Source of the DNA: an uncultured Bacilli bacterium
GTDB taxonomy: Bacteria; Bacillota_I; Bacilli_A; RF39; UBA660
Reading direction: 5' to 3'
NCBI GenBank assembly: GCA_949451605.1
Contig: CASTSB010000002.1
Span: 116,771-180,770 of the forward strand
DNA: 64,000 bases
Below are positions 1-64,000 of this stretch, piece after piece. Both the position numbers and the translations under genes were made by a program. Below the pieces are notes generated by a model. The model saw nothing but the letters and a program-made list of their open reading frames with translations, ran no database searches and was not told where the DNA came from. Numbering within the stretch: position 1 is the first letter of the stretch; every line of letters begins with the position of its first letter.

Positions 1-488
1 AAGCAGTATTTGTTCAAAAATTATTAAATATTTTTGATTTAAATGCTAAAATATTAAATAGAGATAAAGGATACATGATTTATATAAAAGAGGCAGAAAA
101 AATAAGCGACTATATAAAAATATTAGGTGCTAATAATGCTGTTATGTATTTTGAAAACGTTAGAGTTTATAGAGATCAAAAAAATAAAACCAATAGATTA
201 AATAATTGCGAGCAAGCAAATATTGATAAAGTTTTTCAAACAGCTTCCAAACAATTAGAGCAAATAGAAATAATAGAAAAAAATGGTGGTCTAAACTTAT
301 TAGATGAAAAAACACAAATAGCCCTTCAATATAGAAAAAAATATCCAGAAAGTTCTATTAAAGAATTATCTGAAATAATTTCAAGTGAAACAGGAAAACC
401 CTTAACAAAATCAGGCTTAAATCATCGCTTGAGAAAAATAAAAGAATTATCCGAAAAAATTAAGAAACAAGAGCAAAAGAATAATTAA
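1..488 (+). CDS. whiA: WhiA-family regulator, C-terminal portion (gene begins upstream of window)
   Basis: Open frame from window start (frame of 75..488). Translation KILNRDKGYMIYIKEAEKISDYIKILGANNAVMYFENVRVYRDQKN...NRLNNCEQANIDK matches the conserved WhiA middle and C-terminal HTH region. Confidence 0.7.
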   Translation, partial: AVFVQKLLNIFDLNAKILNRDKGYMIYIKEAEKISDYIKILGANNAVMYFENVRVYRDQKNKTNRLNNCEQANIDKVFQTASKQLEQIEIIEKNGGLNLLDEKTQIALQYRKKYPESSIKELSEIISSETGKPLTKSGLNHRLRKIKELSEKIKKQEQKNN

Positions 489-584
489 ATTAATTATTCT
501 TTTTTTAATATTAAAAAAAATTAAACATATAATTAAGATAAAATGTATGCTATACTGATAACATAGAATAGAAAGGATGATAAA

Positions 585-2240
585 ATGATAGAAAAGGTAG
601 AAGTTAAAATAAATGGAAAAACTTACCAGTTGACAAAAGGAATCACTTTAGAAGAAGTTTCTCATGACTTTGAAAAAGATTTTAAATATCCAATCCTTTT
701 AGCTAAAGTAAATAATAGAATTAGAGAACTTACATTTGCTCTTAAAGAAGATGCTGAAATTGAATTTCTTGATTTGACTTCTAGAGAAGGAAATAGATGT
801 CATATTAGTGGACTTACATATATTTTAATAGTTGCTATAAAAAAATTATATGGAAAAAAAGCTGATATAATTGTTCAACATTCATTAGATAAAGGAATTT
901 ATATTGAGACAAATTTCAAATTAACTAAAGAAAAAATAGAAGCAATAAAGTCTACTATGAATTCCATTATTAAAGCAGACATGCCTATTACTAAAGTTAC
1001 TATTGATAGAATAGAAGCAATAAATTATTTTGATGAAATTGGAGATCATACTAAAGCTGGAGTTATGAAATATAATACTAATACATATATAAATTTATAT
1101 AGATTAGGAAATTATTATAATTATTTTTACAATTTAATGTCTATTTCAACAGAAAGAATTAAAGATTATGACTTAACTTATATTAAAGAAAATGGCTTTT
1201 TATTAAGATTTCCAACAGTTTATATTAATAATAAAATAAAAGAATATGAGCCACATCCAAATATGTTTGATGTATTTAAAGAATATAGAGACTGGGCCAA
1301 GATTATGAATATTGAAAATTCAGTTTCATTAAATGAAGTAGTTTCAAAAGGCAAAATTAATGATTTAATAAAAATAGATGAAACTCTTCAAAGTAATAGA
1401 TTATTAAATGTAGCAAAAGAAATAAGTTCAAAAAAGAATAAAATAAAAATTGTTCTTCTTGCTGGACCATCATCTTCAGGAAAAACTACTACATCTAAAA
1501 AGCTATGCATGTATCTTGAAAGTTTTGGGCTTAATCCTAAAGTGTTATCCATGGATGATTATTTTGTTGAGCGAAGTGAAAATCCTGTTGGAAAAGATGG
1601 CAAACCAGATTATGAATGCTTAGAAGCTGTAGATTTAAAACTATTTGATAAACAAATAGCAGCTTTACTAAAAGGAGAAACTGTTAAGGCTCCAACCTTT
1701 AATTTTCAAATTGGGAAAAAAGATTTTAATAAAGAACTTCAATTACAAAAGAATGATATTCTAGTTATTGAAGGAATTCATGCTTTAGATAGAAAAATTC
1801 TTACTAATATTCCAAGAGATAAGAAATATAAGATTTATATCTCAGCATTAACAGAACTTAATATGGATAATCATAATAGAATCTCAACAACAGATAATAG
1901 ACTTCTAAGAAGAATAATTAGAGATAATAGAACTAGAGGTCATAGTGTTGAACATACTTTAGCAATGTGGCCAAGTGTAAGAGCAGGTGAAGAAAAATAC
2001 ATTTTCCCTTATCAAGACGAAGCTGACTATACAGTTAATTCTGCCTTAATATATGAACTTGGAGTTTTAAAAACTTATGTAGAGCCACTATTGTATTCAG
2101 TACCAAGTACTTCTAGCTATTATGAAGAAGCCAAAAGATTAATAGACTTTTTAAGATTATTTTTACCAATTCCATCTGATGCCATTCCACAAGACTCTAT
2201 TTTAAGAGAATTTATAGGCAATAGCTATTTTAGTGATTAA
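585..2240 (+). CDS. TGS-domain / uridine kinase (PRK-type P-loop nucleoside kinase) family protein
   Basis: 551 aa. N-terminal ThrRS-like TGS region. Walker A GPSSSGKTTTSKKL followed by a phosphoribulokinase/uridine-kinase-type domain. RBS aaaggatg upstream. Confidence 0.6.
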   Translation: MIEKVEVKINGKTYQLTKGITLEEVSHDFEKDFKYPILLAKVNNRIRELTFALKEDAEIEFLDLTSREGNRCHISGLTYILIVAIKKLYGKKADIIVQHSLDKGIYIETNFKLTKEKIEAIKSTMNSIIKADMPITKVTIDRIEAINYFDEIGDHTKAGVMKYNTNTYINLYRLGNYYNYFYNLMSISTERIKDYDLTYIKENGFLLRFPTVYINNKIKEYEPHPNMFDVFKEYRDWAKIMNIENSVSLNEVVSKGKINDLIKIDETLQSNRLLNVAKEISSKKNKIKIVLLAGPSSSGKTTTSKKLCMYLESFGLNPKVLSMDDYFVERSENPVGKDGKPDYECLEAVDLKLFDKQIAALLKGETVKAPTFNFQIGKKDFNKELQLQKNDILVIEGIHALDRKILTNIPRDKKYKIYISALTELNMDNHNRISTTDNRLLRRIIRDNRTRGHSVEHTLAMWPSVRAGEEKYIFPYQDEADYTVNSALIYELGVLKTYVEPLLYSVPSTSSYYEEAKRLIDFLRLFLPIPSDAIPQDSILREFIGNSYFSD

Positions 2241-2242
2241 AA

Positions 2243-2268
2243 ATATCCACAGAAACTGTGGATATTTT
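2243..2268 (+). terminator. rho-independent terminator
   Basis: Inverted repeat atatccacag-aaa-ctgtggatat followed by a T-run. Confidence 0.6.
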
Positions 2269-2354
2269 CTTTACAATTTTTTATGTCAAAAAAAGACGAG
2301 TTTATTGAAACAAAAAATAAAAATTTATATAATAAATTTAGGAGGATAGATAAA

Positions 2355-3359
2355 ATGATAAAAGTAGCAATTAATGGTTTTGGAAGAATAGGTAGACTAG
2401 CATTCAGACTTATGGAAGAAAGTGATGAGTTTGAAGTAGTAGCTATCAATGACTTAACAGATGCTGAACAACTAGCATATTTATTAAAATATGATACTAA
2501 TCATAGAAATTATCGAATTAATGAAATAAGAAGTGAAGAAGATAACATTATAGTAGGAAATAGAAAAATTAAAGTTTATGCCGAAAAAGATCCAAGTGCC
2601 CTTCCTTGGAAGGATTTAGACATTGATGTAGTATTTGAATGTACAGGAATATTTACATCAGATGAAAAAGCATCAGCTCATATTACTGCAGGTGCTAAAA
2701 AAGTTATAATTTCTGCTCCAGCTAAAGGAGATGTTAAAACAATTGTTTATAACGTTAACCACGAAATATTAACTGGAGATGAAAAAATTATTTCAGCAGC
2801 AAGCTGTACTACAAATTGTTTAGCACCAGTAGTAGATGTTTTAGATAAAGAATTTAAAATAAATAAAGGATATATGACTACAGTACATGCTTATACAAAC
2901 GATCAAGCAACTCTAGATGTTCCTCATAAAAAAGGAATTAAAGCTCGCCGTGGAAGAGCTTGTGCAGCAAACATTGTTCCAGCTTCAACTGGAGCAGCAT
3001 CAGCAATTGGAAAAGTATGTCCTTCATTAGATGGAAAATTAGAAGGTACTGCAATGAGAGTCCCTGTTCCAACAGGTTCAGTAATTGATTTAGTTCTTGA
3101 ATTAGGAAGAAATACAACTGTTGAAGAAATTAATTCAGTTCTTAAAAACGCAACTAATGAAACATTAGAATATACAGAAGATCCTATTGTTTCAAGTGAC
3201 GTTATTGGAAGACAATGTGGTTCATTAGTAGACGGACTTTCAACATCTGTTTTAGAAGTAGATGGAAAACAACTAGTAAAAGTAGTTTCATGGTATGATA
3301 ATGAAATGAGCTATACTGTCCAAATGGTAAGAACTGCAAAATATTTAATGAATAAATAA
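2355..3359 (+). CDS. gap: glyceraldehyde-3-phosphate dehydrogenase
   Basis: MIKVAINGFGRIGR NAD-binding N-terminus and catalytic SCTTNCLAP motif. The start at ATG 2355 is chosen because it follows RBS aggagg; the track ORF begins earlier at 2283. Confidence 0.93.
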   Translation: MIKVAINGFGRIGRLAFRLMEESDEFEVVAINDLTDAEQLAYLLKYDTNHRNYRINEIRSEEDNIIVGNRKIKVYAEKDPSALPWKDLDIDVVFECTGIFTSDEKASAHITAGAKKVIISAPAKGDVKTIVYNVNHEILTGDEKIISAASCTTNCLAPVVDVLDKEFKINKGYMTTVHAYTNDQATLDVPHKKGIKARRGRACAANIVPASTGAASAIGKVCPSLDGKLEGTAMRVPVPTGSVIDLVLELGRNTTVEEINSVLKNATNETLEYTEDPIVSSDVIGRQCGSLVDGLSTSVLEVDGKQLVKVVSWYDNEMSYTVQMVRTAKYLMNK

Positions 3360-3365
3360 TTTACA

Positions 3366-3395
3366 GATAAGAGGAGAAATCCTCTTTTTTTAGAA
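3366..3395 (+). terminator. putative terminator
   Basis: agaggagaaatcctct hairpin followed by tttttt. Confidence 0.45.
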
Positions 3396-3457
3396 GAAAA
3401 ATATTTTTTAATATTAAAAAAAATGATATACTCAAAATAAGACAGGAGAAAAATCGG

Positions 3458-4636
3458 ATGAAGACAATAAAAGATTTAAATATAGAAAACAAAAAAGTTT
3501 TAATACGTTGTGATTTTAATGTTCCAATAAAAGAAGGAAAAATTGTAGATGACACAAGAATTGTTGGAGCATTAGAAACTATAAATTATGCTTTAGAAAA
3601 AAATGCTAAAGTTATTTTATTATCTCACCTTGGCAGAGTAAAAGAAAAAGCTGACTTAGAAAAAAATACTTTAGCACCAGTAGCTATCAGATTAAGTGAG
3701 TTATTAAATAAAAAAGTTAAATTTATTAAGACTACTAGAGGAGAAGAATTAGAAGTTGCCATTAACAACATGAATAATGGCGATATCATTTTAGTAGAAA
3801 ATACAAGATATGAAGATTTAGATGGTAAAAAAGAAAGTTCTAATGATGAAGAGTTAGGTGCATATTGGGCATCTCTTGGTGATGTTTATATTAATGATGC
3901 TTTTGGAACAATCCATAGAGCTCATGCTTCTAATGTGGGTATTCCTAATAATTTACGAGGAAATTCTGCTTTCGGATTTTTAATAGAAAAAGAATTCAAT
4001 GCTTTAAGTACATTAGAAAGTCCTGATAGACCATTTATTGTAATTTTAGGAGGAGCTAAAGTCTCTGATAAGATTGGAGTTATTGAAAATCTAGTTACCA
4101 AAGCAGATAACATTTTAATAGGTGGAGGTATGGCTTTTACTTTTTTAAAGGCTAAAGGTTTAAATATTGGAAAGTCTCTACTCGATGAAGATAATATAGA
4201 ATTTTGTAAAAGTATATTAGAAAAATATCCAGATAAAATAATTTTACCAATTGATACAGCCATAACTAATGAATACACTAATGATGAAGAATACAGAATT
4301 AAAGAAATAAATCAATTAGACAACAATGAAATGGGACTAGATATTGGACCAAAAACTGTAGAGTTATTTGAAAGTTATTTAATAAACGCTAAAACAGTTA
4401 TTTGGAATGGTCCACTTGGTGTTTACGAATTTGATAAATATAAAATAAATACTGACCACCTTCTAGAATACCTAGTATCTCATAATATAAAAACCATTTT
4501 AGGTGGAGGAGATATTGTTGCTGCATCTACTAAAGCTGGCTTAAAAGATAAGGTTTATCATGCTTCAACTGGTGGTGGAGCCACACTAGAATATTTAGAA
4601 GGAAAAAAATTACCAGGAATAGAAGCTATTAAATAA
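3458..4636 (+). CDS. pgk: phosphoglycerate kinase
   Basis: 392 aa with canonical PGK N-terminus (LIRCDFNVP) and C-terminal nucleotide-binding motifs. Confidence 0.93.
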   Translation: MKTIKDLNIENKKVLIRCDFNVPIKEGKIVDDTRIVGALETINYALEKNAKVILLSHLGRVKEKADLEKNTLAPVAIRLSELLNKKVKFIKTTRGEELEVAINNMNNGDIILVENTRYEDLDGKKESSNDEELGAYWASLGDVYINDAFGTIHRAHASNVGIPNNLRGNSAFGFLIEKEFNALSTLESPDRPFIVILGGAKVSDKIGVIENLVTKADNILIGGGMAFTFLKAKGLNIGKSLLDEDNIEFCKSILEKYPDKIILPIDTAITNEYTNDEEYRIKEINQLDNNEMGLDIGPKTVELFESYLINAKTVIWNGPLGVYEFDKYKINTDHLLEYLVSHNIKTILGGGDIVAASTKAGLKDKVYHASTGGGATLEYLEGKKLPGIEAIK

Positions 4637-4647
4637 AGTGGGTGAGT

Positions 4648-5148
4648 ATGTTGAATACAGAAAGACTATATATTGCAAATCCTTATGATGATGACAATAT
4701 AGAATTATATGAAGAGTTCGAAAAGAAAAATGAAATTACTACAAAGACTTCTACCTATTTAAAAGAAATAAGAGTTGCATACTCAAAAGAAATGTATGAG
4801 AGTTTAGAAAAAAGTAAAAATGAAATCAATCAAAATTTATACATTATGAAAGATTCTAAAATAATAGATAGTTGTTATATTAAAGCGGAAAAAGATAGAA
4901 AAGTCTGTGAATTATTTTTTGCGCCTTTAAAAATAGAACCTAAAAACAGAACTCTTTTATCAACCGTAAGTAATTATGTATTCAATATATTAGGCATGGA
5001 AGAAATATTTATTTCCATAGATACTCAAGATAAAAACTTAAAATCTAACCTAGAAGTTAAAGGATTTGAAAATCTAGGAGAAGTTAATGGAAAATTGACA
5101 TATTTAAAAGAAAAAGAAGAAATAAGAGAAATGAAAAGAGCAAGATAA
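4648..5148 (+). CDS. hypothetical protein, possibly a divergent GNAT-type acetyltransferase
   Basis: ATG 4648 follows RBS ggtgag; the track start at 4642 is a GTG. The N-terminus ERLYIANPYDDD resembles the RimJ/RimL-type 'ETERLILRP' start, but the match is weak. Confidence 0.35.
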   Translation: MLNTERLYIANPYDDDNIELYEEFEKKNEITTKTSTYLKEIRVAYSKEMYESLEKSKNEINQNLYIMKDSKIIDSCYIKAEKDRKVCELFFAPLKIEPKNRTLLSTVSNYVFNILGMEEIFISIDTQDKNLKSNLEVKGFENLGEVNGKLTYLKEKEEIREMKRAR

Positions 5149-6158
5149 TGAAATTAATCAAAGAAATTAAGAAAAACACAATATTTTTATTATTAATTAC
5201 GCTAGTAGTATTATTTGTAATATTTAAAGATAGCTATCATGATATTATTAATACACTTGCCTCTATGAACAAAGTATACATACTCATAGCAGTATTCTTT
5301 TTCTTTTTGTCTATTTTTATAAAATCGATAGCAAATTATATAATAATCAATGATGATAATAAGATGAGTTTAAAAGAATGCTTTAAACACGATCTTATAA
5401 TTCAATTTTTTAATGGTATAACTCCTTTTTCAACAGGAGGACAACCTATGGAAATATATATGCTTACAGAGCACAATATCAGTGGAATTAAGGCAACTAA
5501 TATTTCCATTCAAAACTTTATATTTTATCAAACAGCTTTAGTATTATATGGATTGCTAGCAGTTTTATATAATTATATCTTTAAATTATTTCCAAAATCT
5601 CCTGTGTTAAGCAAATTAGTATTATTAGGATTTCTTATAAATTCTTTTGTAGCTATTGTTTTACTTTGTATTTTAATTTCAAAAACTTTAACCAAAAGAA
5701 TAGCACATTTCTTTATAGAATTATTTAGTAAAATAAGACTTATTAAAGATAAGGAAAAAACACTTTTAAATATAGATAATAAATTAGATGAATTTCACGA
5801 AAGTGCATTAATGCTAAGAAAAAGAAAAGGTTTATTTTTAACTGGAATTATTTTACATTTTCTTAGTTTAACCTTTGCATACATTATTCCTCTTATAATT
5901 GTATATAGTATTAATGACTTTACTAGTTTAACTATTATGGAAGCAATTACTTGCTCAGCTTATGTTTTGTTAATAGGAGCTTTTGTTCCAATTCCAGGAG
6001 CAAGTGGTGGAATTGAATTTGGGTTCTTACAGTTCTATGGACATTTCTTAAGTAGCAATGTTATTTCAGGAGTATTGATCGCTTGGAGATTTATTACATA
6101 TTATTTAGGTATTATTATAGGTGCCTTAGTGTTTAATTTTGAAAAGAAGGTGGACTAA
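5148..6158 (+). CDS. multi-pass membrane protein, flippase-like / lysylphosphatidylglycerol-synthase TM-domain family (UPF0104-like)
   Basis: 336 aa with about 8 predicted TM helices. Translationally coupled to the downstream glycosyltransferase, an arrangement typical of glycolipid synthase/flippase pairs. Confidence 0.5.
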   Translation: MKLIKEIKKNTIFLLLITLVVLFVIFKDSYHDIINTLASMNKVYILIAVFFFFLSIFIKSIANYIIINDDNKMSLKECFKHDLIIQFFNGITPFSTGGQPMEIYMLTEHNISGIKATNISIQNFIFYQTALVLYGLLAVLYNYIFKLFPKSPVLSKLVLLGFLINSFVAIVLLCILISKTLTKRIAHFFIELFSKIRLIKDKEKTLLNIDNKLDEFHESALMLRKRKGLFLTGIILHFLSLTFAYIIPLIIVYSINDFTSLTIMEAITCSAYVLLIGAFVPIPGASGGIEFGFLQFYGHFLSSNVISGVLIAWRFITYYLGIIIGALVFNFEKKVD

Positions 6159-7394
6159 ATGAGAATAGGATTATTTACAGATTCTTATCCTCCATTTATT
6201 AATGGAGTTTCAACTAGTGTAGCAATGCTTAAAAAGGCATTAGAAAAAGAAGGCAATATTGTTTATGTAGTTACGGTAAGTCATAATGTCTTAAAATATG
6301 AATATGATGAAAAAGAAAGAATATTAAAGATTCCAGGCATACCAATAGGTATTTATGACTATAGACTAAGTAGAATTTATCCAGTTTCTATGATTAATAA
6401 AATGAAAAATTGGAAACTAGATGTAATTCACTCCCATACAGAATTTGGAATAGGAATACTAGCGCGACTATTTGCCAAACAATTTAATCTGCCTCTTGTT
6501 CATACTTACCATACTTTATATGAAGATTATACACATTATATAACTCATGGTTATTTTGATAAATCAAGCAAAAAGATAGTAGAGTATTTAACTAAATTCT
6601 ATTGCGATAAAACAGCCAATGAGTTAATCGTACCAACAAACAAAATATATAGACTTTTTAAAGATAAATATAATTTTGAAAAAAATATTCATATAATTCC
6701 TACAGGAATTGAAGTTGATCGTTTCTTTGTAGAAAACGTAAACAAAAAAGAAGTTGATACATTAAGAAAAAGGTTAAATTTAAAAAGAAAAGACTTTGTA
6801 ATTCTCTTTGTAGGAAGACTAGCAGAAGAAAAAAATGTTGAGTTTCTAATAAATGCCCAAAAAACAATTAATAACTATGATAAAAATATTAAATTATTAA
6901 TAGTAGGAGATGGCCCAGATAAGCCAAAATATGAAGAATTAGCAAGATCATTAGGACTAGAAGATAGTGTTATATTTAATGGAAAAGCTGCTTGGGAAGA
7001 AATTCCAATTTATTATCATGTCTGTGACATATTTGCAACAGCATCAACAACAGAAACGCAAGGATTAACTGTTATAGAAGCTATGGCTTCAGGAAAAACA
7101 CCATTATGTATTAAAGATGATTCCTTCTTAGGAACAGTGACAGATGGATTAAATGGTAGAATTTTTACTACTGACGAAGAATATATTTCTCAAGTATTTG
7201 AACTATTTAACAATCCCAATATTAGAAAAAAATATAATGATCAAGCTAGAATTCAAGCAGAACATTTTAGCTCAAAAACTTATGCACAAAGCGTGTTAGT
7301 TGTTTATAAAAGAGCATTAAAAGACAAGACTGAAGAAGATAGATTTGGATTTATTTCAAGAATTATAAAGAAAGTGAGAGAATTAAGTAAATGA
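6159..7394 (+). CDS. GT4-family glycosyltransferase (diacylglycerol glycosyltransferase-like)
   Basis: N-terminus MRIGLFTDSYPPFINGVSTSV and C-terminal GT-B region with a conserved E...E motif region. Confidence 0.75.
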   Translation: MRIGLFTDSYPPFINGVSTSVAMLKKALEKEGNIVYVVTVSHNVLKYEYDEKERILKIPGIPIGIYDYRLSRIYPVSMINKMKNWKLDVIHSHTEFGIGILARLFAKQFNLPLVHTYHTLYEDYTHYITHGYFDKSSKKIVEYLTKFYCDKTANELIVPTNKIYRLFKDKYNFEKNIHIIPTGIEVDRFFVENVNKKEVDTLRKRLNLKRKDFVILFVGRLAEEKNVEFLINAQKTINNYDKNIKLLIVGDGPDKPKYEELARSLGLEDSVIFNGKAAWEEIPIYYHVCDIFATASTTETQGLTVIEAMASGKTPLCIKDDSFLGTVTDGLNGRIFTTDEEYISQVFELFNNPNIRKKYNDQARIQAEHFSSKTYAQSVLVVYKRALKDKTEEDRFGFISRIIKKVRELSK

Positions 7395-8089
7395 TAGTAG
7401 CCTTAAATAATAAATGTAATTTAAATAAAAATGAGTTTATAAGTTATTTAAAAGAATTGGAAAATATTAATACAAATCATGAAATGATATTATGTCCTTC
7501 TTTTCTAAATATAGCTTTATTTAATAATGAATCAAATATAAAACTTGCAGCTCAAAATGTTAGTGAAAATCTAAATGGCGCTCATACAGGAGAGGTATCT
7601 GCAGAACAATTAAAATCTTTTGATGTAGAATATTGTATAATAGGGCATTCTGAAAGAAGAAAAGATCAAAAAGAAGCAAATGAAGAAATAGCTAATAAAA
7701 TGGAAAGGCTTATAGAAGAAGGTATTATTCCTATATTATGTGTAGGTGAAACTAAAGAAGAAAGAGAAAACAGTAAAGAAAAAGAAATTATAAAACAAGA
7801 GCTAGAAATTGCTTTTTCAAAAATTAATTATGAAGATACAAAAAAAGTAATTATTGCCTATGAACCTATTTGGTCAATAGGAACAGGAATTATTCCAACT
7901 AATGAACAAATTAATGATATTTTTAAATTTATAAAAGATAATTATCCAGAAAATAAAGTTTTATATGGTGGAAGTGCCAACGAAAATAATATAGAAACAT
8001 TAAAAGAATGCAAAGATATAGATGGTTATCTATTAGGTGGCTTAAGCTTAAAACCATCCAAATTAAGCGAGTTTGTAAATAAGATGTAA
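7391..8089 (+). CDS. tpiA: triosephosphate isomerase
   Basis: 232 aa with the AYEPIWSIGTG catalytic loop. The start overlaps the upstream GT4 stop (ATGA). Confidence 0.9.
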   Translation: MIVALNNKCNLNKNEFISYLKELENINTNHEMILCPSFLNIALFNNESNIKLAAQNVSENLNGAHTGEVSAEQLKSFDVEYCIIGHSERRKDQKEANEEIANKMERLIEEGIIPILCVGETKEERENSKEKEIIKQELEIAFSKINYEDTKKVIIAYEPIWSIGTGIIPTNEQINDIFKFIKDNYPENKVLYGGSANENNIETLKECKDIDGYLLGGLSLKPSKLSEFVNKM

Positions 8090-8099
8090 AATATTAAAA

Positions 8100-8106
8100 T
8101 TCGACA
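8100..8106 (-). promoter_or_regulatory. putative Spo0A '0A box' (TGTCGAA) upstream of the spo0A-like gene
   Basis: The reverse complement of ttcgaca is TGTCGAA, which matches the TGNCGAA consensus. It is a single heptamer. Confidence 0.2.
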
Positions 8107-8218
8107 AAGATAGTCTTCTTTCTCTCTTTTATTTTGTAGAAATGTGTTATACAATGATTATGCTAAGCAGTGTAGTTCAATATAAGTAGTTTTATTGCAG
8201 TTAAGATAAGGAGAGCAA

Positions 8219-8989
8219 ATGAAAACAATTAATCTATTAGTTATTGAAGATAACAAAGACTTAGTAGTAACAATGAAGAAATACTTCGAAAAGAATTCTA
8301 ATATTAAAATAAGTTTTGAAGCTAATGATGGAGAAGAAGCAGAAAGACTTATTACATCTAAACAAGATGAATATGATTTAATATTATTAGAACCTTTATT
8401 ACCTAAAAAAGATGGTCTAAGTGTATTAGAATTTATGAAAGATAAAAATATTGATAAAAAAGTTATAATATTTAGTTCTTATAAAGATACAGATATTCTT
8501 AAAAGATCTAAAGAATTAAATATTGCATATTATATGTTAAAACCTTTCGAATTAGATATCTTGGAAAGAAGAATAATTTCTATAGCACAAGATATTAAAG
8601 AAAGCGGAAGTATACTAAATCACGAATTAGTAGAGTTACAAAAACAAGTAACTAAAGTAATCCATGAACTTGGTGTTCCTTCTAACTTGAAAGGTTATAA
8701 CTATTTAAGAGAAGGTATTATGCTAGTTTATTATGATTCTAATCTAGCACATACTATAACAAAAGGCCTATATCCTAAGATTGCGGATAAGTTTTCATCA
8801 ACAGAATCTAGAGTTGAACGTTCAATGAGACATGCTATAGAAGTTAGTTGGAATAGAGGAAACTGGGATATGATGGAAGAAATATTTGGTTATAGTGTAA
8901 GTATAGATAAATCTAAGCCCACAAACTCAGAGTTTATCGTGACTATAGCTGACATGTTAAGATTAGAAAATAACATTTCAAATATATAA
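8219..8989 (+). CDS. spo0A: Spo0A-family response regulator (receiver + Spo0A_C DNA-binding domain), atypical receiver
   Basis: The C-terminal IHELGVPSNLKGYNYLREGI...SRVERSMRHAIEVSWNRGN...KSKPTNSEFI is nearly identical to the Spo0A recognition-helix region. The receiver has E at the phospho-acceptor position (DLILLEPLLPKKDG, where Bsu has DVLVLDIIMPHLDG). Confidence 0.85.
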   Translation: MKTINLLVIEDNKDLVVTMKKYFEKNSNIKISFEANDGEEAERLITSKQDEYDLILLEPLLPKKDGLSVLEFMKDKNIDKKVIIFSSYKDTDILKRSKELNIAYYMLKPFELDILERRIISIAQDIKESGSILNHELVELQKQVTKVIHELGVPSNLKGYNYLREGIMLVYYDSNLAHTITKGLYPKIADKFSSTESRVERSMRHAIEVSWNRGNWDMMEEIFGYSVSIDKSKPTNSEFIVTIADMLRLENNISNI

Positions 8990-8990
8990 A

Positions 8991-9022
8991 AATGATAGTT
9001 AGCTATCGTTTTTTTTTATACT
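8991..9022 (+). terminator. putative terminator
   Basis: atgatag-ttag-ctatcgt hairpin followed by ttttttttt. Confidence 0.5.
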
Positions 9023-9116
9023 ACATTGACGAACAAAAGTTTGTGTAATATAATAAAAAATAGATACAAACTATTTATAATTATAAAGATATAGTTTTTT
9101 TAAGAGGTGACATTAT

Positions 9117-9419
9117 ATGAAAATAATTACTATATGTGGAAGCATGAGATTTAAAAAAGAAATGATTGAAATAGCAACTAAATTAGAATTAGATGGCAAC
9201 CTTGTTATTCAATGCGTATATTTTCAAGAAGAAAAGAAATTAACTAGTTCGGATTTAGATATTTTAGGAAAAATACATTATAAAAAAATTGAAATAAGTG
9301 ATGCTATATATGTCGTAAATGTAAATGGCTATATAGGAGAGTCTACAAAAAAAGAAATTGATTATGCACATTTTTTAAACAAAGAAGTTTTATTTTTAGA
9401 ACCCTTTTCCAATATATAA
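9117..9419 (+). CDS. hypothetical small protein (possibly a nucleoside 2-deoxyribosyltransferase-like fold)
   Basis: 100 aa with RBS agaggtga upstream. No confident motif was found. Confidence 0.4.
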   Translation: MKIITICGSMRFKKEMIEIATKLELDGNLVIQCVYFQEEKKLTSSDLDILGKIHYKKIEISDAIYVVNVNGYIGESTKKEIDYAHFLNKEVLFLEPFSNI

Positions 9420-9490
9420 TGTATAAACTTGACTTTAATGCATAAAAAAACTATACTTAATTTATAAAATGTGTGAGGAGGGAACAGTTT

Positions 9491-10768
9491 ATGGAACGTA
9501 AAATAGCAGAGTTTCTTAACAAATGGAAAAAAGATCAGACAGGGAAACCCTTAATAGTATATGGAAGTAAACAAGTAGGTAAAACTTATAGTGTCTTATC
9601 ATTTGGAAAAGAGGCTTACAAAAATGTAGTCTATTTTAATACTGAAAATAATACTAATATTATAGAGTTATTTAAAAAAGAAAAATCAATTGAAAAAATA
9701 ATTATGAATCTTTCTCTATATTCAGGTGAGACTATACTAAAAGAAGATACTTTAATAATTTTAGATAATTTAACAAATAATGACATTGTAAAAGGTATAA
9801 AATTATTTGGAAGTGATCATAGTAACTATAATATTATAGGAATTACTTCCAGAAGAGATAAGCTATCAGAATTTAAGGGCGAAGAATTACAATTCAAAAG
9901 TATGAGTGAAATGGATTTTGAAGAATATTTATGGGCTCACAATGAAAAAAATCTTTCAAATCTTATAAGAGAAAGTTTTCAAAAAAGAAAAACTAATCCG
10001 TTCCATAAAGTAGCACTAGATTTGTTTCAAGAGTACATGATTACTGGAGGTTTTCCAGAGTCAGTAAAAGCTAAAATCGATGGTAAAAGCATTTTTGAGT
10101 TAGATGCAATAAAACAAAAAATACTAGATGTCTATAAAAAAGAAGTTGTTTTATGTGAAAACTTAATTGATATTCCAAGAGGGATTGACGTTATTAATTC
10201 CCTTCCCGAACAATTAAAAAAAGAAAATAAAAAATTTCAATATGGAATAATTGGTAGTGGTAAAAGAGCTAAAGAATATGAAAGCGCTATTAACTTTTTA
10301 GTAAATAATCAATTAGTATATAGAAGTTATAAAATAAAAACTGTTAAATCTCCATTAAGCAGTTGTAAAGAAAAAGAAAGCTTTAAACTTTATGTTCCAG
10401 ATGATGGATTATTGTTTTCTATGTTGCATATAAATTATAAAGAATTAATTACTAATGAAGATATTAAACAAACACTTTATGAAAATCATATAGCCAAAAC
10501 CTTAGTAGAAGCAGGTTACCCTATTTATTACTACCAGTCAGATGGAAAAGCAGAAGTTAATTTTGTAATTCAAAATAGAATGGGAAAAATTATTCCTATT
10601 GAAATAGTTACTAAATCTGCATCAAAAGCAAAATCACTTTCTGTATTTATGAAAAAGTTTACAGTAGAGGAAGCTTATAGAATAACAGAAAATAATTTTT
10701 CAACAAAAAAAGAAATAAGATATATACCAATTTATGCATTATTTTGTTTAAATACTACAAAAATTTAA
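9491..10768 (+). CDS. AAA-family ATPase with C-terminal DUF4143-like region
   Basis: Walker A GSKQVGKTY near the N-terminus. Start ATG 9491 follows RBS gaggaggga. Confidence 0.6.
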   Translation: MERKIAEFLNKWKKDQTGKPLIVYGSKQVGKTYSVLSFGKEAYKNVVYFNTENNTNIIELFKKEKSIEKIIMNLSLYSGETILKEDTLIILDNLTNNDIVKGIKLFGSDHSNYNIIGITSRRDKLSEFKGEELQFKSMSEMDFEEYLWAHNEKNLSNLIRESFQKRKTNPFHKVALDLFQEYMITGGFPESVKAKIDGKSIFELDAIKQKILDVYKKEVVLCENLIDIPRGIDVINSLPEQLKKENKKFQYGIIGSGKRAKEYESAINFLVNNQLVYRSYKIKTVKSPLSSCKEKESFKLYVPDDGLLFSMLHINYKELITNEDIKQTLYENHIAKTLVEAGYPIYYYQSDGKAEVNFVIQNRMGKIIPIEIVTKSASKAKSLSVFMKKFTVEEAYRITENNFSTKKEIRYIPIYALFCLNTTKI

Positions 10769-10781
10769 GGAGAAATACATT

Positions 10782-12284
10782 ATGAAAAAACCGATTTTAT
10801 TAACAATTTTAGATGGATATGGATTAAGAGAAGAAACACATGGTAATGCTGTTAAACTTGCAGATAACAAAGTTTTTGAAGACCTTTGGGAAAGATATCC
10901 ACATACTAAGTTAGAAGCTTCTGGCCAGCTTGTTGGTCTACCAAAAGGACAGATGGGAAATAGTGAAGTTGGACATATGAATATAGGAGCAGGAAGAGTA
11001 GTTTATCAACCTTTAGAACTTATAAATAAATCAATTGAAGAAAATACATTTTATGAAAACGAAGAGTTAAACGCAGTATTAAATCATGTAAAAACTAATT
11101 CATCTTCTCTTCATGTAATGGGTCTTTTAAGTGATGGAGGAGTTCATTCTCATATCAATCATCTTTTCGCTATTATAGATTTATGTAAAAAAAGAAATAT
11201 TGAAAAAGTTTACTACCATGTCTTTATGGATGGAAGAGACACTTTACCAGACTTACAAGAAAAATATTTAAATGAATTACAAGAAAAAATTAATACTTCT
11301 AAGATTGGTATTATTGCCACTGTATCTGGTAGATATTATGCAATGGATAGAGACAATAACTGGGATAGAATAAAACTTGCATACGATGCTATTGCAGATG
11401 CCAAGGGTCCTAAATACAGTAATTACAAAGAATTAGTTCAATATAATAAAGAAAACAAAATAACAGATGAGTTTATCGTTCCAAGTGTATTAACAACAGA
11501 AGGAACTGTACATGATAATGATGGAATAATTGTATTTAATTATAGACCTGATAGAATAAGAGAATTATTTTATGCTATTTCTAATCAAAAATTTGATGCT
11601 TTTGAGTGCAAAAAGTTTAATAATCTTAAATTAGTTACAATGATGAAGGTAAGCGATGATGTTATAACAACTAATGCTTTTAAAATAGAAAAAATAGAAA
11701 ATTCTTTAGGGGAATATATTTCTAAACTAGGTAAAGATCAATTAAGAATCGCCGAGACAGAAAAATATGCCCATGTAACTTATTTCTTTGATGGTGGAAT
11801 CGAAAAAGATTTAAATGGTTGCAAAAGAATATTAATAAATTCTCCAAAAGTAGCAACATATGATTTAAAACCAAATATGAGTGCTATTGAAGTAACAGAT
11901 GCCTTATTAAAAGAAATAGAAAATTTTGATCTAGTAATATTAAATTTTGCTAATGGAGATATGGTAGGTCATACTGGAGTTTTAGAAGCTGCTATTAATG
12001 CCGTAGAAACCGTAGATAAATGTCTAGGAAAAATATACGAAAAAATAAAAGAGTTAGATGGAATAATGATTGTAACTGCAGATCATGGAAATTGTGAAGA
12101 AATGTTAGATGAGAATAATAATATTTTGACAGCCCACACTACCAATCCAGTTCCTTTAATTATTACAAAAGAAAATTTAAAATTACACGAAGGAAAACTA
12201 GGCGATATAGCTCCAACTATTTTAGAACTAATGAACATCGAAAAACCTATAGAAATGACAGGCGAATCATTGATAGAAAAATAA
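10782..12284 (+). CDS. gpmI: 2,3-bisphosphoglycerate-independent phosphoglycerate mutase
   Basis: 500 aa. The N-terminus LTILDGYGLRE and the metalloenzyme C-terminal domain (TADHGNCE) match this family. Confidence 0.93.
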   Translation: MKKPILLTILDGYGLREETHGNAVKLADNKVFEDLWERYPHTKLEASGQLVGLPKGQMGNSEVGHMNIGAGRVVYQPLELINKSIEENTFYENEELNAVLNHVKTNSSSLHVMGLLSDGGVHSHINHLFAIIDLCKKRNIEKVYYHVFMDGRDTLPDLQEKYLNELQEKINTSKIGIIATVSGRYYAMDRDNNWDRIKLAYDAIADAKGPKYSNYKELVQYNKENKITDEFIVPSVLTTEGTVHDNDGIIVFNYRPDRIRELFYAISNQKFDAFECKKFNNLKLVTMMKVSDDVITTNAFKIEKIENSLGEYISKLGKDQLRIAETEKYAHVTYFFDGGIEKDLNGCKRILINSPKVATYDLKPNMSAIEVTDALLKEIENFDLVILNFANGDMVGHTGVLEAAINAVETVDKCLGKIYEKIKELDGIMIVTADHGNCEEMLDENNNILTAHTTNPVPLIITKENLKLHEGKLGDIAPTILELMNIEKPIEMTGESLIEK

Positions 12285-12332
12285 AGGATAGAAATAAAAT
12301 TTCTATCTTTTTAACAAACAATGGAGGAGTAA

Positions 12333-13544
12333 ATGGAAAGAATAATATTTCATGTAGATGTTAATAATGCTTTTCTTTCTTGGACTGCGGTATATTTGCT
12401 AAACAATGGTTATCAAGAAGATATAAGGCAGATACCATCAATTATAGGTGGAGATGAAAAAGAAAGAAAAGGAATAGTTCTTGCCAAATCTCCAGTTGCA
12501 AAGAAAATGGGAGTAGTTACAGCAGAGCCTATTTTTCAGGCTAAAAAGAAGTGTCCAAACTTAAAAATCTTTAAGCCTAACATGGAATGGTACAAAGAAA
12601 AATCTACTGAGTTTAAAAAATATTTACAAACTTATTCTCCAATAGTAGAACAATTTTCTATAGATGAGTGTTTTATAGATATGACAGGCACTCATTATTT
12701 ATATAAAGATTACATCGAAGTTGCTAATAAAATTAAAAATGAAATAAAAAATAATTTTGGATATACCGTAAATATTGGAATAGCTAACAACAAATTATGT
12801 GCCAAAATGGCTTCAGATTTTGAAAAGCCTAACAAAGTACATACTCTTTTTAAAGACGAAATAGTCTCAAAACTTTGGCCAATGGATGTTAAAGATTTAT
12901 TTATGGTTGGTAAAAAAACATCACAAGAGCTACATAAAATGAATATTAATACTATTGAGGAATTAGCTCATGCTAATCCAAAAAAACTATCTGCGGTTTT
13001 TAAAAGTCAAGCTAATTATTTAAAAGATGCAGCATGGGGAATAGATGATAGTGAAGTATCAGAAGAAAAAAGACATAAAAGCAATAGTATAAGTACAACT
13101 GATACACTTCCACATGATACAGAAGACATAGAAAAACTAAAAGAACGTTTATTATTTCAAACAGAAAGAGTTTGCAGAGAACTAAGAGAAAAAAATAAAT
13201 ACGCAACAACGGTTGCTGTTATTTTTAAAAATAATAATTTCACTAGTTATTCGGCTCAAGCCAAATTATCAAATCCAACTAGTGATAGCAAACTAATTTA
13301 TAAAAAAGTATTAACTATTTTTGAAAACAATTATAAAAAGGATCCAATACGTTTGATTGGAGTAAGACTTGCTGATTTAGTTGAGATAAAAAATGAGCAA
13401 ATTTCTTTATTTGATAGTAATGAAGATAATTATGATGAATCTTCTATACAAAAGACTATTGATCAGATAAATAAAAAATTTGGAAATGATTTAATAATAT
13501 CTGCTTCATTAAAAGCAATTGAAAGACACGAAACATTAAAATAA
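12333..13544 (+). CDS. dinB: DNA polymerase IV (Y-family)
   Basis: MERIIFHVDVNNAFLSW, IDECFIDMTG and the little-finger region match Y-family polymerases. Confidence 0.85.
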   Translation: MERIIFHVDVNNAFLSWTAVYLLNNGYQEDIRQIPSIIGGDEKERKGIVLAKSPVAKKMGVVTAEPIFQAKKKCPNLKIFKPNMEWYKEKSTEFKKYLQTYSPIVEQFSIDECFIDMTGTHYLYKDYIEVANKIKNEIKNNFGYTVNIGIANNKLCAKMASDFEKPNKVHTLFKDEIVSKLWPMDVKDLFMVGKKTSQELHKMNINTIEELAHANPKKLSAVFKSQANYLKDAAWGIDDSEVSEEKRHKSNSISTTDTLPHDTEDIEKLKERLLFQTERVCRELREKNKYATTVAVIFKNNNFTSYSAQAKLSNPTSDSKLIYKKVLTIFENNYKKDPIRLIGVRLADLVEIKNEQISLFDSNEDNYDESSIQKTIDQINKKFGNDLIISASLKAIERHETLK

Positions 13545-13611
13545 AGTTTAATGTTTTTTTTAATGAATTTAAAAAAACTTTGAAAAATAAAGAAAAAAAG
13601 CAAAAAAAGCC

Positions 13612-13640
13612 TTGCAAAATCATACTTTGACTGTTATAAT
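13612..13640 (+). promoter_or_regulatory. sigmaA-type promoter of the S10 operon, followed by a ~120-nt 5' leader
   Basis: TTGCAA (13612-13617), 17-nt spacer, TATAAT (13635-13640). The leader 13641-13763 is GC-richer and looks structured. Confidence 0.55.
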
Positions 13641-13763
13641 TATCTTCGTGTGACTGCTTAGATGTACGAGGTTGTCGATACACCAGGTTAAGTTGTTAAT
13701 TGGTTATTGGGGTATTCGTACGGAGCAAGTCTATACTAGATATAGGCGAAGGGAGGATTTTAA

Positions 13764-14075
13764 ATGTCAACAGAAAAAATTCGCATAAGAATCAAAGGAT
13801 ATGATCACAGAATCCTAGATAATGCAGCAAAGAAAATTGTTGAAACAATTAAAAGATCAGGTGGAGAAATTTCAGGTCCAGTACCACTACCAACTGAAAT
13901 TGAAAAATTCACAATTTTAAGAGCTGTTCATAAATATAAAGATTCACGTGAACAATTCGAAATGCGTACACACAAAAGACTTATTGATATCAAGAATCCT
14001 AGCAAGGAAACTATTGATGCGTTAGCTCATTTAGATTTACCAAGCGGTGTAGATATTGAAATCAAAACTAAATAA
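13764..14075 (+). CDS. rpsJ: 30S ribosomal protein S10
   Basis: [19 protein letters not shown]... matches S10. Confidence 0.95.
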
Positions 14076-14092
14076 TTTAGGAGGAAAACAAA

Positions 14093-14812
14093 ATGAAAGG
14101 AATCTTAGGTAAGAAAATCGGAATGACTCAAGTATTTACTAAAGAAGGTAAATTAATTCCGGTTACTGTTGTTGAGGTAGAACCAAATGTTGTAACTCAA
14201 ATTAAAACAGTTGAAAAAGATGGATATGAAGCTGTACAACTTGCAACTGAATCTATCAGAGAAAGTTTAAGCAACAAACCATCAATGGGTCATACAAACA
14301 AAGCAAATACAACACCTAAGCGCTTCTTAAGAGAAATTCGAGGAGTTAATGTTAATGAATACACTTTAGGTCAAACTATTGGTGTTGACATTTTCAGCGA
14401 AGGAGAAATGGTTGACGTAACAGGAACTAGTAAAGGTAAAGGGTTCCAAGGTGTTATTAAACGTCATAACCAATCAGTAGGTCCAATGGGACACGGATCT
14501 CAATACCATAGAGGTGTTGGATCATTAGGTACACTTTTACCAATGCACGTATTAAAAGGTAAAAAGATGCCAGGACAAATGGGTAATGTTCAAAGAACTG
14601 TTCAAAATTTAGAGATTGTTTCAGTTGATACTGAAAACAATGTAATCTTAGTTAAAGGTAATGTACCAGGTCCAAAGAAATCATTAGTTATGATTCGTAC
14701 TGCAGTTAAAAAACCTAATGTAAAAAAAGATGCTGTTGAGTTAGTTTCATATAACGAACCATCAGTAGAAGAAGTTACATCAGCTGAAGAAACTGAAGTA
14801 AATGCTGAATAA
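14093..14812 (+). CDS. rplC: 50S ribosomal protein L3 (with acidic C-terminal extension)
   Basis: [15 protein letters not shown]... matches L3. At 239 aa it is longer than the usual ~209 aa. Confidence 0.95.
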
Positions 14813-14876
14813 TAATCGTCACTATATATTATATGAAAGAAAATATTAATTAAAGTGATGAAAGGAGGAATCGTAG

Positions 14877-15503
14877 ATGAAAAAAGTAGAACTTTTAAAT
14901 CTTAAAGGTGAAAAAGTAAAGGACATTAATATAAATGAAGAAATATTTGGAATTACCCCAAACAATAATGTTTTAAATGATGCAATTATTTTATCAATGG
15001 CTTCATTAAGACAAGGAACACATAAAACTAAGAACCGTTCAGAAGTTTCTGGTGGAGGAAGAAAACCATGGAGACAAAAAGGAACAGGACGTGCTCGTCA
15101 AGGATCTATTAGAGCTGTACAATGGGTTGGTGGAGGAAATTATGGAACTCCAGTGCCAAGAGATTACAGCAAAAAACAAAACCGCAAGGAAAGAAGAATA
15201 GCTTTAAAATCTGCATTAAGTGAAAAGGTTGCAGAAAAAGCATTAATCGTTTTAGAAACTTTATCTTTAGAAAGTCCTAAAACAAAAGATATGATGAATC
15301 TTCTTGAAACATTAAAAGTAGCTGATAAAAAAGTTTTACTAGTTGTTGATAATTTTGATGATAATACAATCTTAGCATCAAGAAATATTCAAAACTTAGT
15401 ATTAATCTCAGCTGAAGAAATTAATGTTTTAGATATCGTTTCTACAGATGTTATCGTAATTACAGAAGAAGCATTAAAACAAGTTGAGGAGGTGCTTAAA
15501 TAA
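14877..15503 (+). CDS. rplD: 50S ribosomal protein L4
   Basis: The r-protein operon order and the [16 protein letters not shown] motif support L4. Confidence 0.95.
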
Positions 15504-15787
15504 TGAAAGATACTAAATATTTAGAAATAATCAAAGCACCAGTTATTACTGAAAAATCACAAATAGCACAAAGCGAAGGAAAATATACTTTTAAAGTTGA
15601 TCCAAAAGCTAACAAGATTGAAATAAAAGAAGCAATCGAAAAAATATTCAATGTTAAAGTTAAATCAATTAAAACAATGAATGTAAAAGTAAAGAAAAGA
15701 AGAGTTGGTCGTTATACAGGATTAACTAATCGTTCAAAAAAAGCAATTGTTACTCTAGAAGTTGGACAAACAATTGATCTTGGTTAG
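15503..15787 (+). CDS. rplW: 50S ribosomal protein L23
   Basis: Position in the operon and the sequence support L23. Confidence 0.93.
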
Positions 15788-15804
15788 AAGGAGGAAAATA
15801 AATT

Positions 15805-16635
15805 ATGGCAATCAGAAATTATAAACCTACTACACCAGGTCGTAGAAAAATGAGTGCATTAATTAATGATGAAATAACTAAGAGCACTCCTGAGAAATCT
15901 CTTGTTGTTACTATGAAGAAAAATGGTGGACGTAATAATCAAGGTAAGATAACTGTTCGTCATCAAGGTGGAGGAGCAAAGAGAAAATATCGTATCATTG
16001 ATTTCAAAAGAAATAAATTAAACGTACCTGGATCAGTAGCAAGTATTGAATATGATCCAAATAGAACTGCAAATATAGCTTTAGTTAGTTATGCAGATGG
16101 AGAAAAAAGATATATCATTGCACCAAAAGGTTTAGTTGTTGGACAAACAATTGAAGCTGGTGAAAATGCTGATATCAAAGTAGGTAATGCTTTACCTATA
16201 ATGAATATCCCAGTTGGTACTATGATTCATAATATCGAACTTCGTCCAGGAAAAGGTGGAGAATTAGCAAGAAGTGCTGGTTCATCTGCTCAAATCCTTG
16301 GTCGTGAAGATAACTATGTTATGATTCGTTTATCAAGTGGTGAACAAAGAAAAGTTTTAGGAACTTGTATGGCAACTGTTGGAGAAGTTGGAAATGAAGA
16401 CGCTTCATTAGTTAAAGTTGGAAAAGCAGGACGTAAACGTCACATGGGTGTTAGACCTACTGTTCGTGGTTCTGTTATGAACCCTAATGATCACCCACAT
16501 GGTGGTGGTGAAGGACGTGCTCCAGTAGGACGTAAAGCACCAATGACTCCTTGGGGTAAACCAGCATTAGGATTAAAGACACGTAAGAAAAAACAATCTG
16601 ACAAGTTCATCGTACGTCGTCGTAATAGTAAATAG
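15805..16635 (+). CDS. rplB: 50S ribosomal protein L2
   Basis: [14 protein letters not shown]...HGGGEGR matches L2. Confidence 0.95.
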
Positions 16636-16652
16636 GAAAGGATGATTAATAA

Positions 16653-16919
16653 ATGGCAAGAAGTTTAAAAAAAGGACCTTATGTTTTCGATAGATTACTA
16701 AAAAAGGTTCAAGAATTAAATAAATCAGGTAAAAAAGAAGTCATTAAAACTTGGTCACGCCGTTCCACTATTTTTCCAGATTTTATAGGACACACTTTCG
16801 CTGTTCATAATGGAAAAGAATTTATTCCAGTTTATGTTACTGAAGATATGGTTGGACATAAATTAGGTGAATTTGCATTAACACGTAAATTTGGTGGACA
16901 TGGTTCAGACAAAAAATAA
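16653..16919 (+). CDS. rpsS: 30S ribosomal protein S19
   Basis: [11 protein letters not shown]... matches S19. Confidence 0.95.
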
Positions 16920-16942
16920 AAAAATGACTAGGAGGGTATTAA

Positions 16943-17278
16943 ATGGAAGCAAAAGCAATTGCTAAAGGTCTTCGTATTTCACCTATTAGAACTCGTATAA
17001 CAATAGATCTAATTCGTGGAAAAAACGTTACAGAAGCATTAACAATTTTAAATAATGTTAATAGCAAATCTGCAAGACTAATTAAAAAAGTATTAGATTC
17101 TGCTATTGCTAACGCTGTTAATAATAATGGCGCAGATGCTGCAACTTTATTTGTTAAAGAAGCAAGAGTAGATGCAGGTCCAGTTATGAAACGTCATTTC
17201 TTTGATTCACGTTCTCATATCGGACACAGAGATCATAGAACTAGTCACATTAATATAGTAGTGGCTACAAGAAACTAA
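16943..17278 (+). CDS. rplV: 50S ribosomal protein L22
   Basis: Position in the operon and the sequence support L22. Confidence 0.93.
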   Translation: MEAKAIAKGLRISPIRTRITIDLIRGKNVTEALTILNNVNSKSARLIKKVLDSAIANAVNNNGADAATLFVKEARVDAGPVMKRHFFDSRSHIGHRDHRTSHINIVVATRN

Positions 17279-17293
17279 TAAGGAGGTTACAAA

Positions 17294-17944
17294 ATGGGAC
17301 AAAAGGTAAATCCTAATGGGCTTAGAATTGGTATCAACAAAGACTGGCAAGCAAAATGGTATGCAAACAATAAAGATTTTTCTAAAACATTAGAAAAAGA
17401 TGTTAAAATTCGTGAGTTTATCGATAAAAAATTAAAAAATGCTAGTGTTGCAAAAGTTGAAATCGAAAGAAGTACAAAAAGATGTGAAGTTGTTATTTAC
17501 TCAGCTAAGCCAGGTGTTATCATTGGACATGGTGGAGAAGGTATAGAAGAAATTAAAAAACAACTTTCAAAAATCGCTGATGAAGATATTCAAATAACAA
17601 TCAGTGACATTAAAAAAGCAGATTTAGATGCTCAATTAGTTGCAGAATCAATTGCAAATCAAATCACTAATAGAGCTTCATTCCGTATGGCTCAAAAACG
17701 TGCAATCAGAAATGCAATGAAAGCAGGAGCTAAAGGAATTAAAACATCAGTATCTGGAAGACTAGGTGGAGCTGATATGGCTCGTAGCGAAGGATACACA
17801 GAAGGAACTATTCCTCTACATACATTAAGAGCAGATGTTGATTATGGTTTCGCTGAAGCTGATACAACATTTGGAAAAATAGGAGTAAAGGTATGGATCT
17901 ATAAAGGAGAAATCCTTAATAAAAAGGCTAAGGGAGGTAATTAA
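17294..17944 (+). CDS. rpsC: 30S ribosomal protein S3
   Basis: [13 protein letters not shown]... matches S3. Confidence 0.95.
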
Positions 17945-17945
17945 T

Positions 17946-18377
17946 ATGTTAATACCGTCAAGAACAAAATATCGTCGTGTTCATAGATTACCTTACGAAG
18001 GAAAATCACGTGGAAACACTGAGTTATCATATGGTGAATACGGCCTTATGGCAAAAGAAGGAGCTTGGATTACAGCTAATCAAATCGAAGCAGCTCGTGT
18101 TGCCATGACTCGTTATATGAAACGTGGTGGAAAAGTATGGATTAATATCTTTCCACATATGCCATTAACTAAAAAACCTATCGGTACAAGACAAGGAAAA
18201 GGTAAAGGTAATGTTGAAGGATGGGTAGCAGTTGTTAAAGAAGGAAAAATAATGTTTGAAATCGCTGGTGTAGATGAAGCTACAGCACGTGAAGCATTAA
18301 GACTTGCTTCTCATAAACTACCAATTACTACTAAATTTGTAAAAAAAGAAAATGGTGGTGAAATAAATGAAGGTTAA
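17946..18377 (+). CDS. rplP: 50S ribosomal protein L16
   Basis: [11 protein letters not shown]... matches L16. Confidence 0.95.
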
Positions 18378-18561
18378 AGAAATAAGAGAATTATCAACAG
18401 AAGAAATCAACAAAAAACTATTTGAAGCTAAACAAGAATTATTTAACTTACGTTTCCAACAAGCAACAGGAAATTTAGAAAAACCTTCTAGAATTAGAGA
18501 TTTAAGACACACCGTTGCAAGATATAAAACCGTTCTAAGAGAACGTGAGATTAGCGAATAG
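18367..18561 (+). CDS. rpmC: 50S ribosomal protein L29
   Basis: 64 aa at the position expected in the operon. Confidence 0.9.
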
Positions 18562-18572
18562 GAGGGTATACA

Positions 18573-18833
18573 GTGGAAAAGAAAATTAGAAGAGAATTAG
18601 TTGGAAAAGTTGTAAATGCCACTAATAATAAAACAATAAGTGTTTTAGTAGAAACTTATAAAATCCATCCGTTATATCACAAAAGAGTTAAAAGCTCTAA
18701 GAAATATTGTGTACATGATGAAAAGAATATTGCAAAAGTTGGAGATGTTGTTCGTATAGTTGAAACTAGACCATTATCAAAGACTAAACATTTCTACTTA
18801 AAAGAAGTAGTAAAAGAAGCAGTTATTATTTAA
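18573..18833 (+). CDS. rpsQ: 30S ribosomal protein S17 (GTG start)
   Basis: RBS ggaggg followed by GTG. The sequence is S17-like. Confidence 0.9.
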
Positions 18834-18861
18834 CGCTTAGATGAAAGAGGAGGTATAATCT

Positions 18862-19230
18862 ATGTTACAACAAGAAAGTCGTTTAAAAGTTGCTGACAAC
18901 TCTGGAGCACGTGAATTATTAGTTATTCGTGTTTTAGGAGGAAGTAAGGTTAAGACTGGTAACATTGGTGATGTAGTAGTTGGAACAGTTAAAAGTGCAA
19001 TTCCTAATTCACCAGTAGCTAAAGGTAAAGTTGTAAAAGCAGTTATCGTTCGTAGTCGTCAAGGCGTTCGTCGTGAAGATGGATCATACATTAAGTTCGA
19101 TGACAATGCTTGCGTTATCATTCGTGATGACAAGAGTCCAGTAGGAACTCGTATCTTTGGACCAGTAGCAAGAGAACTTCGTGATAAAGATTACATGAAA
19201 ATTGTTTCTTTAGCAAAAGAAGTACTATAA
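18862..19230 (+). CDS. rplN: 50S ribosomal protein L14
   Basis: [16 protein letters not shown]... matches L14. Confidence 0.95.
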
Positions 19231-19243
19231 GAGGAGGATAAAT

Positions 19244-19555
19244 ATGAACTTTAAAGTTGGAGATGAAGTTGTAGTTATCACTGGTTCTGATAAAGGTAAA
19301 AAAGGAAAAATAATTAAAACATTAAAAGATGAAAACAAAGTTGTAGTTGAAGGTGTACATGTTGTTAAAAAACACGAAAGAGCAACTGCTCAATCAACTG
19401 GCGGAATTATCGAGGTTGAAGCACCAATTTCTGCATCAAATGTTATGATCATTGATCCTAAAACTAAGAAAAGAACTAGAATAGGACATACAACAGATAA
19501 TAAAACAAATAAAAAAATAAGAATCGCAAAAAAATCAAACGAGAAGCTTGATTAA
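19244..19555 (+). CDS. rplX: 50S ribosomal protein L24
   Basis: [18 protein letters not shown] matches the L24 KOW motif. Confidence 0.93.
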
Positions 19556-19572
19556 TTGGAAGGAGGGTAACT

Positions 19573-20112
19573 ATGAACCGCCTAAAAGAGAAATACTTAA
19601 ATGAAGTTGTTCCAAGTTTACAAAGTAAATACAATTATAAGTCAGTTATGGAAGTTCCAAAATTAGAAAAAATCGTAATTAATATCGGTGTTGGTGATGC
19701 AACTAGCAACTCAAAATTAATTGATGCTGCTGTAGCAGATTTAGCTAAAATTTCAGGACAAAAACCTGTAGTAACAAAAGCTAAAAAATCAATCGCTGGA
19801 TTTAAAGTAAGAGAAGGTCAAGCAATTGGATGTAAAGTTACATTAAGAGGAGAAAATATGTATAACTTTATGGATAAGTTAATATCTATTTCCCTACCTC
19901 GTGTAAGAGATTTCCGTGGAGTTAGTCCAAAAGCCTTTGATGGTAGAGGAAATTATACAATGGGACTTAAAGAACAATTAATCTTTTCTGAAATTGATTA
20001 TGATGATGTTGTAAAAGTACGTGGTATGGATATTGTATTCGTAACAACAGCAAAAACTAATGAGGAATCATTTGACTTATTAAATGGACTTGGAATTCCT
20101 TTTAGAAAGTAA
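19573..20112 (+). CDS. rplE: 50S ribosomal protein L5
   Basis: [14 protein letters not shown]... matches L5. Confidence 0.95.
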
Positions 20113-20126
20113 ATGGGAGGAATATT

Positions 20127-20312
20127 ATGGCAAAGAAAAGTATGATAATAAAGGCTAATAGACCACAAAAATTTAAAGTACGTGAATATACTAGATGTTC
20201 TCGTTGCGGTCGTCCACACGCAGTTATGAGTAAATTCGGAATATGCCGTATTTGCTTCCGTGAATTAGCTTATAAAGGACAAATACCAGGAATTAAAAAA
20301 TCAAGTTGGTAA
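20127..20312 (+). CDS. rpsN: 30S ribosomal protein S14 type Z (zinc-binding)
   Basis: 61 aa with the Cys cluster CSRCGRPH...CRIC. Confidence 0.93.
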
Positions 20313-20332
20313 TTGGAAAGGAGGAGTTTATT

Positions 20333-20734
20333 ATGGCAGTAGTAACAGATACAATTGCAGATATGTTAACAAGAATTCGTAATGCTAATCAAATGCGTTA
20401 TGAAGAAGTTACAATTCCTGCTTCAAATATAAAAAAGGATATCGCAAGAATTCTTAAAGAAGAAGGATTTATTAAAGATTATAAAGTTGTTAGTGATAAC
20501 GCTCAAGGTGAAATAGTTTTAACTTTAAAATACACTAATAAAAAAGAAAGAGTTATCACTGGATTAAAGAGAATTTCCAAACCAGGACTTAGAGTTTATG
20601 CTAAGAGTGAAGAAATTCCACAAGTTTTAAATGGTTTAGGAATTGCAATAATTTCTACATCAAACGGAATTATGACTGACAAAGAAGCTCGTAAACAAAA
20701 TATAGGTGGAGAAGTTCTAGCTTATATTTGGTAA
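20333..20734 (+). CDS. rpsH: 30S ribosomal protein S8
   Basis: [18 protein letters not shown]... matches S8. ATG 20333 follows RBS aaaggagg. Confidence 0.93.
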
Positions 20735-20803
20735 TATAGACAAAGACAGTTTGAAACCCATGAAAACATGGTAAATTTAAAATGAGATATAGGAGGTGTC
20801 AAT

Positions 20804-21334
20804 ATGAGCCGTATAGGAAATCGTATCATAACAGTTCCAACAGGAGTTACTGTTGAGAATACTGATAACGTTGTTACTGTAAAAGGACCTAAAGGAACTC
20901 TTACTCAACCAATGTTAAAAGATATAACAATGAAACAAGAAGATAATAAGATTACTTTAGAACGTAAAAATGAATCTGCAAAAGCTATGCATGGTACTAT
21001 GAATGCCTTAATCAATAATATGATTAAAGGTGTAACTGAAGGTTACGAAAAAGGATTAGAAATCATCGGTGTTGGATATCGTTTCAATGTTCAAGGAAGT
21101 AAATTAACAATCAACGCAGGATATTCACATCCAGTAATTATCGAAGTACCTGCAGGTTTAACAGTTGAATCAGTAAGTAATACTGAAATCACAGTTAAAG
21201 GAATTGATAAAGTATTAGTTGGTGAATTTGCTGCTAATATTAGAAAAGTAAGACAACCTGAACCATATAAAGGAAAAGGTATTCGTTACAAAGATGAACA
21301 TATTCGTCGTAAAGAAGGAAAGAAAGCTGCTTAA
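20804..21334 (+). CDS. rplF: 50S ribosomal protein L6
   Basis: MSRIGNRIITVPTGV... matches L6. Confidence 0.95.
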   Translation: MSRIGNRIITVPTGVTVENTDNVVTVKGPKGTLTQPMLKDITMKQEDNKITLERKNESAKAMHGTMNALINNMIKGVTEGYEKGLEIIGVGYRFNVQGSKLTINAGYSHPVIIEVPAGLTVESVSNTEITVKGIDKVLVGEFAANIRKVRQPEPYKGKGIRYKDEHIRRKEGKKAA

Positions 21335-21355
21335 TAAGTAGGAAGGAGAAAGAAA

Positions 21356-21718
21356 ATGATAAAAAAAGAATCTCGCAATAACATGCGTGTAATACGTCAT
21401 GAAAGAATCCGTGCTAACATTAGCGGAACTAGTACTACTCCTAGATTATGTGTATATCGTTCTAATAAAGAAATTTATGCACAAATTATAGATGATGAAA
21501 CTAGAACTACTCTTGTATCTGCTTCCTCATTAGATAAAGATCTAAAAATTGAAAATGGAAGTAATGTAGAAGCAGCAAAAGTTGTAGGAAAAGCAATTGC
21601 TGAAAAAGCAAAGAAAGCAAAAATTACAAAAGTAGTATTTGATAGAGGTGGATACCTTTATCATGGACGTGTAGAAGCTTTAGCAGATGCTGCACGTGAA
21701 AATGGATTAGAATTCTAA
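21356..21718 (+). CDS. rplR: 50S ribosomal protein L18
   Basis: Position in the operon and the sequence support L18. Confidence 0.9.
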
Positions 21719-21730
21719 TAGGAGGGTATT

Positions 21731-22243
21731 ATGGCAGAAAGAAAATTTAAAGAAAATAATGACAAACTATTAGAAGAATTAGTAATTGACGTTAAAAGCG
21801 TTGTTAAAGTTAACAAAGGTGGACGTCAAAGAAGATATTCTGCTATAGTAGTTGTCGGAGATCGTAAAGGTAAAGTTGGATTAGGTATCGGAAAAGCTAA
21901 TGAAGTACCTGATGCAATTAAAAAAGCAATTCAAGACGCTAACAAAAATATTATTACAATACCTCTAATTGATGGAAGAACAGTTGCTCATGAAGCAATC
22001 GGTCATGCAGGAGCTGCAAGAGTTATTATTAAACCTGCAGCAGCTGGTACTGGAGTTATCGCTGGTGGATCTGTTCGTGCAGTATTAGAATTAGCAGGTG
22101 TTCGTGATGTTGTCTCTAAATCACTAGGAGCAAGAACAAAATTAAATATGGCTACAGCTGCAATGAATGCATTAAAGTCTATTAAGACTGCTGAACAAGT
22201 TGCAGAACTTCGTGGTAAAACAGTAGAGGAGATATTAGGATAA
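21731..22243 (+). CDS. rpsE: 30S ribosomal protein S5
   Basis: The [21 protein letters not shown] region matches S5. Confidence 0.95.
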
Positions 22244-22686
22244 TGAAATTAAATGAATTACAAAGAAATATCGGTGCTACTCATGCTAAAAAGCGTGTAG
22301 GACGTGGATCAGGTAGTGGTCTTGGTAAAACAAGTGGTCGCGGACAAAAAGGACAAAAAGCACGTAGTGGTGGTAGTATAAATCCAGTATTTGAAGGTGG
22401 ACAATTACCATTATATAGAAGAATTCCAAAAAGAGGATTCTCAAATCATATGTTCAAAACAAAATATGCTGTTATTAATATTGAAGACTTAAATGTTTTT
22501 GAAGATAATACAGTTGTAACTCCTGCATTATTAAAGGATGCTGGAATTATAAAAAATCAATTAGATGGAATCAAAGTTTTAGGAAATGGTAAACTTGAAA
22601 AGAAATTAACTATTCAAGCTAACAAATTTTCAACAAGCGCTTTAGAAAAGATTAAAGAGGCAGGAAGTAAAGCTGAGGTGATCTAA
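22243..22686 (+). CDS. rplO: 50S ribosomal protein L15
   Basis: MKLNELQ...[20 protein letters not shown] matches L15. Its start overlaps the S5 stop, leaving no room for rpmD (L30). Confidence 0.93.
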
Positions 22687-22687
22687 T

Positions 22688-23962
22688 ATGTTTAAAACTA
22701 TGAAGCAATTATTTACTTCAACGAATAAAGATTTAAGACATAGAATCTACTTTACTCTTGGAGCACTAATGATCTTCATATTAGGTATCTCTATTAGAGT
22801 TCCAGGAACAAAGGATTTAACAAGTAGTTTAGGATTCTTAGAACTTCTTAACACTATGGGTGGAGGAGCGCTAAAGAACTTTTCTATATTTGCTCTTGGA
22901 ATTATGCCTTATATTACAGCATCAATTATTATGCAACTATTACAAATGGATATTATTCCATACTTTTCAGAGCTAAATAAACAAGGAGCAACAGGAAGAC
23001 GTAAGATTAACCAAATCACTAGATACATGGGTATTGCCTTTGCATTTATTGAAGGTTATGCATTCTCATTTGCTTTCTTAGGATCTAGCTCAAATCCTAT
23101 TCAATATTTGTATATCGCAACAGTTTTAACAGCTGGTACATCTTTCCTACTTTGGTTAGGTGATCAAATTACACAAAAAGGTATAGGAAACGGTGGTAGT
23201 TTAATAATTATGGCTGGTATTATTGCTACATTACCTCAAATGTTTATTGATGCATTCAATGGACTAATAGTTTTAGATACTTCTATGCAAGTTATAACTT
23301 TAGGTATTATTAAATTTGCTTTATTCGTTATAATTTATTTTGCAATTATTATTGGAATGATATTTGTTCAAGAATCTGAAAGAAGAATACCAATCCAATA
23401 TGCAAATAAATCATCAAATGCTTATGGAAGTGCAGCTCAAAGCTTTATGCCAATTAAATTAAACTCTGCTGGAGTTGTTCCAGTAATATTTGCATCAAGC
23501 TTAATTTCAATTCCAGGAATAATAGCACAAATAATAAAGAATGAAAAATATGCTTTATTCGTACAAAAATATTTAACATATACAACTCCAGTAGGATTTG
23601 TAATATATGTTTTATTCATATTCTTGTTTGCATACTTTTATACATTTATACAATTAAAACCTGAAGAGTTTGCTAAAAACTTACAAGATAATGGTGGATA
23701 CATCCCAGGTATTAGACCAGGGGATGAAACAAAAAATTATGTTTCAAAAATATTATCAAGATTAACAATCTTAGGATCTGTTTTCTTAGTAATAATAGCA
23801 GGATTACCAATTATCTTTTCACAATTAACATCTCTTCCAACATCAGTATCTATTGGTGGAACAGGGTTATTAATTGTAGTAGGAGTTGCTCTTGAAACAT
23901 ATAAACAACTTGAAGGAAGTATTTTAACAAGAAGTTATAAAAGAGGATATAGTAGAAGGTAA
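22688..23962 (+). CDS. secY: preprotein translocase subunit SecY
   Basis: 424 aa with 10 predicted TM helices, in the conserved position after rplO. Confidence 0.93.
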   Translation: MFKTMKQLFTSTNKDLRHRIYFTLGALMIFILGISIRVPGTKDLTSSLGFLELLNTMGGGALKNFSIFALGIMPYITASIIMQLLQMDIIPYFSELNKQGATGRRKINQITRYMGIAFAFIEGYAFSFAFLGSSSNPIQYLYIATVLTAGTSFLLWLGDQITQKGIGNGGSLIIMAGIIATLPQMFIDAFNGLIVLDTSMQVITLGIIKFALFVIIYFAIIIGMIFVQESERRIPIQYANKSSNAYGSAAQSFMPIKLNSAGVVPVIFASSLISIPGIIAQIIKNEKYALFVQKYLTYTTPVGFVIYVLFIFLFAYFYTFIQLKPEEFAKNLQDNGGYIPGIRPGDETKNYVSKILSRLTILGSVFLVIIAGLPIIFSQLTSLPTSVSIGGTGLLIVVGVALETYKQLEGSILTRSYKRGYSRR

Positions 23963-23965
23963 TTT

Positions 23966-24619
23966 ATGAAAAATATTATGTTCATAGCACCACCTGCCGC
24001 TGGAAAAGGCACTCAAGCAGAATTGATTGTCGAAAAATATCATATTCCGCACATATCAACTGGAGATATCCTAAGAGAAATCTCTAAAGAAGATAGTGAA
24101 CTTGGAAATTATGTACAAGAAACATTGGCAAGTGGCAAGCTTGTAAAAGATGAAATAACATTTCAATTAATAGAAGATCGTCTTGCAAGAGATGATTGTA
24201 AAAATGGTTATATTATTGATGGCTTTCCAAGAAACATTGAACAAGCTTTAGAATATGACAAAATACTTAAGAAATTAGGTTATGATATTGGACATGTTAT
24301 TTTAATTAATATTGATGAAAAAACTTTAGAAAAAAGAATTACAGGAAGAAGAGTCTGTGAAGACTGTAAATCTATATTCAATATTAATGAAGAATCAAGT
24401 GCACCAAAAATTGATTCAGTTTGTGATAATTGTGGTGGTAAACTTTATCAACGAAATGACGATAATATCGAGTCATTTCAAACAAGATATCAAATGTATA
24501 AAGAAAAAACAGAACCAATTATTGAGCACTATAAAAGTATTAATGCTTTAAACGAAGTAGATGGAAATGATTCCATTGAAAACGTATTTAAAAAAGTAGA
24601 GTCTATCATTAGAAAATAA
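23966..24619 (+). CDS. adk: adenylate kinase (zinc-lid type)
   Basis: The P-loop APPAAGKGTQA and the lid Cys pairs CEDC...CDNC are present. Confidence 0.93.
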   Translation: MKNIMFIAPPAAGKGTQAELIVEKYHIPHISTGDILREISKEDSELGNYVQETLASGKLVKDEITFQLIEDRLARDDCKNGYIIDGFPRNIEQALEYDKILKKLGYDIGHVILINIDEKTLEKRITGRRVCEDCKSIFNINEESSAPKIDSVCDNCGGKLYQRNDDNIESFQTRYQMYKEKTEPIIEHYKSINALNEVDGNDSIENVFKKVESIIRK

Positions 24620-24888
24620 TGAAGGAAGACTTATTACTATGCAAAACGTGATTAAACTTCCTAGTTAGTTAATGATATCTACTAAATATTAGAAGTATCT
24701 TAAACCATAAATAAAAGAAGGTCTTTATATAATTATTCAACAAGAATCCTTCTTTTAAGGGATACGAATGTTTCCCTACAGCTCTAAAATCAGTGTGAAA
24801 AGAGAACACTGTAGGTGAAGTAGATAATAGATTTACACTGAATCATTAATTATAATATATAATGAAGTGTTTAATAGGAGAGAAAATA

Positions 24889-25104
24889 ATGGCTAAAGAG
24901 GATACAATAGAAATTGAAGGAAAAGTTCTTGAAATTATTCCAGGAGGAAAATTTAAAGTTCAACTAGAAAATGGACACATTGTGGAAGCTCACGTTTCTG
25001 GTAAAATACGAATGAATTATATTCGTATCTTAGCAGGGGATACCGTAATGATAGAACTTTCACCTTATGATTTAACACGTGGGCGTATAACCTATCGTAA
25101 ATAA
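24889..25104 (+). CDS. infA: translation initiation factor IF-1
   Basis: [13 protein letters not shown]...ITYRK matches IF-1. ATG 24889 follows RBS aggagag. Confidence 0.9.
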
Positions 25105-25118
25105 TAGGAGGGAAATTT

Positions 25119-25232
25119 ATGAAAGTAAAAGCATCAGTTAAACCAATTTGCGAAAAATGCAAAGTTGTAAAACGTAAAGGAAAAATAAGAATTATTTGTG
25201 AAAATCCAAAACACAAACAAGTTCAAGGTTAA
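25119..25232 (+). CDS. rpmJ: 50S ribosomal protein L36
   Basis: A 37-aa [40 protein letters not shown], with RBS ggaggg. It is below the ORF-track length cutoff. Confidence 0.85.
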
Positions 25233-25253
25233 TAAAAATAGGAGGTGTGTTTA

Positions 25254-25622
25254 ATGGCACGTATTAAAGGTGTAGACATTCCAAATGACAAACATATTTG
25301 TATATCATTAACTTACATTTATGGAATTGGAAGAAGTCTTGCAAAACAAATTCTAAAAGAAGTAAATATTGAACCAACAACTAAAACTGGAGAATTATCT
25401 CAAGAAGATTTAGTTAAAATCCGTGACGAAATCAACAAACATTTAACAGAAGGAGATTTACGTCGTGAAATTAATATGAACATCAAAACAAAGATGGAAA
25501 TTAATTCATACGAAGGAAGTCGTCATAAAAAAGGATTACCTGTAAGAGGACAAAGAACTAATCGTAATGCTCGTACTCGTAAGGGTAAAGGAAAAACAGT
25601 AGCAAATAAGAAGAAAGTTTAG
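25254..25622 (+). CDS. rpsM: 30S ribosomal protein S13
   Basis: [13 protein letters not shown]... matches S13. RBS ggaggtg upstream. Confidence 0.93.
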
Positions 25623-25657
25623 TTAAAAACGAAAGTTAAAAAAAGGAGGTAAGACTT

Positions 25658-26041
25658 ATGGCATATAAGACTAGAAAGAAAAAAGTTAAAAAGAATGTAC
25701 CTGAAGGTATAGCAAATATTCATTCAACATTTAACAATACAATAACTACAATTACTGATCAAGAAGGTAATGTAATTAGTTGGGCATCATCTGGAGCAAT
25801 TGGATTCAAAGGAAGTAAGAAATCTACTCCATTTGCTGCTGGTATGGCTGCAGAAGCTGCTGGAAAAGCTGCTTATGATATGGGAATGAGAAAAGTAGAT
25901 GTACGTGTAAAAGGTTTAGGACCAGGACGTGAAACAGCTATTCGTTCATTACAAACAGCAGGATTAGAAGTTACTGCTATTTCAGACGTTACACCAATCC
26001 CACACAATGGATGTCGTCCACCAAAACGTCCTCGTGGATAG
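25658..26041 (+). CDS. rpsK: 30S ribosomal protein S11
   Basis: The [16 protein letters not shown] region matches S11. Confidence 0.93.
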
Positions 26042-26095
26042 TTTTAAAGCATGATAAACAAATTTTGTGGAAAATAATAAAGGGAGGTTAGTTCC

Positions 26096-27046
26096 ATGTT
26101 ACAATTTGAAAAACCAATTTATAAAATAACTGATTCTATAGAAAGTAATTTCTATGGAAGATTCGAATTAGAACCATTAGAAAGAGGTTTCGGTACTACT
26201 ATAGGTAATGCTCTAAGAAGAGTAATGTTATCATCATTACCAGGTAGTGCAATTAGTAGTATCAAAATAGATGGAATACTTCATGAATTCCAAACAATCG
26301 ATGGAGTATATGAAGATGTAACTACTATTATTTTAAATTTAAAAGGTGTAGTATTTAAAAATCATTCTAACGAACCAAAGGTAGTACGTATTAATGCTAC
26401 TAAAGAAGGTGAAGTTACTGCAGGAGATATCGAATGTGACGCTGATATTGAAGTAATCAATAAAGATAAAGTAATTTGTACTCTATCAAAAGGTGCTACA
26501 TTTAATATGGAAATGACAGTAACTAACGGTCGTGGATATGTTAGAAGCGAAGAAAATAAGAAAATCTATGACATCAAGAAAAAAGGTGTTATCGCTGTTG
26601 ATTCAATTTATTCTCCTATTGAAAGAGTATCATATGAAGTTGTAAGTGCTCGTGTAGGACAAGATGAAAGCTATGATAAACTAATACTAGATGTATGGAC
26701 AAACGGTTCAATTAAACCAGAAGAAGCTATTGCTTTAGCATCTCGTATCTTAATTGAACATTTCAATATTCTTACTGACTTATCAGCAATCGCAGACGTA
26801 AGTGGTATGATGATTGAAAAAACTGAAGATCCAAAAGTAAAAGCTTTAGAAACATCAATAGAAGATTTAGATTTCTCAGTAAGAGCATATAACTGCTTAA
26901 AACGAGATGGTATTCACACTTTACAAGATCTTGTTAATAAGAGTGAATCAGATATGATGAGAATTCGAAACCTAGGTAAAAAATCTCTAAAAGAAGTTTT
27001 AGACAAAATTAGAGAAATGGGTTTAGTATTACGTGATGACGATTAA
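26096..27046 (+). CDS. rpoA: DNA-directed RNA polymerase subunit alpha
   Basis: 316 aa with the N-terminal and C-terminal alpha domains. Confidence 0.93.
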   Translation: MLQFEKPIYKITDSIESNFYGRFELEPLERGFGTTIGNALRRVMLSSLPGSAISSIKIDGILHEFQTIDGVYEDVTTIILNLKGVVFKNHSNEPKVVRINATKEGEVTAGDIECDADIEVINKDKVICTLSKGATFNMEMTVTNGRGYVRSEENKKIYDIKKKGVIAVDSIYSPIERVSYEVVSARVGQDESYDKLILDVWTNGSIKPEEAIALASRILIEHFNILTDLSAIADVSGMMIEKTEDPKVKALETSIEDLDFSVRAYNCLKRDGIHTLQDLVNKSESDMMRIRNLGKKSLKEVLDKIREMGLVLRDDD

Positions 27047-27065
27047 AAGATAAGGAGGAATAACT

Positions 27066-27419
27066 ATGGCATATAGAAAATTAGGAAGAGATAATAAACA
27101 TAGAAGAAGTATGCTTGCTACTATGACTAAACAAGTAGTTTTAAACGAAAGTATTACAACTACTGAAACTAGAGCCAAAGAAGTTCGTAAATTCGTTGAA
27201 AAAATGATTACTTACGGAAAAAAAGGTGATTTAGTTTCTCGTCGTAAAGCTTTAGCATTCTTACATAATGATACTGAAGTTGTTGATAAAATTTTCAATG
27301 ATTTAGCAAAACGTTATGAAAATAGAAATGGCGGATATACTCAAATTTTAAAATTAACTGAAAGACGTGGAGATGACGCTTTAATGGTTATTTTAAAATT
27401 AGTAGATGAAGCAAACTAG
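27066..27419 (+). CDS. rplQ: 50S ribosomal protein L17
   Basis: [18 protein letters not shown]... matches L17. Confidence 0.93.
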
Positions 27420-27428
27420 TAAATAATA

Positions 27429-27458
27429 AATCAGTGTTAAAATACACTGATTTTTCTT
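27429..27458 (+). terminator. rho-independent terminator of the alpha operon
   Basis: aatcagtgt-taaaat-acactgatt hairpin followed by tttt. Confidence 0.6.
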
Positions 27459-27525
27459 TTGTTTTCTTGTAAGTACGTATTATAATATACATGAACAATT
27501 AATTATTTGAGAGGAAGTATTTATA

Positions 27526-29316
27526 ATGGATATAGTTGTTTCAATTTTAAAAATGTTAGGTGGATTAGTATTACTTATATATGGAATGAAAATATTAAGT
27601 TCAAATTTAAAAAAATTATCTGGAGGCAAATTAGAAAAGATTCTTCTAAATGTAACTAATAATGTTTTTAAGGCACTTCTAGTAGGATTTCTAATAACTG
27701 TAGTAACTCATAGTTCTGCAGCAACTACTGTTATTGTGGTGGGCCTTGTAGGAGCAAATATTTTGACTCTAAAAAATGCAATACCTATAATTATGGGAGC
27801 AAATATTGGAACTACTATGAATTCACAAATTTTAAGATTGGCAAACATCAGCAGTAATAGCCTATTAAGTCTTTTAACCCCAGAATGTTTTGCTCCAATA
27901 CTTTTAATAGTTGGATTACTGATTTTAGAAAAAGGAAAAAAGCAAAAAACAAAAGACATTGGTAGTCTGATAATGGGGTTAGGTCTTATATTTACAGGAA
28001 TGATGACTATGATGAATGTAGCATCCACATTTAGTGAATTACCTATATTAACTACTATATTACAAAAGTTATCAAATCCTTTATTAGGTGTTATTGCTGG
28101 AGCAATAGTTACAGCTATAGTTCAAAGTTCATCAGCAACTATTGGTATTTTACAAGCTCTATCAACAACAGGGCTAATTACTTATAATACTATCATTCCT
28201 ATAGTCTTAGGACAAAATATTGGAACATGTGTTACTTCAATATTTGCATCAATTGGAGGAAATATAAATTCTAAAAGAGTTGCTGCTGTTCATTTATATT
28301 TTAATTTAATTGGAACAATAATTTTTCTTATTGGTATTTACTCATATCAGTCCTTTATGGGATTTAGTTTTTGGCAAGATGCTGTAGATATGGGAAGAAT
28401 AGCAGATTTTCATACAATATTTAATGTAGTTTCAACTTTAGTATTACTTCCATTCTTGAACCAATTAGAAAAATTGACTATTCTAACTGTTAGAGAGAGC
28501 AAAAAGAATAAAGACGAAGATTTAGAAGAATCAAATCACTTAGTAGTTTTAAATACACTTGATGATAAATTTAAGACAATTCCAACAATCGCAATATCAA
28601 ATAGTAGTAAAGTAATTTCAACTATGTCAGATCTTTCTTTAAAAAACTTTTTACGAAGTATAAAACTAGTAGAAAAATATGATTATAAGTTATTAGATAA
28701 AATACAAAATTGTGAAGACAATATCGATAAAATGGAAGAAGAAGTAACAAAATACTTAGTTGGTCTTGAAAATTTAGACTTAACAATTGAAGATAATGAG
28801 ATAATAAGTTCACTATTAAATATCGAAAGCGAATTTGAAAAAGTTGGAGACTATTCATATAGACTAGCTAAAACACTTGAAAATATGAATGAAAAAGATT
28901 TGGACTTTTCAAAAATTGCTAAGCAGGAATTAAAAATAATGTTTGATATTACCGAAGAAACTATTATTAAGACACAAAAGTTATATAAAACTAAAAATAT
29001 AAAAAAAGGAATAGATATTGAAGCTTTAAAAGAATTTTATGGATTAAAAAAAGAAGAAATTAAAGCTATTCATATCAATAGATTAAAAAGAGGTTCCTGC
29101 AATGTTGAAAGCGGTATAGCATTCTTAGAAATACTAAACATTTGTGAAAGTATAATTAAACATTGTGAAAATGTTTCAGAAATATCGCTAATATATACGA
29201 AGAAGACAGACAATAACGAAAATGAATTCAAAGTAAATAATTTAACAGATAAATTTAAAAATGAAATTTCAACAAGATTAAAAAGCTATAAGAAGAAATA
29301 TAATTTTAATTATTAA
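27526..29316 (+). CDS. Na/Pi-cotransporter II-related protein with C-terminal PhoU-like domain
   Basis: 596 aa. The N-terminal membrane domain (about 8 TM, MLGGLVLLIYGMKILSSNLKKLSGGKLEKIL) and a cytoplasmic helical C-terminus fit this family. Confidence 0.7.
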   Translation: MDIVVSILKMLGGLVLLIYGMKILSSNLKKLSGGKLEKILLNVTNNVFKALLVGFLITVVTHSSAATTVIVVGLVGANILTLKNAIPIIMGANIGTTMNSQILRLANISSNSLLSLLTPECFAPILLIVGLLILEKGKKQKTKDIGSLIMGLGLIFTGMMTMMNVASTFSELPILTTILQKLSNPLLGVIAGAIVTAIVQSSSATIGILQALSTTGLITYNTIIPIVLGQNIGTCVTSIFASIGGNINSKRVAAVHLYFNLIGTIIFLIGIYSYQSFMGFSFWQDAVDMGRIADFHTIFNVVSTLVLLPFLNQLEKLTILTVRESKKNKDEDLEESNHLVVLNTLDDKFKTIPTIAISNSSKVISTMSDLSLKNFLRSIKLVEKYDYKLLDKIQNCEDNIDKMEEEVTKYLVGLENLDLTIEDNEIISSLLNIESEFEKVGDYSYRLAKTLENMNEKDLDFSKIAKQELKIMFDITEETIIKTQKLYKTKNIKKGIDIEALKEFYGLKKEEIKAIHINRLKRGSCNVESGIAFLEILNICESIIKHCENVSEISLIYTKKTDNNENEFKVNNLTDKFKNEISTRLKSYKKKYNFNY

Positions 29317-29391
29317 TACTACTTTAAAGCATTGATAAATATGACAAAAAATTAATTAAATGCTATAATTAAACTAATAGAGGTGATGAAT

Positions 29392-30144
29392 ATGAAAGCA
29401 CTTATCACAGGGGCATCATCAGGTATTGGACTAGACATGGCAAAGTATTTAGCTACAAAAAAATGTGAGCTTATATTAGTTGCTAAAAATAAAGAAAAGT
29501 TAGAAAAAGTACAAGAAAGTTTACCTACTAAAGTTACTATAATTGTTGCAGATCTTTCTAATGAACAAAAGGTAAAGGAATTATATGCATTAATAAAAAA
29601 AGAAGATATTGATATACTAATAAATAATGCAGGCTTTGGCTTATTTGGAAACTTTACAGATACAGACTTATCAACTGAATTAGATATGATAAATACAAAT
29701 ATTAGGGCTGTTCATATTTTGACTAAATTTGTGTTAAAAGATATGGAAAAGAAAAACTCTGGCTATATATTAAATGTTGCATCTTCAGCTGCTTTTCAAC
29801 CAGGTCCACTTATGAGTACATATTATGCAACTAAATCTTATGTTTATCAGTTAAGTGAAGCACTTTATTATGAACAAAAAAAGAAAAAGTCTAATGTTCA
29901 TATATCAGTCCTTTGCCCAGGTCCAGTAGATACCAACTTTAATAATGTTGCGAAAGTAAGATTTGCAGTAAAACCTCTTAATAGTGGATACGTGGCAAGA
30001 TATGCAATAGATAAAATGTTTGATAATAAAATGTTAATAATACCAGGCTTTAAAATGAAGTGTGCAAAATTCTTTAGTAGATTTGCATCTGACAAATTAT
30101 TACTTAAAATTATATATAGAATACAAAGAAGAAAAGCCAATTAA
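29392..30144 (+). CDS. SDR-family oxidoreductase
   Basis: TGASSGIG Rossmann motif, NNAG, and a Y-x3-K-like active-site region YATKSYV. Confidence 0.8.
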   Translation: MKALITGASSGIGLDMAKYLATKKCELILVAKNKEKLEKVQESLPTKVTIIVADLSNEQKVKELYALIKKEDIDILINNAGFGLFGNFTDTDLSTELDMINTNIRAVHILTKFVLKDMEKKNSGYILNVASSAAFQPGPLMSTYYATKSYVYQLSEALYYEQKKKKSNVHISVLCPGPVDTNFNNVAKVRFAVKPLNSGYVARYAIDKMFDNKMLIIPGFKMKCAKFFSRFASDKLLLKIIYRIQRRKAN

Positions 30145-30199
30145 AAGTTGGTTTTTTATTTCTATTAATATATAATATACATTGACGGGAGGTGGGCAA

Positions 30200-30994
30200 A
30201 TGGAAAATATAATAGAAATAAATAATCTTAATTATAAAAATATCTTTTCTAATTTTTCCATAAGCCTGCCTAAAAACAAATTCATATCAATCGCTGGATC
30301 AAATAATTGTGGGAAAACAACTTTAGTAAGAATTTTAGATAAAGAAATAGAAACTTCTTCAGAAATTCTTATAAATGCAAAGCCAATAAGTCAATATAAA
30401 ATAACAGAATACTATAAAACTGTCAGGACCATAATCCCAAAGGAATATATAAACACTTTTGCAACTATTGAAGAAGAGCTTAATAATAATCTTGATCAAT
30501 TATTTATTAGCAAAGAAGAGAAAAATAAAAGGATAAAAAGTATCTATAAAAACTTATCTTTAAATCGTATTAAAAAAGATAATATTACTGAACTTTCTAT
30601 AGAAGATTTCATAAGACTTCAAATAGCTGTAGCTGTTTCTTCTATGCCTAAAATTTTAATTATTGATGATATAAGTCCATATTTTTCTGAAGAAGAGATC
30701 TTAGAAGTAATATCTTATTTTAAATATTTGGTATCAAACTATGATTTATCTATTATATTGATTACTAGTAGATTAGATGACGTTATCACTTCTGACTATT
30801 TATATATAATTCATGATAGTAGTATTATCCTAGAAGGTAATCCTATTGATGTCATGAAAAAAGACAATATTTTAAATAGAATAGGTTTAAAGGTACCTTT
30901 TATGATTGACTTATCTGTAAAACTACAAGATTATGCACTGATCGATAATATCGAATTAGATATAGATAGGATGGTGGATAAATTATGGAAATAG
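30200..30994 (+). CDS. ABC-type ATPase, EcfA-like but degenerate
   Basis: The Walker A GSNNCGKTT is present. The signature (LSIEDF), Walker B (LIIDDIS, no catalytic Glu) and H-loop are divergent. Confidence 0.55.
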   Translation: MENIIEINNLNYKNIFSNFSISLPKNKFISIAGSNNCGKTTLVRILDKEIETSSEILINAKPISQYKITEYYKTVRTIIPKEYINTFATIEEELNNNLDQLFISKEEKNKRIKSIYKNLSLNRIKKDNITELSIEDFIRLQIAVAVSSMPKILIIDDISPYFSEEEILEVISYFKYLVSNYDLSIILITSRLDDVITSDYLYIIHDSSIILEGNPIDVMKKDNILNRIGLKVPFMIDLSVKLQDYALIDNIELDIDRMVDKLWK

Positions 30995-31776
30995 TTATGA
31001 TAAATCATAAATTAGAAGATGAAGAGTTAAATCTAGTTATTCCACATAATAAAATTATTGGTTTAGTTAATGATAAAAGTAATAAAATATTTGATTTAAT
31101 TAGTTTAAAAAAAATAGGTAAAGGCAAGATCCTTATAAATAATGAAAAGATTGTTAAAGAAGATATTATTATTCATAGAAAAAGAATTTCAAGAGTAGAA
31201 GATAATATAGATATTCCAAGATTTATTTTAACAGTTGAAGACTTTATGAATATGGAATTTAAAAACAATAATTTGAGTATAAAAAATCCAGACAAAAAAA
31301 TAAGAGATTCTCTTAAAATTGTTGGATTAAATGACAATTATGTAACAAGAACAATAACTTCGCTTTCTAATTCTGAAAAAAAATTAATTTTAATAGCTAA
31401 GGCTTTGTTATCTAATCCAGATACAATCATTTTAGAAGAACCATTTAAATATTTAGATCTAAATCAAGAAAAAAGACTTTTTATGCTTTTATTGAAATTA
31501 AAGGAACAATTTAATAAAACAATTGTATTAAAAAGCGGAGATACAAATAGTATCTATAATTATACAACAGAAGTAATAATTGTTAAAAATGATAATATTT
31601 TAATGCAAGGGGAAACCAAAGAATCATTTCATAGAGTAGATTTTCTAAAAAGAAATGGTATTAAAATACCTAATTGTGTAAAATTTACTTATTTGGCAAA
31701 AAAAGAAAAAGATGTTAAAATAGAATATCACAGCGATATAAGAGATATAATAAAAGATATTTATAAACATGTTTAG
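30985..31776 (+). CDS. ABC-ATPase-like protein, strongly degenerate (no Walker A)
   Basis: Signature-like LSNSEKK and Walker-B-like IILEEPFKYLD are present. The P-loop is replaced by GLVNDKSNK. Confidence 0.5.
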   Translation: MEIVMINHKLEDEELNLVIPHNKIIGLVNDKSNKIFDLISLKKIGKGKILINNEKIVKEDIIIHRKRISRVEDNIDIPRFILTVEDFMNMEFKNNNLSIKNPDKKIRDSLKIVGLNDNYVTRTITSLSNSEKKLILIAKALLSNPDTIILEEPFKYLDLNQEKRLFMLLLKLKEQFNKTIVLKSGDTNSIYNYTTEVIIVKNDNILMQGETKESFHRVDFLKRNGIKIPNCVKFTYLAKKEKDVKIEYHSDIRDIIKDIYKHV

Positions 31777-31794
31777 TTCATAGGTGGTGCTTAT

Positions 31795-32526
31795 ATGAGG
31801 TTTTTAATAAAGTTTAGTTATGATGGTTCAAATTACGGAGGTTTTCAGACTCAGCCTAATATGAAAACAGTCCAAGAAGAGCTAGAAAAAGCTTTAACTA
31901 AAGTTAATAATGGCAACAAGACTTCTATTACCGCAACGGGAAGAACTGACAAAGGAGTTCATGCTTTATGTCAGTATGGACATGCAGACTTAAATATTGA
32001 AATTACTGAATATAAGCTTAAACGAGCTTTAAATAGTAATTTGCCAGAAGATATACATGTAATTAGTACAAAAATAGTACCAGATAATTTTCATGCTAGA
32101 TACTATGTTAAAAAGAAAGAATATAAATATTATATGAACTTAGGAGAATATAATCCTTTAGAAAGGAATTATGTTTTTCAATATAATTATAAAATTAATG
32201 TAGAAGCAATGTCTAAAGCAATAAAGTATTTTGAAGGAGAACATGATTTTAAAGCTTTCGTAACAGATAACAAAGAAAGAGAAAACTGTGTTAGAAAAAT
32301 ATTTAAAGCATCAATTTATCAACAAGAAAATAAACTAGTATTTACATTTATAGGAAATGGCTTTTTAAGATATCAAGTAAGAAATATGATAGGTTATTTA
32401 ATAAAAATAGGAGAGGAAAAAGCTACTCCTGAAAGTGTAATTAAAGTACTTGAAAGTAAAGATAGAACTAAGTCTGGAAAAACTGCTCCAGCAGAAGGCT
32501 TATATCTATATAACGTAGAATACTAA
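31795..32526 (+). CDS. truA: tRNA pseudouridine(38-40) synthase
   Basis: MRFLIKFSYDGSNYGGFQTQPN...GRTDKGVHA catalytic Asp motif. Confidence 0.9.
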   Translation: MRFLIKFSYDGSNYGGFQTQPNMKTVQEELEKALTKVNNGNKTSITATGRTDKGVHALCQYGHADLNIEITEYKLKRALNSNLPEDIHVISTKIVPDNFHARYYVKKKEYKYYMNLGEYNPLERNYVFQYNYKINVEAMSKAIKYFEGEHDFKAFVTDNKERENCVRKIFKASIYQQENKLVFTFIGNGFLRYQVRNMIGYLIKIGEEKATPESVIKVLESKDRTKSGKTAPAEGLYLYNVEY

Positions 32527-32542
32527 ATAAGGAGGTAATAAT

Positions 32543-32773
32543 ATGTTAGATACACTTACATCTTCATCAACAGCACTTTCTATATTAGAGGCAGTAGATA
32601 ATGAAGATTACACAACAGCAAGCTCATTAAGTGCAAGTTTGTCAACAGCCTTATCATCAATTTCACCAATTCATATTTATATATGCGATGCTTATATAGA
32701 TTCATTATCTAATAATGAATTAGCATCTCTTGAAGAAAAGACAGAAGCTAAAGTATTGACACTTAAGAAGTAA
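32543..32773 (+). CDS. small Ser/Thr-rich protein with conserved C-terminal AY[IV][DE]SLS..EL..L motif (paralog 1)
   Basis: RBS aaggaggt upstream. Shares the C-terminal motif AYIDSLSNNELASLEE with ORFs at 33598 and 33922. Confidence 0.5.
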   Translation: MLDTLTSSSTALSILEAVDNEDYTTASSLSASLSTALSSISPIHIYICDAYIDSLSNNELASLEEKTEAKVLTLKK

Positions 32774-32843
32774 CCGTAAGGTTGCTTTTTTTATGCAATT
32801 ATGTTATAATAGGCCCGTTAAAAGTTATAAGGGGTTATGGTAA

Positions 32844-33614
32844 ATGAAAGAAGATAAATTAGCTATAAAAAAGAAAATTAAATTATATGAAAAACTAGGA
32901 GCAAGAAACTTTCAATCCTTTGTTTTCAAAATAGAAGATATTAAATGGAAAGTTATAAAAAAAGTGTTTCCTAACTATCTTAAATTTGTTGATAAAATGA
33001 TTGATAAAAAGACTATTAAATTCCTCAAACGAGCCAAAACGGAAGACATAAAAGATAAAATTAAAATGATTACTAAAATAGAAAAAATGAAGTCAAGAAA
33101 AGAATATAATAGAACTGAAAATATTAATTATCATATAAGTAAAAGTAATCCAACAGATTTTCTATATTATTTAAACTGGAACAAATCTATTCATAAAAAA
33201 GGACTAATAAAGGATTTAATCTTACTACCAATTACAATAATAGCTATAACAAATAGTGCTGCAATAGCAATACCATTAGTAATCTATAACTTAAGCAGTT
33301 TATTCATTAATTTTCAATGTATAAACTTACAAAATTATAATATTTCTAGAATTTCTTTAATAAAAGAAAAACTTGAAAAACAAGAAAAGAAAAAAATTGA
33401 GAATGACATATCCAATTATGGTGATGCTATTAATTTAGTAAGTAATACTATAAAAGATAAAGAAAATATCCCTACAATCGAAGATATAGTAAATAATATC
33501 AAAACAAAAGCGCAGGCTGAACAATTAAAGCAACTTATTTTAAGAGAAAAACTAGAAAGAGAAAATAATAAAAAAAATATAAAAGGAGGAAAACAATATG
33601 GCATTAATAGATAA
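32844..33614 (+). CDS. membrane protein, possibly glycosyl-4,4'-diaponeurosporenoate acyltransferase-like family
   Basis: 256 aa. N-terminal K.KLYEKLGARNFQSFVFKIEDIKWKVIKK resembles that family. One or two predicted TM helices. The assignment is tentative. Confidence 0.4.
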   Translation: MKEDKLAIKKKIKLYEKLGARNFQSFVFKIEDIKWKVIKKVFPNYLKFVDKMIDKKTIKFLKRAKTEDIKDKIKMITKIEKMKSRKEYNRTENINYHISKSNPTDFLYYLNWNKSIHKKGLIKDLILLPITIIAITNSAAIAIPLVIYNLSSLFINFQCINLQNYNISRISLIKEKLEKQEKKKIENDISNYGDAINLVSNTIKDKENIPTIEDIVNNIKTKAQAEQLKQLILREKLERENNKKNIKGGKQYGINR

Positions 33615-33912
33615 TATAGCATTATATTTTGCAGGAACAACACTTACAGGTAGTGCTGTAAAAGCAATATCTTATATATCAGAGGATAATGAGCCACATC
33701 CAGATAGGGTTAAGAAAGTGGGAATAACAACAACAGTAACAGGAGCAACATTAACAACAATTGCATCTCACTCATTCACAAGACATGCAAGCTATAATGA
33801 AACACATGCTTATATTGAATCATTAAGTGATGAAGAGTTGGCATCCCTATCAGAAATGTTAGAAATAAATGATAATAATATTGATACTGGCAAAAAAGTA
33901 AAAAGATTATAG
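33598..33912 (+). CDS. small protein, paralog 2 (C-terminal AYIESLSDEELASLSE motif)
   Basis: RBS aaaggagga upstream. Carries the conserved C-terminal motif. Confidence 0.5.
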   Translation: MALIDNIALYFAGTTLTGSAVKAISYISEDNEPHPDRVKKVGITTTVTGATLTTIASHSFTRHASYNETHAYIESLSDEELASLSEMLEINDNNIDTGKKVKRL

Positions 33913-33921
33913 GAGATAATT

Positions 33922-34233
33922 ATGGAAGAATTATTTACACTAGGGTTTGCATTATCAAATACATTTGCTGCAGAGGCAATTTTAATTGAACCAGATGATG
34001 AACTAAATGATCATATTCCTATGATTTCTACAATATTTACAGTTGCTAGCATAGACATTACTGTAATAGGTAAGGAATTTATTATTCCTGAAGTTCAAAA
34101 AATGAAAGCAACTTCAGCTTATGTAGAGTCTCTTAGTGATGAGCAATTAACCACTTTATCTGACGTTTTAAACTCAAAAAGCTTACAACTTGAAAATGAT
34201 AATCCTAAAATACTATCTAAAAAGTTAAAATAG
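33922..34233 (+). CDS. small protein, paralog 3 (C-terminal AYVESLSDEQLTTLSD motif)
   Basis: RBS taggag upstream. Carries the conserved C-terminal motif. Confidence 0.5.
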   Translation: MEELFTLGFALSNTFAAEAILIEPDDELNDHIPMISTIFTVASIDITVIGKEFIIPEVQKMKATSAYVESLSDEQLTTLSDVLNSKSLQLENDNPKILSKKLK

Positions 34234-34254
34234 TTGAAAATAAACAAAAAAGTA

Positions 34255-34283
34255 TTGATTTTTAAAGTAATATTTAGTATAAT
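34255..34283 (+). promoter_or_regulatory. sigmaA-type promoter for rplM-rpsI, followed by a 5' leader
   Basis: TTGATT, 17-nt spacer, TATAAT. An ~80-nt leader (34284-34363) precedes rplM. Confidence 0.55.
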
Positions 34284-34363
34284 TTAAATCGGTACATTCG
34301 AACATCCCCACATAAATTAAACCCTGGGAAAGTTTAATTTAATAGGATTAAGGAGAAAAAAAT

Positions 34364-34795
34364 ATGAATAGTTATATGCAAAAAAAAGAAACTGTAGAAC
34401 GTAAATGGTATGTTATCGATGCTGAAGGAAAATCTTTAGGTCGTGTTGCATCACTTGCAGCTACATACTTACGTGGAAAAAACAAACCAACTTATACTCC
34501 ACATATTGATTGCGGAGATAACATCATTATTATTAATGCTAAAAAAGTTAACTTAACTGGTAACAAATTAAATGATAAGATGTATTATAATCACTCAATG
34601 TATACTGGCGGATTAAGAGAAAGAAACGCTAAAACAATGAGAGAAGAATATCCAGAAGAAATGATGGAAAGAGCTGTAAAAGGTATGCTTCCACATAATA
34701 GACTTGGAAGACAAATGTACAAAAAATTATTTGTATATGCAGGAAATGAACATAAACATGAAGCACAAAAACCAGAAGTGCTTGAAGTTAAGTAG
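34364..34795 (+). CDS. rplM: 50S ribosomal protein L13
   Basis: [19 protein letters not shown] matches L13. Confidence 0.93.
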
Positions 34796-34808
34796 GAGGG
34801 TTTAAGTT

Positions 34809-35228
34809 ATGGCAAAAGAAAAAAAATATACTGGAACTGGACATAGAAAAACAAGTGTTGCTCGTGTAACATTAACTCCAGGTACTGGAAAAATTACTGT
34901 TAATGGACAAGACGTTCATGATTACTTACCTTTCGAAGTATTAGTTATGGATTTATGTCAACCATTAGATATCACTAACACTAGAGAAATGTTTGATGTT
35001 GATGCTAAAGTTAGTGGTGGTGGATTCCAAGGACAAACAGGAGCTATTAGATTAGGTATCACTAGAGCTTTATTAGCTTATGATGCTTCAACTCCTGCAG
35101 ATTCTGAAAATAGCTATAGAAAAGTTCTTAAAGCAGCTGGATTTATAACTAGAGATTCACGTAAGAAAGAACGTAAGAAACCAGGATTAAAGAAAGCACG
35201 TCGTGCTCCACAATTCTCAAAACGTTAA
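34809..35228 (+). CDS. rpsI: 30S ribosomal protein S9
   Basis: The C-terminus [12 protein letters not shown] matches S9. Confidence 0.93.
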
Positions 35229-35247
35229 TTATACAGTTTCAAAAATC

Positions 35248-35278
35248 AAAGATCGAAATTATCGATCTTTTTTTTGTT
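35248..35278 (+). terminator. rho-independent terminator
   Basis: aaagatcga-aatta-tcgatcttt hairpin followed by tttttt. Confidence 0.65.
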
Positions 35279-35344
35279 TTTAAATAGTAAAAGGTATTGT
35301 ATAATAAATATAATAAATAAATTTTGAAAGCGAAATAGAAATAT

Positions 35345-35596
35345 ATGGAAGATACTTTGATCAAGAATATTGAAAAAATACATACTACAAAAATGGGAAT
35401 AGAACGAATCAAAAGGAATCTTAACTTACAAACTAATGGCGTAGTAGAATATTGTAAAGAAAAAATACTAAATAAAAATTGTAAAATATATAAAGAAGGT
35501 AAAAATTGGTATTGTGAAATAGATAATATAAAGATAACAGTTAATTCTTATAGCTATACTATTATTACTGCACATCTATTAACAAAGGAGAATTAA
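35345..35596 (+). CDS. DUF3781-like small protein
   Basis: KIHTTKMGIERIKRNLNL...KNWYCE resembles DUF3781 family members. Confidence 0.45.
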   Translation: MEDTLIKNIEKIHTTKMGIERIKRNLNLQTNGVVEYCKEKILNKNCKIYKEGKNWYCEIDNIKITVNSYSYTIITAHLLTKEN

Positions 35597-35598
35597 AA

Positions 35599-36024
35599 AT
35601 GAAAAATGTTTTATCATCTTTAATTTTATATATAATAGCGTACACTGTTGTAACAATTATAGGAATGTTACATACTATTTTTAATATCGTAGTTTTAAAA
35701 ATGAAATCAATGAAAGATAGCACAGGAATGGGAGAAGGTTATGAAAAGACTAAACCTTGGCATCCATTGTATAATATAATAATATTTCCTCTATTTGCAT
35801 TTCTATATTTAAATGGATTAGAAGGCTTAGTCTTAGCTAATGTAATAGCATTATCACTATTATGGGGAACAATAACCATAATTATAGATTTAATTGGCTG
35901 GGTCTTAATAAAACATCCTTGGTCATTAACATTTAAAGAATTTTATGTCGATTATCAACCTTGGATAACACTAATATATCTAACAATATATGCAAGTCCA
36001 TTTATAGCTTACTTTTTTATTTAA
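35599..36024 (+). CDS. hypothetical membrane protein (about 4 TM)
   Basis: Hydrophobic segments are present. No recognisable motif. Confidence 0.45.
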   Translation: MKNVLSSLILYIIAYTVVTIIGMLHTIFNIVVLKMKSMKDSTGMGEGYEKTKPWHPLYNIIIFPLFAFLYLNGLEGLVLANVIALSLLWGTITIIIDLIGWVLIKHPWSLTFKEFYVDYQPWITLIYLTIYASPFIAYFFI

Positions 36025-36103
36025 AGATTAAATCATTGTTTAACAATGATTTTTTTTGTCTCTATTTAAGGTTATAAAGAATAAAATATTACAAGGAGGT
36101 TTT

Positions 36104-36442
36104 ATGTTAAGTTTAAGTTATTTAAAAGAATATATAATGGTTTCAATCGCATTAAGTACAGTAACATGTGCATTTATTCAAAAGACAAAAGGTTTAATTA
36201 AACCAAAATCTTTAATTATTTGGTACTCATTTTTTGTAAATATTTTATTTAGTATAATCTTTTGCCAATCATTTACCAAAATTAATTTTCCTGATAGCTT
36301 ATGGACAGGATTGTTTTCCTTCATAGGCGCAGATACTTTATATAAATCTCTTGAAGGTAAATTATCATCTTATACTGAAATAAGAAGCTCAAAAGAAGTA
36401 GGTATAAAAAAGGAAAATATTCTTAATAAAAAGGAGGGTTAA
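36104..36442 (+). CDS. small membrane protein (holin-like topology)
   Basis: 113 aa from ATG 36104, which follows RBS aaggagg. Two or three TM segments followed by a charged C-terminus. Confidence 0.4.
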   Translation: MLSLSYLKEYIMVSIALSTVTCAFIQKTKGLIKPKSLIIWYSFFVNILFSIIFCQSFTKINFPDSLWTGLFSFIGADTLYKSLEGKLSSYTEIRSSKEVGIKKENILNKKEG

Positions 36443-36443
36443 A

Positions 36444-37127
36444 ATGGAAAAGCCAATTTTTCCTAGTAAATATATGAGGATTACTCAAGGGTATGATGAA
36501 GGTACTCATAAATCATCTTTTGCAATAGACAATGCAGATAAAGATTCAGGCATTAGTGATATATACGCTCCATTTACTGGAATTATTAAAAAGATTTACC
36601 AAAATGATGCTAACGAAGTATGGCTAGAAAGTCTTGAAAAAGTTGAATATCCAGATGGAACTAAAGATTATATGACAATTTTATTTGCTCATAATAATGA
36701 CGTTTCTAACTTATTTGTAGGTAAAAAAATAAATCAAAATGAAGCATTTTATAAAGAGGGTACTAAAGGTAATGCTAGCGGAAATCATTGTCATATAGAA
36801 TGTGGACAAGGTAAATTTAATGGAACTGGCTGGCATAAGAATGCGGCAGGATATTACAGTATAAATAATAGTAAAAGACCAGAAGAATGTTTATGGTTAG
36901 ATGATTCTATAAAGATTTTAGATAGTCACAATTATAGTTGGAAAAGAATAGAAAAATCCACAGAACCTGTGGAAAAAGAAGAAAAACCACCTGTTAAAGA
37001 AGAAGATAATAAAAATCCAGAAAAAGATGAAGAAAAAGAGTATCCAAAAAAATTTAAATATGTTTGTGAAAAAGATGATCTTTATGGAATTTATTTAAAA
37101 AAAGGTGAAACTTTGTATTTAGAATAG
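36444..37127 (+). CDS. M23-like metallopeptidase-domain protein without signal peptide, with Lys/Glu-rich C-terminal tail
   Basis: GNASGNHCHIE matches the M23 motif-2 pattern (compare LytM GNSTAPHVHFQ). Upstream THKSSFAIDNAD may be a divergent HxxxD. No N-terminal hydrophobic segment. Confidence 0.4.
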   Translation: MEKPIFPSKYMRITQGYDEGTHKSSFAIDNADKDSGISDIYAPFTGIIKKIYQNDANEVWLESLEKVEYPDGTKDYMTILFAHNNDVSNLFVGKKINQNEAFYKEGTKGNASGNHCHIECGQGKFNGTGWHKNAAGYYSINNSKRPEECLWLDDSIKILDSHNYSWKRIEKSTEPVEKEEKPPVKEEDNKNPEKDEEKEYPKKFKYVCEKDDLYGIYLKKGETLYLE

Positions 37128-37200
37128 TTTAAATATATTGTAAAAAATATAAAAAAAAGATATAATTACCTTAGAATAGATAAACTGGGGTGATTTACAT

Positions 37201-40200
37201 ATGATAGTCAGGCTAATTAAAAAAAGTAAAATTATAAATTTTAATTTACCTACTACTGTATCAGGTAATTATTGGATTACCGATACTGACTATTTAGGAA
37301 ACACCAGAAATCTTATAAATGTAGAAGAATCCGATGGCAAATGGAAAATAAAAAGTGATTTTGAAACTAAAATAATGGCTGGTTCTAGAGAAATAGAATC
37401 AGCATTTCTTAGTGATTATAGTATGTTCTTTTTAAAAATAAATACAGATAACGAATATGTAATTTTATATTGCTCCCCTAATGCGGATAAAAGCATCACC
37501 ACTTTACAAGCAAGTGATAATACAGATTACATAATAGGTAATGATGGAAAGGCCTCAATCAGTTATTTAAACCCTTTAGTATCAAAACAACATGCTAAGT
37601 TAACTCTATCAAATGGTGTATGGTCCATTTTAGATTTAAGTAGCAAATATGGTACTTATGTTAATAATAATGCTGTATTACAACAAACTTTAGAGTTTGG
37701 TGATATAATTTTCATTTTAGGTTTAAGAATTATTATTATGAATAAAACTATAATAATAAATAATATAGGTAATTATGTTTCATTTGATTCAAGTGTTTTT
37801 AAGAAAATGATGCCTATTGTTCAAAAACAAACTTCACAAGATAATCCAGATGAAGAACAAATCGAATTTTTTAAAGAAGATGATTATTTTTATCGTGCAC
37901 CAAGATTTAAAACTAAGATAGAAGATGTTGATATAACTATAGATCCACCTCCAGGTAAGGAAGCAGAAGATGATACTCCAGCTATTTTATCAGTAGGTCC
38001 AATGCTTACAATGGGAATGGTTTCAGGATCAACTGCATTTACCACACTAAATAGCGTTCTAAATGGTAGTATGGATCTTAGCAATGCATATCCAAGTCTT
38101 TTAATGTCAGGTGGAATGCTTGCAACAATGCTTTTGTGGCCAATAATTAATAAAAAATATCAAGCATATAGACATAAGAAAAAAGAAGAATTAAGGCAAT
38201 CAAAATATACAGAATACATTGAGGAAAAAAGATTAAAAATACAATCAGAAATGAAGATTCAAAGACAAATTTTAATCGACAATTATCTTCCAGTTACGCA
38301 AACTAAAGAAATAATTTATAGTAAAAAAAGAAACTTATGGGAACGTGAGTTAGATCAAGATGATTTTTTAGATTTACGATTAGGAATAGGTTCTACTAAT
38401 TTAAAAGGTAAGATAAATTTTCCACAATCACATTTTGCTTTAGAAACTGATAATCTATTAGAACAAGTTTACAAATTAGGTGCAGAATCAACTATGCTTG
38501 AAAATGTACCTATATCTCTTTCCTTCTTAAAAAATAGAATCACAGCTATTATTGGGTCAGCAAGTATAAAAAATCAATTTATAGATGCTTTAGTACTACA
38601 GATGATTACATATCATAGTTACGAAGATTTAAAAATTGTAATAATGACTGATGAAAAAAACGAAAATCGTTGGGAATACTTAAAAATAGTTCCTCATTGT
38701 TGGAATAATGAGAAACAACAAAGATATTTTGTAACAAATTTAGATGAAGCAAAAGAGCTTTCACTTGCCCTAGAGCAACAGATTCAAGCAAGAAGAAATA
38801 AGGAAACAAATGGAAAAATAGAAAAATCTACATTAGATTATCATCATTACAAACCTTACTACATGATAATAACAGATAATTATAAAATGTATCGTGATGT
38901 TGAATTAATTAAAGATATTGCTGAAATGGATATAAACTATGGATTTAGTTTAATGGTGGTAAGTCCAAGATTAATAAATATTCCTAATGAATGTAAAACT
39001 TTTATTAGTATTGGAGATAAAAAGTCAGGAATATTTGAAAATGAATTAGTTTCTAATAAGCAAAAGGAATTTGCTGCTGATTATGATCCAACATTGAACA
39101 TGTATGAATGCTGTAAAATATTAGCTAATATTCCTATTGATATTGCAAAAGAAGATCAAAATTTACCAGCTAGTTTGTCATTTTTGGAAATGTATAACGT
39201 TGGAATGGTAGAACAATTAAATATTCAAAATAGATGGAAAACAAATGACCCAACTAAATCTCTTCAAGCACCTGTTGGTCTTGATAGGCAACATGAACTA
39301 TTCAAACTAGATCTTCATGAAAAATTTCATGGACCACATGGTTTAGTAGCAGGTATGACTGGTTCAGGTAAATCTGAATTTATAATTAGTTACATAGTTT
39401 CTATGGCTATAAACTATCACCCTTATGAAGTATCATTTGTTTTAATTGACTATAAAGGTGGAGGATTAGCAGGAGTATTTCAAAATAAAGAAACTGGAAT
39501 GAAACTTCCACATCTTGCAGGTACTATTACCAATTTAGATACTGTTGAAATGAATCGATCTTTAGCGTCTATTCAAAGTGAGTTAAGAAAACGTCAAAGA
39601 ATTTTTAATGAGGCAAGAGACAAATTAAATGAAAGTACAATTGATATTTATAAATATCAAGGATTATATAGAAAAGGTTTAGTAGATAAACCAGTTTCTC
39701 ATTTATTTATTATTTCTGATGAATTTGCAGAATTAAAAGCTCAAAGACCTGAGTTTATGGATCAACTTATTTCTACTGCACGTATCGGACGTTCTTTAGG
39801 TGTTCACTTAATCCTTGCCACTCAAAAACCAAATGGAGTAGTAAACGATCAAATTTGGTCTAATACTAAATTTAGAGTCTGTTTAAAAGTTCAAGATAAA
39901 TCTGACAGTATGGATATGATAAAAGTTCCAGATGCAGCTTCTTTAAAAAACCCAGGAAGATTTTATTTACAAGTAGGTTACAATGAATTATTTGCACTAG
40001 GACAAGCCGCTTGGGCTGGAGCACAATACTTTCCAACAGAAAAAAGAAAGAAAAAAATTGATCAGTCTATAAGTATCTTAGATAATATAGGTAATACAAT
40101 TAAGTCTTTAGATACTAAACAAAATGAAGTAACAGTTGAATCCAAAGGTGAAGAAATAACTAATATTGTAAAATACATTGTTAATGAAGCTAGTATTGCT

Positions 40201-41787
40201 AATATCTCTATTGACCAATTATGGCTTGATAGAATCCCAGACATCATATTTGTTGAGAATTTAAGAAAAAAATATAATTATGTAATTGAAAAGAATAATA
40301 TAAATCCAATTATAGGAGAATATGATGATCCTGATAATCAAAGACAAGCTCTATTAACATTACCTCTATCAAAAGAGGGAAATACCATCATATTTGGTTC
40401 AGCTGGTAGTGGAAAAGAACTAATGATATCAAGTATTATATATTCAACTATCACAACACATGATTCAAGTGAAGTTAATTTTTATATAATAGACTGTGGA
40501 GCAGAAACTTTATCAGTATTTAAACAAGCCCCACATGTCGGAGAAATATTACTAGTAAATGAAAAAGAAAAAATAGAAAATTTATTTAAAATGATTCTTC
40601 AAACTATTGAAGTTAGAAAAAAAATCTTAGTTGATTACAATGGTTCATATGACTTTTATGTTAATCATGGAGGAAAGGATATGCCTCTTCTTACAATAGT
40701 AATTAATAATGCAGAAGCTTTTTTTGAAAATTATAATGACTATGAAGATGCTATTTCTCAACTAACCAGAGACTGTTTAAAATATGGAGTTATCTTTATT
40801 TTAAGTACAAATGGTCCAAATACATTAAGATACAAAGTAAAACAAAACTTTAGTCAAAATGTTGTTTTACAATTCAATGATCCTTCAGACTATATTTCTG
40901 TAATACCTGGTGTAAGAAAGAAAGAGCCATCTAAAATCTTTGGTAGAGGATTAATGCTTTTAGATAATATTTATGAATTTCAAACTGCTTATCCATATAA
41001 ACAAGATTTAATGACTGATTATATAAAAATAGTTTGTAAAAAGCTTAAAAATATATGTAGTTACCAAGCTAAAAAGATTCCAGTTTTACCTGAAGTCGTA
41101 ACTCTTAATGAAGTAGAAGAATATCTTGGTAATGAAACAACTCTACCAGTTGGTATAGAAAAAGAATCTTTAGATATTTCAACTATTAACTTAAATGAAA
41201 ATATTATGTTTAATATAACAGGAGAAGACATAACTGCAGAACCTGATTTCTTATTTGGAGTAATCAAGTCTGCTTGTAAAATAGCTTCTTCAAGTGTATT
41301 TGTGCTTGACACTCAAGATATTTTAGAAGATATTGATAAAGGTAATATTGATAATTTAGTTTATCAATCAGGAGATGTAAGTCAAGCTTTAGAATCTCTT
41401 GCAGTAACTATTAATACAAACATTGATAATGGTACTTCTAATCCTATAATATGTATGTTAATAGGGCCTATGAATTTTATGAATAAAGCTGAAGAAGCAC
41501 AAAAAAATCAATTCAATTCTATAGTTGAAGTCTCAACACAACAAACAAATATCAAATTTATTATGGTTGAAACAATTAATAACATCAAGACAATAGCCTT
41601 TGAACCATGGTACAAGAATAATACAGACCTATCAGAAGGTGTTTGGATTGGAAATGGAATAGGAAACCAATTTACTCTAAAAGTTACAACAGCCGCAAGA
41701 ATTTTACGAACAGAAATAGAACCAAACTTTGGTTACACTATTCATAAAGGTAAAGCGAAATTAATTAAACTAATTTCAGGAAAATAG
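37201..41787 (+). CDS. essC: type VII secretion system FtsK/SpoIIIE-family ATPase EssC/YukB-like
   Basis: 1528 aa. Two N-terminal FHA-like modules, two TM helices (about aa 255-315), and three P-loop ATPase domains (D1 Walker A GMTGSGKSE, D2 GSAGSGKE, a degenerate D3). Confidence 0.8.
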   Translation: MIVRLIKKSKIINFNLPTTVSGNYWITDTDYLGNTRNLINVEESDGKWKIKSDFETKIMAGSREIESAFLSDYSMFFLKINTDNEYVILYCSPNADKSITTLQASDNTDYIIGNDGKASISYLNPLVSKQHAKLTLSNGVWSILDLSSKYGTYVNNNAVLQQTLEFGDIIFILGLRIIIMNKTIIINNIGNYVSFDSSVFKKMMPIVQKQTSQDNPDEEQIEFFKEDDYFYRAPRFKTKIEDVDITIDPPPGKEAEDDTPAILSVGPMLTMGMVSGSTAFTTLNSVLNGSMDLSNAYPSLLMSGGMLATMLLWPIINKKYQAYRHKKKEELRQSKYTEYIEEKRLKIQSEMKIQRQILIDNYLPVTQTKEIIYSKKRNLWERELDQDDFLDLRLGIGSTNLKGKINFPQSHFALETDNLLEQVYKLGAESTMLENVPISLSFLKNRITAIIGSASIKNQFIDALVLQMITYHSYEDLKIVIMTDEKNENRWEYLKIVPHCWNNEKQQRYFVTNLDEAKELSLALEQQIQARRNKETNGKIEKSTLDYHHYKPYYMIITDNYKMYRDVELIKDIAEMDINYGFSLMVVSPRLINIPNECKTFISIGDKKSGIFENELVSNKQKEFAADYDPTLNMYECCKILANIPIDIAKEDQNLPASLSFLEMYNVGMVEQLNIQNRWKTNDPTKSLQAPVGLDRQHELFKLDLHEKFHGPHGLVAGMTGSGKSEFIISYIVSMAINYHPYEVSFVLIDYKGGGLAGVFQNKETGMKLPHLAGTITNLDTVEMNRSLASIQSELRKRQRIFNEARDKLNESTIDIYKYQGLYRKGLVDKPVSHLFIISDEFAELKAQRPEFMDQLISTARIGRSLGVHLILATQKPNGVVNDQIWSNTKFRVCLKVQDKSDSMDMIKVPDAASLKNPGRFYLQVGYNELFALGQAAWAGAQYFPTEKRKKKIDQSISILDNIGNTIKSLDTKQNEVTVESKGEEITNIVKYIVNEASIANISIDQLWLDRIPDIIFVENLRKKYNYVIEKNNINPIIGEYDDPDNQRQALLTLPLSKEGNTIIFGSAGSGKELMISSIIYSTITTHDSSEVNFYIIDCGAETLSVFKQAPHVGEILLVNEKEKIENLFKMILQTIEVRKKILVDYNGSYDFYVNHGGKDMPLLTIVINNAEAFFENYNDYEDAISQLTRDCLKYGVIFILSTNGPNTLRYKVKQNFSQNVVLQFNDPSDYISVIPGVRKKEPSKIFGRGLMLLDNIYEFQTAYPYKQDLMTDYIKIVCKKLKNICSYQAKKIPVLPEVVTLNEVEEYLGNETTLPVGIEKESLDISTINLNENIMFNITGEDITAEPDFLFGVIKSACKIASSSVFVLDTQDILEDIDKGNIDNLVYQSGDVSQALESLAVTINTNIDNGTSNPIICMLIGPMNFMNKAEEAQKNQFNSIVEVSTQQTNIKFIMVETINNIKTIAFEPWYKNNTDLSEGVWIGNGIGNQFTLKVTTAARILRTEIEPNFGYTIHKGKAKLIKLISGK

Positions 41788-41796
41788 GAGGTATAT

Positions 41797-42051
41797 ATGA
41801 ATAATAAAATATTAATAGAACTAGATATTCCTTTAATAGAAAAGTCTTATGATTTATACATTCCTATCAATAAAAAAGTCGGAACAATAAAAAAGTTAAT
41901 TGAAGAAGAATTAGTATCTCTAACAGAGGGTGCATACATTTTATCAGATTCTACTAATCTTTATAGTAAAGAAACAGGAGATATTTATGATATAAATAAA
42001 ACTGTTAGGGATACAGATTTAAAAAATGGTTCAAGAATTATTCTACTATAG
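41797..42051 (+). CDS. esaB: EsaB/YukD-like ubiquitin-fold T7SS protein
   Basis: 84 aa immediately downstream of essC. KILIELDIPL...YDLYIP...GSRIILL is a YukD-like pattern. Confidence 0.65.
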   Translation: MNNKILIELDIPLIEKSYDLYIPINKKVGTIKKLIEEELVSLTEGAYILSDSTNLYSKETGDIYDINKTVRDTDLKNGSRIILL

Positions 42052-42060
42052 GAGGTATTT

Positions 42061-42291
42061 ATGTCAGATTATAATAAATATGTTTTAGCAATCAATAAAA
42101 TATTTGAAGTATTAAATAACTGCAAACAAAAATGGAAAGACAATGATAATTTAACTAAAATTGCTGACTTAGAAGAATATCGCAATATAGTAATTAATGC
42201 AGCAAACTCTTTTTCTAATTCAAATAAATCTGAAAATATCACAGAGCAAGACGATATGAAACAAATAAATAATTTAGAAGGTGCAAAATGA
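42061..42291 (+). CDS. small helical protein (candidate T7SS-associated)
   Basis: 76 aa with RBS taggaggt upstream. No WXG motif. Confidence 0.4.
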   Translation: MSDYNKYVLAINKIFEVLNNCKQKWKDNDNLTKIADLEEYRNIVINAANSFSNSNKSENITEQDDMKQINNLEGAK

Positions 42292-42515
42292 TAGATCAAA
42301 TAAGCTATGATGAGATGGAAAGCTATTCAAAAGAACTTGAAGCAAGTGCAGATGCATTAAAAGCTTTAATAGAAGAAAAAGATTTAAAAGAATTAGAAAA
42401 TTTTGTTGATTCCGTATACAATTATTCAGAATATCTATCATCAACTGTAGAATTACATAAGACTGCAGATGAAGCACTAAACTATTTAGAAAGCAACAAA
42501 AGAACTTCCAATTAA
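42288..42515 (+). CDS. small helical protein (candidate T7SS-associated)
   Basis: 75 aa. Overlaps the upstream ORF by 4 nt (ATGA). Confidence 0.4.
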   Translation: MIDQISYDEMESYSKELEASADALKALIEEKDLKELENFVDSVYNYSEYLSSTVELHKTADEALNYLESNKRTSN

Positions 42516-43582
42516 GGAAGTTCTTTTATATATTTATTTAATTTTAGTTTAGGAAAATAATAATTTAATATATTTTGAAAACTTATTCCATCTTTTGAAA
42601 GTTCATTTGCTCCAAATAAACTTAAGCCTAGAAAGTTTCCAAATCCAAAGCTAATTATTCTAATAAAATTATTATAAAAAATAATGTTAAAGTTTAAAGA
42701 TTTCAAGGAAAGTAGTTGCCTAAATTCTTCCCCAGCAAAATTTTTATTATTAATTACTAAATTCATTATAGAACCATTACTATCAAAATCGGTAATCAAG
42801 CATTTACTATTAGATGTAACATTAATTCCTAACATTTTAGAAATCTCTTCATAATTAAAATCTAAAACTTCTTTAGAATTTGAAGAGGAAAGATCCCATA
42901 GACTACTAACGCTAGATAAATAAGGATAAATAGTATTTTCAAATGTCCTTCCATTATTATTAAAATGGATAAATGGTAAAATAAATTCATTTTCATAACT
43001 TAAAAACATACTATCTGTCACATCTATTATTTTATTAAGTCTAGAAACTATTAAAGTATAATCATTTAACCATAAACCCTTATATAAACTTATATCTTTA
43101 TATTGAAAAAATTTATTTGTATTTTCTAAATATTTATTTTCCTTCATCATTTTATAAGCATAAGTTCTATAAAGAATTGAAATGCATTTCATAGTTTCAT
43201 CTTCCATAGTTGGATTATAAATAGATGCCAATATTCCTAATAAATATTTTTTTAAATTTACTTCAATAAAGGATCCATCTTCTAATTTTATATTTAAAAG
43301 ATAGTCTTCATTAGAATAAGAAGGATTACTTTTAGGAGTTGGTTTACTTTTACTTAAGTCTAAGGTTTTTACAGCAATCCCATCAATAATTAAAAAGACT
43401 TTATTTCCATTAAATTTTATTTCGTTATTTATTATAAAATTTTTAGTTCTTCTTGTAAGTTCATCTTGAGAATTCTTAATAGCTAATTCTTTAGAATATT
43501 CACTTCTCATATCTAAATATAGATAAAGGACATCTTCAGTACCATTATTCTTTATTTCATATCTATAAAACATTATCTTCAC
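42512..43582 (-). CDS. SpoIID/LytB-domain protein
   Basis: KKYLLGILASIY....MKCISILYRTYAYK matches the SpoIID motif E.YL.GVV..E....EALKAQAVAARTYA. No N-terminal TM helix. Confidence 0.5.
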   Translation of the reverse strand: MKIMFYRYEIKNNGTEDVLYLYLDMRSEYSKELAIKNSQDELTRRTKNFIINNEIKFNGNKVFLIIDGIAVKTLDLSKSKPTPKSNPSYSNEDYLLNIKLEDGSFIEVNLKKYLLGILASIYNPTMEDETMKCISILYRTYAYKMMKENKYLENTNKFFQYKDISLYKGLWLNDYTLIVSRLNKIIDVTDSMFLSYENEFILPFIHFNNNGRTFENTIYPYLSSVSSLWDLSSSNSKEVLDFNYEEISKMLGINVTSNSKCLITDFDSNGSIMNLVINNKNFAGEEFRQLLSLKSLNFNIIFYNNFIRIISFGFGNFLGLSLFGANELSKDGISFQNILNYYFPKLKLNKYIKELP

Positions 43583-43622
43583 CTAGTTTTATAATGGGCA
43601 AAAGAAAGAAGTTTTATACTAT

Positions 43623-44594
43623 TTAAAATTCAAAATATTTAAGTTCTTTATTTAATTCGCAATCAAGACCAGATAGATAACTAAGATTTAAGAATACTTC
43701 ATTTAAATTAACATCTTTTCCATCTAAAAAGTCAAAGCTACTACATATCAATTCTTCTGCTATTTTAATTGCCTTAATATATAATTCTATAAATGATTCA
43801 CTACTTTCCATATTATAAGTAGTAGGATTTCTCCAGACTGAGTGATTGTTATTTAAATAATTATGCATATCATTTAAAGGATAATGATAACTAACTGCTT
43901 CTAATCGAAATGTTTTGTCACTAGTAAAAGTATCAATAAATTTATAAATATTCTTTTTTATTCCATATACATCTCTTCTTAAAAAGAATAATGCACTTTT
44001 CATTTGTTTTAAAGACTTAAAATATATTGCACTAGCATTTTTTAAATTATAAGTTTCAAGAAATGATCTATTAATTAAAAAAACTAATTGCTTAGAAAAT
44101 TTACTAGTATCAAAACAATATTTATCTATTCTAAATTTATAAGGATTAATTTTCTCTCTTCTTTTAATCATATCATTATCTATAAATGTTTCCATAAATG
44201 TATGTTGATTATTATATTTATATGTGTTTTTATATTTTTTATCCATTACTCCAGTTTTATATATTATATAAGGATGTAATGTAGAATCTAATGCATAATG
44301 ACAAATGAAACCAGTTAAGAAAGATAAAGTATCTTTATCATTACTTAAATTATTTTCTTTAATTATATTCAAATTATTAATAAAAAATGCACGAGTTTTA
44401 TTAGAGTGAAAATATTCAGAAAGATTTCTAACTTTTTTTCCTGGCAAGATACTAAATAAGTTATAAAACATGAAAGGATCATATGCCTGACCAAACATTT
44501 TAAGTCTCTTTAAATTAAGTCTATTTTTAATATTTTCAGGAAGTATATCATATATATCATTTGTAAAATATGCGTGTGTTACAGTAGCTGGCAT
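43623..44594 (-). CDS. zinc-dependent phospholipase C family protein (cytoplasmic type)
   Basis: N-terminal TVTHAYFT and a later HYALDSTLHPY His cluster are typical of Zn_dep_PLPC. No signal peptide. Confidence 0.5.
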   Translation of the reverse strand: MPATVTHAYFTNDIYDILPENIKNRLNLKRLKMFGQAYDPFMFYNLFSILPGKKVRNLSEYFHSNKTRAFFINNLNIIKENNLSNDKDTLSFLTGFICHYALDSTLHPYIIYKTGVMDKKYKNTYKYNNQHTFMETFIDNDMIKRREKINPYKFRIDKYCFDTSKFSKQLVFLINRSFLETYNLKNASAIYFKSLKQMKSALFFLRRDVYGIKKNIYKFIDTFTSDKTFRLEAVSYHYPLNDMHNYLNNNHSVWRNPTTYNMESSESFIELYIKAIKIAEELICSSFDFLDGKDVNLNEVFLNLSYLSGLDCELNKELKYFEF

Positions 44595-44704
44595 AATATC
44601 CCTCCCAAAATAAAAATTATTTTAAAGTTATTATAGCATTAAACTTCACTAAAATTTCATACTTTTAGCCAAATTTTATGTTATAATCTATAATAGGTGA
44701 GATT

Positions 44705-45652
44705 ATGATAGAGAAAAAATTCAAGAATTTAGATGAGCAAATTGAAATATTTAAATCAAAAGACCTAATTATCAATGATGAAAAATATGTAAAAGAGATC
44801 TTACTAAGAGAAAATTATTTCTTTATCAATGGTTATAGGCACTTATTCATGAAATCAAAGAAGGATAGGCAATTCATTCATGGAACAACATTTGAAGAAT
44901 TATACAGCTTATTTTTATTTGATAGATCATTTAGAAATATTTTGTTTAAATACTTACTAGTAATCGAAAATAACTTAAAATCAATTACATCTTACCAATT
45001 ATCTAGAAAATATGGATATCGTGAAAGTGATTATTTGAGAGCTAAAAACTTTACACAAGCACCAGATAAACAAAGGCAAATTAATGACCTACTTAGAAAA
45101 ATGAAAAGACAAATAAGAATTAATGGTTCACAACATAGCGCAACTCACCATTATGTATCAAATTATGGATATATTCCTTTGTGGATACTAGTTAAAGTTT
45201 TATCGTTTGGAATAGTAAGTGAAATGTTTTCAATTTTAAAATCTGAAGACCAAAAAGAAATAGCAGAAGTTTATGATATTGAAGTAGATGCTTTAGAGAC
45301 TTATTTACCAATTCTTGCAAATTATAGAAACTTATGTGCACATGAAGATATTTTATATGAAAATAGAACTCAAAAGGAAATAAATAATACTGTATATCAT
45401 CAATTATTAAAAATACCAAAAGAAAATGATGAATATATTCAAGGTAAAAACGATGTTTTTGCTTTAATTATCATTTTAAAACAAATGTTAACTCATGAAG
45501 ATTTTAAAAATATGACATTGGAGCTAGATAATGTTATTCAAACGCTTAATTATAATTTAAATACTATTAAAATAGATATAATTTTAGAAAGAATGGGCTT
45601 CCCATTAAATTGGAAGGAATTAGCAAAAATCGAAAGGAGTGTTGATGAATAA
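44705..45652 (+). CDS. abortive-infection protein, Abi_2 (AbiD/AbiF) family, HEPN-type
   Basis: The N-terminus FKNLDEQIEIFKSKDLIINDEKYVKEILLRENYFFINGY matches Abi_2. HEPN Rx4H motif YRNLCAHED. Confidence 0.7.
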   Translation: MIEKKFKNLDEQIEIFKSKDLIINDEKYVKEILLRENYFFINGYRHLFMKSKKDRQFIHGTTFEELYSLFLFDRSFRNILFKYLLVIENNLKSITSYQLSRKYGYRESDYLRAKNFTQAPDKQRQINDLLRKMKRQIRINGSQHSATHHYVSNYGYIPLWILVKVLSFGIVSEMFSILKSEDQKEIAEVYDIEVDALETYLPILANYRNLCAHEDILYENRTQKEINNTVYHQLLKIPKENDEYIQGKNDVFALIIILKQMLTHEDFKNMTLELDNVIQTLNYNLNTIKIDIILERMGFPLNWKELAKIERSVDE

Positions 45653-47010
45653 TGCCAGCAAGAAAAAAAATAGAAGAAGCTGAAGAAAAAGAAATTAAAG
45701 TTAGTGAAGTAACAGAAGAATTTAAAAAAGAACTAATAGAAGAAATAAAAAAGGAAATGCAAGAAGATACAAATGTAGAAGAAACTGAATCTAAAAAAGT
45801 CGAAGTTATTGAAGATGATGAAGACGATTTCTACAATGATTATAGAAATTATAAAGAAATGAGAGAAGAATTTAATAATAAAAGAAATTATAAAAGAGAA
45901 AAAAATCCTTCAAGTTTTAGATTAGGATTTATTATGGTATTTTCATTTATAGTTGGTGCAATGGTAATGATAGGACTAATTAAATATACACCTCTTTTAC
46001 AAGAAGTTATTGGTTCAACTGATAATACTGTAATCACAAAAAATAAAACACAAGTCTATGAAAAAGGTTCTCTTGCTCCATCTGTTGAAAAAATTTATGA
46101 TGCAGTAGTAGTTATTCAATGTTATAAGAATGACCAATTAGCAAGTACAGGAACAGGTTTTGTATATAAAACAGATAATAAATATGGATATATTTTAACT
46201 AATGCCCATGTTGTTTCAGAAATGGAAAAAGTAAATGTAACTTTTACAAATGATGAAGAAGCAGAAGTAAAAGTTTTAGGAAGTGACTCTTATTTAGATT
46301 TAGCAGTTCTTAGAGTTGACAAAAAATATGTTTCTCTTGTTGCTAATATTGGTTCATCTGAAGATGTTAAAATAGGAGATTCTGTATTTACTGTTGGTTC
46401 TCCAATGGGATATGATTATCGTGGTAGTGTAACATCAGGAATTTTATCAGGAAAAGATAGAATGGTTGCAGTAAGTGTTTCTAACTCTCAAATGAATGAT
46501 TGGGTTATGAGAGTATTACAAATAGATGCATCAATCAATCCTGGAAATAGTGGTGGTCCTCTTCTAAATATTAACGGGGAAGTAATTGGAGTATGCTCAA
46601 TGAAACTTGTTGATGATGAAATAGAAGGTATGGGATTTGCAATTCCAATAGAATATGCCATGTCACATGTTGAGCAATTAGAAAAAGGTGAAGATATAGA
46701 ATGGCCAGTTTTAGGCGTTTCTATGGCAAATATTACTGATACAGGTACTTTATATAGAAATAATATAAGAGTAGATGATAACATCAAAGAAGGTGTAGTT
46801 GTAATTAGTACAACAGATAATAGTGCAGCAAAAGAAGCAGGTTTAAAAGCTGGAGATGTTATTACTAAGTTAGGTGGAAATAGTACTAAAAATATTGCTT
46901 ATCTAAGATATGAATTATATCAACATTCTGCAGGTGATGAAGTAGAAATTGAATATATTCGTGATGGAAAAACTCATAGTGTTAAAGTAAAACTTGGAAA
47001 AAGCTCTTAA
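45652..47010 (+). CDS. htrA: HtrA/DegP-family serine protease (trypsin-like + PDZ), membrane-anchored
   Basis: Acidic N-terminus, one TM helix, catalytic His (TNAHVV), GNSGGPL Ser motif, and a C-terminal PDZ domain. Confidence 0.85.
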   Translation: MPARKKIEEAEEKEIKVSEVTEEFKKELIEEIKKEMQEDTNVEETESKKVEVIEDDEDDFYNDYRNYKEMREEFNNKRNYKREKNPSSFRLGFIMVFSFIVGAMVMIGLIKYTPLLQEVIGSTDNTVITKNKTQVYEKGSLAPSVEKIYDAVVVIQCYKNDQLASTGTGFVYKTDNKYGYILTNAHVVSEMEKVNVTFTNDEEAEVKVLGSDSYLDLAVLRVDKKYVSLVANIGSSEDVKIGDSVFTVGSPMGYDYRGSVTSGILSGKDRMVAVSVSNSQMNDWVMRVLQIDASINPGNSGGPLLNINGEVIGVCSMKLVDDEIEGMGFAIPIEYAMSHVEQLEKGEDIEWPVLGVSMANITDTGTLYRNNIRVDDNIKEGVVVISTTDNSAAKEAGLKAGDVITKLGGNSTKNIAYLRYELYQHSAGDEVEIEYIRDGKTHSVKVKLGKSS

Positions 47011-47111
47011 AAGGGCTTTTTTTATTGAAAAAATTGAAGAAAAATGATATAATATGCCTAGAAATTTAGAATGCCTCCAAAATAAATAAGAGGCAAATGA
47101 GGGGTGATATT

Positions 47112-48056
47112 ATGTTAAGAGTTTTTAAAACTGATACTGCAACAAAGCAAGTTAAGAAAATAAAAAAAATAACAGTTGATTCGTGGATAGAATTAACCTC
47201 CCCAACCAAAGATGAGATAGAAAAAGTAGTTGCTAAAACTAATGTTGATATAGATCTTATTACAAAAATGCTAGATACTGAAGAATTACCACGTGTAGAA
47301 CAAAGTAATAATGCAATATTAATTGTTATAGATACACCTTATCTAGAAGGTGAACAAGAAGAGCATAAGTATACTACTTATCCATTAGGAATCATTATAA
47401 GCTCTAATAATTATGTAATAACTGTTTCTCCAAAGAAAATAAAAATTTTAGATGATTTCAAATTAAATAAAATTCAAGATTTTAGATCTGCCAAGAAAAC
47501 TCGCTTTTTAATCCAAATATTATTAAAGACTTCTTCTTATTATTTAAGAGCTTTAAAAGAAGTTAATGCAGATATTGAAGCTAAAGAACAAGTATTAAAA
47601 AAATCTACAAAAAATGATGATTTAATTGATCTTCTAGATATTGAAAAGACTTTAGTATACTTTATTACATCATTAAAGGCTAATGAAGCAGTTCTTGAAA
47701 AATTAAATAAAGGTACTATGGTAACTTTATATGAAAATGATAAAGACTTATTAGAAGATGCTGTTATTGAAAATAAACAAGCAATAGAAATGACAGGTAT
47801 TTATAAAAATATTTTAAATTCAATAAGTAATACTTATGAAACAATTGCATCAAACAATCTGAATAATGCAATGAAATTTTTAGCTGGCATTACAATTGTC
47901 TTATCAATTCCTACTATGATATCTTCATTTTTAGGAATGAATATTCCTCTAGGGTCTATTACAAACGATAATAATGCCTTTGTAATTATTACTTCTATTT
48001 CATTGGTAATTTCTATAATAATTGCACTTTTATTAAAGCACAAAGATATGCTGTAA
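47112..48056 (+). CDS. corA: CorA-family Mg2+/Co2+ transporter
   Basis: The C-terminus has two TM helices and the GMN motif (FLGMNIPLG). Confidence 0.8.
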   Translation: MLRVFKTDTATKQVKKIKKITVDSWIELTSPTKDEIEKVVAKTNVDIDLITKMLDTEELPRVEQSNNAILIVIDTPYLEGEQEEHKYTTYPLGIIISSNNYVITVSPKKIKILDDFKLNKIQDFRSAKKTRFLIQILLKTSSYYLRALKEVNADIEAKEQVLKKSTKNDDLIDLLDIEKTLVYFITSLKANEAVLEKLNKGTMVTLYENDKDLLEDAVIENKQAIEMTGIYKNILNSISNTYETIASNNLNNAMKFLAGITIVLSIPTMISSFLGMNIPLGSITNDNNAFVIITSISLVISIIIALLLKHKDML

Positions 48057-48057
48057 T

Positions 48058-48086
48058 TTGCAAAAATCACCAATTTATGGTATAAT
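48058..48086 (+). promoter_or_regulatory. consensus sigmaA promoter for the tandem-HEPN gene
   Basis: TTGCAA, 17-nt spacer, TATAAT. Confidence 0.6.
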
Positions 48087-48119
48087 ATGCACTATCGATC
48101 AGTAAAAGGGGTACGGTCT

Positions 48120-49943
48120 ATGTATAAAGAAACTGAAGAAGAAAGAGAGTTAAGAAGAAAAAAGATTCTTAATGAATTAAATACTTTTATAATCTCTAAC
48201 ATTTCTTATACAAAATACTTAGAAACTCTAGGAAATATTAATGACCTAGACTCTTTTTGCAATGTAGAAAAACTACAAGTAATTTATGCATCATTTATGA
48301 TGATGTTGTGGAAAGATGAATATATAAAAAAAGATAAAAGTAGACTTATATCAACATTATCTGATGAATTATTAGATGATATTGTTTCAATTGTCGCAGA
48401 ACAAAGAAATGATAATTCATGGAAAATTGGTGACTTAATATTTGAAAATAATTATGATGTCATAGATGTTATAAAAAATAAGCTTGCTCATGGTGATTAT
48501 ATAATTAATGAGAATTATTTAGAATTAGACATTGATAAGAAAAAAGGCTATATTTTAATTGACAACTTAGTAGATTTTACAAATGAATTAGCAGTTAAAT
48601 GGGAAAAAATTAAATCTAAAGGAGAAAATATTCAAAACTTTGTAACTGTAAAAATACCTAGTAAAGATTTAAAAGGTAAAATAAATAATTTTAAAGATGT
48701 TAATAAATATTTAAAATATTTAGGTTATCTAGAATTATCAGATAAACCATATCCAGGTTATGAAAGAAATAGAGAATATACTGAAACTATTGAAGAATTT
48801 ACCTCATCACTTATAAGTAATATGAATGGTAAAAATCCTAATTATATAGACGTCCTTAAAATGTATTTATTATCTATGCAGAAATTAGGTATAGATTTAA
48901 ATATTAAGTCCACTCCTGCTAATATGCTACCTAATTATGAAAAAGTTTTAGAATGTTTTAGAAAAAATAAAACTTTTTATAGAGAAGAAAACTTAGAAAA
49001 GCAAATTAACTATCTTGCCTATACTTTATATGAAAAAAACAATAACATTGCACCAAAGAAAAATATTACCGAAGGAATAATTTCTAATCAAAAGTTTTTA
49101 ATTGAATTAGCCAAAGATAATCAAACATCTTTAGTAGATTTACTAAACGCAAAGGACAAGGTTTCTCTTCCAGAAAAGAGTAAGTTAGATAAAAGTATTT
49201 TAACTTCATATCTAGTAGGTTTTTATGTAGTTTATATTTATGGATTAGATGAAATTTATACTGCTGATGAAAGAGACCATATAGATAAGATTTATAATCA
49301 TAAAATGTTTGATTTTTCTAAATTAGATTTATCCAGTATAAAACCAAATATTTTAAGTATAGATAAAGATTTTAGTTGTTTTAATGCTCAATTAAATAAG
49401 AATATCCAAACCAATAAAATAAATTTAGATAAGTATTATAAGTTAAGAAGAGATGCGATTTCTATTCGAAAAAAGATAGATGAATATAAAAATAGTCCAG
49501 AAAAAGATTTATCTAAATTAAAAAATGCTTTAAAAAAGCAAAATGAAATGATTAGTAAAGCACTTTATGAATACTCGGCTAATAAAATGAAAATTCATTT
49601 TGAAGAGGAATTTATAAAGAATGACTTTGAAAAATATAAGGAAAATAGATCGATAATTGAGCATATTAGAAATAGTATTTCACATGGAAATGTTAAAATA
49701 AACTACATTGGTGGATATGGTAGTAGAGAAGACTCAACTATTTACTTTCAAGATAGAGATAACGAAAGAATAACTTTTGAAGCAGAATTGTCAACAAAGG
49801 AATTCACAACACTTATTACAGGTAAAAATATAAAAGAAGTTTGTGGATATCTTGATACTAATACCCAAAATTATAATAAAGAAATTATGAATGAGGAAAA
49901 AGAAATTAATATAATTCCTAAACAAAAATATAAAAGATTATAA
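48120..49943 (+). CDS. hypothetical 607-aa protein with two HEPN-like motifs (tandem HEPN candidate)
   Basis: Internal duplicated motif: IKNKLAHGDYIIN (N-terminal third) and IRNSISHGNVKIN (C-terminal), that is [KR]N..[AS]HG[DN]..IN. The second copy is a canonical HEPN Rx4H. ATG 48120 follows RBS aaagggg. Confidence 0.55.
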   Translation: MYKETEEERELRRKKILNELNTFIISNISYTKYLETLGNINDLDSFCNVEKLQVIYASFMMMLWKDEYIKKDKSRLISTLSDELLDDIVSIVAEQRNDNSWKIGDLIFENNYDVIDVIKNKLAHGDYIINENYLELDIDKKKGYILIDNLVDFTNELAVKWEKIKSKGENIQNFVTVKIPSKDLKGKINNFKDVNKYLKYLGYLELSDKPYPGYERNREYTETIEEFTSSLISNMNGKNPNYIDVLKMYLLSMQKLGIDLNIKSTPANMLPNYEKVLECFRKNKTFYREENLEKQINYLAYTLYEKNNNIAPKKNITEGIISNQKFLIELAKDNQTSLVDLLNAKDKVSLPEKSKLDKSILTSYLVGFYVVYIYGLDEIYTADERDHIDKIYNHKMFDFSKLDLSSIKPNILSIDKDFSCFNAQLNKNIQTNKINLDKYYKLRRDAISIRKKIDEYKNSPEKDLSKLKNALKKQNEMISKALYEYSANKMKIHFEEEFIKNDFEKYKENRSIIEHIRNSISHGNVKINYIGGYGSREDSTIYFQDRDNERITFEAELSTKEFTTLITGKNIKEVCGYLDTNTQNYNKEIMNEEKEINIIPKQKYKRL

Positions 49944-49998
49944 GTTTATAAGCTTATAGTCTTTTTATTATGTTATAATTCCAATAGAAGGTGAAGAT

Positions 49999-50499
49999 AT
50001 GCACATTATAAATCATATAAGCCAAATTTACTTACTGAATAATAAATATTTTGTAATAGATTATAACAATAATGAAAAATTAGTATTAAATATAAAAAAA
50101 GGTAAAGAAGAAAACACTAATAATATAAAGGCTAATAATAAAAAAGTTATTTATCAAAATGGAAATGATTACCAGGAAAGTTTTGAATTATGTGAAATAG
50201 AAAGCATTACATTAAGAAGTAACGTAGAACTTTTAAATAATACTAATCAAAAGATAATCTCTTCTCCTTACTTAATTGAGATTAAGGATACAGAAAACAA
50301 CTCTTTCTTTATCGATGCTTGTCTAAATCAGACTTATACTAGAAAAAATCATTATATTTTAAAGTTATATTGTAACTCAAATGAAGATTATATTTTTAGT
50401 TTAAATAAGAAAATAGTTCCTTTCAATATTTTAATCAAGCTAAATATTTGTAATTTAATAAGTCCACTTCTTGCGATAGATGAAGAAGATATAGTATAA
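49999..50499 (+). CDS. hypothetical protein
   Basis: 166 aa. It is followed by two hairpin terminators (atccaca..tgtggat; aagaacc..ggttctt). Confidence 0.4.
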   Translation: MHIINHISQIYLLNNKYFVIDYNNNEKLVLNIKKGKEENTNNIKANNKKVIYQNGNDYQESFELCEIESITLRSNVELLNNTNQKIISSPYLIEIKDTENNSFFIDACLNQTYTRKNHYILKLYCNSNEDYIFSLNKKIVPFNILIKLNICNLISPLLAIDEEDIV

Positions 50500-50608
50500 A
50501 GTTTTATCCACAAATCCTGTGGATATTTTATTTTAAATAATGACATTTATTATAAACAAAAAAGAACCATTAGGTTCTTTTAATCATATCTTATAATAGG
50601 TGATTTAT

Positions 50609-50887
50609 ATGAATAATTTAGTTGGAGTAATAGTAGACGCTGGACATGGTGGAAATGACCCAGGTGCTGTAGCTGGAAATTTAAAAGAAAAAGATTTAAC
50701 CTTAAAAGCATCAAAATATATGTATGACAGATTAAGAGAATTAGGAATAGATGCAGAGCTTACAAGAGATTCAGATACTTCTCTTCCAAAATCAGAAAGA
50801 ATTAAAAAAGTATTAAGTTTATACAATAATAATCCTAATGTAATTTTAGTTGCTAATCATATTAACGCAGGTGGTCAGGACACGTAA
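50609..50887 (+). pseudogene. N-acetylmuramoyl-L-alanine amidase (Amidase_3, CwlC/endolysin-like), 5' part of a gene split by element insertion
   Basis: MNNLVGVIVDAGHGGNDPGAVAGNLKEKDLTLK...VANHINAGG, then QDT-stop read from element DNA. It continues in frame at 63873. Confidence 0.7.
50869..50874. repeat. attL core (aggtgg) of the integrated element
   Basis: The same hexamer occurs at 63872-63877. Joining the two flanks restores ...HINAGG/EGAEIVY. Confidence 0.5.
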
Positions 50888-50997
50888 TATGTGATTAAAA
50901 TATGGTAGCTGTGTATAACTTAATAAGCTTCTTGTTTTACTGGAATATATAGACAAAAAAATTATATGCTGTTAAATTATAAATAGGAGTTGTTATA

Positions 50998-51210
50998 ATG
51001 AAAATAAAATGTAAACAATGTGATAGCATTATAGAAAATAAAAATATTAATAAAGAAATATGGTGCTCTTGTAAAAATATAGGCATTTTTAATGATTATA
51101 TTTTATATGGAAATAAAAATAAATTAAAGGAAAAGAGTTATGAAGATTTAACACCTAAAAAATCATTAGAAGAAGTAGTAAATGAATTAAATAAGTTAGA
51201 AAATAATTAA
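50998..51210 (+). CDS. small Cys-rich (zinc-ribbon-like) protein
   Basis: CKQCDS...CSCKN. RBS aggag upstream. Confidence 0.45.
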   Translation: MKIKCKQCDSIIENKNINKEIWCSCKNIGIFNDYILYGNKNKLKEKSYEDLTPKKSLEEVVNELNKLENN

Positions 51211-51264
51211 ATAGAAAGTTGTGGAAACACAATTTTTTTAATGCTAGAAAAGAGGAAAAAATAT

Positions 51265-51564
51265 ATGAAAATAAAATCAATAAAAAAAGAAGAAGGATAT
51301 ACAGTGATGAGTAACTATCATTTTAAAGACAGAAGGTTAAGCTTAAAAGCAAAAGGATTACTTTCATTAATGTTATCATTACCAGATAATTGGGATTTTT
51401 CAATAATGGGATTAACTAGTATTTGTATTGAAAGCAGAGATACAATCAGAAAAATTATAAATGAATTAAAGATTAATAAGTATCTTAAAGTAGTAGAAAA
51501 TAGAGATAAGAATGGAAGATTTTATTATGAGTATATAATATATGAAAAACCATACGATGATTAA
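51265..51564 (+). CDS. mobile-element-associated helix-turn-helix protein
   Basis: NYHFKDRRLSLKAKGLLSLMLSLPDNWDFSIMGL...SRDTIRKIINELKINKYL...KNGRFYYEYIIYEKP is a pattern common in Firmicutes phage/ICE regulatory and replication proteins. Confidence 0.55.
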   Translation: MKIKSIKKEEGYTVMSNYHFKDRRLSLKAKGLLSLMLSLPDNWDFSIMGLTSICIESRDTIRKIINELKINKYLKVVENRDKNGRFYYEYIIYEKPYDD

Positions 51565-51751
51565 TCCATAGTACCTTTACGGTTATATGGATTTCCGTAT
51601 TCGGTTTTACATGTAGAATAGATAATAAAAAATAAAGTAATAAAACTAATAGTTAAAGATGTTAAAGGAAAAATGAAACAAATTAATAAGAAAAAATAAA
51701 TTTATTATGAAAAAATATGATATAATTATTATGGAAGTGTAGGTGGTAAAA

Positions 51752-52627
51752 ATGAAGAAAAAACAAAATTTATTGTTACAACCAGTTTTAAAATGGGCTG
51801 GAGGGAAAAGACAATTAATTCCTCAGTTGGAAAAATTTTTTCCAAAAAAATTTACTACCTATTATGAACCTTTTATAGGTGGAGGAGCAGTATTATTCCA
51901 TTTACAACCATCAAAGGCAGTAATTAACGATTTCAACGAGGATTTAATAAATTGCTATAGGTGTATAAAAGATAATTTGGATGAACTGATAGAAAAATTA
52001 AAATATTATGAGGCAAAAAATGATTCAGAGAGTTATTATGAAATAAGAGCTATTGATAGGACTGAAGAATATAAAAGTTGGAGTCCAGTAGAACGAGCAG
52101 CAAGGTTAATATATTTAAATAGAACATGTTATAACGGTTTGTTTAGAATGAATAGTGCTGGTCAATTTAATTCTCCATTTGGGTCTTACAAAAATCCTTG
52201 TATATGTAATGAACCTGTCTTAAGAGCAATAAATAAATATTTTAATGAAAATGAAATAGAGTTTAGATCAGGAGATTTTTATGATGCATGTATTGATGCT
52301 CCAAAGGGATCATTTATATATTTAGATCCTCCTTACGATCAATATGATGAACAAGTTAATTTTGTTGGTTATACAAAAAATGGTTTTTCAAGAACTGATC
52401 AAGAGCGTTTAAAGAATATGTGTGATGAATTAATTGAGCGTGGATGCTATATTATGGTAAGCAATTCAAAAACTCCTTTTATTGTTAATTTATATAGTGA
52501 TACAACAAAATATATAACTTATACAATTAATACGGTGAATGCAAGGAGAAATATAAATAGTAATGCTCAAAAGCGTGGTGAAGTTGAGGAGGTTTTGATT
52601 ATTGGAAAATTGGATATCAAAGAATAA
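51752..52627 (+). CDS. Dam-family N6-adenine DNA methyltransferase (D12 class)
   Basis: LKWAGGKRQL, EPFIGGGAV, DPPY and NRTCYNGL motifs. ATG 51752 follows RBS aggtgg. Confidence 0.85.
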   Translation: MKKKQNLLLQPVLKWAGGKRQLIPQLEKFFPKKFTTYYEPFIGGGAVLFHLQPSKAVINDFNEDLINCYRCIKDNLDELIEKLKYYEAKNDSESYYEIRAIDRTEEYKSWSPVERAARLIYLNRTCYNGLFRMNSAGQFNSPFGSYKNPCICNEPVLRAINKYFNENEIEFRSGDFYDACIDAPKGSFIYLDPPYDQYDEQVNFVGYTKNGFSRTDQERLKNMCDELIERGCYIMVSNSKTPFIVNLYSDTTKYITYTINTVNARRNINSNAQKRGEVEEVLIIGKLDIKE

Positions 52628-53900
52628 TAAAGCATGGAATGAACTGTTTGAAAGATTTAATATTATTAATGCAATAGAAGGAAATGGTTTTTTTGAAATT
52701 ACTGCTGATCAAATTAAAGAATCAGGAAGAGAGCCAAGATTAATGACTAAGTTTGATAGCAGTGAAAATTTACCAACAATTTTTGCAGAAAATAACCTAG
52801 CAATATTGCCAATTAAACGTGGCTCATATATTATAGGAAAATTTCAAAATTATCAAACTGTTGAATTAAATAATGATTTAGATGTTGAAACTAAATATTT
52901 ACCAGATTATATTTCAACTATTGATTACAGTAATATTCCAAGTGAAGCAATATCGTTAAATTCTGCATATATCTCTGGAATGATTGAAGATATTGTTGGA
53001 GAAGAAGTTGTACCTACTATACAAGGAAGAATGGGAACTGGTGAATTCAATTATCAAATATCATTAAAAGATAATAATAAATTTGATGTAAGTGTTCAAA
53101 ATTCTCAAATGGAAATAGACGGTAGTTATGAGGGAATAAGTAAATTTGTAATATTCGAAGCAAAAAATCATTACATGAAAGATTTCATAATAAGGCAATT
53201 ATATTATCCGTATAAAGTTTGGAAAAAAGTTACGCATAAAGAAATAATTCCAATTATGTTAATTAAGCATGATAATATATTTAATTTTTTTATCTATGAA
53301 TTTTTAGATGAAAATAATTATAATAGTATAAGATTAAAGAAAATCAAAAGATATATTTTAGATGAAATATATAATCCAATCGAAGTTGTTGACATACAAA
53401 ATATTATGAATCAAGTTGAATTTGTTAAAGAAGATAATGTCCCTTTTCCACAAGCAAATTCTTTTTATAGAGTTTTAGATTTAATCAATGAATTAAATAA
53501 TCAAGAATTATCTGCAAGTGATATTGCAGACATTTATGAATTTGATATTAGACAAGCAAATTATTATTTAGCTGCTGCACAATATTTAGGCTTAGTTGTG
53601 AAAGATAAAAACTACAAATTATCTGATCATGGAAAAAGTATAATGCAAATGAACCATAAAAATAAGAATTTAGCAATTATTAGTATTATTTTATCTCACA
53701 AACCTTTTTACTGTGCACTTGAGCAATATTTAACAAATTTTGAATTTGATTATTCAGAAATAGCAAAAGTTATTTATGAAAATAGAGATGAAATCAATTC
53801 AACTGGAACGGCAGAAAGAAGAACAAGTACTGTAATTGCTTGGGTTAAATGGATTATGGAATTAACAACTGTTTTTGAAAGAAATCCTTTTGATGAATAG
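52602..53900 (+). CDS. putative restriction endonuclease partner of the Dam-family methyltransferase
   Basis: 432 aa. Overlaps the MTase 3' end by 26 nt. No motif recognised. The assignment rests on its context. Confidence 0.4.
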   Translation: MENWISKNNKAWNELFERFNIINAIEGNGFFEITADQIKESGREPRLMTKFDSSENLPTIFAENNLAILPIKRGSYIIGKFQNYQTVELNNDLDVETKYLPDYISTIDYSNIPSEAISLNSAYISGMIEDIVGEEVVPTIQGRMGTGEFNYQISLKDNNKFDVSVQNSQMEIDGSYEGISKFVIFEAKNHYMKDFIIRQLYYPYKVWKKVTHKEIIPIMLIKHDNIFNFFIYEFLDENNYNSIRLKKIKRYILDEIYNPIEVVDIQNIMNQVEFVKEDNVPFPQANSFYRVLDLINELNNQELSASDIADIYEFDIRQANYYLAAAQYLGLVVKDKNYKLSDHGKSIMQMNHKNKNLAIISIILSHKPFYCALEQYLTNFEFDYSEIAKVIYENRDEINSTGTAERRTSTVIAWVKWIMELTTVFERNPFDE

Positions 53901-54025
53901 AATATTAAATGGAGAAAGAAACTCCATTTTTATTTTAGTTCTTTATAATAATTGCAAAATATTTTAAAAATATTTTGCAATTATTATTTATTTGTGATAT
54001 TATATAGTTGATTTTGGAGGTGTCT

Positions 54026-54244
54026 ATGGAAACTATAAAACAACAAAACTTTAAAAGGATTGCTGAAAATAGAATAAATAAAATTGTTGATTTAATTTCA
54101 AAACTTCATAATCTATCAAATTCATCATTTTATGAATATACAGATGAACAAATAGATAAAATGTTTGATATTATCCAAAAAGAATTGGATAGACAAAAAG
54201 AAGAATTTAAAAAGAAAGGAAAAAATAGAAAAATAGAATTGTAG
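54026..54244 (+). CDS. small protein, first gene of the GHKL operon
   Basis: 73 aa with RBS ggaggtg upstream. Largely helical and charged. Confidence 0.45.
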   Translation: METIKQQNFKRIAENRINKIVDLISKLHNLSNSSFYEYTDEQIDKMFDIIQKELDRQKEEFKKKGKNRKIEL

Positions 54245-54254
54245 GTGTAGTAAG

Positions 54255-56183
54255 ATGTTTAATGAATTATTTTTTAAAGATAAGCCAAAATGGAAATTTA
54301 TTGAAAACAACTATGGTAATGATAACGGTCTAGACTCTACTGACATGGAAACTTTTAAAAAAGATCCTATTGCCTCATTGGCTAGGGAATCATGTCAAAA
54401 TTCAGTAGACGCGCAAAAGAGCGAAAATGCCGTTTTAATTCAGTTTAAAGTGTTTTATATGGATACAAAAGAAATTCCCGGTATAAACGATTTGATTAAT
54501 GAAATTACAGCATGTAGAAATTCAAATGTAGAGGGTAGTAGACAATATATTCAATTTAATAATATGCTTGAATATTTAAAAAATAAAAGTATTCCTTGCT
54601 TAAGAATTAGTGACTTCAATACAAAAGGATTAGAAGGAGTACGAAATAATTCAAGAGACAAGGCCTTTTATAGATTAACTAAAGGAAATGGTCAAACAAC
54701 AAAAGAAAATGGAATTAATGGTGGTTCAAAAGGTATTGGTAAATTTGCCTCATTTGTTAATAGTCAAATCCAAACTGTTTTCTATTCTACGTTAAATATG
54801 GATAACGAGAAAGGTTTTTTGGGGATTTCTAAATTAGCTTCACGACCTTTAGATAATGAACTATTGTGTACAACAGGATATGGGTACTTTTCAAGAACTG
54901 AAAAAGTTTTACCAATATTAGATGATTTAAATCTAGATAAAAACTTTATGAGAACTGAAACGGGAACAGATATATATATTTTAGGATTTAAAATTGAAGA
55001 ATCATGGAAAAAAGACATAATAACTAAAGTTTTAGATAGTTTTATGTGTGCTATACATTTTGGTAAATTAGGTGTTGAAGTAGATGATGTATTATTAACA
55101 AAAGATACATTAAAAGATATTGTTTATAATGAAAAATATATTAATGGTGTGAAAGATAAAAGAAGAATTATAAGTCAATATATTCTTTTAAATAATGATT
55201 ATGTTCACAAAAAAGAATTTAACATTAATGGATATGGAAATTTTGAAGTTTATGTTAGGGAATTTAATAGAGAAGACGAGTATTTAGCTACAAAGAAATG
55301 TTCAATGATTAGATATCCTTATATGAAAATAAAAGATTTTAATGTGGCTTGCGCAGTACCATGTTCTGCCCTATGTATAATACCAGAAAACAAATTAAAT
55401 AAAACACTTATCGATATAGAAAATCCACAGCACACTGACTGGGAATATCTTCGTTTAAATCCTGATGACAGAAAATTAATGCGAAAATTATTGAATGAAT
55501 TAGAAAGAACTATATCCGAATATGCAAATGAATGTTTATTGAATGGTAAAAATGAAGAGATAGATATGGAAGGTGCTGGGGATTTATTACCAGATTTAGA
55601 TAATTATATTGATGTTTCATTATCTAATTCGGAAGTTGAATCTAATAAGCCGCGTATAATAAGTGTTGTACAAAATAAAGTAAAAAATACTTTTGGTGAA
55701 GTAGAAGATGAAAACGCTATTTCTAATCAGCCAGATATTGGAACACATATTGATGAAGATGTTGATGATGTTTCTCCTATACCTGAAGGTCAAAATGAAC
55801 ATTCTGGAGCAGATGTACATGATTCTCAAAATGAAACAGGATATTCTTCAGACGGAAACGATGAAATAATGAAAGAAGTTTCTTTATCTGGAATTAAATC
55901 TACCATCTTTATTTTAAATAAAGAGTTAGGTAAATATGCAATTAGTTTTAATTCAATATATGATGAAAAAAATTGCGAATTAGAAATGTATTATCTTGAT
56001 GATTCTGACAATAAGTATAAAGCTTTAATAAAGTCTTGTACTATTAATGGTGAAGATGGAAAAGTAGAAAACGGAAAAATTGTAAATATGAATCTAAAAA
56101 AAGATACAATGTATAAAATAGAAGTTCATACAAATTTAAATGATATTTATGCCTGTGAGGTGAGATTATATGCGATTAGGTAA
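54255..56183 (+). CDS. GHKL-superfamily (MutL/Hsp90/MORC-like) ATPase-domain protein
   Basis: N-box-like ASLARESCQNSVDA, a G1-like DFNTKGLEG, a G2-like GINGGSKGIGKFASF. An acidic linker (aa ~440-520) and a C-terminal domain follow. Confidence 0.6.
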   Translation: MFNELFFKDKPKWKFIENNYGNDNGLDSTDMETFKKDPIASLARESCQNSVDAQKSENAVLIQFKVFYMDTKEIPGINDLINEITACRNSNVEGSRQYIQFNNMLEYLKNKSIPCLRISDFNTKGLEGVRNNSRDKAFYRLTKGNGQTTKENGINGGSKGIGKFASFVNSQIQTVFYSTLNMDNEKGFLGISKLASRPLDNELLCTTGYGYFSRTEKVLPILDDLNLDKNFMRTETGTDIYILGFKIEESWKKDIITKVLDSFMCAIHFGKLGVEVDDVLLTKDTLKDIVYNEKYINGVKDKRRIISQYILLNNDYVHKKEFNINGYGNFEVYVREFNREDEYLATKKCSMIRYPYMKIKDFNVACAVPCSALCIIPENKLNKTLIDIENPQHTDWEYLRLNPDDRKLMRKLLNELERTISEYANECLLNGKNEEIDMEGAGDLLPDLDNYIDVSLSNSEVESNKPRIISVVQNKVKNTFGEVEDENAISNQPDIGTHIDEDVDDVSPIPEGQNEHSGADVHDSQNETGYSSDGNDEIMKEVSLSGIKSTIFILNKELGKYAISFNSIYDEKNCELEMYYLDDSDNKYKALIKSCTINGEDGKVENGKIVNMNLKKDTMYKIEVHTNLNDIYACEVRLYAIR

Positions 56184-57078
56184 AAAAGTTCCACCATATC
56201 CAATTTTGAATAAATCTCTTAATATGAGCTCATACAAAAATTCAAATTTTTCTTTTAGTTATGAATTGGAAGAAACAAAGGAATTGTTTATAATTAAAAA
56301 TGCCAAAATTGAAACGGATAGTGGAGATTTGCTGAAGTATTTTAATCTTCAAAAATTAAAAGCAGTAGTGATTGTGGAATGTTCTTCTACTGTTTATAGA
56401 AATAAATTTGAAATATCTATAAATCCTGTTGATATAGAAATTCCAATAAAAGATTTAAATGATAAAGTTGAAATATCTTGTTTTGTATATGCAATAGAAG
56501 ATATTGAAAATTATTCAAGCAAAGATATGCAAGATGTTTATCAAGGATATTCTTTTATGATAGAAAAATATAGTATGTTTGCTGTTGATGATGGTATTAC
56601 GATGAAAATAGAATATGATGATAAAGAAGATAATAAAGTAGCATCGATATTTTCTGTTATAAAAAGTTTTGATCAAAATTTAAATAATATGAAAGTTGAA
56701 CTAACTGATAGAAAGATAAAAATAATATTACCAGAAAAATCTTTTGAGTATTATGATGCACTTAAAGATAAAGAACCTTTTCAAAGTATATTTTTTTCAA
56801 TACTTGTTATTCCCTCTTTAACTTATGCATTTAGTGAGATTCAAAAGCTTCCAAATGAAACAGAAATAGATGATATTGTAGATAAATATAGCTGGTTTAA
56901 ATCAATTGTAGCTAGTTACAAAAAATTATATAAAGTTGATCTAGATTATGAAACTTTTAAGCAACTTGTACCACTAGAGTTAGCACAAGGTTTAATGAAT
57001 AATTGTACTACTAGTTCATTTGATGATTTTTATAAAGCTGTTACAAATATCATTCCTAATGAAATGGAGGATGAATAA
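56170..57078 (+). CDS. hypothetical protein (GHKL operon gene 3)
   Basis: 302 aa. Overlaps the upstream gene by 14 nt. No motif recognised. Confidence 0.45.
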   Translation: MRLGKKVPPYPILNKSLNMSSYKNSNFSFSYELEETKELFIIKNAKIETDSGDLLKYFNLQKLKAVVIVECSSTVYRNKFEISINPVDIEIPIKDLNDKVEISCFVYAIEDIENYSSKDMQDVYQGYSFMIEKYSMFAVDDGITMKIEYDDKEDNKVASIFSVIKSFDQNLNNMKVELTDRKIKIILPEKSFEYYDALKDKEPFQSIFFSILVIPSLTYAFSEIQKLPNETEIDDIVDKYSWFKSIVASYKKLYKVDLDYETFKQLVPLELAQGLMNNCTTSSFDDFYKAVTNIIPNEMEDE

Positions 57079-57079
57079 T

Positions 57080-57904
57080 ATGAATAAAACTATTAATATT
57101 TCTTTTATGACAGATGAAGCATTAGAAACTTTGAGAGAAAATAGTGATAGAGTATCAGAGTATATTAAATCAAATAAACTTGATTCTAGTTGGATCCATG
57201 AACTTTATAGTGGAAAGGTATATGATTTAAAGAAGGAAAAAATAAATGACTTTGAACTAAAAACTTCCTTAAATGATAATTATAAAGAAGTAGAACTTGA
57301 TAATGCTGTAATATTATATGAATCATTAAAAGATTTGCCTAGATGTATTATTACAGATGAAAGATTTTGGGCTTGGATTAATCTAAATAAATGCTATAAA
57401 GCTACAACTCAAGCAATGCCAATTAAGTCGTCATCAACTTTTAAAAACATGTGGTTATTTACGCAAGGAAAGAGAAGAGGTATTTTCTTTGGAGCAAATT
57501 CTAGATTATATTTTTGGACAGAATTAACAGTAGATGATGAATCATTAGAGGATAAATATTTATATACAAGATTTGTATTTGAAAATCATGAGAGAATAAG
57601 ACAATTAACATGGAGATCAAATTCAAACAATAAACATATTGTATTAAATGTGGTAAAAGCTGAAAAGATGCTATATGATAAATATGCGAAGAATTCTGAA
57701 TACATGGAGGCATTTAATAAATGTGAAAGAGGTGTTGGAACTCGTAATATTTATACTGCTATTTCAAAATATTTATCATTATATGGAAGTGTAAGAGTAT
57801 TAGATGTTATATCAGATGAAGATTTGCAAAATTTCATCTATAATAAACTTGAAGAAATATTATTTGAAGTACAGAAAAATAATATGGAAATTTTTAATAT
57901 GTAA
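57080..57904 (+). CDS. hypothetical protein (GHKL operon gene 4)
   Basis: 274 aa. ATG 57080 follows RBS ggagga and sits 1 nt after the upstream stop. Confidence 0.45.
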   Translation: MNKTINISFMTDEALETLRENSDRVSEYIKSNKLDSSWIHELYSGKVYDLKKEKINDFELKTSLNDNYKEVELDNAVILYESLKDLPRCIITDERFWAWINLNKCYKATTQAMPIKSSSTFKNMWLFTQGKRRGIFFGANSRLYFWTELTVDDESLEDKYLYTRFVFENHERIRQLTWRSNSNNKHIVLNVVKAEKMLYDKYAKNSEYMEAFNKCERGVGTRNIYTAISKYLSLYGSVRVLDVISDEDLQNFIYNKLEEILFEVQKNNMEIFNM

Positions 57905-57917
57905 GGAATAATTTCTA

Positions 57918-58925
57918 ATGAATAATGATTATATAAATATAATTAATATATTTGAAGAATCAGAACGACTTCCTAATGATAAGTATTGTTTATATCCTGA
58001 AAAAAAATATTGTAGAGGGAAAATTAAACGAGCACATACAATACAAAATAATAAAATTTTGATAAGTGTTTCCGATAATGGTAATCTTATTGCGTTAAAT
58101 GGTAAATCTGCCATTGGTTTTCAAGAATCAGAAAAACAAGGAAGAGGAGTAGCAACTACTTTTTGGGGATTTTGTGATTATCATGATACAGTTGTTTTCG
58201 AACCTATTGAAAATTACAATTATGATAAATCACTAAAGCAAACATTTTTATACACGTATAGAACATTTTCATGGCACTACTATTTAAAAGAAACTCAATT
58301 AAACAAAAATAATTATATACAAAATAAAGTTAATATTAATTTGAAAAATAATGATTATTTTTTAGGAATAGTATTAGGAAGTAGTGATAATAAAAAAATA
58401 AAAGAAAAAATTGATGCTGCTATTCTAAATAAAAATTATGACATTATAAAATACTATGTGTGGGAAATTCCATTTAAAGTGAATTTTTGCTGTTGTGGGA
58501 TGGTTCAATTGTTTAAAGATTTGTTAGGCAACGATATTAATAATTATGAAGAGCTATTAGATATAAATAAACCAATGAAAAATCTTTTCATAAATATATT
58601 TCCAGAAAAAAATAAATCGTATTGTATATTTTCGTGGCTTACTGATGATTTTGAATATGATAATTTTACTATTCAATTTTCTAAATTAACATTGAAAGAT
58701 AAAATAAATTATATGAATAATATGTTGCCTAAAGAAACTGATAAAATTTTTATTAATCCGAAATTATGGAATAAATGGGGAAGTAATATTCAACAATCAT
58801 TTATAGAATGGGCTAATATAAGTATATTATGTAATGCAATGCAAGCTGAAACAAAGAAAAAAATGAAATGGAAATATTCATTTGTTCCATGGAATTTATT
58901 TGATTGTTCAGAGAAATTGAAGTAG
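57918..58925 (+). CDS. hypothetical protein (GHKL operon gene 5)
   Basis: 335 aa. Cys/His-containing N-terminal region (CRGKIKRAHTIQNN). Confidence 0.45.
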   Translation: MNNDYINIINIFEESERLPNDKYCLYPEKKYCRGKIKRAHTIQNNKILISVSDNGNLIALNGKSAIGFQESEKQGRGVATTFWGFCDYHDTVVFEPIENYNYDKSLKQTFLYTYRTFSWHYYLKETQLNKNNYIQNKVNINLKNNDYFLGIVLGSSDNKKIKEKIDAAILNKNYDIIKYYVWEIPFKVNFCCCGMVQLFKDLLGNDINNYEELLDINKPMKNLFINIFPEKNKSYCIFSWLTDDFEYDNFTIQFSKLTLKDKINYMNNMLPKETDKIFINPKLWNKWGSNIQQSFIEWANISILCNAMQAETKKKMKWKYSFVPWNLFDCSEKLK

Positions 58926-58939
58926 TAAAAGGTGATAAA

Positions 58940-60505
58940 ATGGTAATAGAGAAAATGAAAATAAAAAATTTTAAAAGATTTAAGGGAGAAGTCGAGATTA
59001 ATTATAATAGTGATTTTAATGTCATTATAGGAAACAATGAATCAGGAAAAAGTTCAATCTTACAAGCAATTGATTTAGTTTTAAGTGGAAATAAAAATAA
59101 AATAGAAAATATTGGATTAGACAATTTATTTAATACAGAAATTATAGATGAATTTATGAATAGTGATAGAGATATTTCTAAGATACCTGAAATATTTGTA
59201 GAGTTATATCTTAATGATACTGGTAATATGGATTTATCGGGGAATAACAATTCAGAAAAAAGAGAATGTGACGGTCTGGTATTAAAGATTCAAATAGATG
59301 AAGAATTTGTAAAAATAATTGATGAATCATTAAGAAAAGAAAATGCCGTTTTTCCATTTGAATATTATAAGTGTATTTTTAAGACATTTGCAGATGACTC
59401 ATACAACAATTATAAAAAGCCAGTTAAGCATATTGTCATTGACGAATCAAATTTATCAAACGATTACTACATAAAGGAATATATTTCTGATCTTTATTCT
59501 TCGTATGCAGATGAAACAACAAAAAATCTTTTTAATAACGAATTTAGAAAATTAAAAAAGGGATTTGAAGAAACAACATTAGAAGAAATGAATAAAAAAG
59601 TCCCAACTGTAAATTTTGGATTAACCAATCACAGTAAGTATTCTTTAGAAAACAATTTAACACTATATGAACAAGGAATTAATATATGGAATAAAGGTTC
59701 TGGAAGTATTTGTATGTTAAAAATTAAAACTTCTGTTGATAAACAATCAGAAAACATTGATTTAGTATTAATAGAAGAACCGGAAAATCATTTGAGTGAT
59801 ATTAATATGAAAAAAATGATAAATGATATTGTTAGCACTACTCAAAAACAAACATTTATTAGTACTCATAATAGTATGATTTGTTCAAGATTAGATTTAA
59901 GAAAAATAGTTGCTTTAAGCAATAACAAAATATCAACAACTGAATTTAGAAACATTCCAAAAGATACTGCTAATTTCTTCATTAAATGCCCATCTAATAG
60001 CATTTTAAATTTTATTCTATCTGATAAAAGCATTTTAGTAGAAGGTTCTGCTGAATATGTACTCTTCGAAAAATTTTATAAAATAATCACTGGTGTAAAT
60101 CCAAGTGAAGATAATGTTAACATTATTTCAGTAAACAATTTAGGTTTTAAAAGATATCTCGAAGTAGCAACCAATTTAAATAAAAAAGTAGTAGTTATAA
60201 CTGATAACGACAAGAATTATAAATCAAACATAACTGAAAAATACAAGGATTTTAAAAATCTGGATAATATAAGTATTTTTTCAGATGAGAATGAAGAAAG
60301 ATATACTTTTGAAGTTTGTATTTATAATGATAACATTGAATATATAAATAATCACAAATTAACAACATCCGAAAATATTTTAGAATTTATGTTAAGAGAA
60401 AAAGCAGAAGTTGCCTTTAGATTATTAGAACATCTTGAAAAAGATACAACTGGATTTAAAATTCCTTCATATATTGAGGATGCAATTAAATGGATAAGAG
60501 AATAA
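58940..60505 (+). CDS. gajA: Gabija GajA-like OLD-family ATP-dependent endonuclease (AAA_15 ATPase + TOPRIM)
   Basis: N-terminus IKNFKRFKG...INY...NVIIGNNESGKSSILQAI (OLD/AAA_15 P-loop). A Toprim-like region (LVEGSAEYVLFE) lies near the C-terminus. Confidence 0.75.
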   Translation: MVIEKMKIKNFKRFKGEVEINYNSDFNVIIGNNESGKSSILQAIDLVLSGNKNKIENIGLDNLFNTEIIDEFMNSDRDISKIPEIFVELYLNDTGNMDLSGNNNSEKRECDGLVLKIQIDEEFVKIIDESLRKENAVFPFEYYKCIFKTFADDSYNNYKKPVKHIVIDESNLSNDYYIKEYISDLYSSYADETTKNLFNNEFRKLKKGFEETTLEEMNKKVPTVNFGLTNHSKYSLENNLTLYEQGINIWNKGSGSICMLKIKTSVDKQSENIDLVLIEEPENHLSDINMKKMINDIVSTTQKQTFISTHNSMICSRLDLRKIVALSNNKISTTEFRNIPKDTANFFIKCPSNSILNFILSDKSILVEGSAEYVLFEKFYKIITGVNPSEDNVNIISVNNLGFKRYLEVATNLNKKVVVITDNDKNYKSNITEKYKDFKNLDNISIFSDENEERYTFEVCIYNDNIEYINNHKLTTSENILEFMLREKAEVAFRLLEHLEKDTTGFKIPSYIEDAIKWIRE

Positions 60506-61518
60506 TTTTAGCTAAAGCTGGTTCTGGAAAGACAACTGAAATAATTAATAGATTAGATGTTAATAATAAAAATTTAATTATAACTTATACACAAAGCAAT
60601 TATAATACTTTAAAATCTAAAATAATAAAAAAATATAAAGAAATACCCAAAAATATTAAAATATATACATATTTTTCATTTTTATATAAAGTCTGTTTTG
60701 CTCCTTTAAAAAGAAACTGGAATATTAAAGGATTATACTTTCATAAAAACAGCAACAGATTTGTCAGTTCAGAAAGTGTTGACTATTATTTGAATAAAAA
60801 CAATAGAAAAATGTATCATTATAGATTAGCGAAATTTTGTAATGAAAAAATGCTTAATGAGATTAAAAAGAGACTTGAAAAATATTTTGATTATATTTAT
60901 ATAGATGAAGTTCAGGACTTTTCAGGACATGATTTTAATTTTTTAATGAAAATTCTTGAATTTGATATTAACTTTTTACTAGTAGGTGATTTTTACCAAC
61001 ATACATATGATACAAGTCAAGATGGTAATGTTAATAAAAATCTATATAACAATTATGATAATTATTTGAAAAAGTTTAAAGATAAAAAAATCTTAATAGA
61101 TACAACTAGTTTAATAAAAAGTAGAAGATGTTCGAAAAATGTTTGCCAATTCATAAAAGATGAATTAAAAATAGATATAGAATCAGAAAAAGAAGAAGTT
61201 ACTATTATAAAAGAGCTTACAACAGAAGATGAGATAGATAAGATTATAAAAGATGATAGTATTACTAAATTGTTCTATCAAAATAATACAATTTACAAAA
61301 TAAATAATAAAAATAATTGGGGAAATTCAAAAGGTGAAACATATAAAGATGTATGTGTGGTATTGAATAAAAATAGCTATTCATTTTTCGTAAATAATAG
61401 ATTAGGAGAATTGCCACCACAGACTAAAAATAAATTATATGTTGCATGTAGTAGACCATCAGGGAATCTATATTTTATAAATGAAGAATTACTAAAACAA
61501 TATAAAAATAAAAAGTAA
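60490..61518 (+). CDS. gajB: Gabija GajB-like UvrD-family helicase (short form)
   Basis: Walker A AKAGSGKTTEI, YIDEVQDF (motif II), and C-terminal VACSRPSGNLY. Overlaps gajA by 16 nt. Confidence 0.7.
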   Translation: MDKRIILAKAGSGKTTEIINRLDVNNKNLIITYTQSNYNTLKSKIIKKYKEIPKNIKIYTYFSFLYKVCFAPLKRNWNIKGLYFHKNSNRFVSSESVDYYLNKNNRKMYHYRLAKFCNEKMLNEIKKRLEKYFDYIYIDEVQDFSGHDFNFLMKILEFDINFLLVGDFYQHTYDTSQDGNVNKNLYNNYDNYLKKFKDKKILIDTTSLIKSRRCSKNVCQFIKDELKIDIESEKEEVTIIKELTTEDEIDKIIKDDSITKLFYQNNTIYKINNKNNWGNSKGETYKDVCVVLNKNSYSFFVNNRLGELPPQTKNKLYVACSRPSGNLYFINEELLKQYKNKK

Positions 61519-61616
61519 TGAACTGTTTACTTGTTAATTTTGCTCATGCTTGCCATTTACATTCCTAAAAAAATGTGTTAAAATGATAATATAGAGGAAT
61601 TATAAAAAAGTGTATT

Positions 61617-61645
61617 TAGGGAGATAATTTATCTCTCTTTTTTTA
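61617..61645 (+). terminator. terminator-like hairpin in the recombinase upstream region
   Basis: gagataa-t-ttatctc hairpin followed by ttttttt. Confidence 0.4.
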
Positions 61646-62124
61646 TGCGCTTTTTTAATTTTTTCAGTAAAAAGGAGAGTGACTTTATGATATAAATTTT
61701 AAATAATTATTAATAAAAATTATCATTTTTTAAGAAAAAAATTCTAAACTGTCGGAGACTAATAGTGGGTTTTAGGGCATAGCCCTAACAAGGTGATGGG
61801 TGTGTAAACACCATGCTTGATATATGAAATATATATACTAGGTATGGGGTTATTTTTAAATTAGTTTGAAATATAACTAATTTTTTTTATATCTCAAATT
61901 AGTAAACTAATCTTGATAAATAAAGTCTTATAGTAGTTTTTAATTCATAAAATGAATGGAGGGGTGTATCAAATGAATATAACCGAAACTTTTGATAAAG
62001 ATAAAAACTTGGCTGACTTAATTGAGGAGTATCTAAAAAAGATGTTAGAAGTTAGTAAGCAATGATAGGAATATGATATAATAATATTGCTTATTAAAGT
62101 TATACACATTGGAAGGAGTAGTAA

Positions 62125-63765
62125 GTGTATAGCAATATAATACAAGCACCAAGTTTTTATAAAGTAGGTTTATATATTAGGTTATCTGAAAGTGACGAAG
62201 ATAAGGCTTATGAATCCGAAAGTGAAAGTATAATTAATCAAAGAAATTTACTTTTGGATTATGTGAAGTCATGTGGTTTTACTTTAGTAAAAGAGTATGT
62301 AGATGATGGATTTACTGGCACAAACTTTGATAGACCAGCTTTTCAAGAAATGATTAAAGATATTGAATCTGGTTTAATCAATTGTGTCATTACAAAAGAT
62401 TTATCAAGATTAGGTAGAGATTATATTCAATGTGGATATTATGTTGAACAATATTTCCCACAAAATAAAATAAGATATATTTCGATTCTTGATCAAGTTG
62501 ATACTTTTTTGGAAACAGCTAATAATGATATTGCTCCGTTTAAAGCATTATTTAATGATATGACAAGCAAAGATACATCTAAGAAGATTCGTTCAATTTT
62601 AAAAAATAAAAAAGAGCAAGGAAAATTTATTGGTAGTAAGCCATGTTATGGATATATGAGAGATACTCTTGATAAAGGTCATTTGATTCCTGATCCAGAA
62701 GTTGCTCCAATTGTTAAAAAGATTTTTAATATGGCATATTCTGGGATAGGTGTAAGTGATATAGTTGGTTATCTAAATGATAATCATATATTAAGTCCAA
62801 GTATGTACAAAAATACTAAATCATCTTCGAGACAAAAAGTGAATGTATGGACAATATCTTCAGTTAATAAATTATTAAAAAATAGAATGTATACTGGAGA
62901 TATGGTTCAAAATGTTCAAACTAAATTGTCGTATAAGTCTCAAAAGAAAATTGCTTTAGAAAAGGAATTCTGGATTATTGTTGAAGATACTCATGAACCT
63001 TTAGTTAGTAAAGTTATATTTGATGCAATACAAAATGCTCCATCAAGAACAAGAGTAACGCATTGTAATAGAGAAAAAAGATTATTAGAAAATTTGCTTG
63101 TTTGTAAAGAGTGTGGAAATTCTTTAAGTGTGTTATATAGAAAAAATAAAAATTATAAAGATGGAAAATATTGGAGTGTTAATTGTAATAAATATGCTAG
63201 AGATCCAAGAAGGCATTTGTGCTATCCTCATTTCTTTCCTTATGATAAATTAGAAGAAAAGATAATGGAAGCAATTAAAAATACTTGCCAAAAATATTTG
63301 AATAGTTTAAATATTAAAGAGCTATCAGAAAAAGTAATATCTTCTAGGTTAACAACTAAAAATGAAAAACTAAAGGAAAGAGAAAAACTAGTTCAAGAAA
63401 TTGAAGAATTAAAACGAAAGCTAGATTCATTATATGATGATAAATTTAGTGGCATTATTTCTGTTGAATCTTATACAAGATTATCGTCTCAAACTGAAAA
63501 GCAAATATCAGCACTAAATTTACGAGTTTATGAGATTGATAATGAAGATAAACAAATAAAAGAAGATGCAAAGGAAATAATAAAGTATGAAGATCAAATT
63601 AAATCACTTTTAAATTTGGATAATCCTAATAGAGAATTAATAAAAACTTTAGTAAAAGAAATATATATTGATAAGGATAAAAACATTGAAATCAAATATA
63701 GATTTAAGGTGCTAGATGATATTAAAATAAATTACGAAGAAATAAAAACTAAAATAGAGAGGTAA
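62125..63765 (+). CDS. large serine recombinase (integrase)
   Basis: Resolvase-type catalytic N-terminus (YIRLSESDED..S..NQ), a recombinase domain, Cys-rich zinc-ribbon (CKECGNS...C..C) and a coiled-coil C-terminus. Confidence 0.85.
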   Translation: MYSNIIQAPSFYKVGLYIRLSESDEDKAYESESESIINQRNLLLDYVKSCGFTLVKEYVDDGFTGTNFDRPAFQEMIKDIESGLINCVITKDLSRLGRDYIQCGYYVEQYFPQNKIRYISILDQVDTFLETANNDIAPFKALFNDMTSKDTSKKIRSILKNKKEQGKFIGSKPCYGYMRDTLDKGHLIPDPEVAPIVKKIFNMAYSGIGVSDIVGYLNDNHILSPSMYKNTKSSSRQKVNVWTISSVNKLLKNRMYTGDMVQNVQTKLSYKSQKKIALEKEFWIIVEDTHEPLVSKVIFDAIQNAPSRTRVTHCNREKRLLENLLVCKECGNSLSVLYRKNKNYKDGKYWSVNCNKYARDPRRHLCYPHFFPYDKLEEKIMEAIKNTCQKYLNSLNIKELSEKVISSRLTTKNEKLKEREKLVQEIEELKRKLDSLYDDKFSGIISVESYTRLSSQTEKQISALNLRVYEIDNEDKQIKEDAKEIIKYEDQIKSLLNLDNPNRELIKTLVKEIYIDKDKNIEIKYRFKVLDDIKINYEEIKTKIER

Positions 63766-63871
63766 AATTATTAATCACACAATTTTACCTTCCTCTATAC
63801 AAATTTTTGAAAAAATAAATTACAGTAAAATCAAGGAAAAAATCGTACCTAATCACATATTTTCCTTCCAG

Positions 63872-63877
63872 AGGTGG
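63872..63877. repeat. attR core (aggtgg)
   Basis: Matches the hexamer at 50869-50874. Confidence 0.5.
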
Positions 63878-64000
63878 AGAAGGTGCAGAAATAGTATATG
63901 CACTTCGAAATAACTCAACTCTAGCAGATATGGCTCTATCTAATATTGAAGATGCAGGGCAAATATCTAGAGGCACATATCAAAGAGTATTACCAGAAGA
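63873..64000 (+). CDS. amidase gene, 3' continuation (partial, runs beyond window)
   Basis: GGEGAEIVYALRNNSTLADMALSNIEDAGQISRGTYQRVLPE is in frame and resumes the Amidase_3 domain directly after ...HINAGG. Confidence 0.6.

Follow-up and report, generated by a model that had tools for sequence, protein, structure and literature searches.

Background

Among developmental switches under the control of a phosphorelay, Spo0A is the textbook case, and every Spo0A that has been studied experimentally is regulated by phosphorylation (10.1101/2022.02.07.479450), the acceptor being a conserved Asp. Among aspartate-less receivers (ALRs), in which the acceptor Asp is replaced, Glu is the most common replacement (26%), and the S6 table of the same paper contains 7 ALRs among 391 proteins of the Response_reg~Spo0A_C architecture (Maule et al. 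2015, PMC4395418). Asp-less receivers of the Glu type are therefore already known, as are Asp-less Spo0A-type proteins, which were tabulated in 2015. A natural Glu at the acceptor position is also found in ChxR of Chlamydia, which is constitutively active (PMC4395418). As for engineered regulators, the effect of the change depends on the protein. According to the references cited in PMC4395418 (31-33), Glu can mimic aspartyl phosphate and give kinase-free activation, as in NtrC D54E; according to the same paper's citation of Green et al. 1991, Asp-to-Glu alone does not suffice to make B. subtilis Spo0A, CheY or PhoB constitutively active. An earlier note on the DNA analysed here had assumed that such a change usually abolishes phosphotransfer and sometimes gives partial constitutive activity; this literature agrees that normal phosphotransfer is blocked and that activation follows only in some cases (PMC4395418).

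A second point of comparison is the Erysipelotrichia of the Turicibacter sanguinis type, a related branch of the Bacilli with a reduced set of sporulation genes. In the parts of PMC13492147 and PMC10868615 that concern them, these related Erysipelotrichia are without recognisable phosphorelay proteins or sporulation kinases (Spo0F, Spo0B, KinA-E), so that activation of Spo0A already appears unconventional in spore-forming members. Their Spo0A is nevertheless described as phosphorylation-controlled in the corresponding part of PMC13492147, with Spo0E/PtpA-like phosphatases present, and that part indicates no change of the acceptor residue. Our literature searches found nothing on Spo0A D56E and nothing relevant on phosphomimetic Spo0A, and acceptor variants are unmentioned in Galperin 2022 (10.1101/2022.02.25.481979) and in Davidson 2018.

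Here we describe a spo0A gene with Glu at the acceptor position in a stretch of 64,000 nucleotides, referred to as the window. The host is an uncultured gut member of the Bacilli with 27% GC and a reduced genome, from the neighbourhood of Erysipelotrichales, RFN20, RF39 and ML615J-28; NCBI taxonomy lists its relatives only as 'incertae sedis'. Its product resembles canonical Spo0A (B. subtilis, Geobacillus, C. difficile) in two-domain architecture, receiver fold, acidic pair, Ser/Thr, Lys and recognition helix, but differs from it in having Glu at the phosphorylation site, Pro at the following position (D+1) and, across its clade, variable pocket loops.

Results

Identity of the gene

The gene and the domains of its product are as follows.

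8219..8989, + strand: spo0A CDS, 256 aa, ATG to TAA (ORF list, sequence, TIGR02875 at 243.7 bits, Pfam Response_reg and Spo0A_C)
8237..8575, + strand: receiver (REC) domain, aa 7-119 (Pfam PF00072, 1.5e-15; AlphaFold2; Foldseek)
8648..8956, + strand: Spo0A_C DNA-binding/activation domain, aa 144-246 (Pfam PF08769, 8.6e-39; phmmer; Foldseek)
8807..8863, + strand: recognition-helix region SRVERSMRHAIEVSWNRGN, aa 197-215 (phmmer alignment to SRVERAIRHAIEVAWSRGN of 1lq1/1fc3)

The earlier note took the ORF for a genuine Spo0A, and we confirmed that it is an intact, full-length Spo0A orthologue. It scores 243.7 bits against TIGR02875 (NCBIfam equivalog 'sporulation transcription factor Spo0A'), where the curated cutoff is 200 bits, and covers model positions 2-262 of 262; the runner-up NCBIfam family, DcuR, reaches 50 bits. 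The Spo0A_C match spans model positions 1-103 of 104. Compared with the Spo0A structures 1fc3 and 1lq1, the C-terminal domain gives E = 5e-41 (phmmer) with 56-58% identity, the recognition helix is conserved, and the fold matches the solved structures with Foldseek TM (target) values of 0.85-0.92. The receiver in turn matches the Spo0A receiver 5wq0 at 0.85-0.89. The AlphaFold2 model has a mean pLDDT of 88.6, with block means of 96-98 for residues 31-80, 89 for 81-90 and 87-89 for 91-120, and predicts a (beta-alpha)5 receiver (b1 4-9, a1 13-26, b2 29-35, a2 38-47, b3 54-57, a3 66-75, b4 81-86, a4 91-95, b5 102-107, a5 112-123). With a PF00072 match above cutoff, this fold at pLDDT 87-98 and the structural matches, the N-terminal domain is a bona fide receiver.

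Phospho-acceptor position and pocket

The codons of the pocket residues are located as follows.

8246..8251, + strand: Glu10-Asp11, acidic metal-binding pair (alignment columns)
8390..8392, + strand: Glu58 (GAA) in place of the phospho-acceptor Asp, with Pro59 next to it at D+1 (5wq0 alignment; family alignments)
8474..8476, + strand: Ser86, conserved Thr/Ser ending beta4 (alignment column; model beta4 81-86)
8540..8542, + strand: Lys108, conserved pocket lysine in MLKPF (alignment column; after beta5 102-107)

The motifs concerned are IEDN (aa 9-12), DLILLEPLLPKKDG (aa 53-66) and MLKPF (aa 106-110). That Glu replaces the acceptor Asp, as claimed in the note, was borne out by both sequence and structure alignments, and the shift of register by one residue that the note itself had named as a possible source of error was ruled out. 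In the phmmer alignment to 5wq0 the query segment 'dlillepllpkkdgl' lies on 'dvllldiimphldgl', which places E58 over the acceptor Asp; MAFFT alignments with 120 and with 118 homologues put it in the same column, and in the AlphaFold2 model it stands at the C-terminal end of strand beta3 (54-57). The phosphorylatable Asp that ends beta3 in Spo0A (D56 in B. subtilis) is thus a Glu here, and of the residue quintet of two-component receivers (DD, D, T/S, K) the pair E10-D11, S86 and K108 are kept with the central Asp changed. With its acceptor Asp replaced by Glu58, the receiver is aspartate-less by sequence. Retention of the acidic pair and of the Lys had also been noted correctly, and Ser86 can be added to them. 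Among the 120 homologues, position 10 is D in 112 and E in 6, position 11 is D in 116, the Ser86 column holds T in 69 and S in 50, and the Lys108 column is K in all 120.

Distribution of Asp and Glu

A sequencing error was ruled out, since independent assemblies and three other species, L001-L003, share the GAA codon. JGI and SRA assemblies, independent of the present one, contain an identical gene, and the protein was found on 8 and 12 contigs; GAA is present in the independent samples L072-L075, and the corresponding codon in L004 is GAC (Asp). The alignment of orthologues that had been proposed as a check on lineage specificity places Glu in one subclade. In the 120 closest clusters at 90% identity the acceptor is E in 23 and D in 96, and all 23 E-type sequences fall within a subclade that has Pro (rarely Thr) at D+1. 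Across 118 diverse Spo0A-like representatives, only 2 have Pro at D+1. Within this Pro(D+1) subclade, bootstrapped neighbour-joining trees, which are simple distance trees, give approximately 4-6 changes between D and E, and one D-type sequence has 92-93% identity to its E-type neighbours. Every acceptor in the clade is an acidic residue, D or E, and N, A, S and G are absent. The E-type spo0A is neither an error nor a stray paralog.

Locus and copy number

The gene lies between tpiA (7391-8089) and gpmI (10782-12284), together with two further ORFs, and not beside spoIVB, the canonical neighbour of spo0A in Bacillus and Clostridium. The position inside a glycolytic cluster had been called atypical, and this part of the note does not hold for the lineage. 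The order gapA-pgk-orf-LPG_synthase_TM-GT4-tpiA-spo0A-AAA/DUF4143-(gpmI)-dinB is common to approximately 50 related species of uncultured Bacilli, D-type and E-type alike, and the tpiA-spo0A-AAA/DUF4143 context identifies the gene as the orthologous locus of the lineage. Because most of these species carry Asp, the seemingly odd location is unrelated to E58.

The 64-kb window contains no other spo0A, and a motif scan of the genome collection (SMRHAIEV, ME[DE]IFGYS), which a divergent copy or one in a gap of an incomplete MAG would escape, found one locus per assembly in the three closest E-type species. The same scan found two loci per genome in some Lachnospiraceae (L060/L064, L061/L062), and both L027 (Ca. 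Pelethosoma merdigallinarum) and L049 have tandem duplicates of spo0A. The gene is probably the single orthologous spo0A of its host. Outside the ribosomal-protein cluster, approximately 40 ORFs of the window were scanned, and no histidine kinase, Spo0F or Spo0B was among them; nor is there a kinase or methyltransferase partner in the conserved neighbourhood of spo0A. The only gene of a sporulation type in the window encodes a protein with a SpoIID/LytB domain whose score does not reach the SpoIID equivalog cutoff. A split amidase was considered as CwlD, i.e. as evidence of sporulation, and was dropped; with its C-terminal LysM repeats it looks like a cell-wall hydrolase of the Amidase_3-LysM type.

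Upstream and downstream signals

The promoter was assigned from an alignment of upstream regions, and the terminators from folding. The elements are as follows.

8100..8108, - strand: putative 0A-box-like element, TTCGACAAA on the + strand, TTTGTCGAA on the minus strand (alignment of 12 orthologous loci)
8150..8155, + strand: putative -10 hexamer TACAAT of the spo0A promoter, with no good -35 (TAnAAT invariant in 12 upstream regions)
8210..8215, + strand: RBS GGAGAG, 4 nt before the ATG (read from the sequence; AGGAG conserved in the upstream alignment)
8988..9018, + strand: terminator-like hairpin and T-run directly after the spo0A stop (folding)

At 8100-8106 the + strand reads TTCGACA, so that the 0A-box-like heptamer TGTCGAA reported in the note stands on the minus strand; the element lies 111 nt before the ATG and about 42-50 nt before the -10. 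In 12 of 12 orthologous tpiA-spo0A intergenic regions, both D- and E-type, its CGACA.A core recurs without change and at the same position, although the mean column identity of these regions is 49%, and the full heptamer is exact in 8 of the 12. Its count in the window does not, however, set it apart, as TGTCGAA occurs 2 times against 2.9 expected, which is at chance level. The conservation of this 0A-like box suggests that spo0A may be autoregulated. By eye no convincing match to a sigma-H type promoter was seen, and this candidate was dropped.

The hairpin that follows spo0A has a folding energy of -8.8 kcal/mol (z = -3.6), and 0 of 200 shuffles were as good; it lies below the GC-pair threshold of a simple scan. 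In relatives the tpiA terminator folds at -8.8 to -12.9 kcal/mol (z -3 to -4.3), whereas here it is lost (-4 kcal/mol, z +0.4). The simple sigma-70/terminator scan called neither the conserved -10, which has no -35 match, nor either of the two hairpins. An Rfam search of the whole window at gathering thresholds gave 0 matches, so that no known leader or riboswitch goes with the gene.

Selection and constraint

Between E-type species the receiver has a dN/dS of approximately 0.16-0.38, a rough value with dS near saturation. Purifying selection acts on both domains, and the Spo0A_C domain is nearly invariant within the clade. The loops that surround the pocket are approximately 3 times more variable in the Pro(D+1) clade than in its canonical sister clade ('DL'): the entropy of pocket loops, beta4 and beta5 is 1.14 bits (0.86-1.16) in the former and 0.33 (0.23-0.36) in the latter. 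Helix alpha1, in contrast, is more conserved in the Pro(D+1) clade (0.60 vs 0.90 bits), and the diversity of the DNA-binding domain is roughly alike in the two (0.35 vs 0.25 bits). Given the purifying selection, the retention of D11, S86 and K108 and a confident model of canonical fold, the E-type receiver is probably still functional. The note's proposal of phosphorelay-independent control receives indirect support from the toggling between D and E and from pocket loops that appear relaxed throughout the clade in a receiver yet under purifying selection.

Discussion

We consider it fairly probable that this Spo0A works independently of phosphorylation, with its output set by expression and autoregulation. 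The receiver is now of the aspartate-less Glu type, and Glu58 would be unable to join ordinary His-to-Asp phosphotransfer, so that the protein would not depend on a phosphate at its canonical site. Most likely, the carboxylate of this Glu and the three retained pocket residues D11, S86 and K108 would keep the receiver partly in an active-like conformation, and the intact DNA-binding domain would recognise 0A boxes. The output would then depend mainly on the amount of Spo0A made. Expression would proceed from the gene's own promoter with the conserved upstream 0A box (autoregulation), and in this species read-through from the glycolytic tpiA may be added because the tpiA terminator seems to have decayed, as judged from the loss of the hairpin. 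Identity, orthology, Glu at the acceptor, lineage distribution, purifying selection and the conserved cis element are shown by the data; from them we infer lack of phosphorylation, partial constitutive activity, control through expression and any continued role in sporulation. The pocket is intact and alpha1, the usual kinase-docking helix, is strongly conserved, and a phosphodonor-like partner could still bind. An extension of this reading, which we put forward tentatively, is that the whole subclade has uncoupled Spo0A from His-Asp phosphotransfer, with the acceptor drifting freely between Asp and Glu, with relaxed pocket loops and with dosage, through the conserved autoregulatory 0A box and transcription from within the glycolytic operon, deciding activation of the regulon.

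The ALR subtype of ChxR offers a close likeness: its acceptor is a natural Glu, and it keeps the Lys, the coupling residues (Thr/Ser and Tyr/Phe) and the first of the acidic residues. Such receivers are expected to act without phosphorylation, which for the present Spo0A is predicted from the D/E toggling and the relaxed pocket loops. ChxR differs in having an output domain of the OmpR/PhoB type and in not being a developmental master regulator. The Asp-less proteins of Spo0A architecture in Maule et al. 2015 were counted and not described, whereas here the Glu form is a syntenic orthologue across a subclade and toggles with Asp. In contrast to the engineered D-to-E mutants, the change is natural, fixed and recurrent.

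The same substitution can be read the other way, since the insufficiency of Asp-to-Glu alone in B. subtilis Spo0A (PMC4395418) means that Glu58 may give a weak or inactive receiver. It could lock the protein in an unphosphorylatable state of low activity, a weak basal DNA binder that acts, for example, as a repressor of high-affinity 0A-box genes and is kept in lineages that are losing or are without sporulation, no longer as a developmental switch. The residual function of the C. difficile D56A mutant was ascribed to a low level of DNA binding that Spo0A shows when unphosphorylated (10.1101/2022.02.07.479450), spo0A persists in many Firmicutes that do not sporulate (10.1101/2022.02.25.481979), sporulation genes have been lost repeatedly in these orders of uncultured Bacilli (PMC10868615), and the clade-wide relaxation of the pocket loops fits as well. 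We nevertheless regard this as rather unlikely, as simple decay would yield N, A, S or G at an acceptor that is always D or E, the other pocket residues (D11, S86, K108) are kept, both domains are under purifying selection with the DNA-binding domain almost invariant, and the E-type species retain the 0A-like box of the gene's own promoter.

The present gene would be a specialised copy if the genome encoded, at some other place, a canonical Spo0A of the Asp type that took the phosphorelay signal. Paralogs do exist, in tandem or at two loci as described above, two copies are reported in ten Clostridiales genomes (10.1101/2022.02.25.481979), and the host sequence examined comprises 64 kb plus flanks. 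The E-type gene, however, occupies the conserved locus at which approximately 50 species have their (usually sole) D-type spo0A, and the counts of one copy in the window and, within the limits of the motifs, one locus per assembly in the closest E-type species make such a division of labour improbable. Finally, control by covalent modification might persist, with E58 carrying a methyl group or a phosphate (glutamyl phosphate), or with a different residue phosphorylated. Phosphorylation or methylation of Glu is possible in principle (PMC4395418), and the intact D11/S86/K108 pocket with its very conserved alpha1 docking helix suggests an engaged partner; but no case of Glu phosphorylation in bacterial signalling is known (PMC4395418), the conserved neighbourhood holds neither kinase nor methyltransferase, and Pro at D+1 with variable pocket loops speaks against conserved phosphochemistry. 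We therefore give modification very little credence compared with the phosphorylation-independent reading.

A natural, syntenic and selectively maintained Glu orthologue would amount to a natural experiment on kinase-free entry into sporulation, or on whatever role Spo0A has in reduced gut lineages, and the very close D-type and E-type relatives allow an unusually direct comparison. If the subclade has indeed been uncoupled from phosphotransfer, its Spo0A would be a developmental switch that needs no phosphorylation and may be tied to metabolism. A further consequence concerns the prediction, from genomes, of which uncultured gut Firmicutes form spores: at present the presence of spo0A is scored whether or not its product is phosphorylatable.

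Identity of the protein and register of Glu58

We annotated the gene from the ORF list and the sequence, the domains from Pfam and the hairpin by folding, as follows.

8219-8989, + strand: spo0A open reading frame, 256 aa, ATG to TAA
4 nt upstream of the ATG, + strand: ribosome-binding site GGAGAG
8390-8392, + strand: GAA codon of Glu58
After the stop codon: hairpin and T-run (-8.8 kcal/mol, z = -3.6)
aa 7-119: receiver domain (1.5e-15)
aa 144-246: Spo0A_C domain (8.6e-39)

The earlier note had recognised a Spo0A carrying the 0A-box recognition helix, and this identification holds. The protein matches the NCBIfam Spo0A equivalog TIGR02875 over its full length with 243.7 bits (curated cutoff 200 bits), the runner-up NCBIfam family reaching 50 bits. 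The solved Spo0A C-domains 1fc3 and 1lq1 align to its C-terminal domain with E = 5e-41, and the recognition helix reads SRVERSMRHAIEVSWNRGN in the query and SRVERAIRHAIEVAWSRGN in these structures. The AlphaFold2 model (mean pLDDT 88.6; receiver block means 87-98) shows the canonical (beta-alpha)5 fold in the receiver and a helical domain after it, and its top PDB matches are Spo0A C-domains (TM 0.85-0.92) and the receiver 5wq0 (TM 0.85-0.89).

Whether Glu truly replaces the acceptor Asp depended on the register, and that doubt is settled because the sequence alignments and the model agree in assigning Glu58 to the acceptor position. With phmmer, 'dlillepllpkkdgl' pairs with 'dvllldiimphldgl' of the 5wq0 receiver, and the same placement was obtained in every multiple alignment (120 closest homologues, genome-derived orthologues, and 118 diverse family representatives). 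In the model, beta3 spans residues 54-57 with E58 at its C-terminal end, beta4 ends with S86, and K108 comes after beta5. No Asp is found at the acceptor or an adjacent position, the local sequence being L-L-E-P. The alignment of the 120 closest homologues shows E10-D11, S86, Y104/Y105 and K108 all kept, which bears out the reported retention of the acidic pair and the conserved Lys. The observation itself is thus confirmed in every detail.

The allele and its locus

An identical protein occurs on 8 contigs and a variant at least 90% identical on 12, and the same GAA codon with the same neighbours is found in independent JGI and SRA assemblies (loci L072-L075). The Glu58 gene is neither an artefact nor a stray paralog. 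Its nearest relatives in the GTDB species-representative collection are uncultured 'Firmicutes/Bacilli' MAGs. The gene order in the window, gapA-pgk-(orf168)-LPG_synthase_TM-glycosyltransferase-tpiA-spo0A-AAA/DUF4143-(gpmI)-dinB, recurs with its AAA/DUF4143 gene in the related loci L001-L010 and L035, and the gapA-to-spo0A part is common to most of the other roughly 40 loci (Candidatus Coprosoma, Ca. Pelethosoma, CAG:822 and 'Tenericutes'-labelled MAGs). Nearly all loci with the shared order carry the canonical LDL(I/V)MP acceptor motif. The location between tpiA and gpmI, which had been called atypical, is therefore a lineage-wide trait of this reduced Bacilli group, unrelated to E58, and it identifies the gene as the spo0A orthologue.

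Two loci downstream of tpiA hold tandem duplicated spo0A genes, both copies with canonical Asp: L027 (10001-11618) in Candidatus Pelethosoma merdigallinarum and L049 (4387-6003) in a related MAG. In the window, a 100-aa ORF without Pfam/NCBIfam match (9117-9419) separates spo0A from the AAA/DUF4143 gene and is preceded by a near-consensus promoter (TTGACG-17-TATAAT, 9026-9054, 11/12 matches). This ORF is present in L072-L075, which belong to the window species, and absent from L001-L004, where the AAA gene directly follows spo0A.

Distribution of Glu among related proteins

Among the 120 best clusters at 90% identity, the acceptor is Asp in 96 and Glu in 23. All 23 Glu-type clusters fall within the subclade closest to the query (about 49 clusters), in which Pro, rarely Thr, stands at D+1 and the motif reads (D/E)P(L/F)(L/I)(P/S)K; we call it the Pro(D+1) clade. 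Glu occurs in 0 of the 69 clusters of the canonical sister 'DL' clade and in none of some 45 additional species sharing about 50% identity, so that E58 proved lineage-specific in the ortholog alignment. With the 'DL' clade as the root of an NJ tree, Fitch parsimony gave 5-6 changes between D and E, and 40 bootstrap replicates, built without the acceptor column, gave 4-6. Of these, one arose independently in L051, a MAG that carries the label 'uncultured Mycoplasma sp.'. Its E-type spo0A (10001-10729) lies directly between pgk and gpmI, has the same upstream TTCGACAAA box, and encodes 'IIITELLLPGLDG' with EN as acidic pair. The D-type sequence P0021 shares 92-93% identity with the E-type sequences P0020 and P0025. 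The Glu substitution is genuine and lineage-specific, and it recurs.

In a wider sample of 118 full-length Spo0A-like proteins, each standing for one 50%-identity cluster, the acceptor column holds D in 95, E in 11, N in 4, S in 2, another residue in four and a gap in two; Pro follows it in 2 of the 118, and many of these proteins also have a degenerate acidic pair. Because of these counts we regard Asp-less Spo0A-like proteins as recurring across metagenomic diversity. Such proteins, 7 among 391 of Response_reg~Spo0A_C architecture, had already been counted in a 2015 survey of receivers lacking the Asp, which did not discuss them (PMC4395418 S6 table), and Glu-type receivers are known to be common. 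What is added here is an aspartate-less receiver of the Glu type in a clade's orthologous Spo0A, which offers a clean natural D/E comparison and may somewhat surprise Spo0A specialists.

Degenerate Spo0A-like receivers were also seen in Clostridia/Eubacteriales MAGs, with a Glu acceptor and the DD pair lost in L053, L054 and L055, and with the pocket Lys changed to Gln in L059, L063 and L065. In L053 a second, divergently oriented spo0A-like gene adjoins the first. Some metagenomic proteins of 340-454 aa lack a receiver altogether and are made up of three or four tandem Spo0A_C-like DNA-binding domains (P0130, P0131, P0133, P0134, P0146, P0153, P0188, P0191).

Constraint on the receiver

Receiver comparisons of the window gene with E-type L001, L002 and L003 gave pN of 0.14-0.23, pS of 0.41-0.66 and a dN/dS of about 0.16-0.38, which is rough as dS is near saturation. 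The DNA-binding domain is even more conserved, most positions being invariant in the clade. The gene is not decaying. The pattern of constraint on the receiver differs between the two clades, as can be seen in the table, and within the Pro(D+1) clade it is alike in D-type and E-type sequences.

Table. Alignment entropy in bits (bootstrap range in brackets). Pocket region denotes the beta3-alpha3 loop, beta4, the beta4-alpha4 loop, beta5 and the Lys loop.
Region; Pro(D+1) clade; 'DL' clade
DNA-binding domain; 0.35; 0.25
Pocket region; 1.14 (0.86-1.16); 0.33 (0.23-0.36)
Helix alpha1 (KDLVVTMKKYFEEN); 0.60; 0.90

Clade-specific replacements surround the pocket (L59P, I60L, N63K, T86S, N89K, T90D), and F105Y (in beta5) and G101N are also fixed. 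This suggests that the pocket chemistry has been under relaxed constraint since the ancestor of the Pro(D+1) clade; thereafter any acidic acceptor would have sufficed, and D/E flips (GAY to GAA or back, one transversion) would have been nearly neutral. The conservation of alpha1 may reflect a retained protein partner or interdomain contact.

Promoter region

The 0A-box-like heptamer reported upstream (TTCGACA on the + strand, 8100-8106) is at chance level in the window alone, with 2 matches and 2.9 expected. Its support comes from 12 orthologous tpiA-spo0A intergenic regions (mean column identity 49%), where the core CGACA.A is invariant within TTCGACAAA, the complement of TTTGTCGAA. A TAnAAT hexamer is invariant too, 42-50 nt downstream of the box, and both elements are present in D-type and E-type species alike.

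8150-8155: putative -10 hexamer TACAAT of spo0A
L001 9903-9945, L002 9468-9510, L004 9905-9950: tpiA terminator region in relatives (folding)

A promoter scan of the window gave no good -35 element for spo0A, as might be expected if transcription from it needs an activator. Relatives have a strong terminator hairpin after tpiA and ahead of the spo0A promoter (-8.8 to -12.9 kcal/mol, z -3 to -4.3), which has decayed in the window (8090-8140; -4 kcal/mol, z +0.4); with this hairpin lost, spo0A may also receive read-through from the glycolytic genes.

Functional interpretation

A Glu acceptor is not phosphorylatable by the normal route; it mimics aspartyl phosphate in some regulators, e.g. NtrC, and is insufficient alone in others, including B. 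subtilis Spo0A, whereas constitutive activity is found in natural receivers of the Glu type such as ChxR (PMC4395418). Phosphorylation is required by all studied Spo0A proteins, and D56A lowers sporulation more than 1000-fold in C. difficile (10.1101/2022.02.07.479450). Related Erysipelotrichia are described as having no recognisable Spo0F, Spo0B or KinA-E (PMC13492147; PMC10868615). The roughly 40 window ORFs scanned outside the ribosomal-protein cluster included no histidine kinase and no gene resembling Spo0F or Spo0B.

We think that the Glu58 protein probably functions and does not need phosphorylation at the canonical site, its output then being set by expression and autoregulation. The comparative evidence fits a lost dependence on phosphotransfer, and phosphorelay control may have been lost; the interpretation offered in the earlier note is partly supported. 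A low-activity relic in lineages losing sporulation is a less likely account. As to sporulation itself, the SpoIID/LytB-domain protein of the window (42512-43582, - strand) scores 120.7 bits against a SpoIID equivalog cutoff of 234.75, and 82.2 against 83.3 for the generic SpoIID/LytB domain model. A survey of these orders predicted reduced, often functional sporulation gene sets in spo0A-keeping families (PMC10868615). We lean towards partial activation by Glu58 over a low-activity receiver, given an acceptor that is acidic throughout the clade and the retention of D11, S86 and K108.

Phosphorylation-dependent control could also persist through an undetected second, canonical spo0A. We consider this improbable, as there is none in the 64-kb window and a motif-based scan of the three closest E-type species gave one locus per assembly; this is partial evidence, from a scan that did show two loci in some Lachnospiraceae genomes. 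An unconventional modification of Spo0A seems very improbable.

Other loci in the window

Upstream of the SpoIID/LytB-domain gene on the minus strand is a zinc-dependent phospholipase C-like gene (42512-44594 for the pair). Three consecutive ORFs without Pfam/NCBIfam match (256, 104 and 103 aa; 32844-34233) lie between truA and rplM-rpsI. The region 35599-41787 may be a type VII secretion locus: three small ORFs without family match precede an EssC-like FtsK/SpoIIIE ATPase with an FHA domain (37201-41787, 1528 aa).

In the region 50600-64000, an insert of about 13 kb interrupts a cell-wall amidase gene. The N-terminal Amidase_3 fragment (50600-50887) ends '...HINAGGQDT*', and the frame picks up at about 63870 ('GGGEGAEIVYALRNN...'), and longer contigs show it continuing through LysM repeats. 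The insert resembles an integrated element of the defence-island kind and recalls skin-type intervening elements. Its contents are as follows.

HTH gene
51743: Dam-type methyltransferase
DUF6996/6997/7226 protein
DUF6339 protein
58904: OLD-like AAA_15/TOPRIM nuclease
60490: helicase-like gene
62125-63765: large serine recombinase, right end of the insert

The split arrangement was seen in 2 of the 3 contigs displayed (L076, L077), and the cargo gene that we looked up has entries in 48 of the collection's blocks.

Follow-up and report, generated by a model that had tools for sequence, protein, structure and literature searches.

The window analysed here is a stretch of 64,000 nucleotides from an uncultured Bacilli bacterium, and the locus under study is a block in which the gene for a basic membrane protein (B) is flanked by three small open reading frames (S). 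As the original prediction had noted, the block is inserted between truA and rplM; rpsI and genes for ABC ATPases and an SDR protein are its other neighbours in the window. The features of the locus are as follows.

31795-32526: truA, the upstream neighbour of the block
32543-32773, plus strand: upstream S gene, 76 aa (ORF list; S-family HMM E=3.8e-14)
32690-32737, plus strand: motif AYIDSLSNNELASLEE in the 76-aa S protein
32770-32792, plus strand: putative terminator-like hairpin GTAACC-GTAA-GGTTGC followed by T7, read directly from the sequence
32802-32810, plus strand: putative extended -10 element TGnTATAAT, after the hairpin, read directly
32844-33614, plus strand: B gene, encoding the 256-aa basic membrane protein, between the first and second small ORFs (ORF list)
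33598-33912, plus strand: downstream S gene 1, 104 aa (ORF list; S-family HMM E=1.8e-28)
33808-33855, plus strand: motif AYIESLSDEELASLSE in the 104-aa S protein
33922-34233, plus strand: downstream S gene 2, 103 aa, a tandem paralog (ORF list; S-family HMM E=4.7e-25)
34117-34164, plus strand: motif AYVESLSDEQLTTLSD in the 103-aa S protein
34255-34283, plus strand: promoter-like site ahead of rplM (TTGATT, 17 nt spacer, TATAAT; promoter scan)
34364-34795: rplM, the downstream neighbour of the block

Ribosome-binding sites of the GGAGG/GGAG type can be read 6-9 nt 5' of each small ORF. The 76-aa S gene starts 17 nt past truA, and the 104-aa S gene shares a 17-nt overlap with the end of the B gene. 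The hairpin at 32770-32792 overlaps the stop codon of the 76-aa S gene and, if real, would place B and the two downstream S genes in a separate or attenuated transcription unit; it is absent from the output of the consensus promoter/terminator scanner, a scan that is uninformative in this 27% G+C DNA. The predicted promoter-like site at 34255-34283 marks the downstream end of the B-S module. No RNA element was found by an Rfam scan of the 28-38 kb region of the window.

All three small ORFs are genuine protein-coding genes, paralogous to one another and subject to purifying selection. Their prediction from the DNA alone was borne out in its coordinates and ribosome-binding sites, and BLASTP, HMM, and dN/dS analyses all support it. 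The 104-aa protein matches the 103-aa protein with E=4e-8 and the 76-aa protein with E=3e-5, and dN/dS amounts to 0.17 for the 104-aa S and 0.24 for the 103-aa S, with B at 0.125 and truA, for comparison, at 0.08. The value for the 76-aa S, calculated against the two upstream S genes of the sister species, is about 0.5, and an identical copy of this protein is on record for 19 contigs. Both copy number and allele shuffling differ among strains: the 103-aa S is replaced elsewhere by a 102-aa allele, or is fused with gene 1 to give a single 107-aa hybrid. The N-terminal part of the 104-aa S is about 90% identical between sister species (counted) despite a whole-gene dS of 0.76, and is thus not hypervariable.

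The motif common to the 76-, 104-, and 103-aa ORFs is Y-[IV]-[DE]-S-L-S-x-x-[EQ]-L. A pattern derived for it, Y[IVL][DE]S[LM][STDN][DENS].[EQ][LI], finds three matches when the window is translated in all six frames and none in 50 shuffles of it. Compared pairwise, the three window motifs are identical at 7-12 of 16 residues and at 28-35 of 48 nucleotides, and each pair uses different codons for 4-7 conserved residues, indicating, as originally proposed, that the peptide was kept while the underlying DNA drifted. The motif had also been described as conserved and C-terminal. Conservation holds, distant homologs included; the position does not, since the motif lies about two thirds along the protein, beginning at residues 50-71 of 76-104 in the window copies, and is followed by 20-45 further residues.

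The wider S family was recovered by exhaustive HMMER searching, whereas a word-indexed homology search returned same-species alleles only; a full-text literature search for the motif found nothing. Its members are proteins of 90-135 aa in which a Thr/Ser/Ala-rich N-terminal part is followed by the motif, located at a helix junction, then by an acidic linker, and finally by a short tail of basic residues. The predicted richness in Ser and Thr extends across the family (N-terminal parts contain 16.7% Thr, 11.5% Ser, and 10.8% Ala), and the remote homologs P0074-P0079 still carry the N-terminal PHPDR.KK and TTT.TG.TTT pattern of the 104-aa S. In a logo of 143 members the motif Tyr is present in 90%, the Ser in about 96% (137/143), the Leu in 84%, and the Leu at +6 in 88%. 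Clustering of the N-terminal parts gave no separate upstream and downstream subfamilies, because low-complexity composition links them all. No signal peptide is predicted for the S proteins, and 99 of 103 members have no membrane-grade hydrophobic segment. Two N-terminal segments are semi-hydrophobic and rich in small residues. An AlphaFold2 model of S alone is unusable (pLDDT 53). The motif helix is weakly amphipathic (0.247, compared with 0.197 for shuffles), and a hydrophobic-moment test of the N-terminal part detected neither helical nor strand periodicity beyond that of shuffles. The idea that S is a duplicated piece of B was rejected, as profile-profile comparison with the C-terminal helices of B yielded only a 19-column match of 1.9% probability.

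The B family comprises at least 210 distinct sequences, and searching with its profile retrieved 287 clusters, none of them annotated. Ten residues (E31, N93, N95, Y96, H97, N113, H117, C159, N161, and Q163) are invariant in 210 distinct sequences. The AlphaFold2 model of B is all-helical (pLDDT 89.2), with four N-terminal helices predicted to be cytoplasmic, a two-helix membrane hairpin at about residues 121-162 (the hydrophobic stretch covers residues 121-139 and onward), and C-terminal helices. B and S have no assignable family or fold and no detectable known relatives: neither protein had a significant match in Pfam, NCBIfam, PHROGs, or PADLOC (PHROGs matches were limited to families of unknown function at E>0.01), PDB sequence profiles gave no match, and Foldseek, run with the B model on PDB and BFVD, reached a best E of 0.7 with TM-scores of ~0.2.

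B had originally been called acyltransferase-like, and an echo of this remains in a recurrent similarity to PF18927, the family of the glycosyl-4,4'-diaponeurosporenoate acyltransferase CrtO. No other family recurs when B proteins are scanned; PF18927 matches 10 of 33 members (best E=0.0016) and the next family 3 of 33. All of the PF18927 matches fall below threshold, and the window B scores 13.9 bits (E=0.068) against a gathering cut-off of 27.3 bits. Residues 57-173 of B align to profile positions 13-120 of 123, membrane hairpin included. Like B, CrtO is a small helical membrane protein with polar residues conserved at the membrane interface. B, however, exceeds it by about 90 residues and has additional helices at both the N- and the C-terminus, and in contrast to the crtOPQMN-type context, no carotenoid genes lie near it, its neighbours elsewhere including gyrA, yqeY, and polC. 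To our knowledge, CrtO has no small partner protein. Taken together, the alignments are weakly suggestive of a kinship between B and CrtO-type membrane acyltransferases.

Other identities for B were considered and set aside. EcfT (CbiQ) came into question since the ecfA-ecfA'-truA operon lacks an ecfT gene, but B has no CbiQ match at E<=1 and possesses a single hairpin where at least 4-5 membrane helices are required; no EcfT chain is among the Foldseek matches listed for B. The ExbB-ExbD, TolQ-TolR, and MotA-MotB pairs resemble B-S in gene layout and sizes, and ExbB, TolQ, and PomA chains occur among the non-significant Foldseek matches. An ExbB-like stator was nevertheless rejected, given TM-scores of ~0.2 at E>1 and the fact that S, unlike ExbD/TolR/MotB-type partners, has neither a hydrophobic membrane helix nor a conserved Asp within one. 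P0070, in which a B N-terminus is fused to a PlsC-type acyltransferase C-terminus on a 1.1-kb contig, looks like a chimeric assembly and was left out.

An acyltransferase-like B with a small acidic partner invites comparison with carrier proteins, whose phosphopantetheine site follows the pattern D-S-L-x-x-x-E-L. The acidic residue-Ser-Leu-x-x-x-E-L of S, placed at a helix start, resembles this site, and S might accordingly be an acyl- or peptidyl-carrier-like protein whose motif Ser bears a prosthetic group and passes acyl groups to B. The family data make this very improbable: no PP-binding Pfam match to S was obtained even at E<=1, 6 of 143 members carry Ala, Thr, or Val instead of the Ser and two degenerate copies have lost it, S has a Tyr at the site for which carrier proteins require Gly, Asn, or Gln, the motif comes too late in S to leave space for a four-helix bundle, and the S model is of low confidence. 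An identification of S as acyl carrier protein was therefore rejected on the missing profile match and the not strictly invariant Ser.

Pairing was counted in 76 species-level genomes that carry B, all from uncultured gut Bacilli of the order RF39 and relatives. The proposal that the small proteins co-occur with the 256-aa membrane protein proved correct throughout, as an S-type gene directly adjoins B on the same strand in 76/76 loci (74 by HMM and two with a degenerate motif), with 1-4 S paralogs per B. Pairing of B and S is thus obligatory. In most loci the B stop codon and the start of the downstream S are no more than ~4 nt apart, and B and the downstream S are translationally coupled, which suggests that they are made in equal amounts rather than as enzyme and substrate. 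Their charges are complementary: median net values are +20 (B) and -7 (S), and it is the motif and linker that make S negative. About 50 loci have the arrangement truA-[S]-B-[S]-rplM; others read gyrA-B-S-ylbD, yqeY-B-S-yqfC-yqfD, or polC...S-S-B...murF-ddl, and further B-S loci have a tRNA synthetase or histidine kinase as neighbour. Preservation of the pair in such unrelated neighbourhoods is evidence for a dedicated B-S module. When B was searched by tblastn among 50,697 phage and 72,556 plasmid records, nothing matched. The B-S pair belongs to the core genome and is passed on vertically; it is not a mobile cassette.

This mode of inheritance weighs on the proposal that the small proteins are toxin or immunity peptides, and equally on a toxin-antitoxin or addiction pair in which B, basic and membrane-bound, is the toxin and the acidic S its antidote. 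Two coupled genes with basic and acidic products and a variable copy number would suit such a pair, to which we nevertheless give hardly any credence: synteny and vertical inheritance hold for the locus throughout an order-level clade, B is absent from the mobile-element collections, PADLOC has no match and PHROG models nothing significant, and B combines invariant enzyme-like residues with strong purifying selection. Both the toxin/immunity proposal and the toxin-antitoxin module were set aside on these grounds.

The genomic surroundings suggest another reading, in which a neighbouring type VII-like secretion system (T7SS) would have S proteins as its substrates or accessory factors and B among its membrane components. 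An EssC-like ATPase of 1528 aa with FHA and FtsK domains is encoded at 37201-41787, 3 kb downstream of B-S; some 14 related loci, viewed with 4 kb of flank, likewise have an EssC-like gene after rpsI, and a DUF4176 gene directly follows B-S in locus L045. Like WXG100/T7SSb substrates, S proteins are about 100 aa long, have no signal peptide, occur as multiple paralogs, and vary among strains. However, rplM, rpsI, and 3-4 more genes separate B-S from the EssC-like gene, and about 26 B-S loci are far from any homolog of the latter; S appears tied to B rather than to the EssC-like gene. Better substrate candidates are the 84-, 76-, and 75-aa ORFs at 41797-42515, right after the EssC-like gene, and B is unlike any T7SS component in Pfam or PDB. 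The S proteins themselves are not WXG100 proteins: Trp makes up 0.1% of their residues and no W-x-G motif is present, no WXG100 Pfam profile matches at E<=1, and no confident helical hairpin is predicted. A role in type VII-like secretion is therefore decidedly unlikely.

The explanation that we favour, with a probability of about 0.35, is that B and S form a dedicated two-component module in which acidic S docks on basic, enzyme-like B. B would be held in the membrane by its helical hairpin, with both termini in the cytoplasm, and its invariant Glu/His/His/Cys/Asn cluster would sit where the hairpin meets the cytoplasm, a placement that points to an enzyme or cofactor site at the inner membrane face. 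S proteins, which are acidic and measure about 100 aa, would reside in the cytoplasm and use their conserved Y-V-E-S-L-S-D-E-E-L helix junction as a shared handle for docking on the strongly basic helices of B on the cytoplasmic side. Docking would bring the hydroxyl-rich (Thr/Ser) N-terminal part of S to or near the conserved site of B, and S would be either an indispensable subunit or cofactor or else the target on which B acts; one B may serve 1-4 paralogs that share the handle and diverge elsewhere. Docking through the motif, a cytoplasmic S, an enzymatic B, and acyl-transfer chemistry are what we infer. Several observations count against this reading: the CrtO similarity is far below the Pfam threshold, with no carotenoid or lipid genes nearby, the S model is poor, the motif helix is only weakly amphipathic, and the semi-hydrophobic N-terminal segments could be buried in a membrane complex. 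In addition, the upstream S is uncoupled and its window copy is followed by the putative hairpin, an arrangement more like that of a precursor peptide than of a subunit.

That arrangement leads to the alternative that each S is a precursor giving rise to an exported or post-translationally modified peptide of the bacteriocin, RiPP, or signal type, with the conserved segment as recognition handle and B as a maturation, export, or immunity protein. Prochlorosin biosynthesis, in which one enzyme (ProcM) handles many precursors (ProcA peptides) that have a recognition segment in common, offers a parallel in gene logic, with one larger protein beside several small paralogs with one kept segment and a divergent hydroxyl-rich part; this matches the 1-4 S per B with their conserved handle and divergent Ser/Thr-rich parts, and the strain-dependent copy number and allele shuffling fit as well, as does the hairpin and T-run after the upstream S, which many precursor genes share. 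In S, however, the recognition segment is internal rather than N-terminal and Cys is almost absent (0.9% of N-terminal parts), while B has no lanthipeptide, cyclodehydratase, or radical-SAM domain, and the downstream S is translationally coupled to B within a core-genome pair. Class II bacteriocin and competence pheromone precursors provide a second parallel: the double-glycine leader consensus places hydrophobic and acidic residues as in L(-12)/E(-8)/L(-7)/I(-4), a spacing repeated by L-S-x-x-E-L-x-x-[LIV] of the S motif. Yet the S motif stands in the second half of the protein with 20-45 residues after it, and the family logo shows no Gly-Gly (or Gly-Ala/Ser) cleavage site two residues past the conserved hydrophobic position, positions +11 and +12 being mainly E/Q/A and K/L/M (mostly E and K). 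A putative C39-type ABC exporter, judged by its N-terminal sequence, lies within 4 kb in three loci (L058, L069, and L080), but no modification enzyme or exporter is consistently near B-S, known ones occurring at 3 of 76 loci, an estimated chance level. Synteny across the order, the absence of B from phage and plasmid collections, the lack of a PADLOC match, the lack of a signal peptide, and the N-terminal part of the 104-aa S that is not hypervariable likewise speak against precursors. We consider this alternative unlikely, and the original suggestion of secreted, modified, or signalling peptides was not upheld.

Returning to the docking of S on B, a more specific version holds that B is a new membrane-interface enzyme that recognises S by its internal YVESLSDEEL handle and acylates or otherwise modifies the hydroxyl-rich N-terminal hairpin. 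This version is quite doubtful; if true, it would produce lipid-anchored or membrane-inserted small proteins without a signal peptide. The idea also has a structural form, in which the S hairpins, rich in Thr and Ser, would line a polar channel encircled by B hairpins.

The small-genome Bacilli of RF39 and related groups, none of which has ever been grown in culture, are frequent in the guts of humans and animals. The retention of the B-S pair in all 76 sampled B-carrying species, often inside housekeeping operons, suggests that it likely serves a basic function, and the invariant Glu/His/His/Cys/Asn site of B provides a testable entry to "dark" membrane biochemistry. The pair would be of modest importance if it were only a lineage-specific accessory complex; if S is modified by B, or acts in a membrane complex with it, B-S would represent a new class of small-protein-based membrane system.

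The three small open reading frames and the 256-aa open reading frame were found at exactly the coordinates originally predicted, in a block lying between truA (31795–32526) and rplM (34364–34795):

32543–32773 (+), small acidic protein (family S), 76 aa
32844–33614 (+), membrane protein (B), 256 aa
33598–33912 (+), S protein, 104 aa
33922–34233 (+), S protein, 103 aa

Each is preceded by a Shine-Dalgarno-like sequence, as had been claimed for the small ORFs, and the three S copies share the segment AY[IV][DE]SLS..[EQ]L; six-frame translation of the window gives three hits to a relaxed form of this motif, against none in 50 shuffles. The 104- and 103-aa proteins can be aligned end to end (30% identity, E=4e-8); for the 76-aa protein, the alignment runs through the motif (E=3e-5). 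Pairwise, 7–12 of 16 motif residues are identical versus 28–35 of 48 nucleotides, with different codons at 4–7 conserved residues per pair; the peptide has thus been kept while its coding DNA diverged, and the original observation on the motif-bearing ORFs is confirmed. Relative to a sister species (locus L095), dN/dS came to 0.17 and 0.24 in the 104- and 103-aa genes, respectively, and to about 0.5 in the 76-aa gene (0.08 for truA), indicating that all three are protein-coding genes under purifying selection. The genes are almost certainly real.

A word-indexed search with the small proteins recovered only alleles of the same species; HMMER, run exhaustively against 1.84 billion representative proteins, added approximately 40 further S-type proteins of 89–135 aa, which retain the motif. 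One architecture is common to all S proteins—that is, a Thr/Ser/Ala-rich N-terminal part of ~50–70 residues (Thr 16.7%, Ser 11.5%, Ala 10.8%, with Trp and Cys nearly absent), the motif, an acidic linker, and a short basic end (e.g., K-x-L-x-K-K-L, P-K-V-Y-x-K, or x-K-T-[IL]). The N-terminal part usually comprises two weakly hydrophobic stretches with an acidic or Gly turn between them, and only 4 of 103 members contain a segment with the hydrophobicity of a standard membrane helix. A logo built from 137 anchored sequences gives [AT]-x-[AS]-Y(90%)-[VI]-[ED]-S-[LM]-[ST]-D-E-[EQ]-L(88%)-A-x-L-x-x-x-L-[DE]-x-K-E; the motif Ser is not strictly required, being replaced by Ala, Thr, or Val in six members. 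In a low-confidence model, the S-L-S of the motif would fall at a break between two helices.

HMMs built for both families were run on all ORFs of 76 loci with a B gene, obtained from a scan in which each GTDB species was represented by one genome. In 74 of these loci, B has at least one S gene as its immediate same-strand neighbor (65 S copies downstream, 38 upstream), and the remaining two (L045 and L052) carry at the downstream position a small ORF of S build with a degenerate motif (e.g., KYMSYTTDEELSIL, with KQLIKTL at the end). The co-occurrence with the 256-aa protein, originally put forward as a point to verify, is thus borne out: B and S are an obligate pair, forming a dedicated module present in all 76 sampled B-carrying species of an uncultured order-level clade. 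The B stop codon and the downstream S start are about 4 nt apart or less in most loci, indicating translational coupling; upstream copies lie ~10–90 nt from B. The order SDR-ecfA-ecfA'-truA-[S]-B-[S]-rplM-rpsI is kept in about 50 loci, and in about 26 the pair has another location (between gyrA and ylbD-ylbE, between yqeY and yqfC-yqfD, near polC and murF-ddl, or beside a class II tRNA synthetase or histidine kinase), indicating that it travels as a unit, independent of its neighbors. Median net charges are +20 for B, a strongly basic protein, and −7 for the acidic S, whose negative charge is concentrated in the motif and linker. A functional link between the two is very probable.

The original proposal that S comprises small secreted or modified peptides would fit the logic of one enzyme with many paralogs, as well as the leader-like spacing of the motif, but S lacks a cleavage site or signal peptide, the pair comes without an exporter or known modification enzyme, and translational coupling and core-genome inheritance fit such a family poorly; we consider it unlikely. 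In three loci from two lineages (L058, L069, and L080), ABC exporters with an N-terminus judged C39-peptidase-like by eye lie within 4 kb of B-S, which by a rough estimate is near what chance would give. Neither a toxin-antitoxin pair nor a carrier-protein role for S passes its defining tests, and both are highly improbable.

A single-sequence search with B returned 67 relatives (31–76% identity) and a profile search 287 clusters, none with a Pfam domain and all named in their sources solely as 'hypothetical protein'. The AlphaFold2 model, of high confidence (pLDDT 89.2), is entirely helical, with four N-terminal helices, long helices at 103–136 and 142–172 that contain the only hydrophobic hairpin (~121–162), and C-terminal helices. 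Net charge is +18 over the first 100 residues and +6 in the tail, so that both termini should be cytoplasmic by the positive-inside rule. Residues A20, V27, E31, N93, N95, Y96, H97, N113, H117, C159, N161, and Q163 are 100% conserved in 210 distinct B sequences; the invariant residues are placed at the cytoplasmic membrane face, immediately ahead of the first hairpin helix and where the second one ends, and the Glu, two His, Cys, and several Asn/Gln among them could resemble a catalytic or metal site. No significant match came from NCBIfam, from PDB sequences, or from Foldseek comparison with PDB and BFVD. The only Pfam match of B, below threshold, is PF18927 (CrtO, the glycosyl-4,4'-diaponeurosporenoate acyltransferase family), which is also the only recurring family, matching 10 of 33 members over nearly the whole profile (best E=0.0016). 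The suggested acyltransferase likeness gains a recurrent match but one that is sub-threshold throughout; acyltransferase-like chemistry is less likely than not.

As the most likely mechanism we propose, with a probability of roughly 0.35, that the conserved helix junction of S would act as a shared handle binding the basic cytoplasmic helices of B. In this view B would be an enzyme-like protein acting at the inner membrane face, perhaps a distant acyltransferase relative of CrtO, with S as an obligate subunit or as a client whose hydroxyl-rich part is presented to the conserved site of B. For physical docking through the motif, the odds appear even.

The host genomes, all uncultured gut MAGs, carry the labels 'Bacilli bacterium', 'Tenericutes/Mollicutes', or 'Mycoplasma sp. 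CAG:877'. In GTDB, the genus CAG-877 belongs to family CAG-611 of order RF39 (PMC8035907), and its locus (L047) has the truA...rplM layout of the window, where G+C is 27%. No B copies were found in phage and plasmid collections. S copy number ranges from 1 to 4 per locus, with the arrangement S-S-B-S-S in the sister species. The 104- and 103-aa genes stand in tandem in the window and in L007–L009, L091–L093 strains carry the 104-aa gene and a 102-aa allele with a different tail, and L001–L006 strains have a single 107-aa gene in which the N-terminal part of the 104-aa protein is joined, exactly at the motif start (...NET|SAYVESL...), to a motif and tail from the 102-aa allele. Such a gene would result if tandem copies recombined unequally at the conserved motif. 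In some strains of the same species (L091, 2393–3289; L093, 1986–2882), a phage-type integrase and an S24/HTH repressor directly follow rpsI, a position held in the window by DUF3781 and a 141-aa membrane protein; the stretch after rpsI is apparently variable or a site of integration.

Further downstream in the window lie the following genes:

within 36056–37127, close downstream of rpsI, holin-like, 128 aa (phrog_1299, E=6e-4)
within 36056–37127, endolysin/M23-like, 227 aa (phrog_9066, E=1e-14; Peptidase_M23, E=0.015)
within 37201–42515, EssC-like ATPase with FHA and FtsK/SpoIIIE domains, 1528 aa
44705–45652, Abi_2

S proteins could be type VII secretion (T7SS) substrates or accessory factors given the EssC-like gene 3 kb downstream of B-S, but they lack a WXG motif, B-S pairs are also found where no EssC-like gene is near, and better substrate candidates directly follow that gene, making this role quite improbable. 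These followers are an 84-aa ORF (faint ubiquitin-like match) and helical ORFs of 76 and 75 aa. No EssB, EsaA, or WXG100 profile matches were seen at 35.3–58 kb, and this RF39 region may encode a type VII-like system that is minimal or divergent. No other phage genes surround the holin- and endolysin-like genes, whose homologs come after rpsI across many related species; this points to a lysis-type pair that has been domesticated and possibly works for the neighboring secretion ATPase. In L045 (5206–8753), the genes after B-S, in place of rplM, encode a 129-aa helical protein, a DUF4176 protein (E=1.5e-28), and a >955-aa protein with no Pfam match; DUF4176 is typical of T7SS toxin loci. Upstream of truA, two divergent ABC ATPases (ABC_tran, E=9e-17 and 2.5e-9) occupy the usual place of ecfA-ecfA' (30182–31776), and by sequence the second has no recognizable Walker A (GLVNDKSN) or LSGGQ signature (LSNSE); no ecfT follows, and no EcfT-like multi-pass protein was found in the 64-kb window. 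Abi_2, with a D12 adenine methyltransferase, a subsequent DUF6996/DUF6997/DUF7226 protein, and a DUF6339 protein (within 51743–57904), may form a defense island.

Neither B nor S matched curated families, solved structures, or predicted viral structures, and a full-text literature search did not find the motif string. The module is rated outside known kinds of system; given the weak CrtO link, B may eventually prove a divergent member of a known enzyme family. The B-S module answers no standing question, and it represents a well-defined, testable piece of microbial dark matter.

What the first reader, a model, noticed from the sequence alone, without database searches (positions are those of the whole stretch)
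35345..42515. Minimal type VIIb-like secretion locus: EssC + EsaB without EssB/EsaA/WXG100, preceded by an M23-like hydrolase with no signal peptide
A same-strand block follows the rpsI terminator. It runs DUF3781 protein, two small membrane proteins, a 227-aa M23-like protein, a 1528-aa FHA-FHA-TM-3xATPase EssC, an 84-aa YukD/EsaB-like ubiquitin-fold protein, and two overlapping 75-aa helical proteins. Canonical Firmicutes T7SSb components are not encoded here: EssB, EsaA, EssA and a recognisable WXG100 EsxA are all missing. The M23-like protein has the Zn-binding motif GNASGNHCHIE and no export signal. It has a Lys/Glu-rich tail and sits directly upstream of essC. It could be the system's peptidoglycan-remodelling factor, analogous to S. 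aureus EssH, or a secreted substrate. The holin-like membrane protein plus M23 pair could alternatively be a phage lysis-cassette remnant.
Basis: partly seen in the sequence, partly recalled or inferred. Interest (0 to 1): 0.6.

Follow-up and report, generated by a model that had tools for sequence, protein, structure and literature searches.

The report
Four-gene type VII secretion operon
An uncultured gut Bacilli lineage carries a compact type VII secretion operon of one ATPase, one ubiquitin-like protein and two half-sized WXG100 proteins; the neighbouring M23 hydrolase belongs to a separate phage-type holin–endolysin pair.

Summary
All the genes exist as described. EssC is a genuine T7SSb-type ATPase (TIGR03928, 1001 bits). 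The 84-aa protein has a ubiquitin fold like EsaB/YukD (AlphaFold pLDDT 92).

The two ~75-aa proteins are miniaturised WXG100 paralogs that Pfam misses.
- The h76 family profile reaches Pfam-positive WXG100 proteins at E about 3e-5 among 1.8 billion sequences.
- h75 matches the partner WXG100 family at hhalign 96.5% (E 9e-10), with the hairpin tip deleted.

So the locus holds the universal T7SS triad. It has its own conserved promoter. The gene order is kept in 53 species, and the Ubl adjoins EssC in 66 of 66. No EssB, EsaA or EssA homolog was recognised, and no other conserved gene family accompanies the module, in the up to 10 kb held on each side.

The M23 protein is half of a phage-type holin–endolysin pair that is inherited independently.
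- Only 14 of 32 species have it, always with the holin.
- In all 14 it is separated from essC by unrelated genes, at least one on the opposite strand.
- Its adjacency here is lineage-specific.

Verdict: this is a compact T7SS variant, a new variant of a known kind. The M23–T7SS link is not supported. Whether other membrane components lie elsewhere in the genome could not be tested.

The parts
35248..35270 (.). Bidirectional terminator-like hairpin after rpsI; left boundary of the variable rpsI-essC interval
   Evidence: 9-bp stem with T-run on both strands.
35345..35596 (+). DUF3781 protein (83 aa); filler gene of the variable interval, not part of either module
   Evidence: Pfam PF12636 5.6e-31. 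No homolog next to EssC in the 67 genome loci L001-L067.
35599..36024 (+). 141-aa polytopic membrane protein of unknown family; specific to this species at this position
   Evidence: Several TM-like segments. No Pfam, NCBIfam or PHROG hit. No homolog in L001-L067.
36104..36442 (+). Holin-family small membrane protein (112 aa from ATG 36104; the ORF opens at TTG 36056)
   Evidence: 23/23 orthologs hit PHROG holin phrog_1299 (best 2.1e-7) and 7 also hit phrog_19617. Invariant C..QKTK, W.G, G.D..Y. Present in 23/32 species that span rpsI-essC.
36444..37127 (+). M23/LytM-type endolysin-like peptidase (227 aa): catalytic domain 1-168, Pro/Glu/Lys linker, conserved ~25-aa C-terminal module; no export signal
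   Evidence: PHROG endolysin phrog_9066 1.3e-14. PDB 3csq phi29 gp13 C-terminal domain 3.8e-6. C. innocuum phage Amboise endolysin 35%, 7e-22. H22, D29, H83, H115, H117 invariant in 16 orthologs plus the phage enzyme. Starts 1 nt after the holin stop.
37138..37166 (+). Conserved sigma-A-type promoter of the T7SS operon (TTGTAA, 17 nt, TATAAT), followed by TAGAATAG and the SD GGGGTGA
   Evidence: scan. In the alignment of 17 species both hexamers are invariant whatever gene lies upstream. Sequence read.
37201..41787 (+). EssC/TsxC: FHA-bearing membrane FtsK/SpoIIIE-type T7SS ATPase (1528 aa)
   Evidence: TIGR03928 1e-300, 1000.7 bits against cutoff 778.4. Pfam FHA 2.5e-11 and FtsK_SpoIIIE 1.5e-39. 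B. subtilis YukB 9qks 2.3e-120. Walker A GMTGSGKS at 718, Walker B at 835, degenerate D2 GSAGSGKE.
41797..42051 (+). TsxB/EsaB/YukD-like ubiquitin-fold protein (84 aa, no C-terminal Gly-Gly)
   Evidence: AF2 pLDDT 92.4, beta-grasp topology. Foldseek top hits are all ubiquitin-like, including the EccD5 Ubl domain of ESX-5. Weak YukD Pfam hits in 4/37 family members. Adjoins EssC in 66/66 loci.
42061..42291 (+). h76: miniaturised WXG100 paralog A (hairpin 3-53 with W25 at the turn, disordered linker, conserved C-terminal LG-type motif)
   Evidence: Family profile hits Pfam-positive WXG100 proteins at E 3.4e-5 to 5.4e-4 in 1.84e9 proteins. Shared GW.(G/S).DN.NYI motif. AF2 helix-turn-helix model, pLDDT 67.
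42288..42515 (+). h75: miniaturised WXG100 paralog B (hairpin tip, including W-x-G, deleted)
   Evidence: hhalign against the second genes of tandem WXG100 pairs: 96.5%, E 9.4e-10, with a 27-aa gap at the tip. Control with h76 is null. Against sister-clade WXG100: E 8.6e-5. In the decoy control the WXG100a profile hit 21 real h75 orthologs and none of their reversed copies.
42498..42527 (.). Bidirectional terminator shared by the T7SS operon and the convergent SpoIID-like gene
   Evidence: 12-14 bp stem. Sequence read.
42512..43582 (-). Convergent SpoIID/LytB-domain protein without export signal; conserved neighbour, not shown to be part of the system
   Evidence: TIGR02870 7e-35 (below cutoff) and Pfam SpoIID 5.8e-7. 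Present in 34 close-clade loci. 33/34 orthologs lack any hydrophobic N-terminus.

Best explanation
The interval holds two independent modules that happen to abut in this species.

Module 1 (37138-42527) is a self-contained four-gene type VII secretion operon. Its parts, in order, are a conserved promoter, essC, a ubiquitin-fold EsaB/YukD-type gene, two translationally coupled miniaturised WXG100 paralogs, and a terminator.

Inferred mechanism:
- EssC multimerises in the membrane through its two TM helices and powers export with its D1 ATPase.
- The Ubl binds the EssC cytoplasmic N-terminal region, as YukD does on YukB.
- h76 and h75 form a half-length antiparallel four-helix bundle that is the core TsxA-type substrate and activator.
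- h76 has lost the termini-proximal parts of the hairpin and h75 has lost the tip. In an antiparallel dimer these deletions remove the same end of the bundle.
- h76 carries a tethered, conserved C-terminal motif that could dock on EssC like the EsxB tail.
- No EssB, EsaA or EssA accompanies the module in any of 66 related genomes. It is therefore either a naturally minimal T7SS or uses unlinked partners.

Module 2 (36104-37127) is a phage-derived holin plus a signal-less M23/LytM endolysin with intact catalytic residues. It is vertically retained just downstream of rpsI in part of the clade. The holin presumably lets the enzyme reach the wall, for autolysis, mother-cell lysis or non-lytic release. 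It is not a T7SS component.
For: Shown:
- EssC identity.
- Ubl fold. The Ubl adjoins EssC in 66/66 loci.
- h76 is homologous to WXG100.
- h75 is homologous to WXG100 with the tip deleted, and the control is null.
- The WXG100 intermediates are the first genes of tandem WXG100 pairs, matching the h76-then-h75 order.
- Sister-clade loci have EssC, Ubl and two Pfam-scored WXG100 (33.1 and 26.8 bits, cutoff 27.3) in the same positions.
- Tight coupling: 9-nt gaps with GGAGG sites and an ATGA overlap.
- An invariant promoter lies upstream of essC in 17 species with six different upstream neighbours.
- A terminator follows h75.
- No other conserved gene family accompanies the module in the up to 10 kb held on each side.

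Module 2:
- Holin family hits in 23/23 members.
- Endolysin and phi29 gp13 homology.
- Invariant catalytic residues.
- Counts: 23 holin, 14 M23 (always with the holin), 9 neither, out of 32 species.
- In all 14, M23 lies 848-7963 nt from essC with at least one opposite-strand gene between.
- The closest relatives (81-83% EssC identity) keep the holin but lack M23.
- Holin copies paired with M23 carry an extra ENIINKEE tail.

Literature:
- TsxA, TsxB and TsxC are the near-universal T7SS core (PMC11217815).
- YukD binds the YukB FHA region (PMC12637312).
Against: - Genome-wide absence of EssB, EsaA, EssA, LXG substrates or other partners could not be tested.
- Pfam does not call YukD or WXG100 on the window proteins themselves. 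Membership rests on profile-level remote homology and a predicted fold.
- The h76 model has only moderate confidence (pLDDT 67), and Foldseek found no match.
- The h76-h75 heterodimer, the co-truncation geometry and the role of the C-terminal motif are inferences; no complex could be modelled.
- FHA domains in T7SSb dock EssB, so their retention here hints at an unidentified partner.
- In this window and in L005, M23 directly precedes essC with no terminator between them. Read-through co-expression cannot be excluded in these species.
- All genomes are MAGs.
Confidence: 0.7

Rival explanations
1. One reading: the signal-less M23 protein is the system's dedicated peptidoglycan-remodelling factor (an EssH analogue) or a T7SS substrate.
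For: - It lies directly upstream of essC on the same strand, with a 73-nt gap and no terminator.
- The same adjacency occurs in L005.
- It has no signal peptide.
- A wall hydrolase (M23 or a CwlD-like amidase) is found somewhere upstream of essC in 29/42 loci.
Against: - It is present in only 14/32 species. The closest relatives lack it yet keep the intact T7SS operon.
- It is always coupled to a holin, which already explains export.
- In all 14 it is separated from essC by at least one opposite-strand gene.
- essC has its own invariant promoter.
- It has no helical LXG/WXG-type targeting domain; its architecture is catalytic domain, linker and small C-terminal module, like phage endolysins.
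- EssH is a Sec-secreted CHAP enzyme needed to thread EsaA through the wall (PMC13059805), and there is no EsaA here.
- The amidase's best match is CwlD, below cutoff. From my knowledge of B. subtilis gene order, cwlD lies just downstream of rplM-rpsI, so its position here looks like inherited synteny.
Confidence: 0.08
2. The four genes are only the visible part of an ordinary T7SSb. EssB, EsaA and EssA (and substrates) are encoded elsewhere in the genome, so nothing about the system is minimal.
For: - EssC scores as a T7SSb equivalog and keeps FHA domains. In T7SSb these dock the EssB pseudokinase (PMC12637312).
- Only up to 10 kb on each side was inspected.
Against: - No such gene lies near essC in any of 66 species-level loci, although flanks vary widely.
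- Described T7SS variants keep their core genes clustered (PMC11217815).
- Several described variants lack EssB, EsaA and EssA altogether (PMC11217815).
- The WXG100 proteins have been co-miniaturised, which suggests a remodelled apparatus.
Confidence: 0.2
3. The holin-M23 pair is a decaying prophage lysis-cassette remnant with no present function.
For: - Both proteins belong to phage families.
- Presence is patchy: 14 to 23 of 32 species.
Against: - Catalytic residues are invariant and the holin motifs are strongly conserved across species at 62-83% EssC identity.
- The pair occupies a fixed chromosomal position after rpsI with no phage genes nearby.
- The holin persists alone in 9 species, with a correlated change in its C-terminal tail.
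Confidence: 0.07
4. The EssC module is a non-functional relic, or serves DNA translocation or sporulation rather than protein secretion.
For: - It has an FtsK/SpoIIIE ATPase core.
- It is flanked by sporulation-type genes: a CwlD-like amidase in relatives and a SpoIID-like gene.
Against: - The EssC equivalog score is above cutoff, and the DNA translocase FtsK model scores only 56 bits against a cutoff of 1566.
- The D1 Walker motifs are intact.
- The Ubl and WXG100-derived partners are strictly co-conserved.
- The promoter is conserved.
Confidence: 0.04

Closest known systems
T7SSb (S. aureus Ess, B. subtilis Yuk)
   Same: - The EssC-type ATPase has an N-terminal FHA domain, TM helices and FtsK-like ATPase domains (TIGR03928 above cutoff; best PDB match YukB).
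- It is accompanied by a free ubiquitin-fold EsaB/YukD-type protein and WXG100-family proteins.
   Different: - No EssB/YukC, EsaA/YueB or EssA/YueC in the locus or in 66 related loci.
- It has two non-identical WXG100 derivatives instead of one EsxA homodimer.
- Both are about 75 aa instead of about 100 aa and lack the G of W-x-G or the whole tip.
- There is no adjacent LXG toxin or immunity genes.
T7SSg and other reduced variants T7SSc-j (Garrett, Higginson & Palmer 2024, PMC11217815)
   Same: - The core is reduced to TsxA (two paralogs in T7SSg and T7SSe), TsxB (Ubl) and TsxC (ATPase).
- No EssB, EsaA or EssA.
   Different: - TsgC lacks FHA domains and T7SSg has the beta-propeller TsgL and adjacent Tad genes. 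Here EssC has FHA and no such gene is conserved nearby.
- T7SSf has FHA but also a PPM phosphatase, TsfJ and TsfV, none of which is seen here.
- That survey used RefSeq, whereas this clade is known here only from MAGs and metagenome contigs.
- No phylogenetic placement against those subtypes was possible.
Mycobacterial EsxA-EsxB (ESAT-6/CFP-10) heterodimer of T7SSa
   Same: - Two adjacent, co-translated WXG100 paralogs are expected to form an antiparallel four-helix bundle.
- One partner carries a flexible C-terminal tail that acts as the signal for the EccC ATPase.
   Different: - The helices here are about half as long.
- One partner lost its termini-proximal segments and the other lost its tip.
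- The tail motif ((V/L)E(A/V)LG(N/E)(D/W)) is unrelated in sequence.
- Pairing and signal function are inferred, not shown.
Phage holin-endolysin cassettes and domesticated versions (C. difficile TcdE/TcdL, PMC11344133)
   Same: - A small holin-family membrane protein is followed immediately by a signal-less wall hydrolase.
- The pair sits in the chromosome without other phage genes, as in domesticated release systems.
   Different: - The enzyme is an M23/LytM-type peptidase like the phi29 gp13 C-terminal domain, not a muramidase or amidase.
- No cargo gene is obvious.
- The holin persists without the enzyme in nine species.
- The function is untested.
S. aureus EssH
   Same: A cell-wall hydrolase gene next to a T7SS locus.
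   Different: - EssH is a Sec-secreted CHAP enzyme that co-purifies with the apparatus and is needed for EsaA to cross the wall (PMC13059805).
- The M23 protein here has another fold, no signal peptide, its own holin and no conserved linkage to essC.
- There is no EsaA.

Membership tests
T7SSb (Ess/Yuk system) | EssC: membrane FtsK/SpoIIIE-type ATPase with N-terminal FHA domain(s) | tested here: met
   TIGR03928 1000.7 bits against cutoff 778.4. Pfam FHA 2.5e-11 and FtsK_SpoIIIE. YukB 2.3e-120. FHA2 confirmed against PDB FHA domains. FHA1 gives only a weak signal.
T7SSb (Ess/Yuk system) | EsaB/YukD: small free ubiquitin-fold protein without C-terminal Gly-Gly | tested here: met
   Fold: AF2 pLDDT 92.4, with ubiquitin-like top hits including the EccD5 Ubl domain. 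The protein ends ...RIILL. Sequence-level YukD match is only sub-threshold, in 4/37 family members. Adjoins EssC in 66/66 loci.
T7SSb (Ess/Yuk system) | EssB/YukC pseudokinase membrane protein | tested here: not met
   No match among the window proteins scanned. No additional conserved gene family in the up to 10 kb held on each side of 66 loci. The rest of the genome could not be searched.
T7SSb (Ess/Yuk system) | EsaA/YueB large polytopic wall-spanning protein, and EssA/YueC | tested here: not met
   Same scans as for EssB. The only large neighbours are housekeeping genes. Genome-wide status was not testable.
Generic T7SS core (TsxA/TsxB/TsxC of PMC11217815) | ATPase plus Ubl plus WXG100-family hairpin protein(s) encoded together | tested here: met
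   EssC. Ubl. h76 and h75 as WXG100 relatives. One operon with its own promoter and terminator.
WXG100 (PF06013) | About 100-aa helix-turn-helix with W-x-G at the turn, scoring above the Pfam threshold | tested here: not met
   No Pfam WXG100 hit for any of 35 h75 or 34 h76 orthologs. Lengths are 60-76 aa. h76 has W-x-(S/N/D), and h75 lacks the tip entirely.
WXG100 (PF06013) | Homology to bona fide WXG100 proteins | tested here: met
   The h76 profile reaches P0378, P0385 and P0399 at E 3.4e-5 to 5.4e-4 in 1.84e9 proteins. All three are Pfam WXG100 above cutoff. The h75 profile matches their partner genes at hhalign 96.5%, E 9.4e-10. Negative control. Decoy control.
T7SSg (PMC11217815) | ATPase without FHA domains; TsgL beta-propeller; adjacent Tad pilus genes | tested here: not met
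   EssC here has FHA. No conserved extra gene family lies near essC.
T7SSf (PMC11217815) | FHA-ATPase plus PPM phosphatase TsfF, DUF6382-FHA protein TsfJ and AAA+ TsfV | tested here: not met
   None of these domains is found in window neighbours or as conserved families in related loci. EssC phylogeny against TsfC was not tested.
Phage-type holin-endolysin pair | Small holin-family membrane protein immediately upstream of a signal-less wall hydrolase | tested here: met
   Holin PHROG hits in 23/23 members. Endolysin PHROG 1.3e-14 and phage Amboise endolysin 7e-22. 1-nt spacing. No hydrophobic segment in M23. M23 never occurs without the holin.
Phage-type holin-endolysin pair | Located within a prophage or phage genome | tested here: not met
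   Neighbours are rpsI, ZupT, CwlD-like and metabolic genes. The position is fixed across species.
Peptidase M23 / LytM | Zn ligands and catalytic His (H..D and HxH motifs) and the family HMM | tested here: inconclusive
   Pfam M23 scores only 15.9 bits against cutoff 28.7. The protein does align to the LytM-like domain of phi29 gp13 (3csq, 3.8e-6), with HKSSFAID and HCH matching gp13 HKGTLCID and HWH. These residues are invariant in all orthologs.
EssH-type T7SS-dedicated hydrolase | Sec signal peptide, CHAP domain, conserved linkage to and requirement for the T7SS (EsaA insertion) | tested here: not met
   No signal peptide. M23 fold, not CHAP. Linkage is not conserved. No EsaA. Functional dependence is not testable here.

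The most novel reading that the evidence does not exclude
This clade runs a truly minimal type VII secretion system. EssC plus one ubiquitin-like protein would form the whole translocon with no other dedicated membrane component. Its core WXG100 pair would have been co-truncated to a half-length four-helix bundle, with one partner losing its ends and the other its tip. One partner would carry a tethered C-terminal docking motif. This would be a natural lower bound for T7SS composition.
Probability: 0.35. Interest if true: 0.75.

Novelty: new variant of a known kind. Interest (0 to 1): 0.55.

Why it matters
What forms the T7SSb channel, and which accessory proteins are really required, are still open questions. 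The 2024 survey of T7SS variants showed that only the ATPase, a Ubl and a WXG100 protein are near-universal.

A four-gene operon holding exactly these parts, conserved across 53 gut species, is a ready-made candidate for heterologous reconstitution of a minimal T7SS. It has its own promoter and no conserved partner genes nearby.

The 60-76-aa WXG100 derivatives show that core T7SS substrates can fall below the detection limit of Pfam. Surveys that call a locus 'WXG100-less' may therefore be wrong for that reason (T7SSi is a possible example).

The complementary truncations also give a testable prediction about antiparallel pairing.

Separately, a vertically conserved holin–M23 pair and a signal-less SpoIID-like protein point to unconventional export of wall enzymes in these uncultured Bacilli.

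Tried and rejected
- HMMER profiles of the Ubl, h75 and h76 families against all PDB sequences gave no YukD or WXG100 hit.
- Pfam on every member of the h75 and h76 families gave no WXG100.
- hhalign of h76 against either sister-clade WXG100 paralog was not significant. The same was true of h75 against paralog b.
- I suspected that long h76-family members were natural h76-h75 fusions. They are not: they are the hairpin plus a long disordered linker plus the same C-terminal motif.
- tblastn of the holin against phage genomes found nothing. The protein upstream of the phage Amboise endolysin is unrelated to it.
- I considered the amidase directly upstream of essC in 13 loci as a T7SS hydrolase. 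I rejected this because its best match is CwlD, and cwlD is rpsI-linked in Bacillus (my own knowledge).
- A profile built from the N-termini of the sister-clade giant proteins hit window ORF 56170-57078 (E 3.3e-5 in a 199-ORF set). I did not pursue it: it lies in a distant island and the sequence is low-complexity and AT-rich.
- Literature searches found no prior description of this arrangement.

Full report
**Context.** The window is 27% GC chromosomal DNA. It carries the S10-spc-alpha ribosomal operons and rplM-rpsI at 34364-35228. EssC relatives were found in 67 species-level genomes, all of them MAGs labelled uncultured Bacilli, Erysipelotrichaceae, 'Mollicutes' or Candidatus Faecimonas (Bacilli incertae sedis). 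Metagenome contigs identical to the window also exist.

**Observation.**
- DUF3781 is confirmed (5.6e-31).
- EssC scores 1000.7 bits on the EssC equivalog model TIGR03928 (cutoff 778.4).
- EssC also has Pfam FHA at residues 110-170 (2.5e-11) and FtsK_SpoIIIE.
- Its best solved relative is B. subtilis YukB (2.3e-120).
- It has an intact D1 Walker A/B and a degenerate D2.
- The second FHA domain matches solved FHA domains. It lacks the canonical Arg and Asn of the phosphothreonine pocket.
- The first ~98 residues show only a weak repeat signal against FHA2.

**The 84-aa protein.** It has no Pfam hit. An AlphaFold model from 33 homologs is confident (pLDDT 92.4) and has beta-grasp topology. The top Foldseek hits listed are nearly all ubiquitin-like proteins, including the Ubl domain of EccD5 in the ESX-5 T7SS. 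Four of 37 family members give sub-threshold full-length YukD hits. The protein ends without Gly-Gly and adjoins EssC in 66 of 66 loci.

**The two ~75-aa proteins.** Pfam, NCBIfam, PHROGs and PDB profile searches do not recognise them. Three lines of evidence show they are WXG100 derivatives.
- *Position.* In sister-clade loci (EssC 42-44% identical) the order is EssC, Ubl, then two 100-aa proteins with literal W-x-G that Pfam scores as WXG100 (33.1 and 26.8 bits, cutoff 27.3).
- *h76.* The family profile was searched against 1.84 billion representatives and finds only 154 proteins. The tail of that list holds three ~100-aa proteins (E 3.4e-5 to 5.4e-4) that Pfam calls WXG100 above threshold (30-38 bits). 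The alignment shares GW.(G/S).DN.(N/A)(Y/F)(I/V), with h76 W25 in the W-x-G position. h76 lacks the first ~20 and last ~25 residues of the hairpin. Its AlphaFold model is helix 3-24, turn W25-D27, helix 28-53, then disorder (pLDDT 67).
- *h75.* Those three WXG100 proteins are each the first gene of a tandem pair. The second genes match the h75 family at hhalign probability 96.5% (E 9.4e-10). A 27-residue gap removes exactly the hairpin tip. The h76 control is null. Reciprocal local HMM searches with reversed decoys agree.

Longer h76-family members keep the hairpin and insert up to ~150 disordered Pro/Gln/Glu-rich residues. All end in the same (V/L)E(A/V)LG(N/E)(D/W) motif.

*Inference.* In an antiparallel WXG100 dimer (my knowledge of ESAT-6/CFP-10), deleting the ends of one partner and the tip of the other shortens the same end of the bundle. 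The conserved tethered tail could act as the ATPase-docking signal.

**Operon structure.**
- essC to the Ubl gene, and the Ubl gene to h76, are each separated by 9 nt containing a GGAGG site. h76 and h75 overlap by ATGA.
- A TTGTAA-17-TATAAT promoter at 37138-37166 and a GGGGTGA Shine-Dalgarno site are invariant in 17 species. This holds whether the upstream gene is M23, the holin, reverse-strand ZupT, the CwlD-like amidase, rpsI or an acyl-CoA ligase.
- A bidirectional terminator closes the operon.
- Clustering all neighbours within the up to 10 kb held on each side of 66 loci shows no further family that travels with EssC and the Ubl, apart from housekeeping synteny.
- No EssB, EsaA or EssA signature was found.

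**The M23 protein and its partner.**
- M23 matches a PHROG endolysin family (1.3e-14).
- It matches the LytM-like C-terminal domain of phi29 gp13 (3csq, 3.8e-6).
- It matches the annotated endolysin of a [Clostridium] innocuum phage (35% identity, 7e-22) and a gut microvirus protein (41%, 3e-26).
- H22, D29, H83, H115 and H117 are invariant in 16 chromosomal orthologs. The Lys/Glu-rich 'tail' is a variable linker to a conserved ~25-aa C-terminal module.
- All 23 orthologs of the upstream membrane protein hit a PHROG holin family.

Of 32 species that span the whole rpsI-essC interval:
- 23 have the holin, 14 have M23 (never without the holin), and 9 have neither.
- In all 14, M23 lies 848-7963 nt from essC, with at least one opposite-strand gene between (usually ZupT).
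- The closest relatives (81-83% EssC identity) have the holin directly upstream of essC and no M23.
- Only this species and L005 have M23 abutting essC.
- Holin copies paired with M23 carry an extra ENIINKEE tail.

The pair is therefore a conserved, intact, phage-derived lysis-type module. It is inherited independently of the T7SS operon.

**Comparison with known systems.** Garrett et al. 2024 (PMC11217815) describe T7SSc-j and note that TsxA, TsxB and TsxC are the near-universal core. None of their variants combines an FHA-bearing ATPase with only a Ubl and two WXG100-type genes. YukD binds the YukB FHA region and promotes YukC binding (PMC12637312). EssH is needed for EsaA to cross the wall (PMC13059805), and neither EssB/YukC nor EsaA is present here. 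Literature searches found no description of this arrangement.

**Limits.** I could not search whole genomes of the clade, so unlinked partners and substrates remain possible. No heterodimer model could be run. All functional statements are inferences from homology, synteny and predicted structure.

Noticed in passing
window 42512-43582 (-): The SpoIID/LytB-domain protein convergent with the T7SS operon has no signal peptide or TM segment. 33 of 34 orthologs likewise begin MFYRYEIKNNG.EDILYLYL with no hydrophobic N-terminus. This is unusual for a SpoIID-type wall enzyme, and how it would reach the wall is unexplained.
   Followed up: partly
L022:9206-9886, L024:9256-9939 and 11 other loci; window 50600-50887: In 13 of 42 relatives a CwlD-like spore-cortex amidase (TIGR02883, 184-203 bits, just below cutoff) sits directly upstream of essC. 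This window lacks it there and has only a 95-aa Amidase_3/CwlD-like fragment 9 kb downstream.
   Followed up: partly
window 36104-36442 and orthologs (alignment A7): Holin orthologs that are followed by M23 carry a conserved C-terminal 'T(I/V)S.ENIINKEE' extension. The nine species that keep the holin without M23 have a short tail. This correlated change suggests a holin-enzyme contact, or a second M23-independent role for the holin.
   Followed up: partly
window 37172-37179 and alignment A12: A conserved (A)TAGAATAG element lies between the -10 hexamer and the Shine-Dalgarno site of essC in nearly all 17 species aligned. It could be a leader or operator element.
   Followed up: no
L054:15835-24393, L056:15836-23977, L058:15812-21754, L066:15803-21919: Sister-clade T7SS loci end in giant proteins of 1,980-2,852 aa, preceded by a 130-145-aa helical protein. 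The one scanned (L054) has no Pfam hit. These are candidate very large T7SS substrates. A 217-aa protein with a C-terminal WXG100 domain sits upstream of essC there.
   Followed up: partly
window 44705-45652 (+): An Abi_2 ('abortive infection') family protein (Pfam 2.5e-43) is conserved at the same position, about 2.9 kb downstream of essC, in 43 of 53 close-clade loci. That is unusually stable for a defence-type gene.
   Followed up: no
H1/H2: MG641182.1 2478-2993: The closest phage-database relative of the M23 catalytic domain (41% identity, 3e-26) is a hypothetical protein of a 5.5-kb gut microvirus from moose faeces. Related M23 lysins thus occur in ssDNA phages as well as in tailed phages.
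   Followed up: no
window 33598-33912 and 33922-34233 (+); 32844-33614: Two tandem ~104-aa paralogs share a C-terminal AY(I/V)ESLSDE(E/Q)L motif. They follow a 256-aa membrane protein between truA and rplM. None has a family hit, and the 256-aa protein is conserved in many relatives.
   Followed up: no
window 51743-63765: The 3' end of the window looks like a defence or mobile island. It includes an HTH protein and several large unannotated ORFs. A profile of the sister-clade giant-protein N-termini weakly hit ORF 56170-57078 (E 3.3e-5 in a 199-ORF set).
   Followed up: no
P0258, P0268-P0274, P0298 (h76 family): Some h76-family proteins insert 60-150 residues of Pro/Gln/Glu-rich disordered sequence between the hairpin and the conserved C-terminal motif. 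Linker length appears to be free while both ends are constrained.
   Followed up: partly
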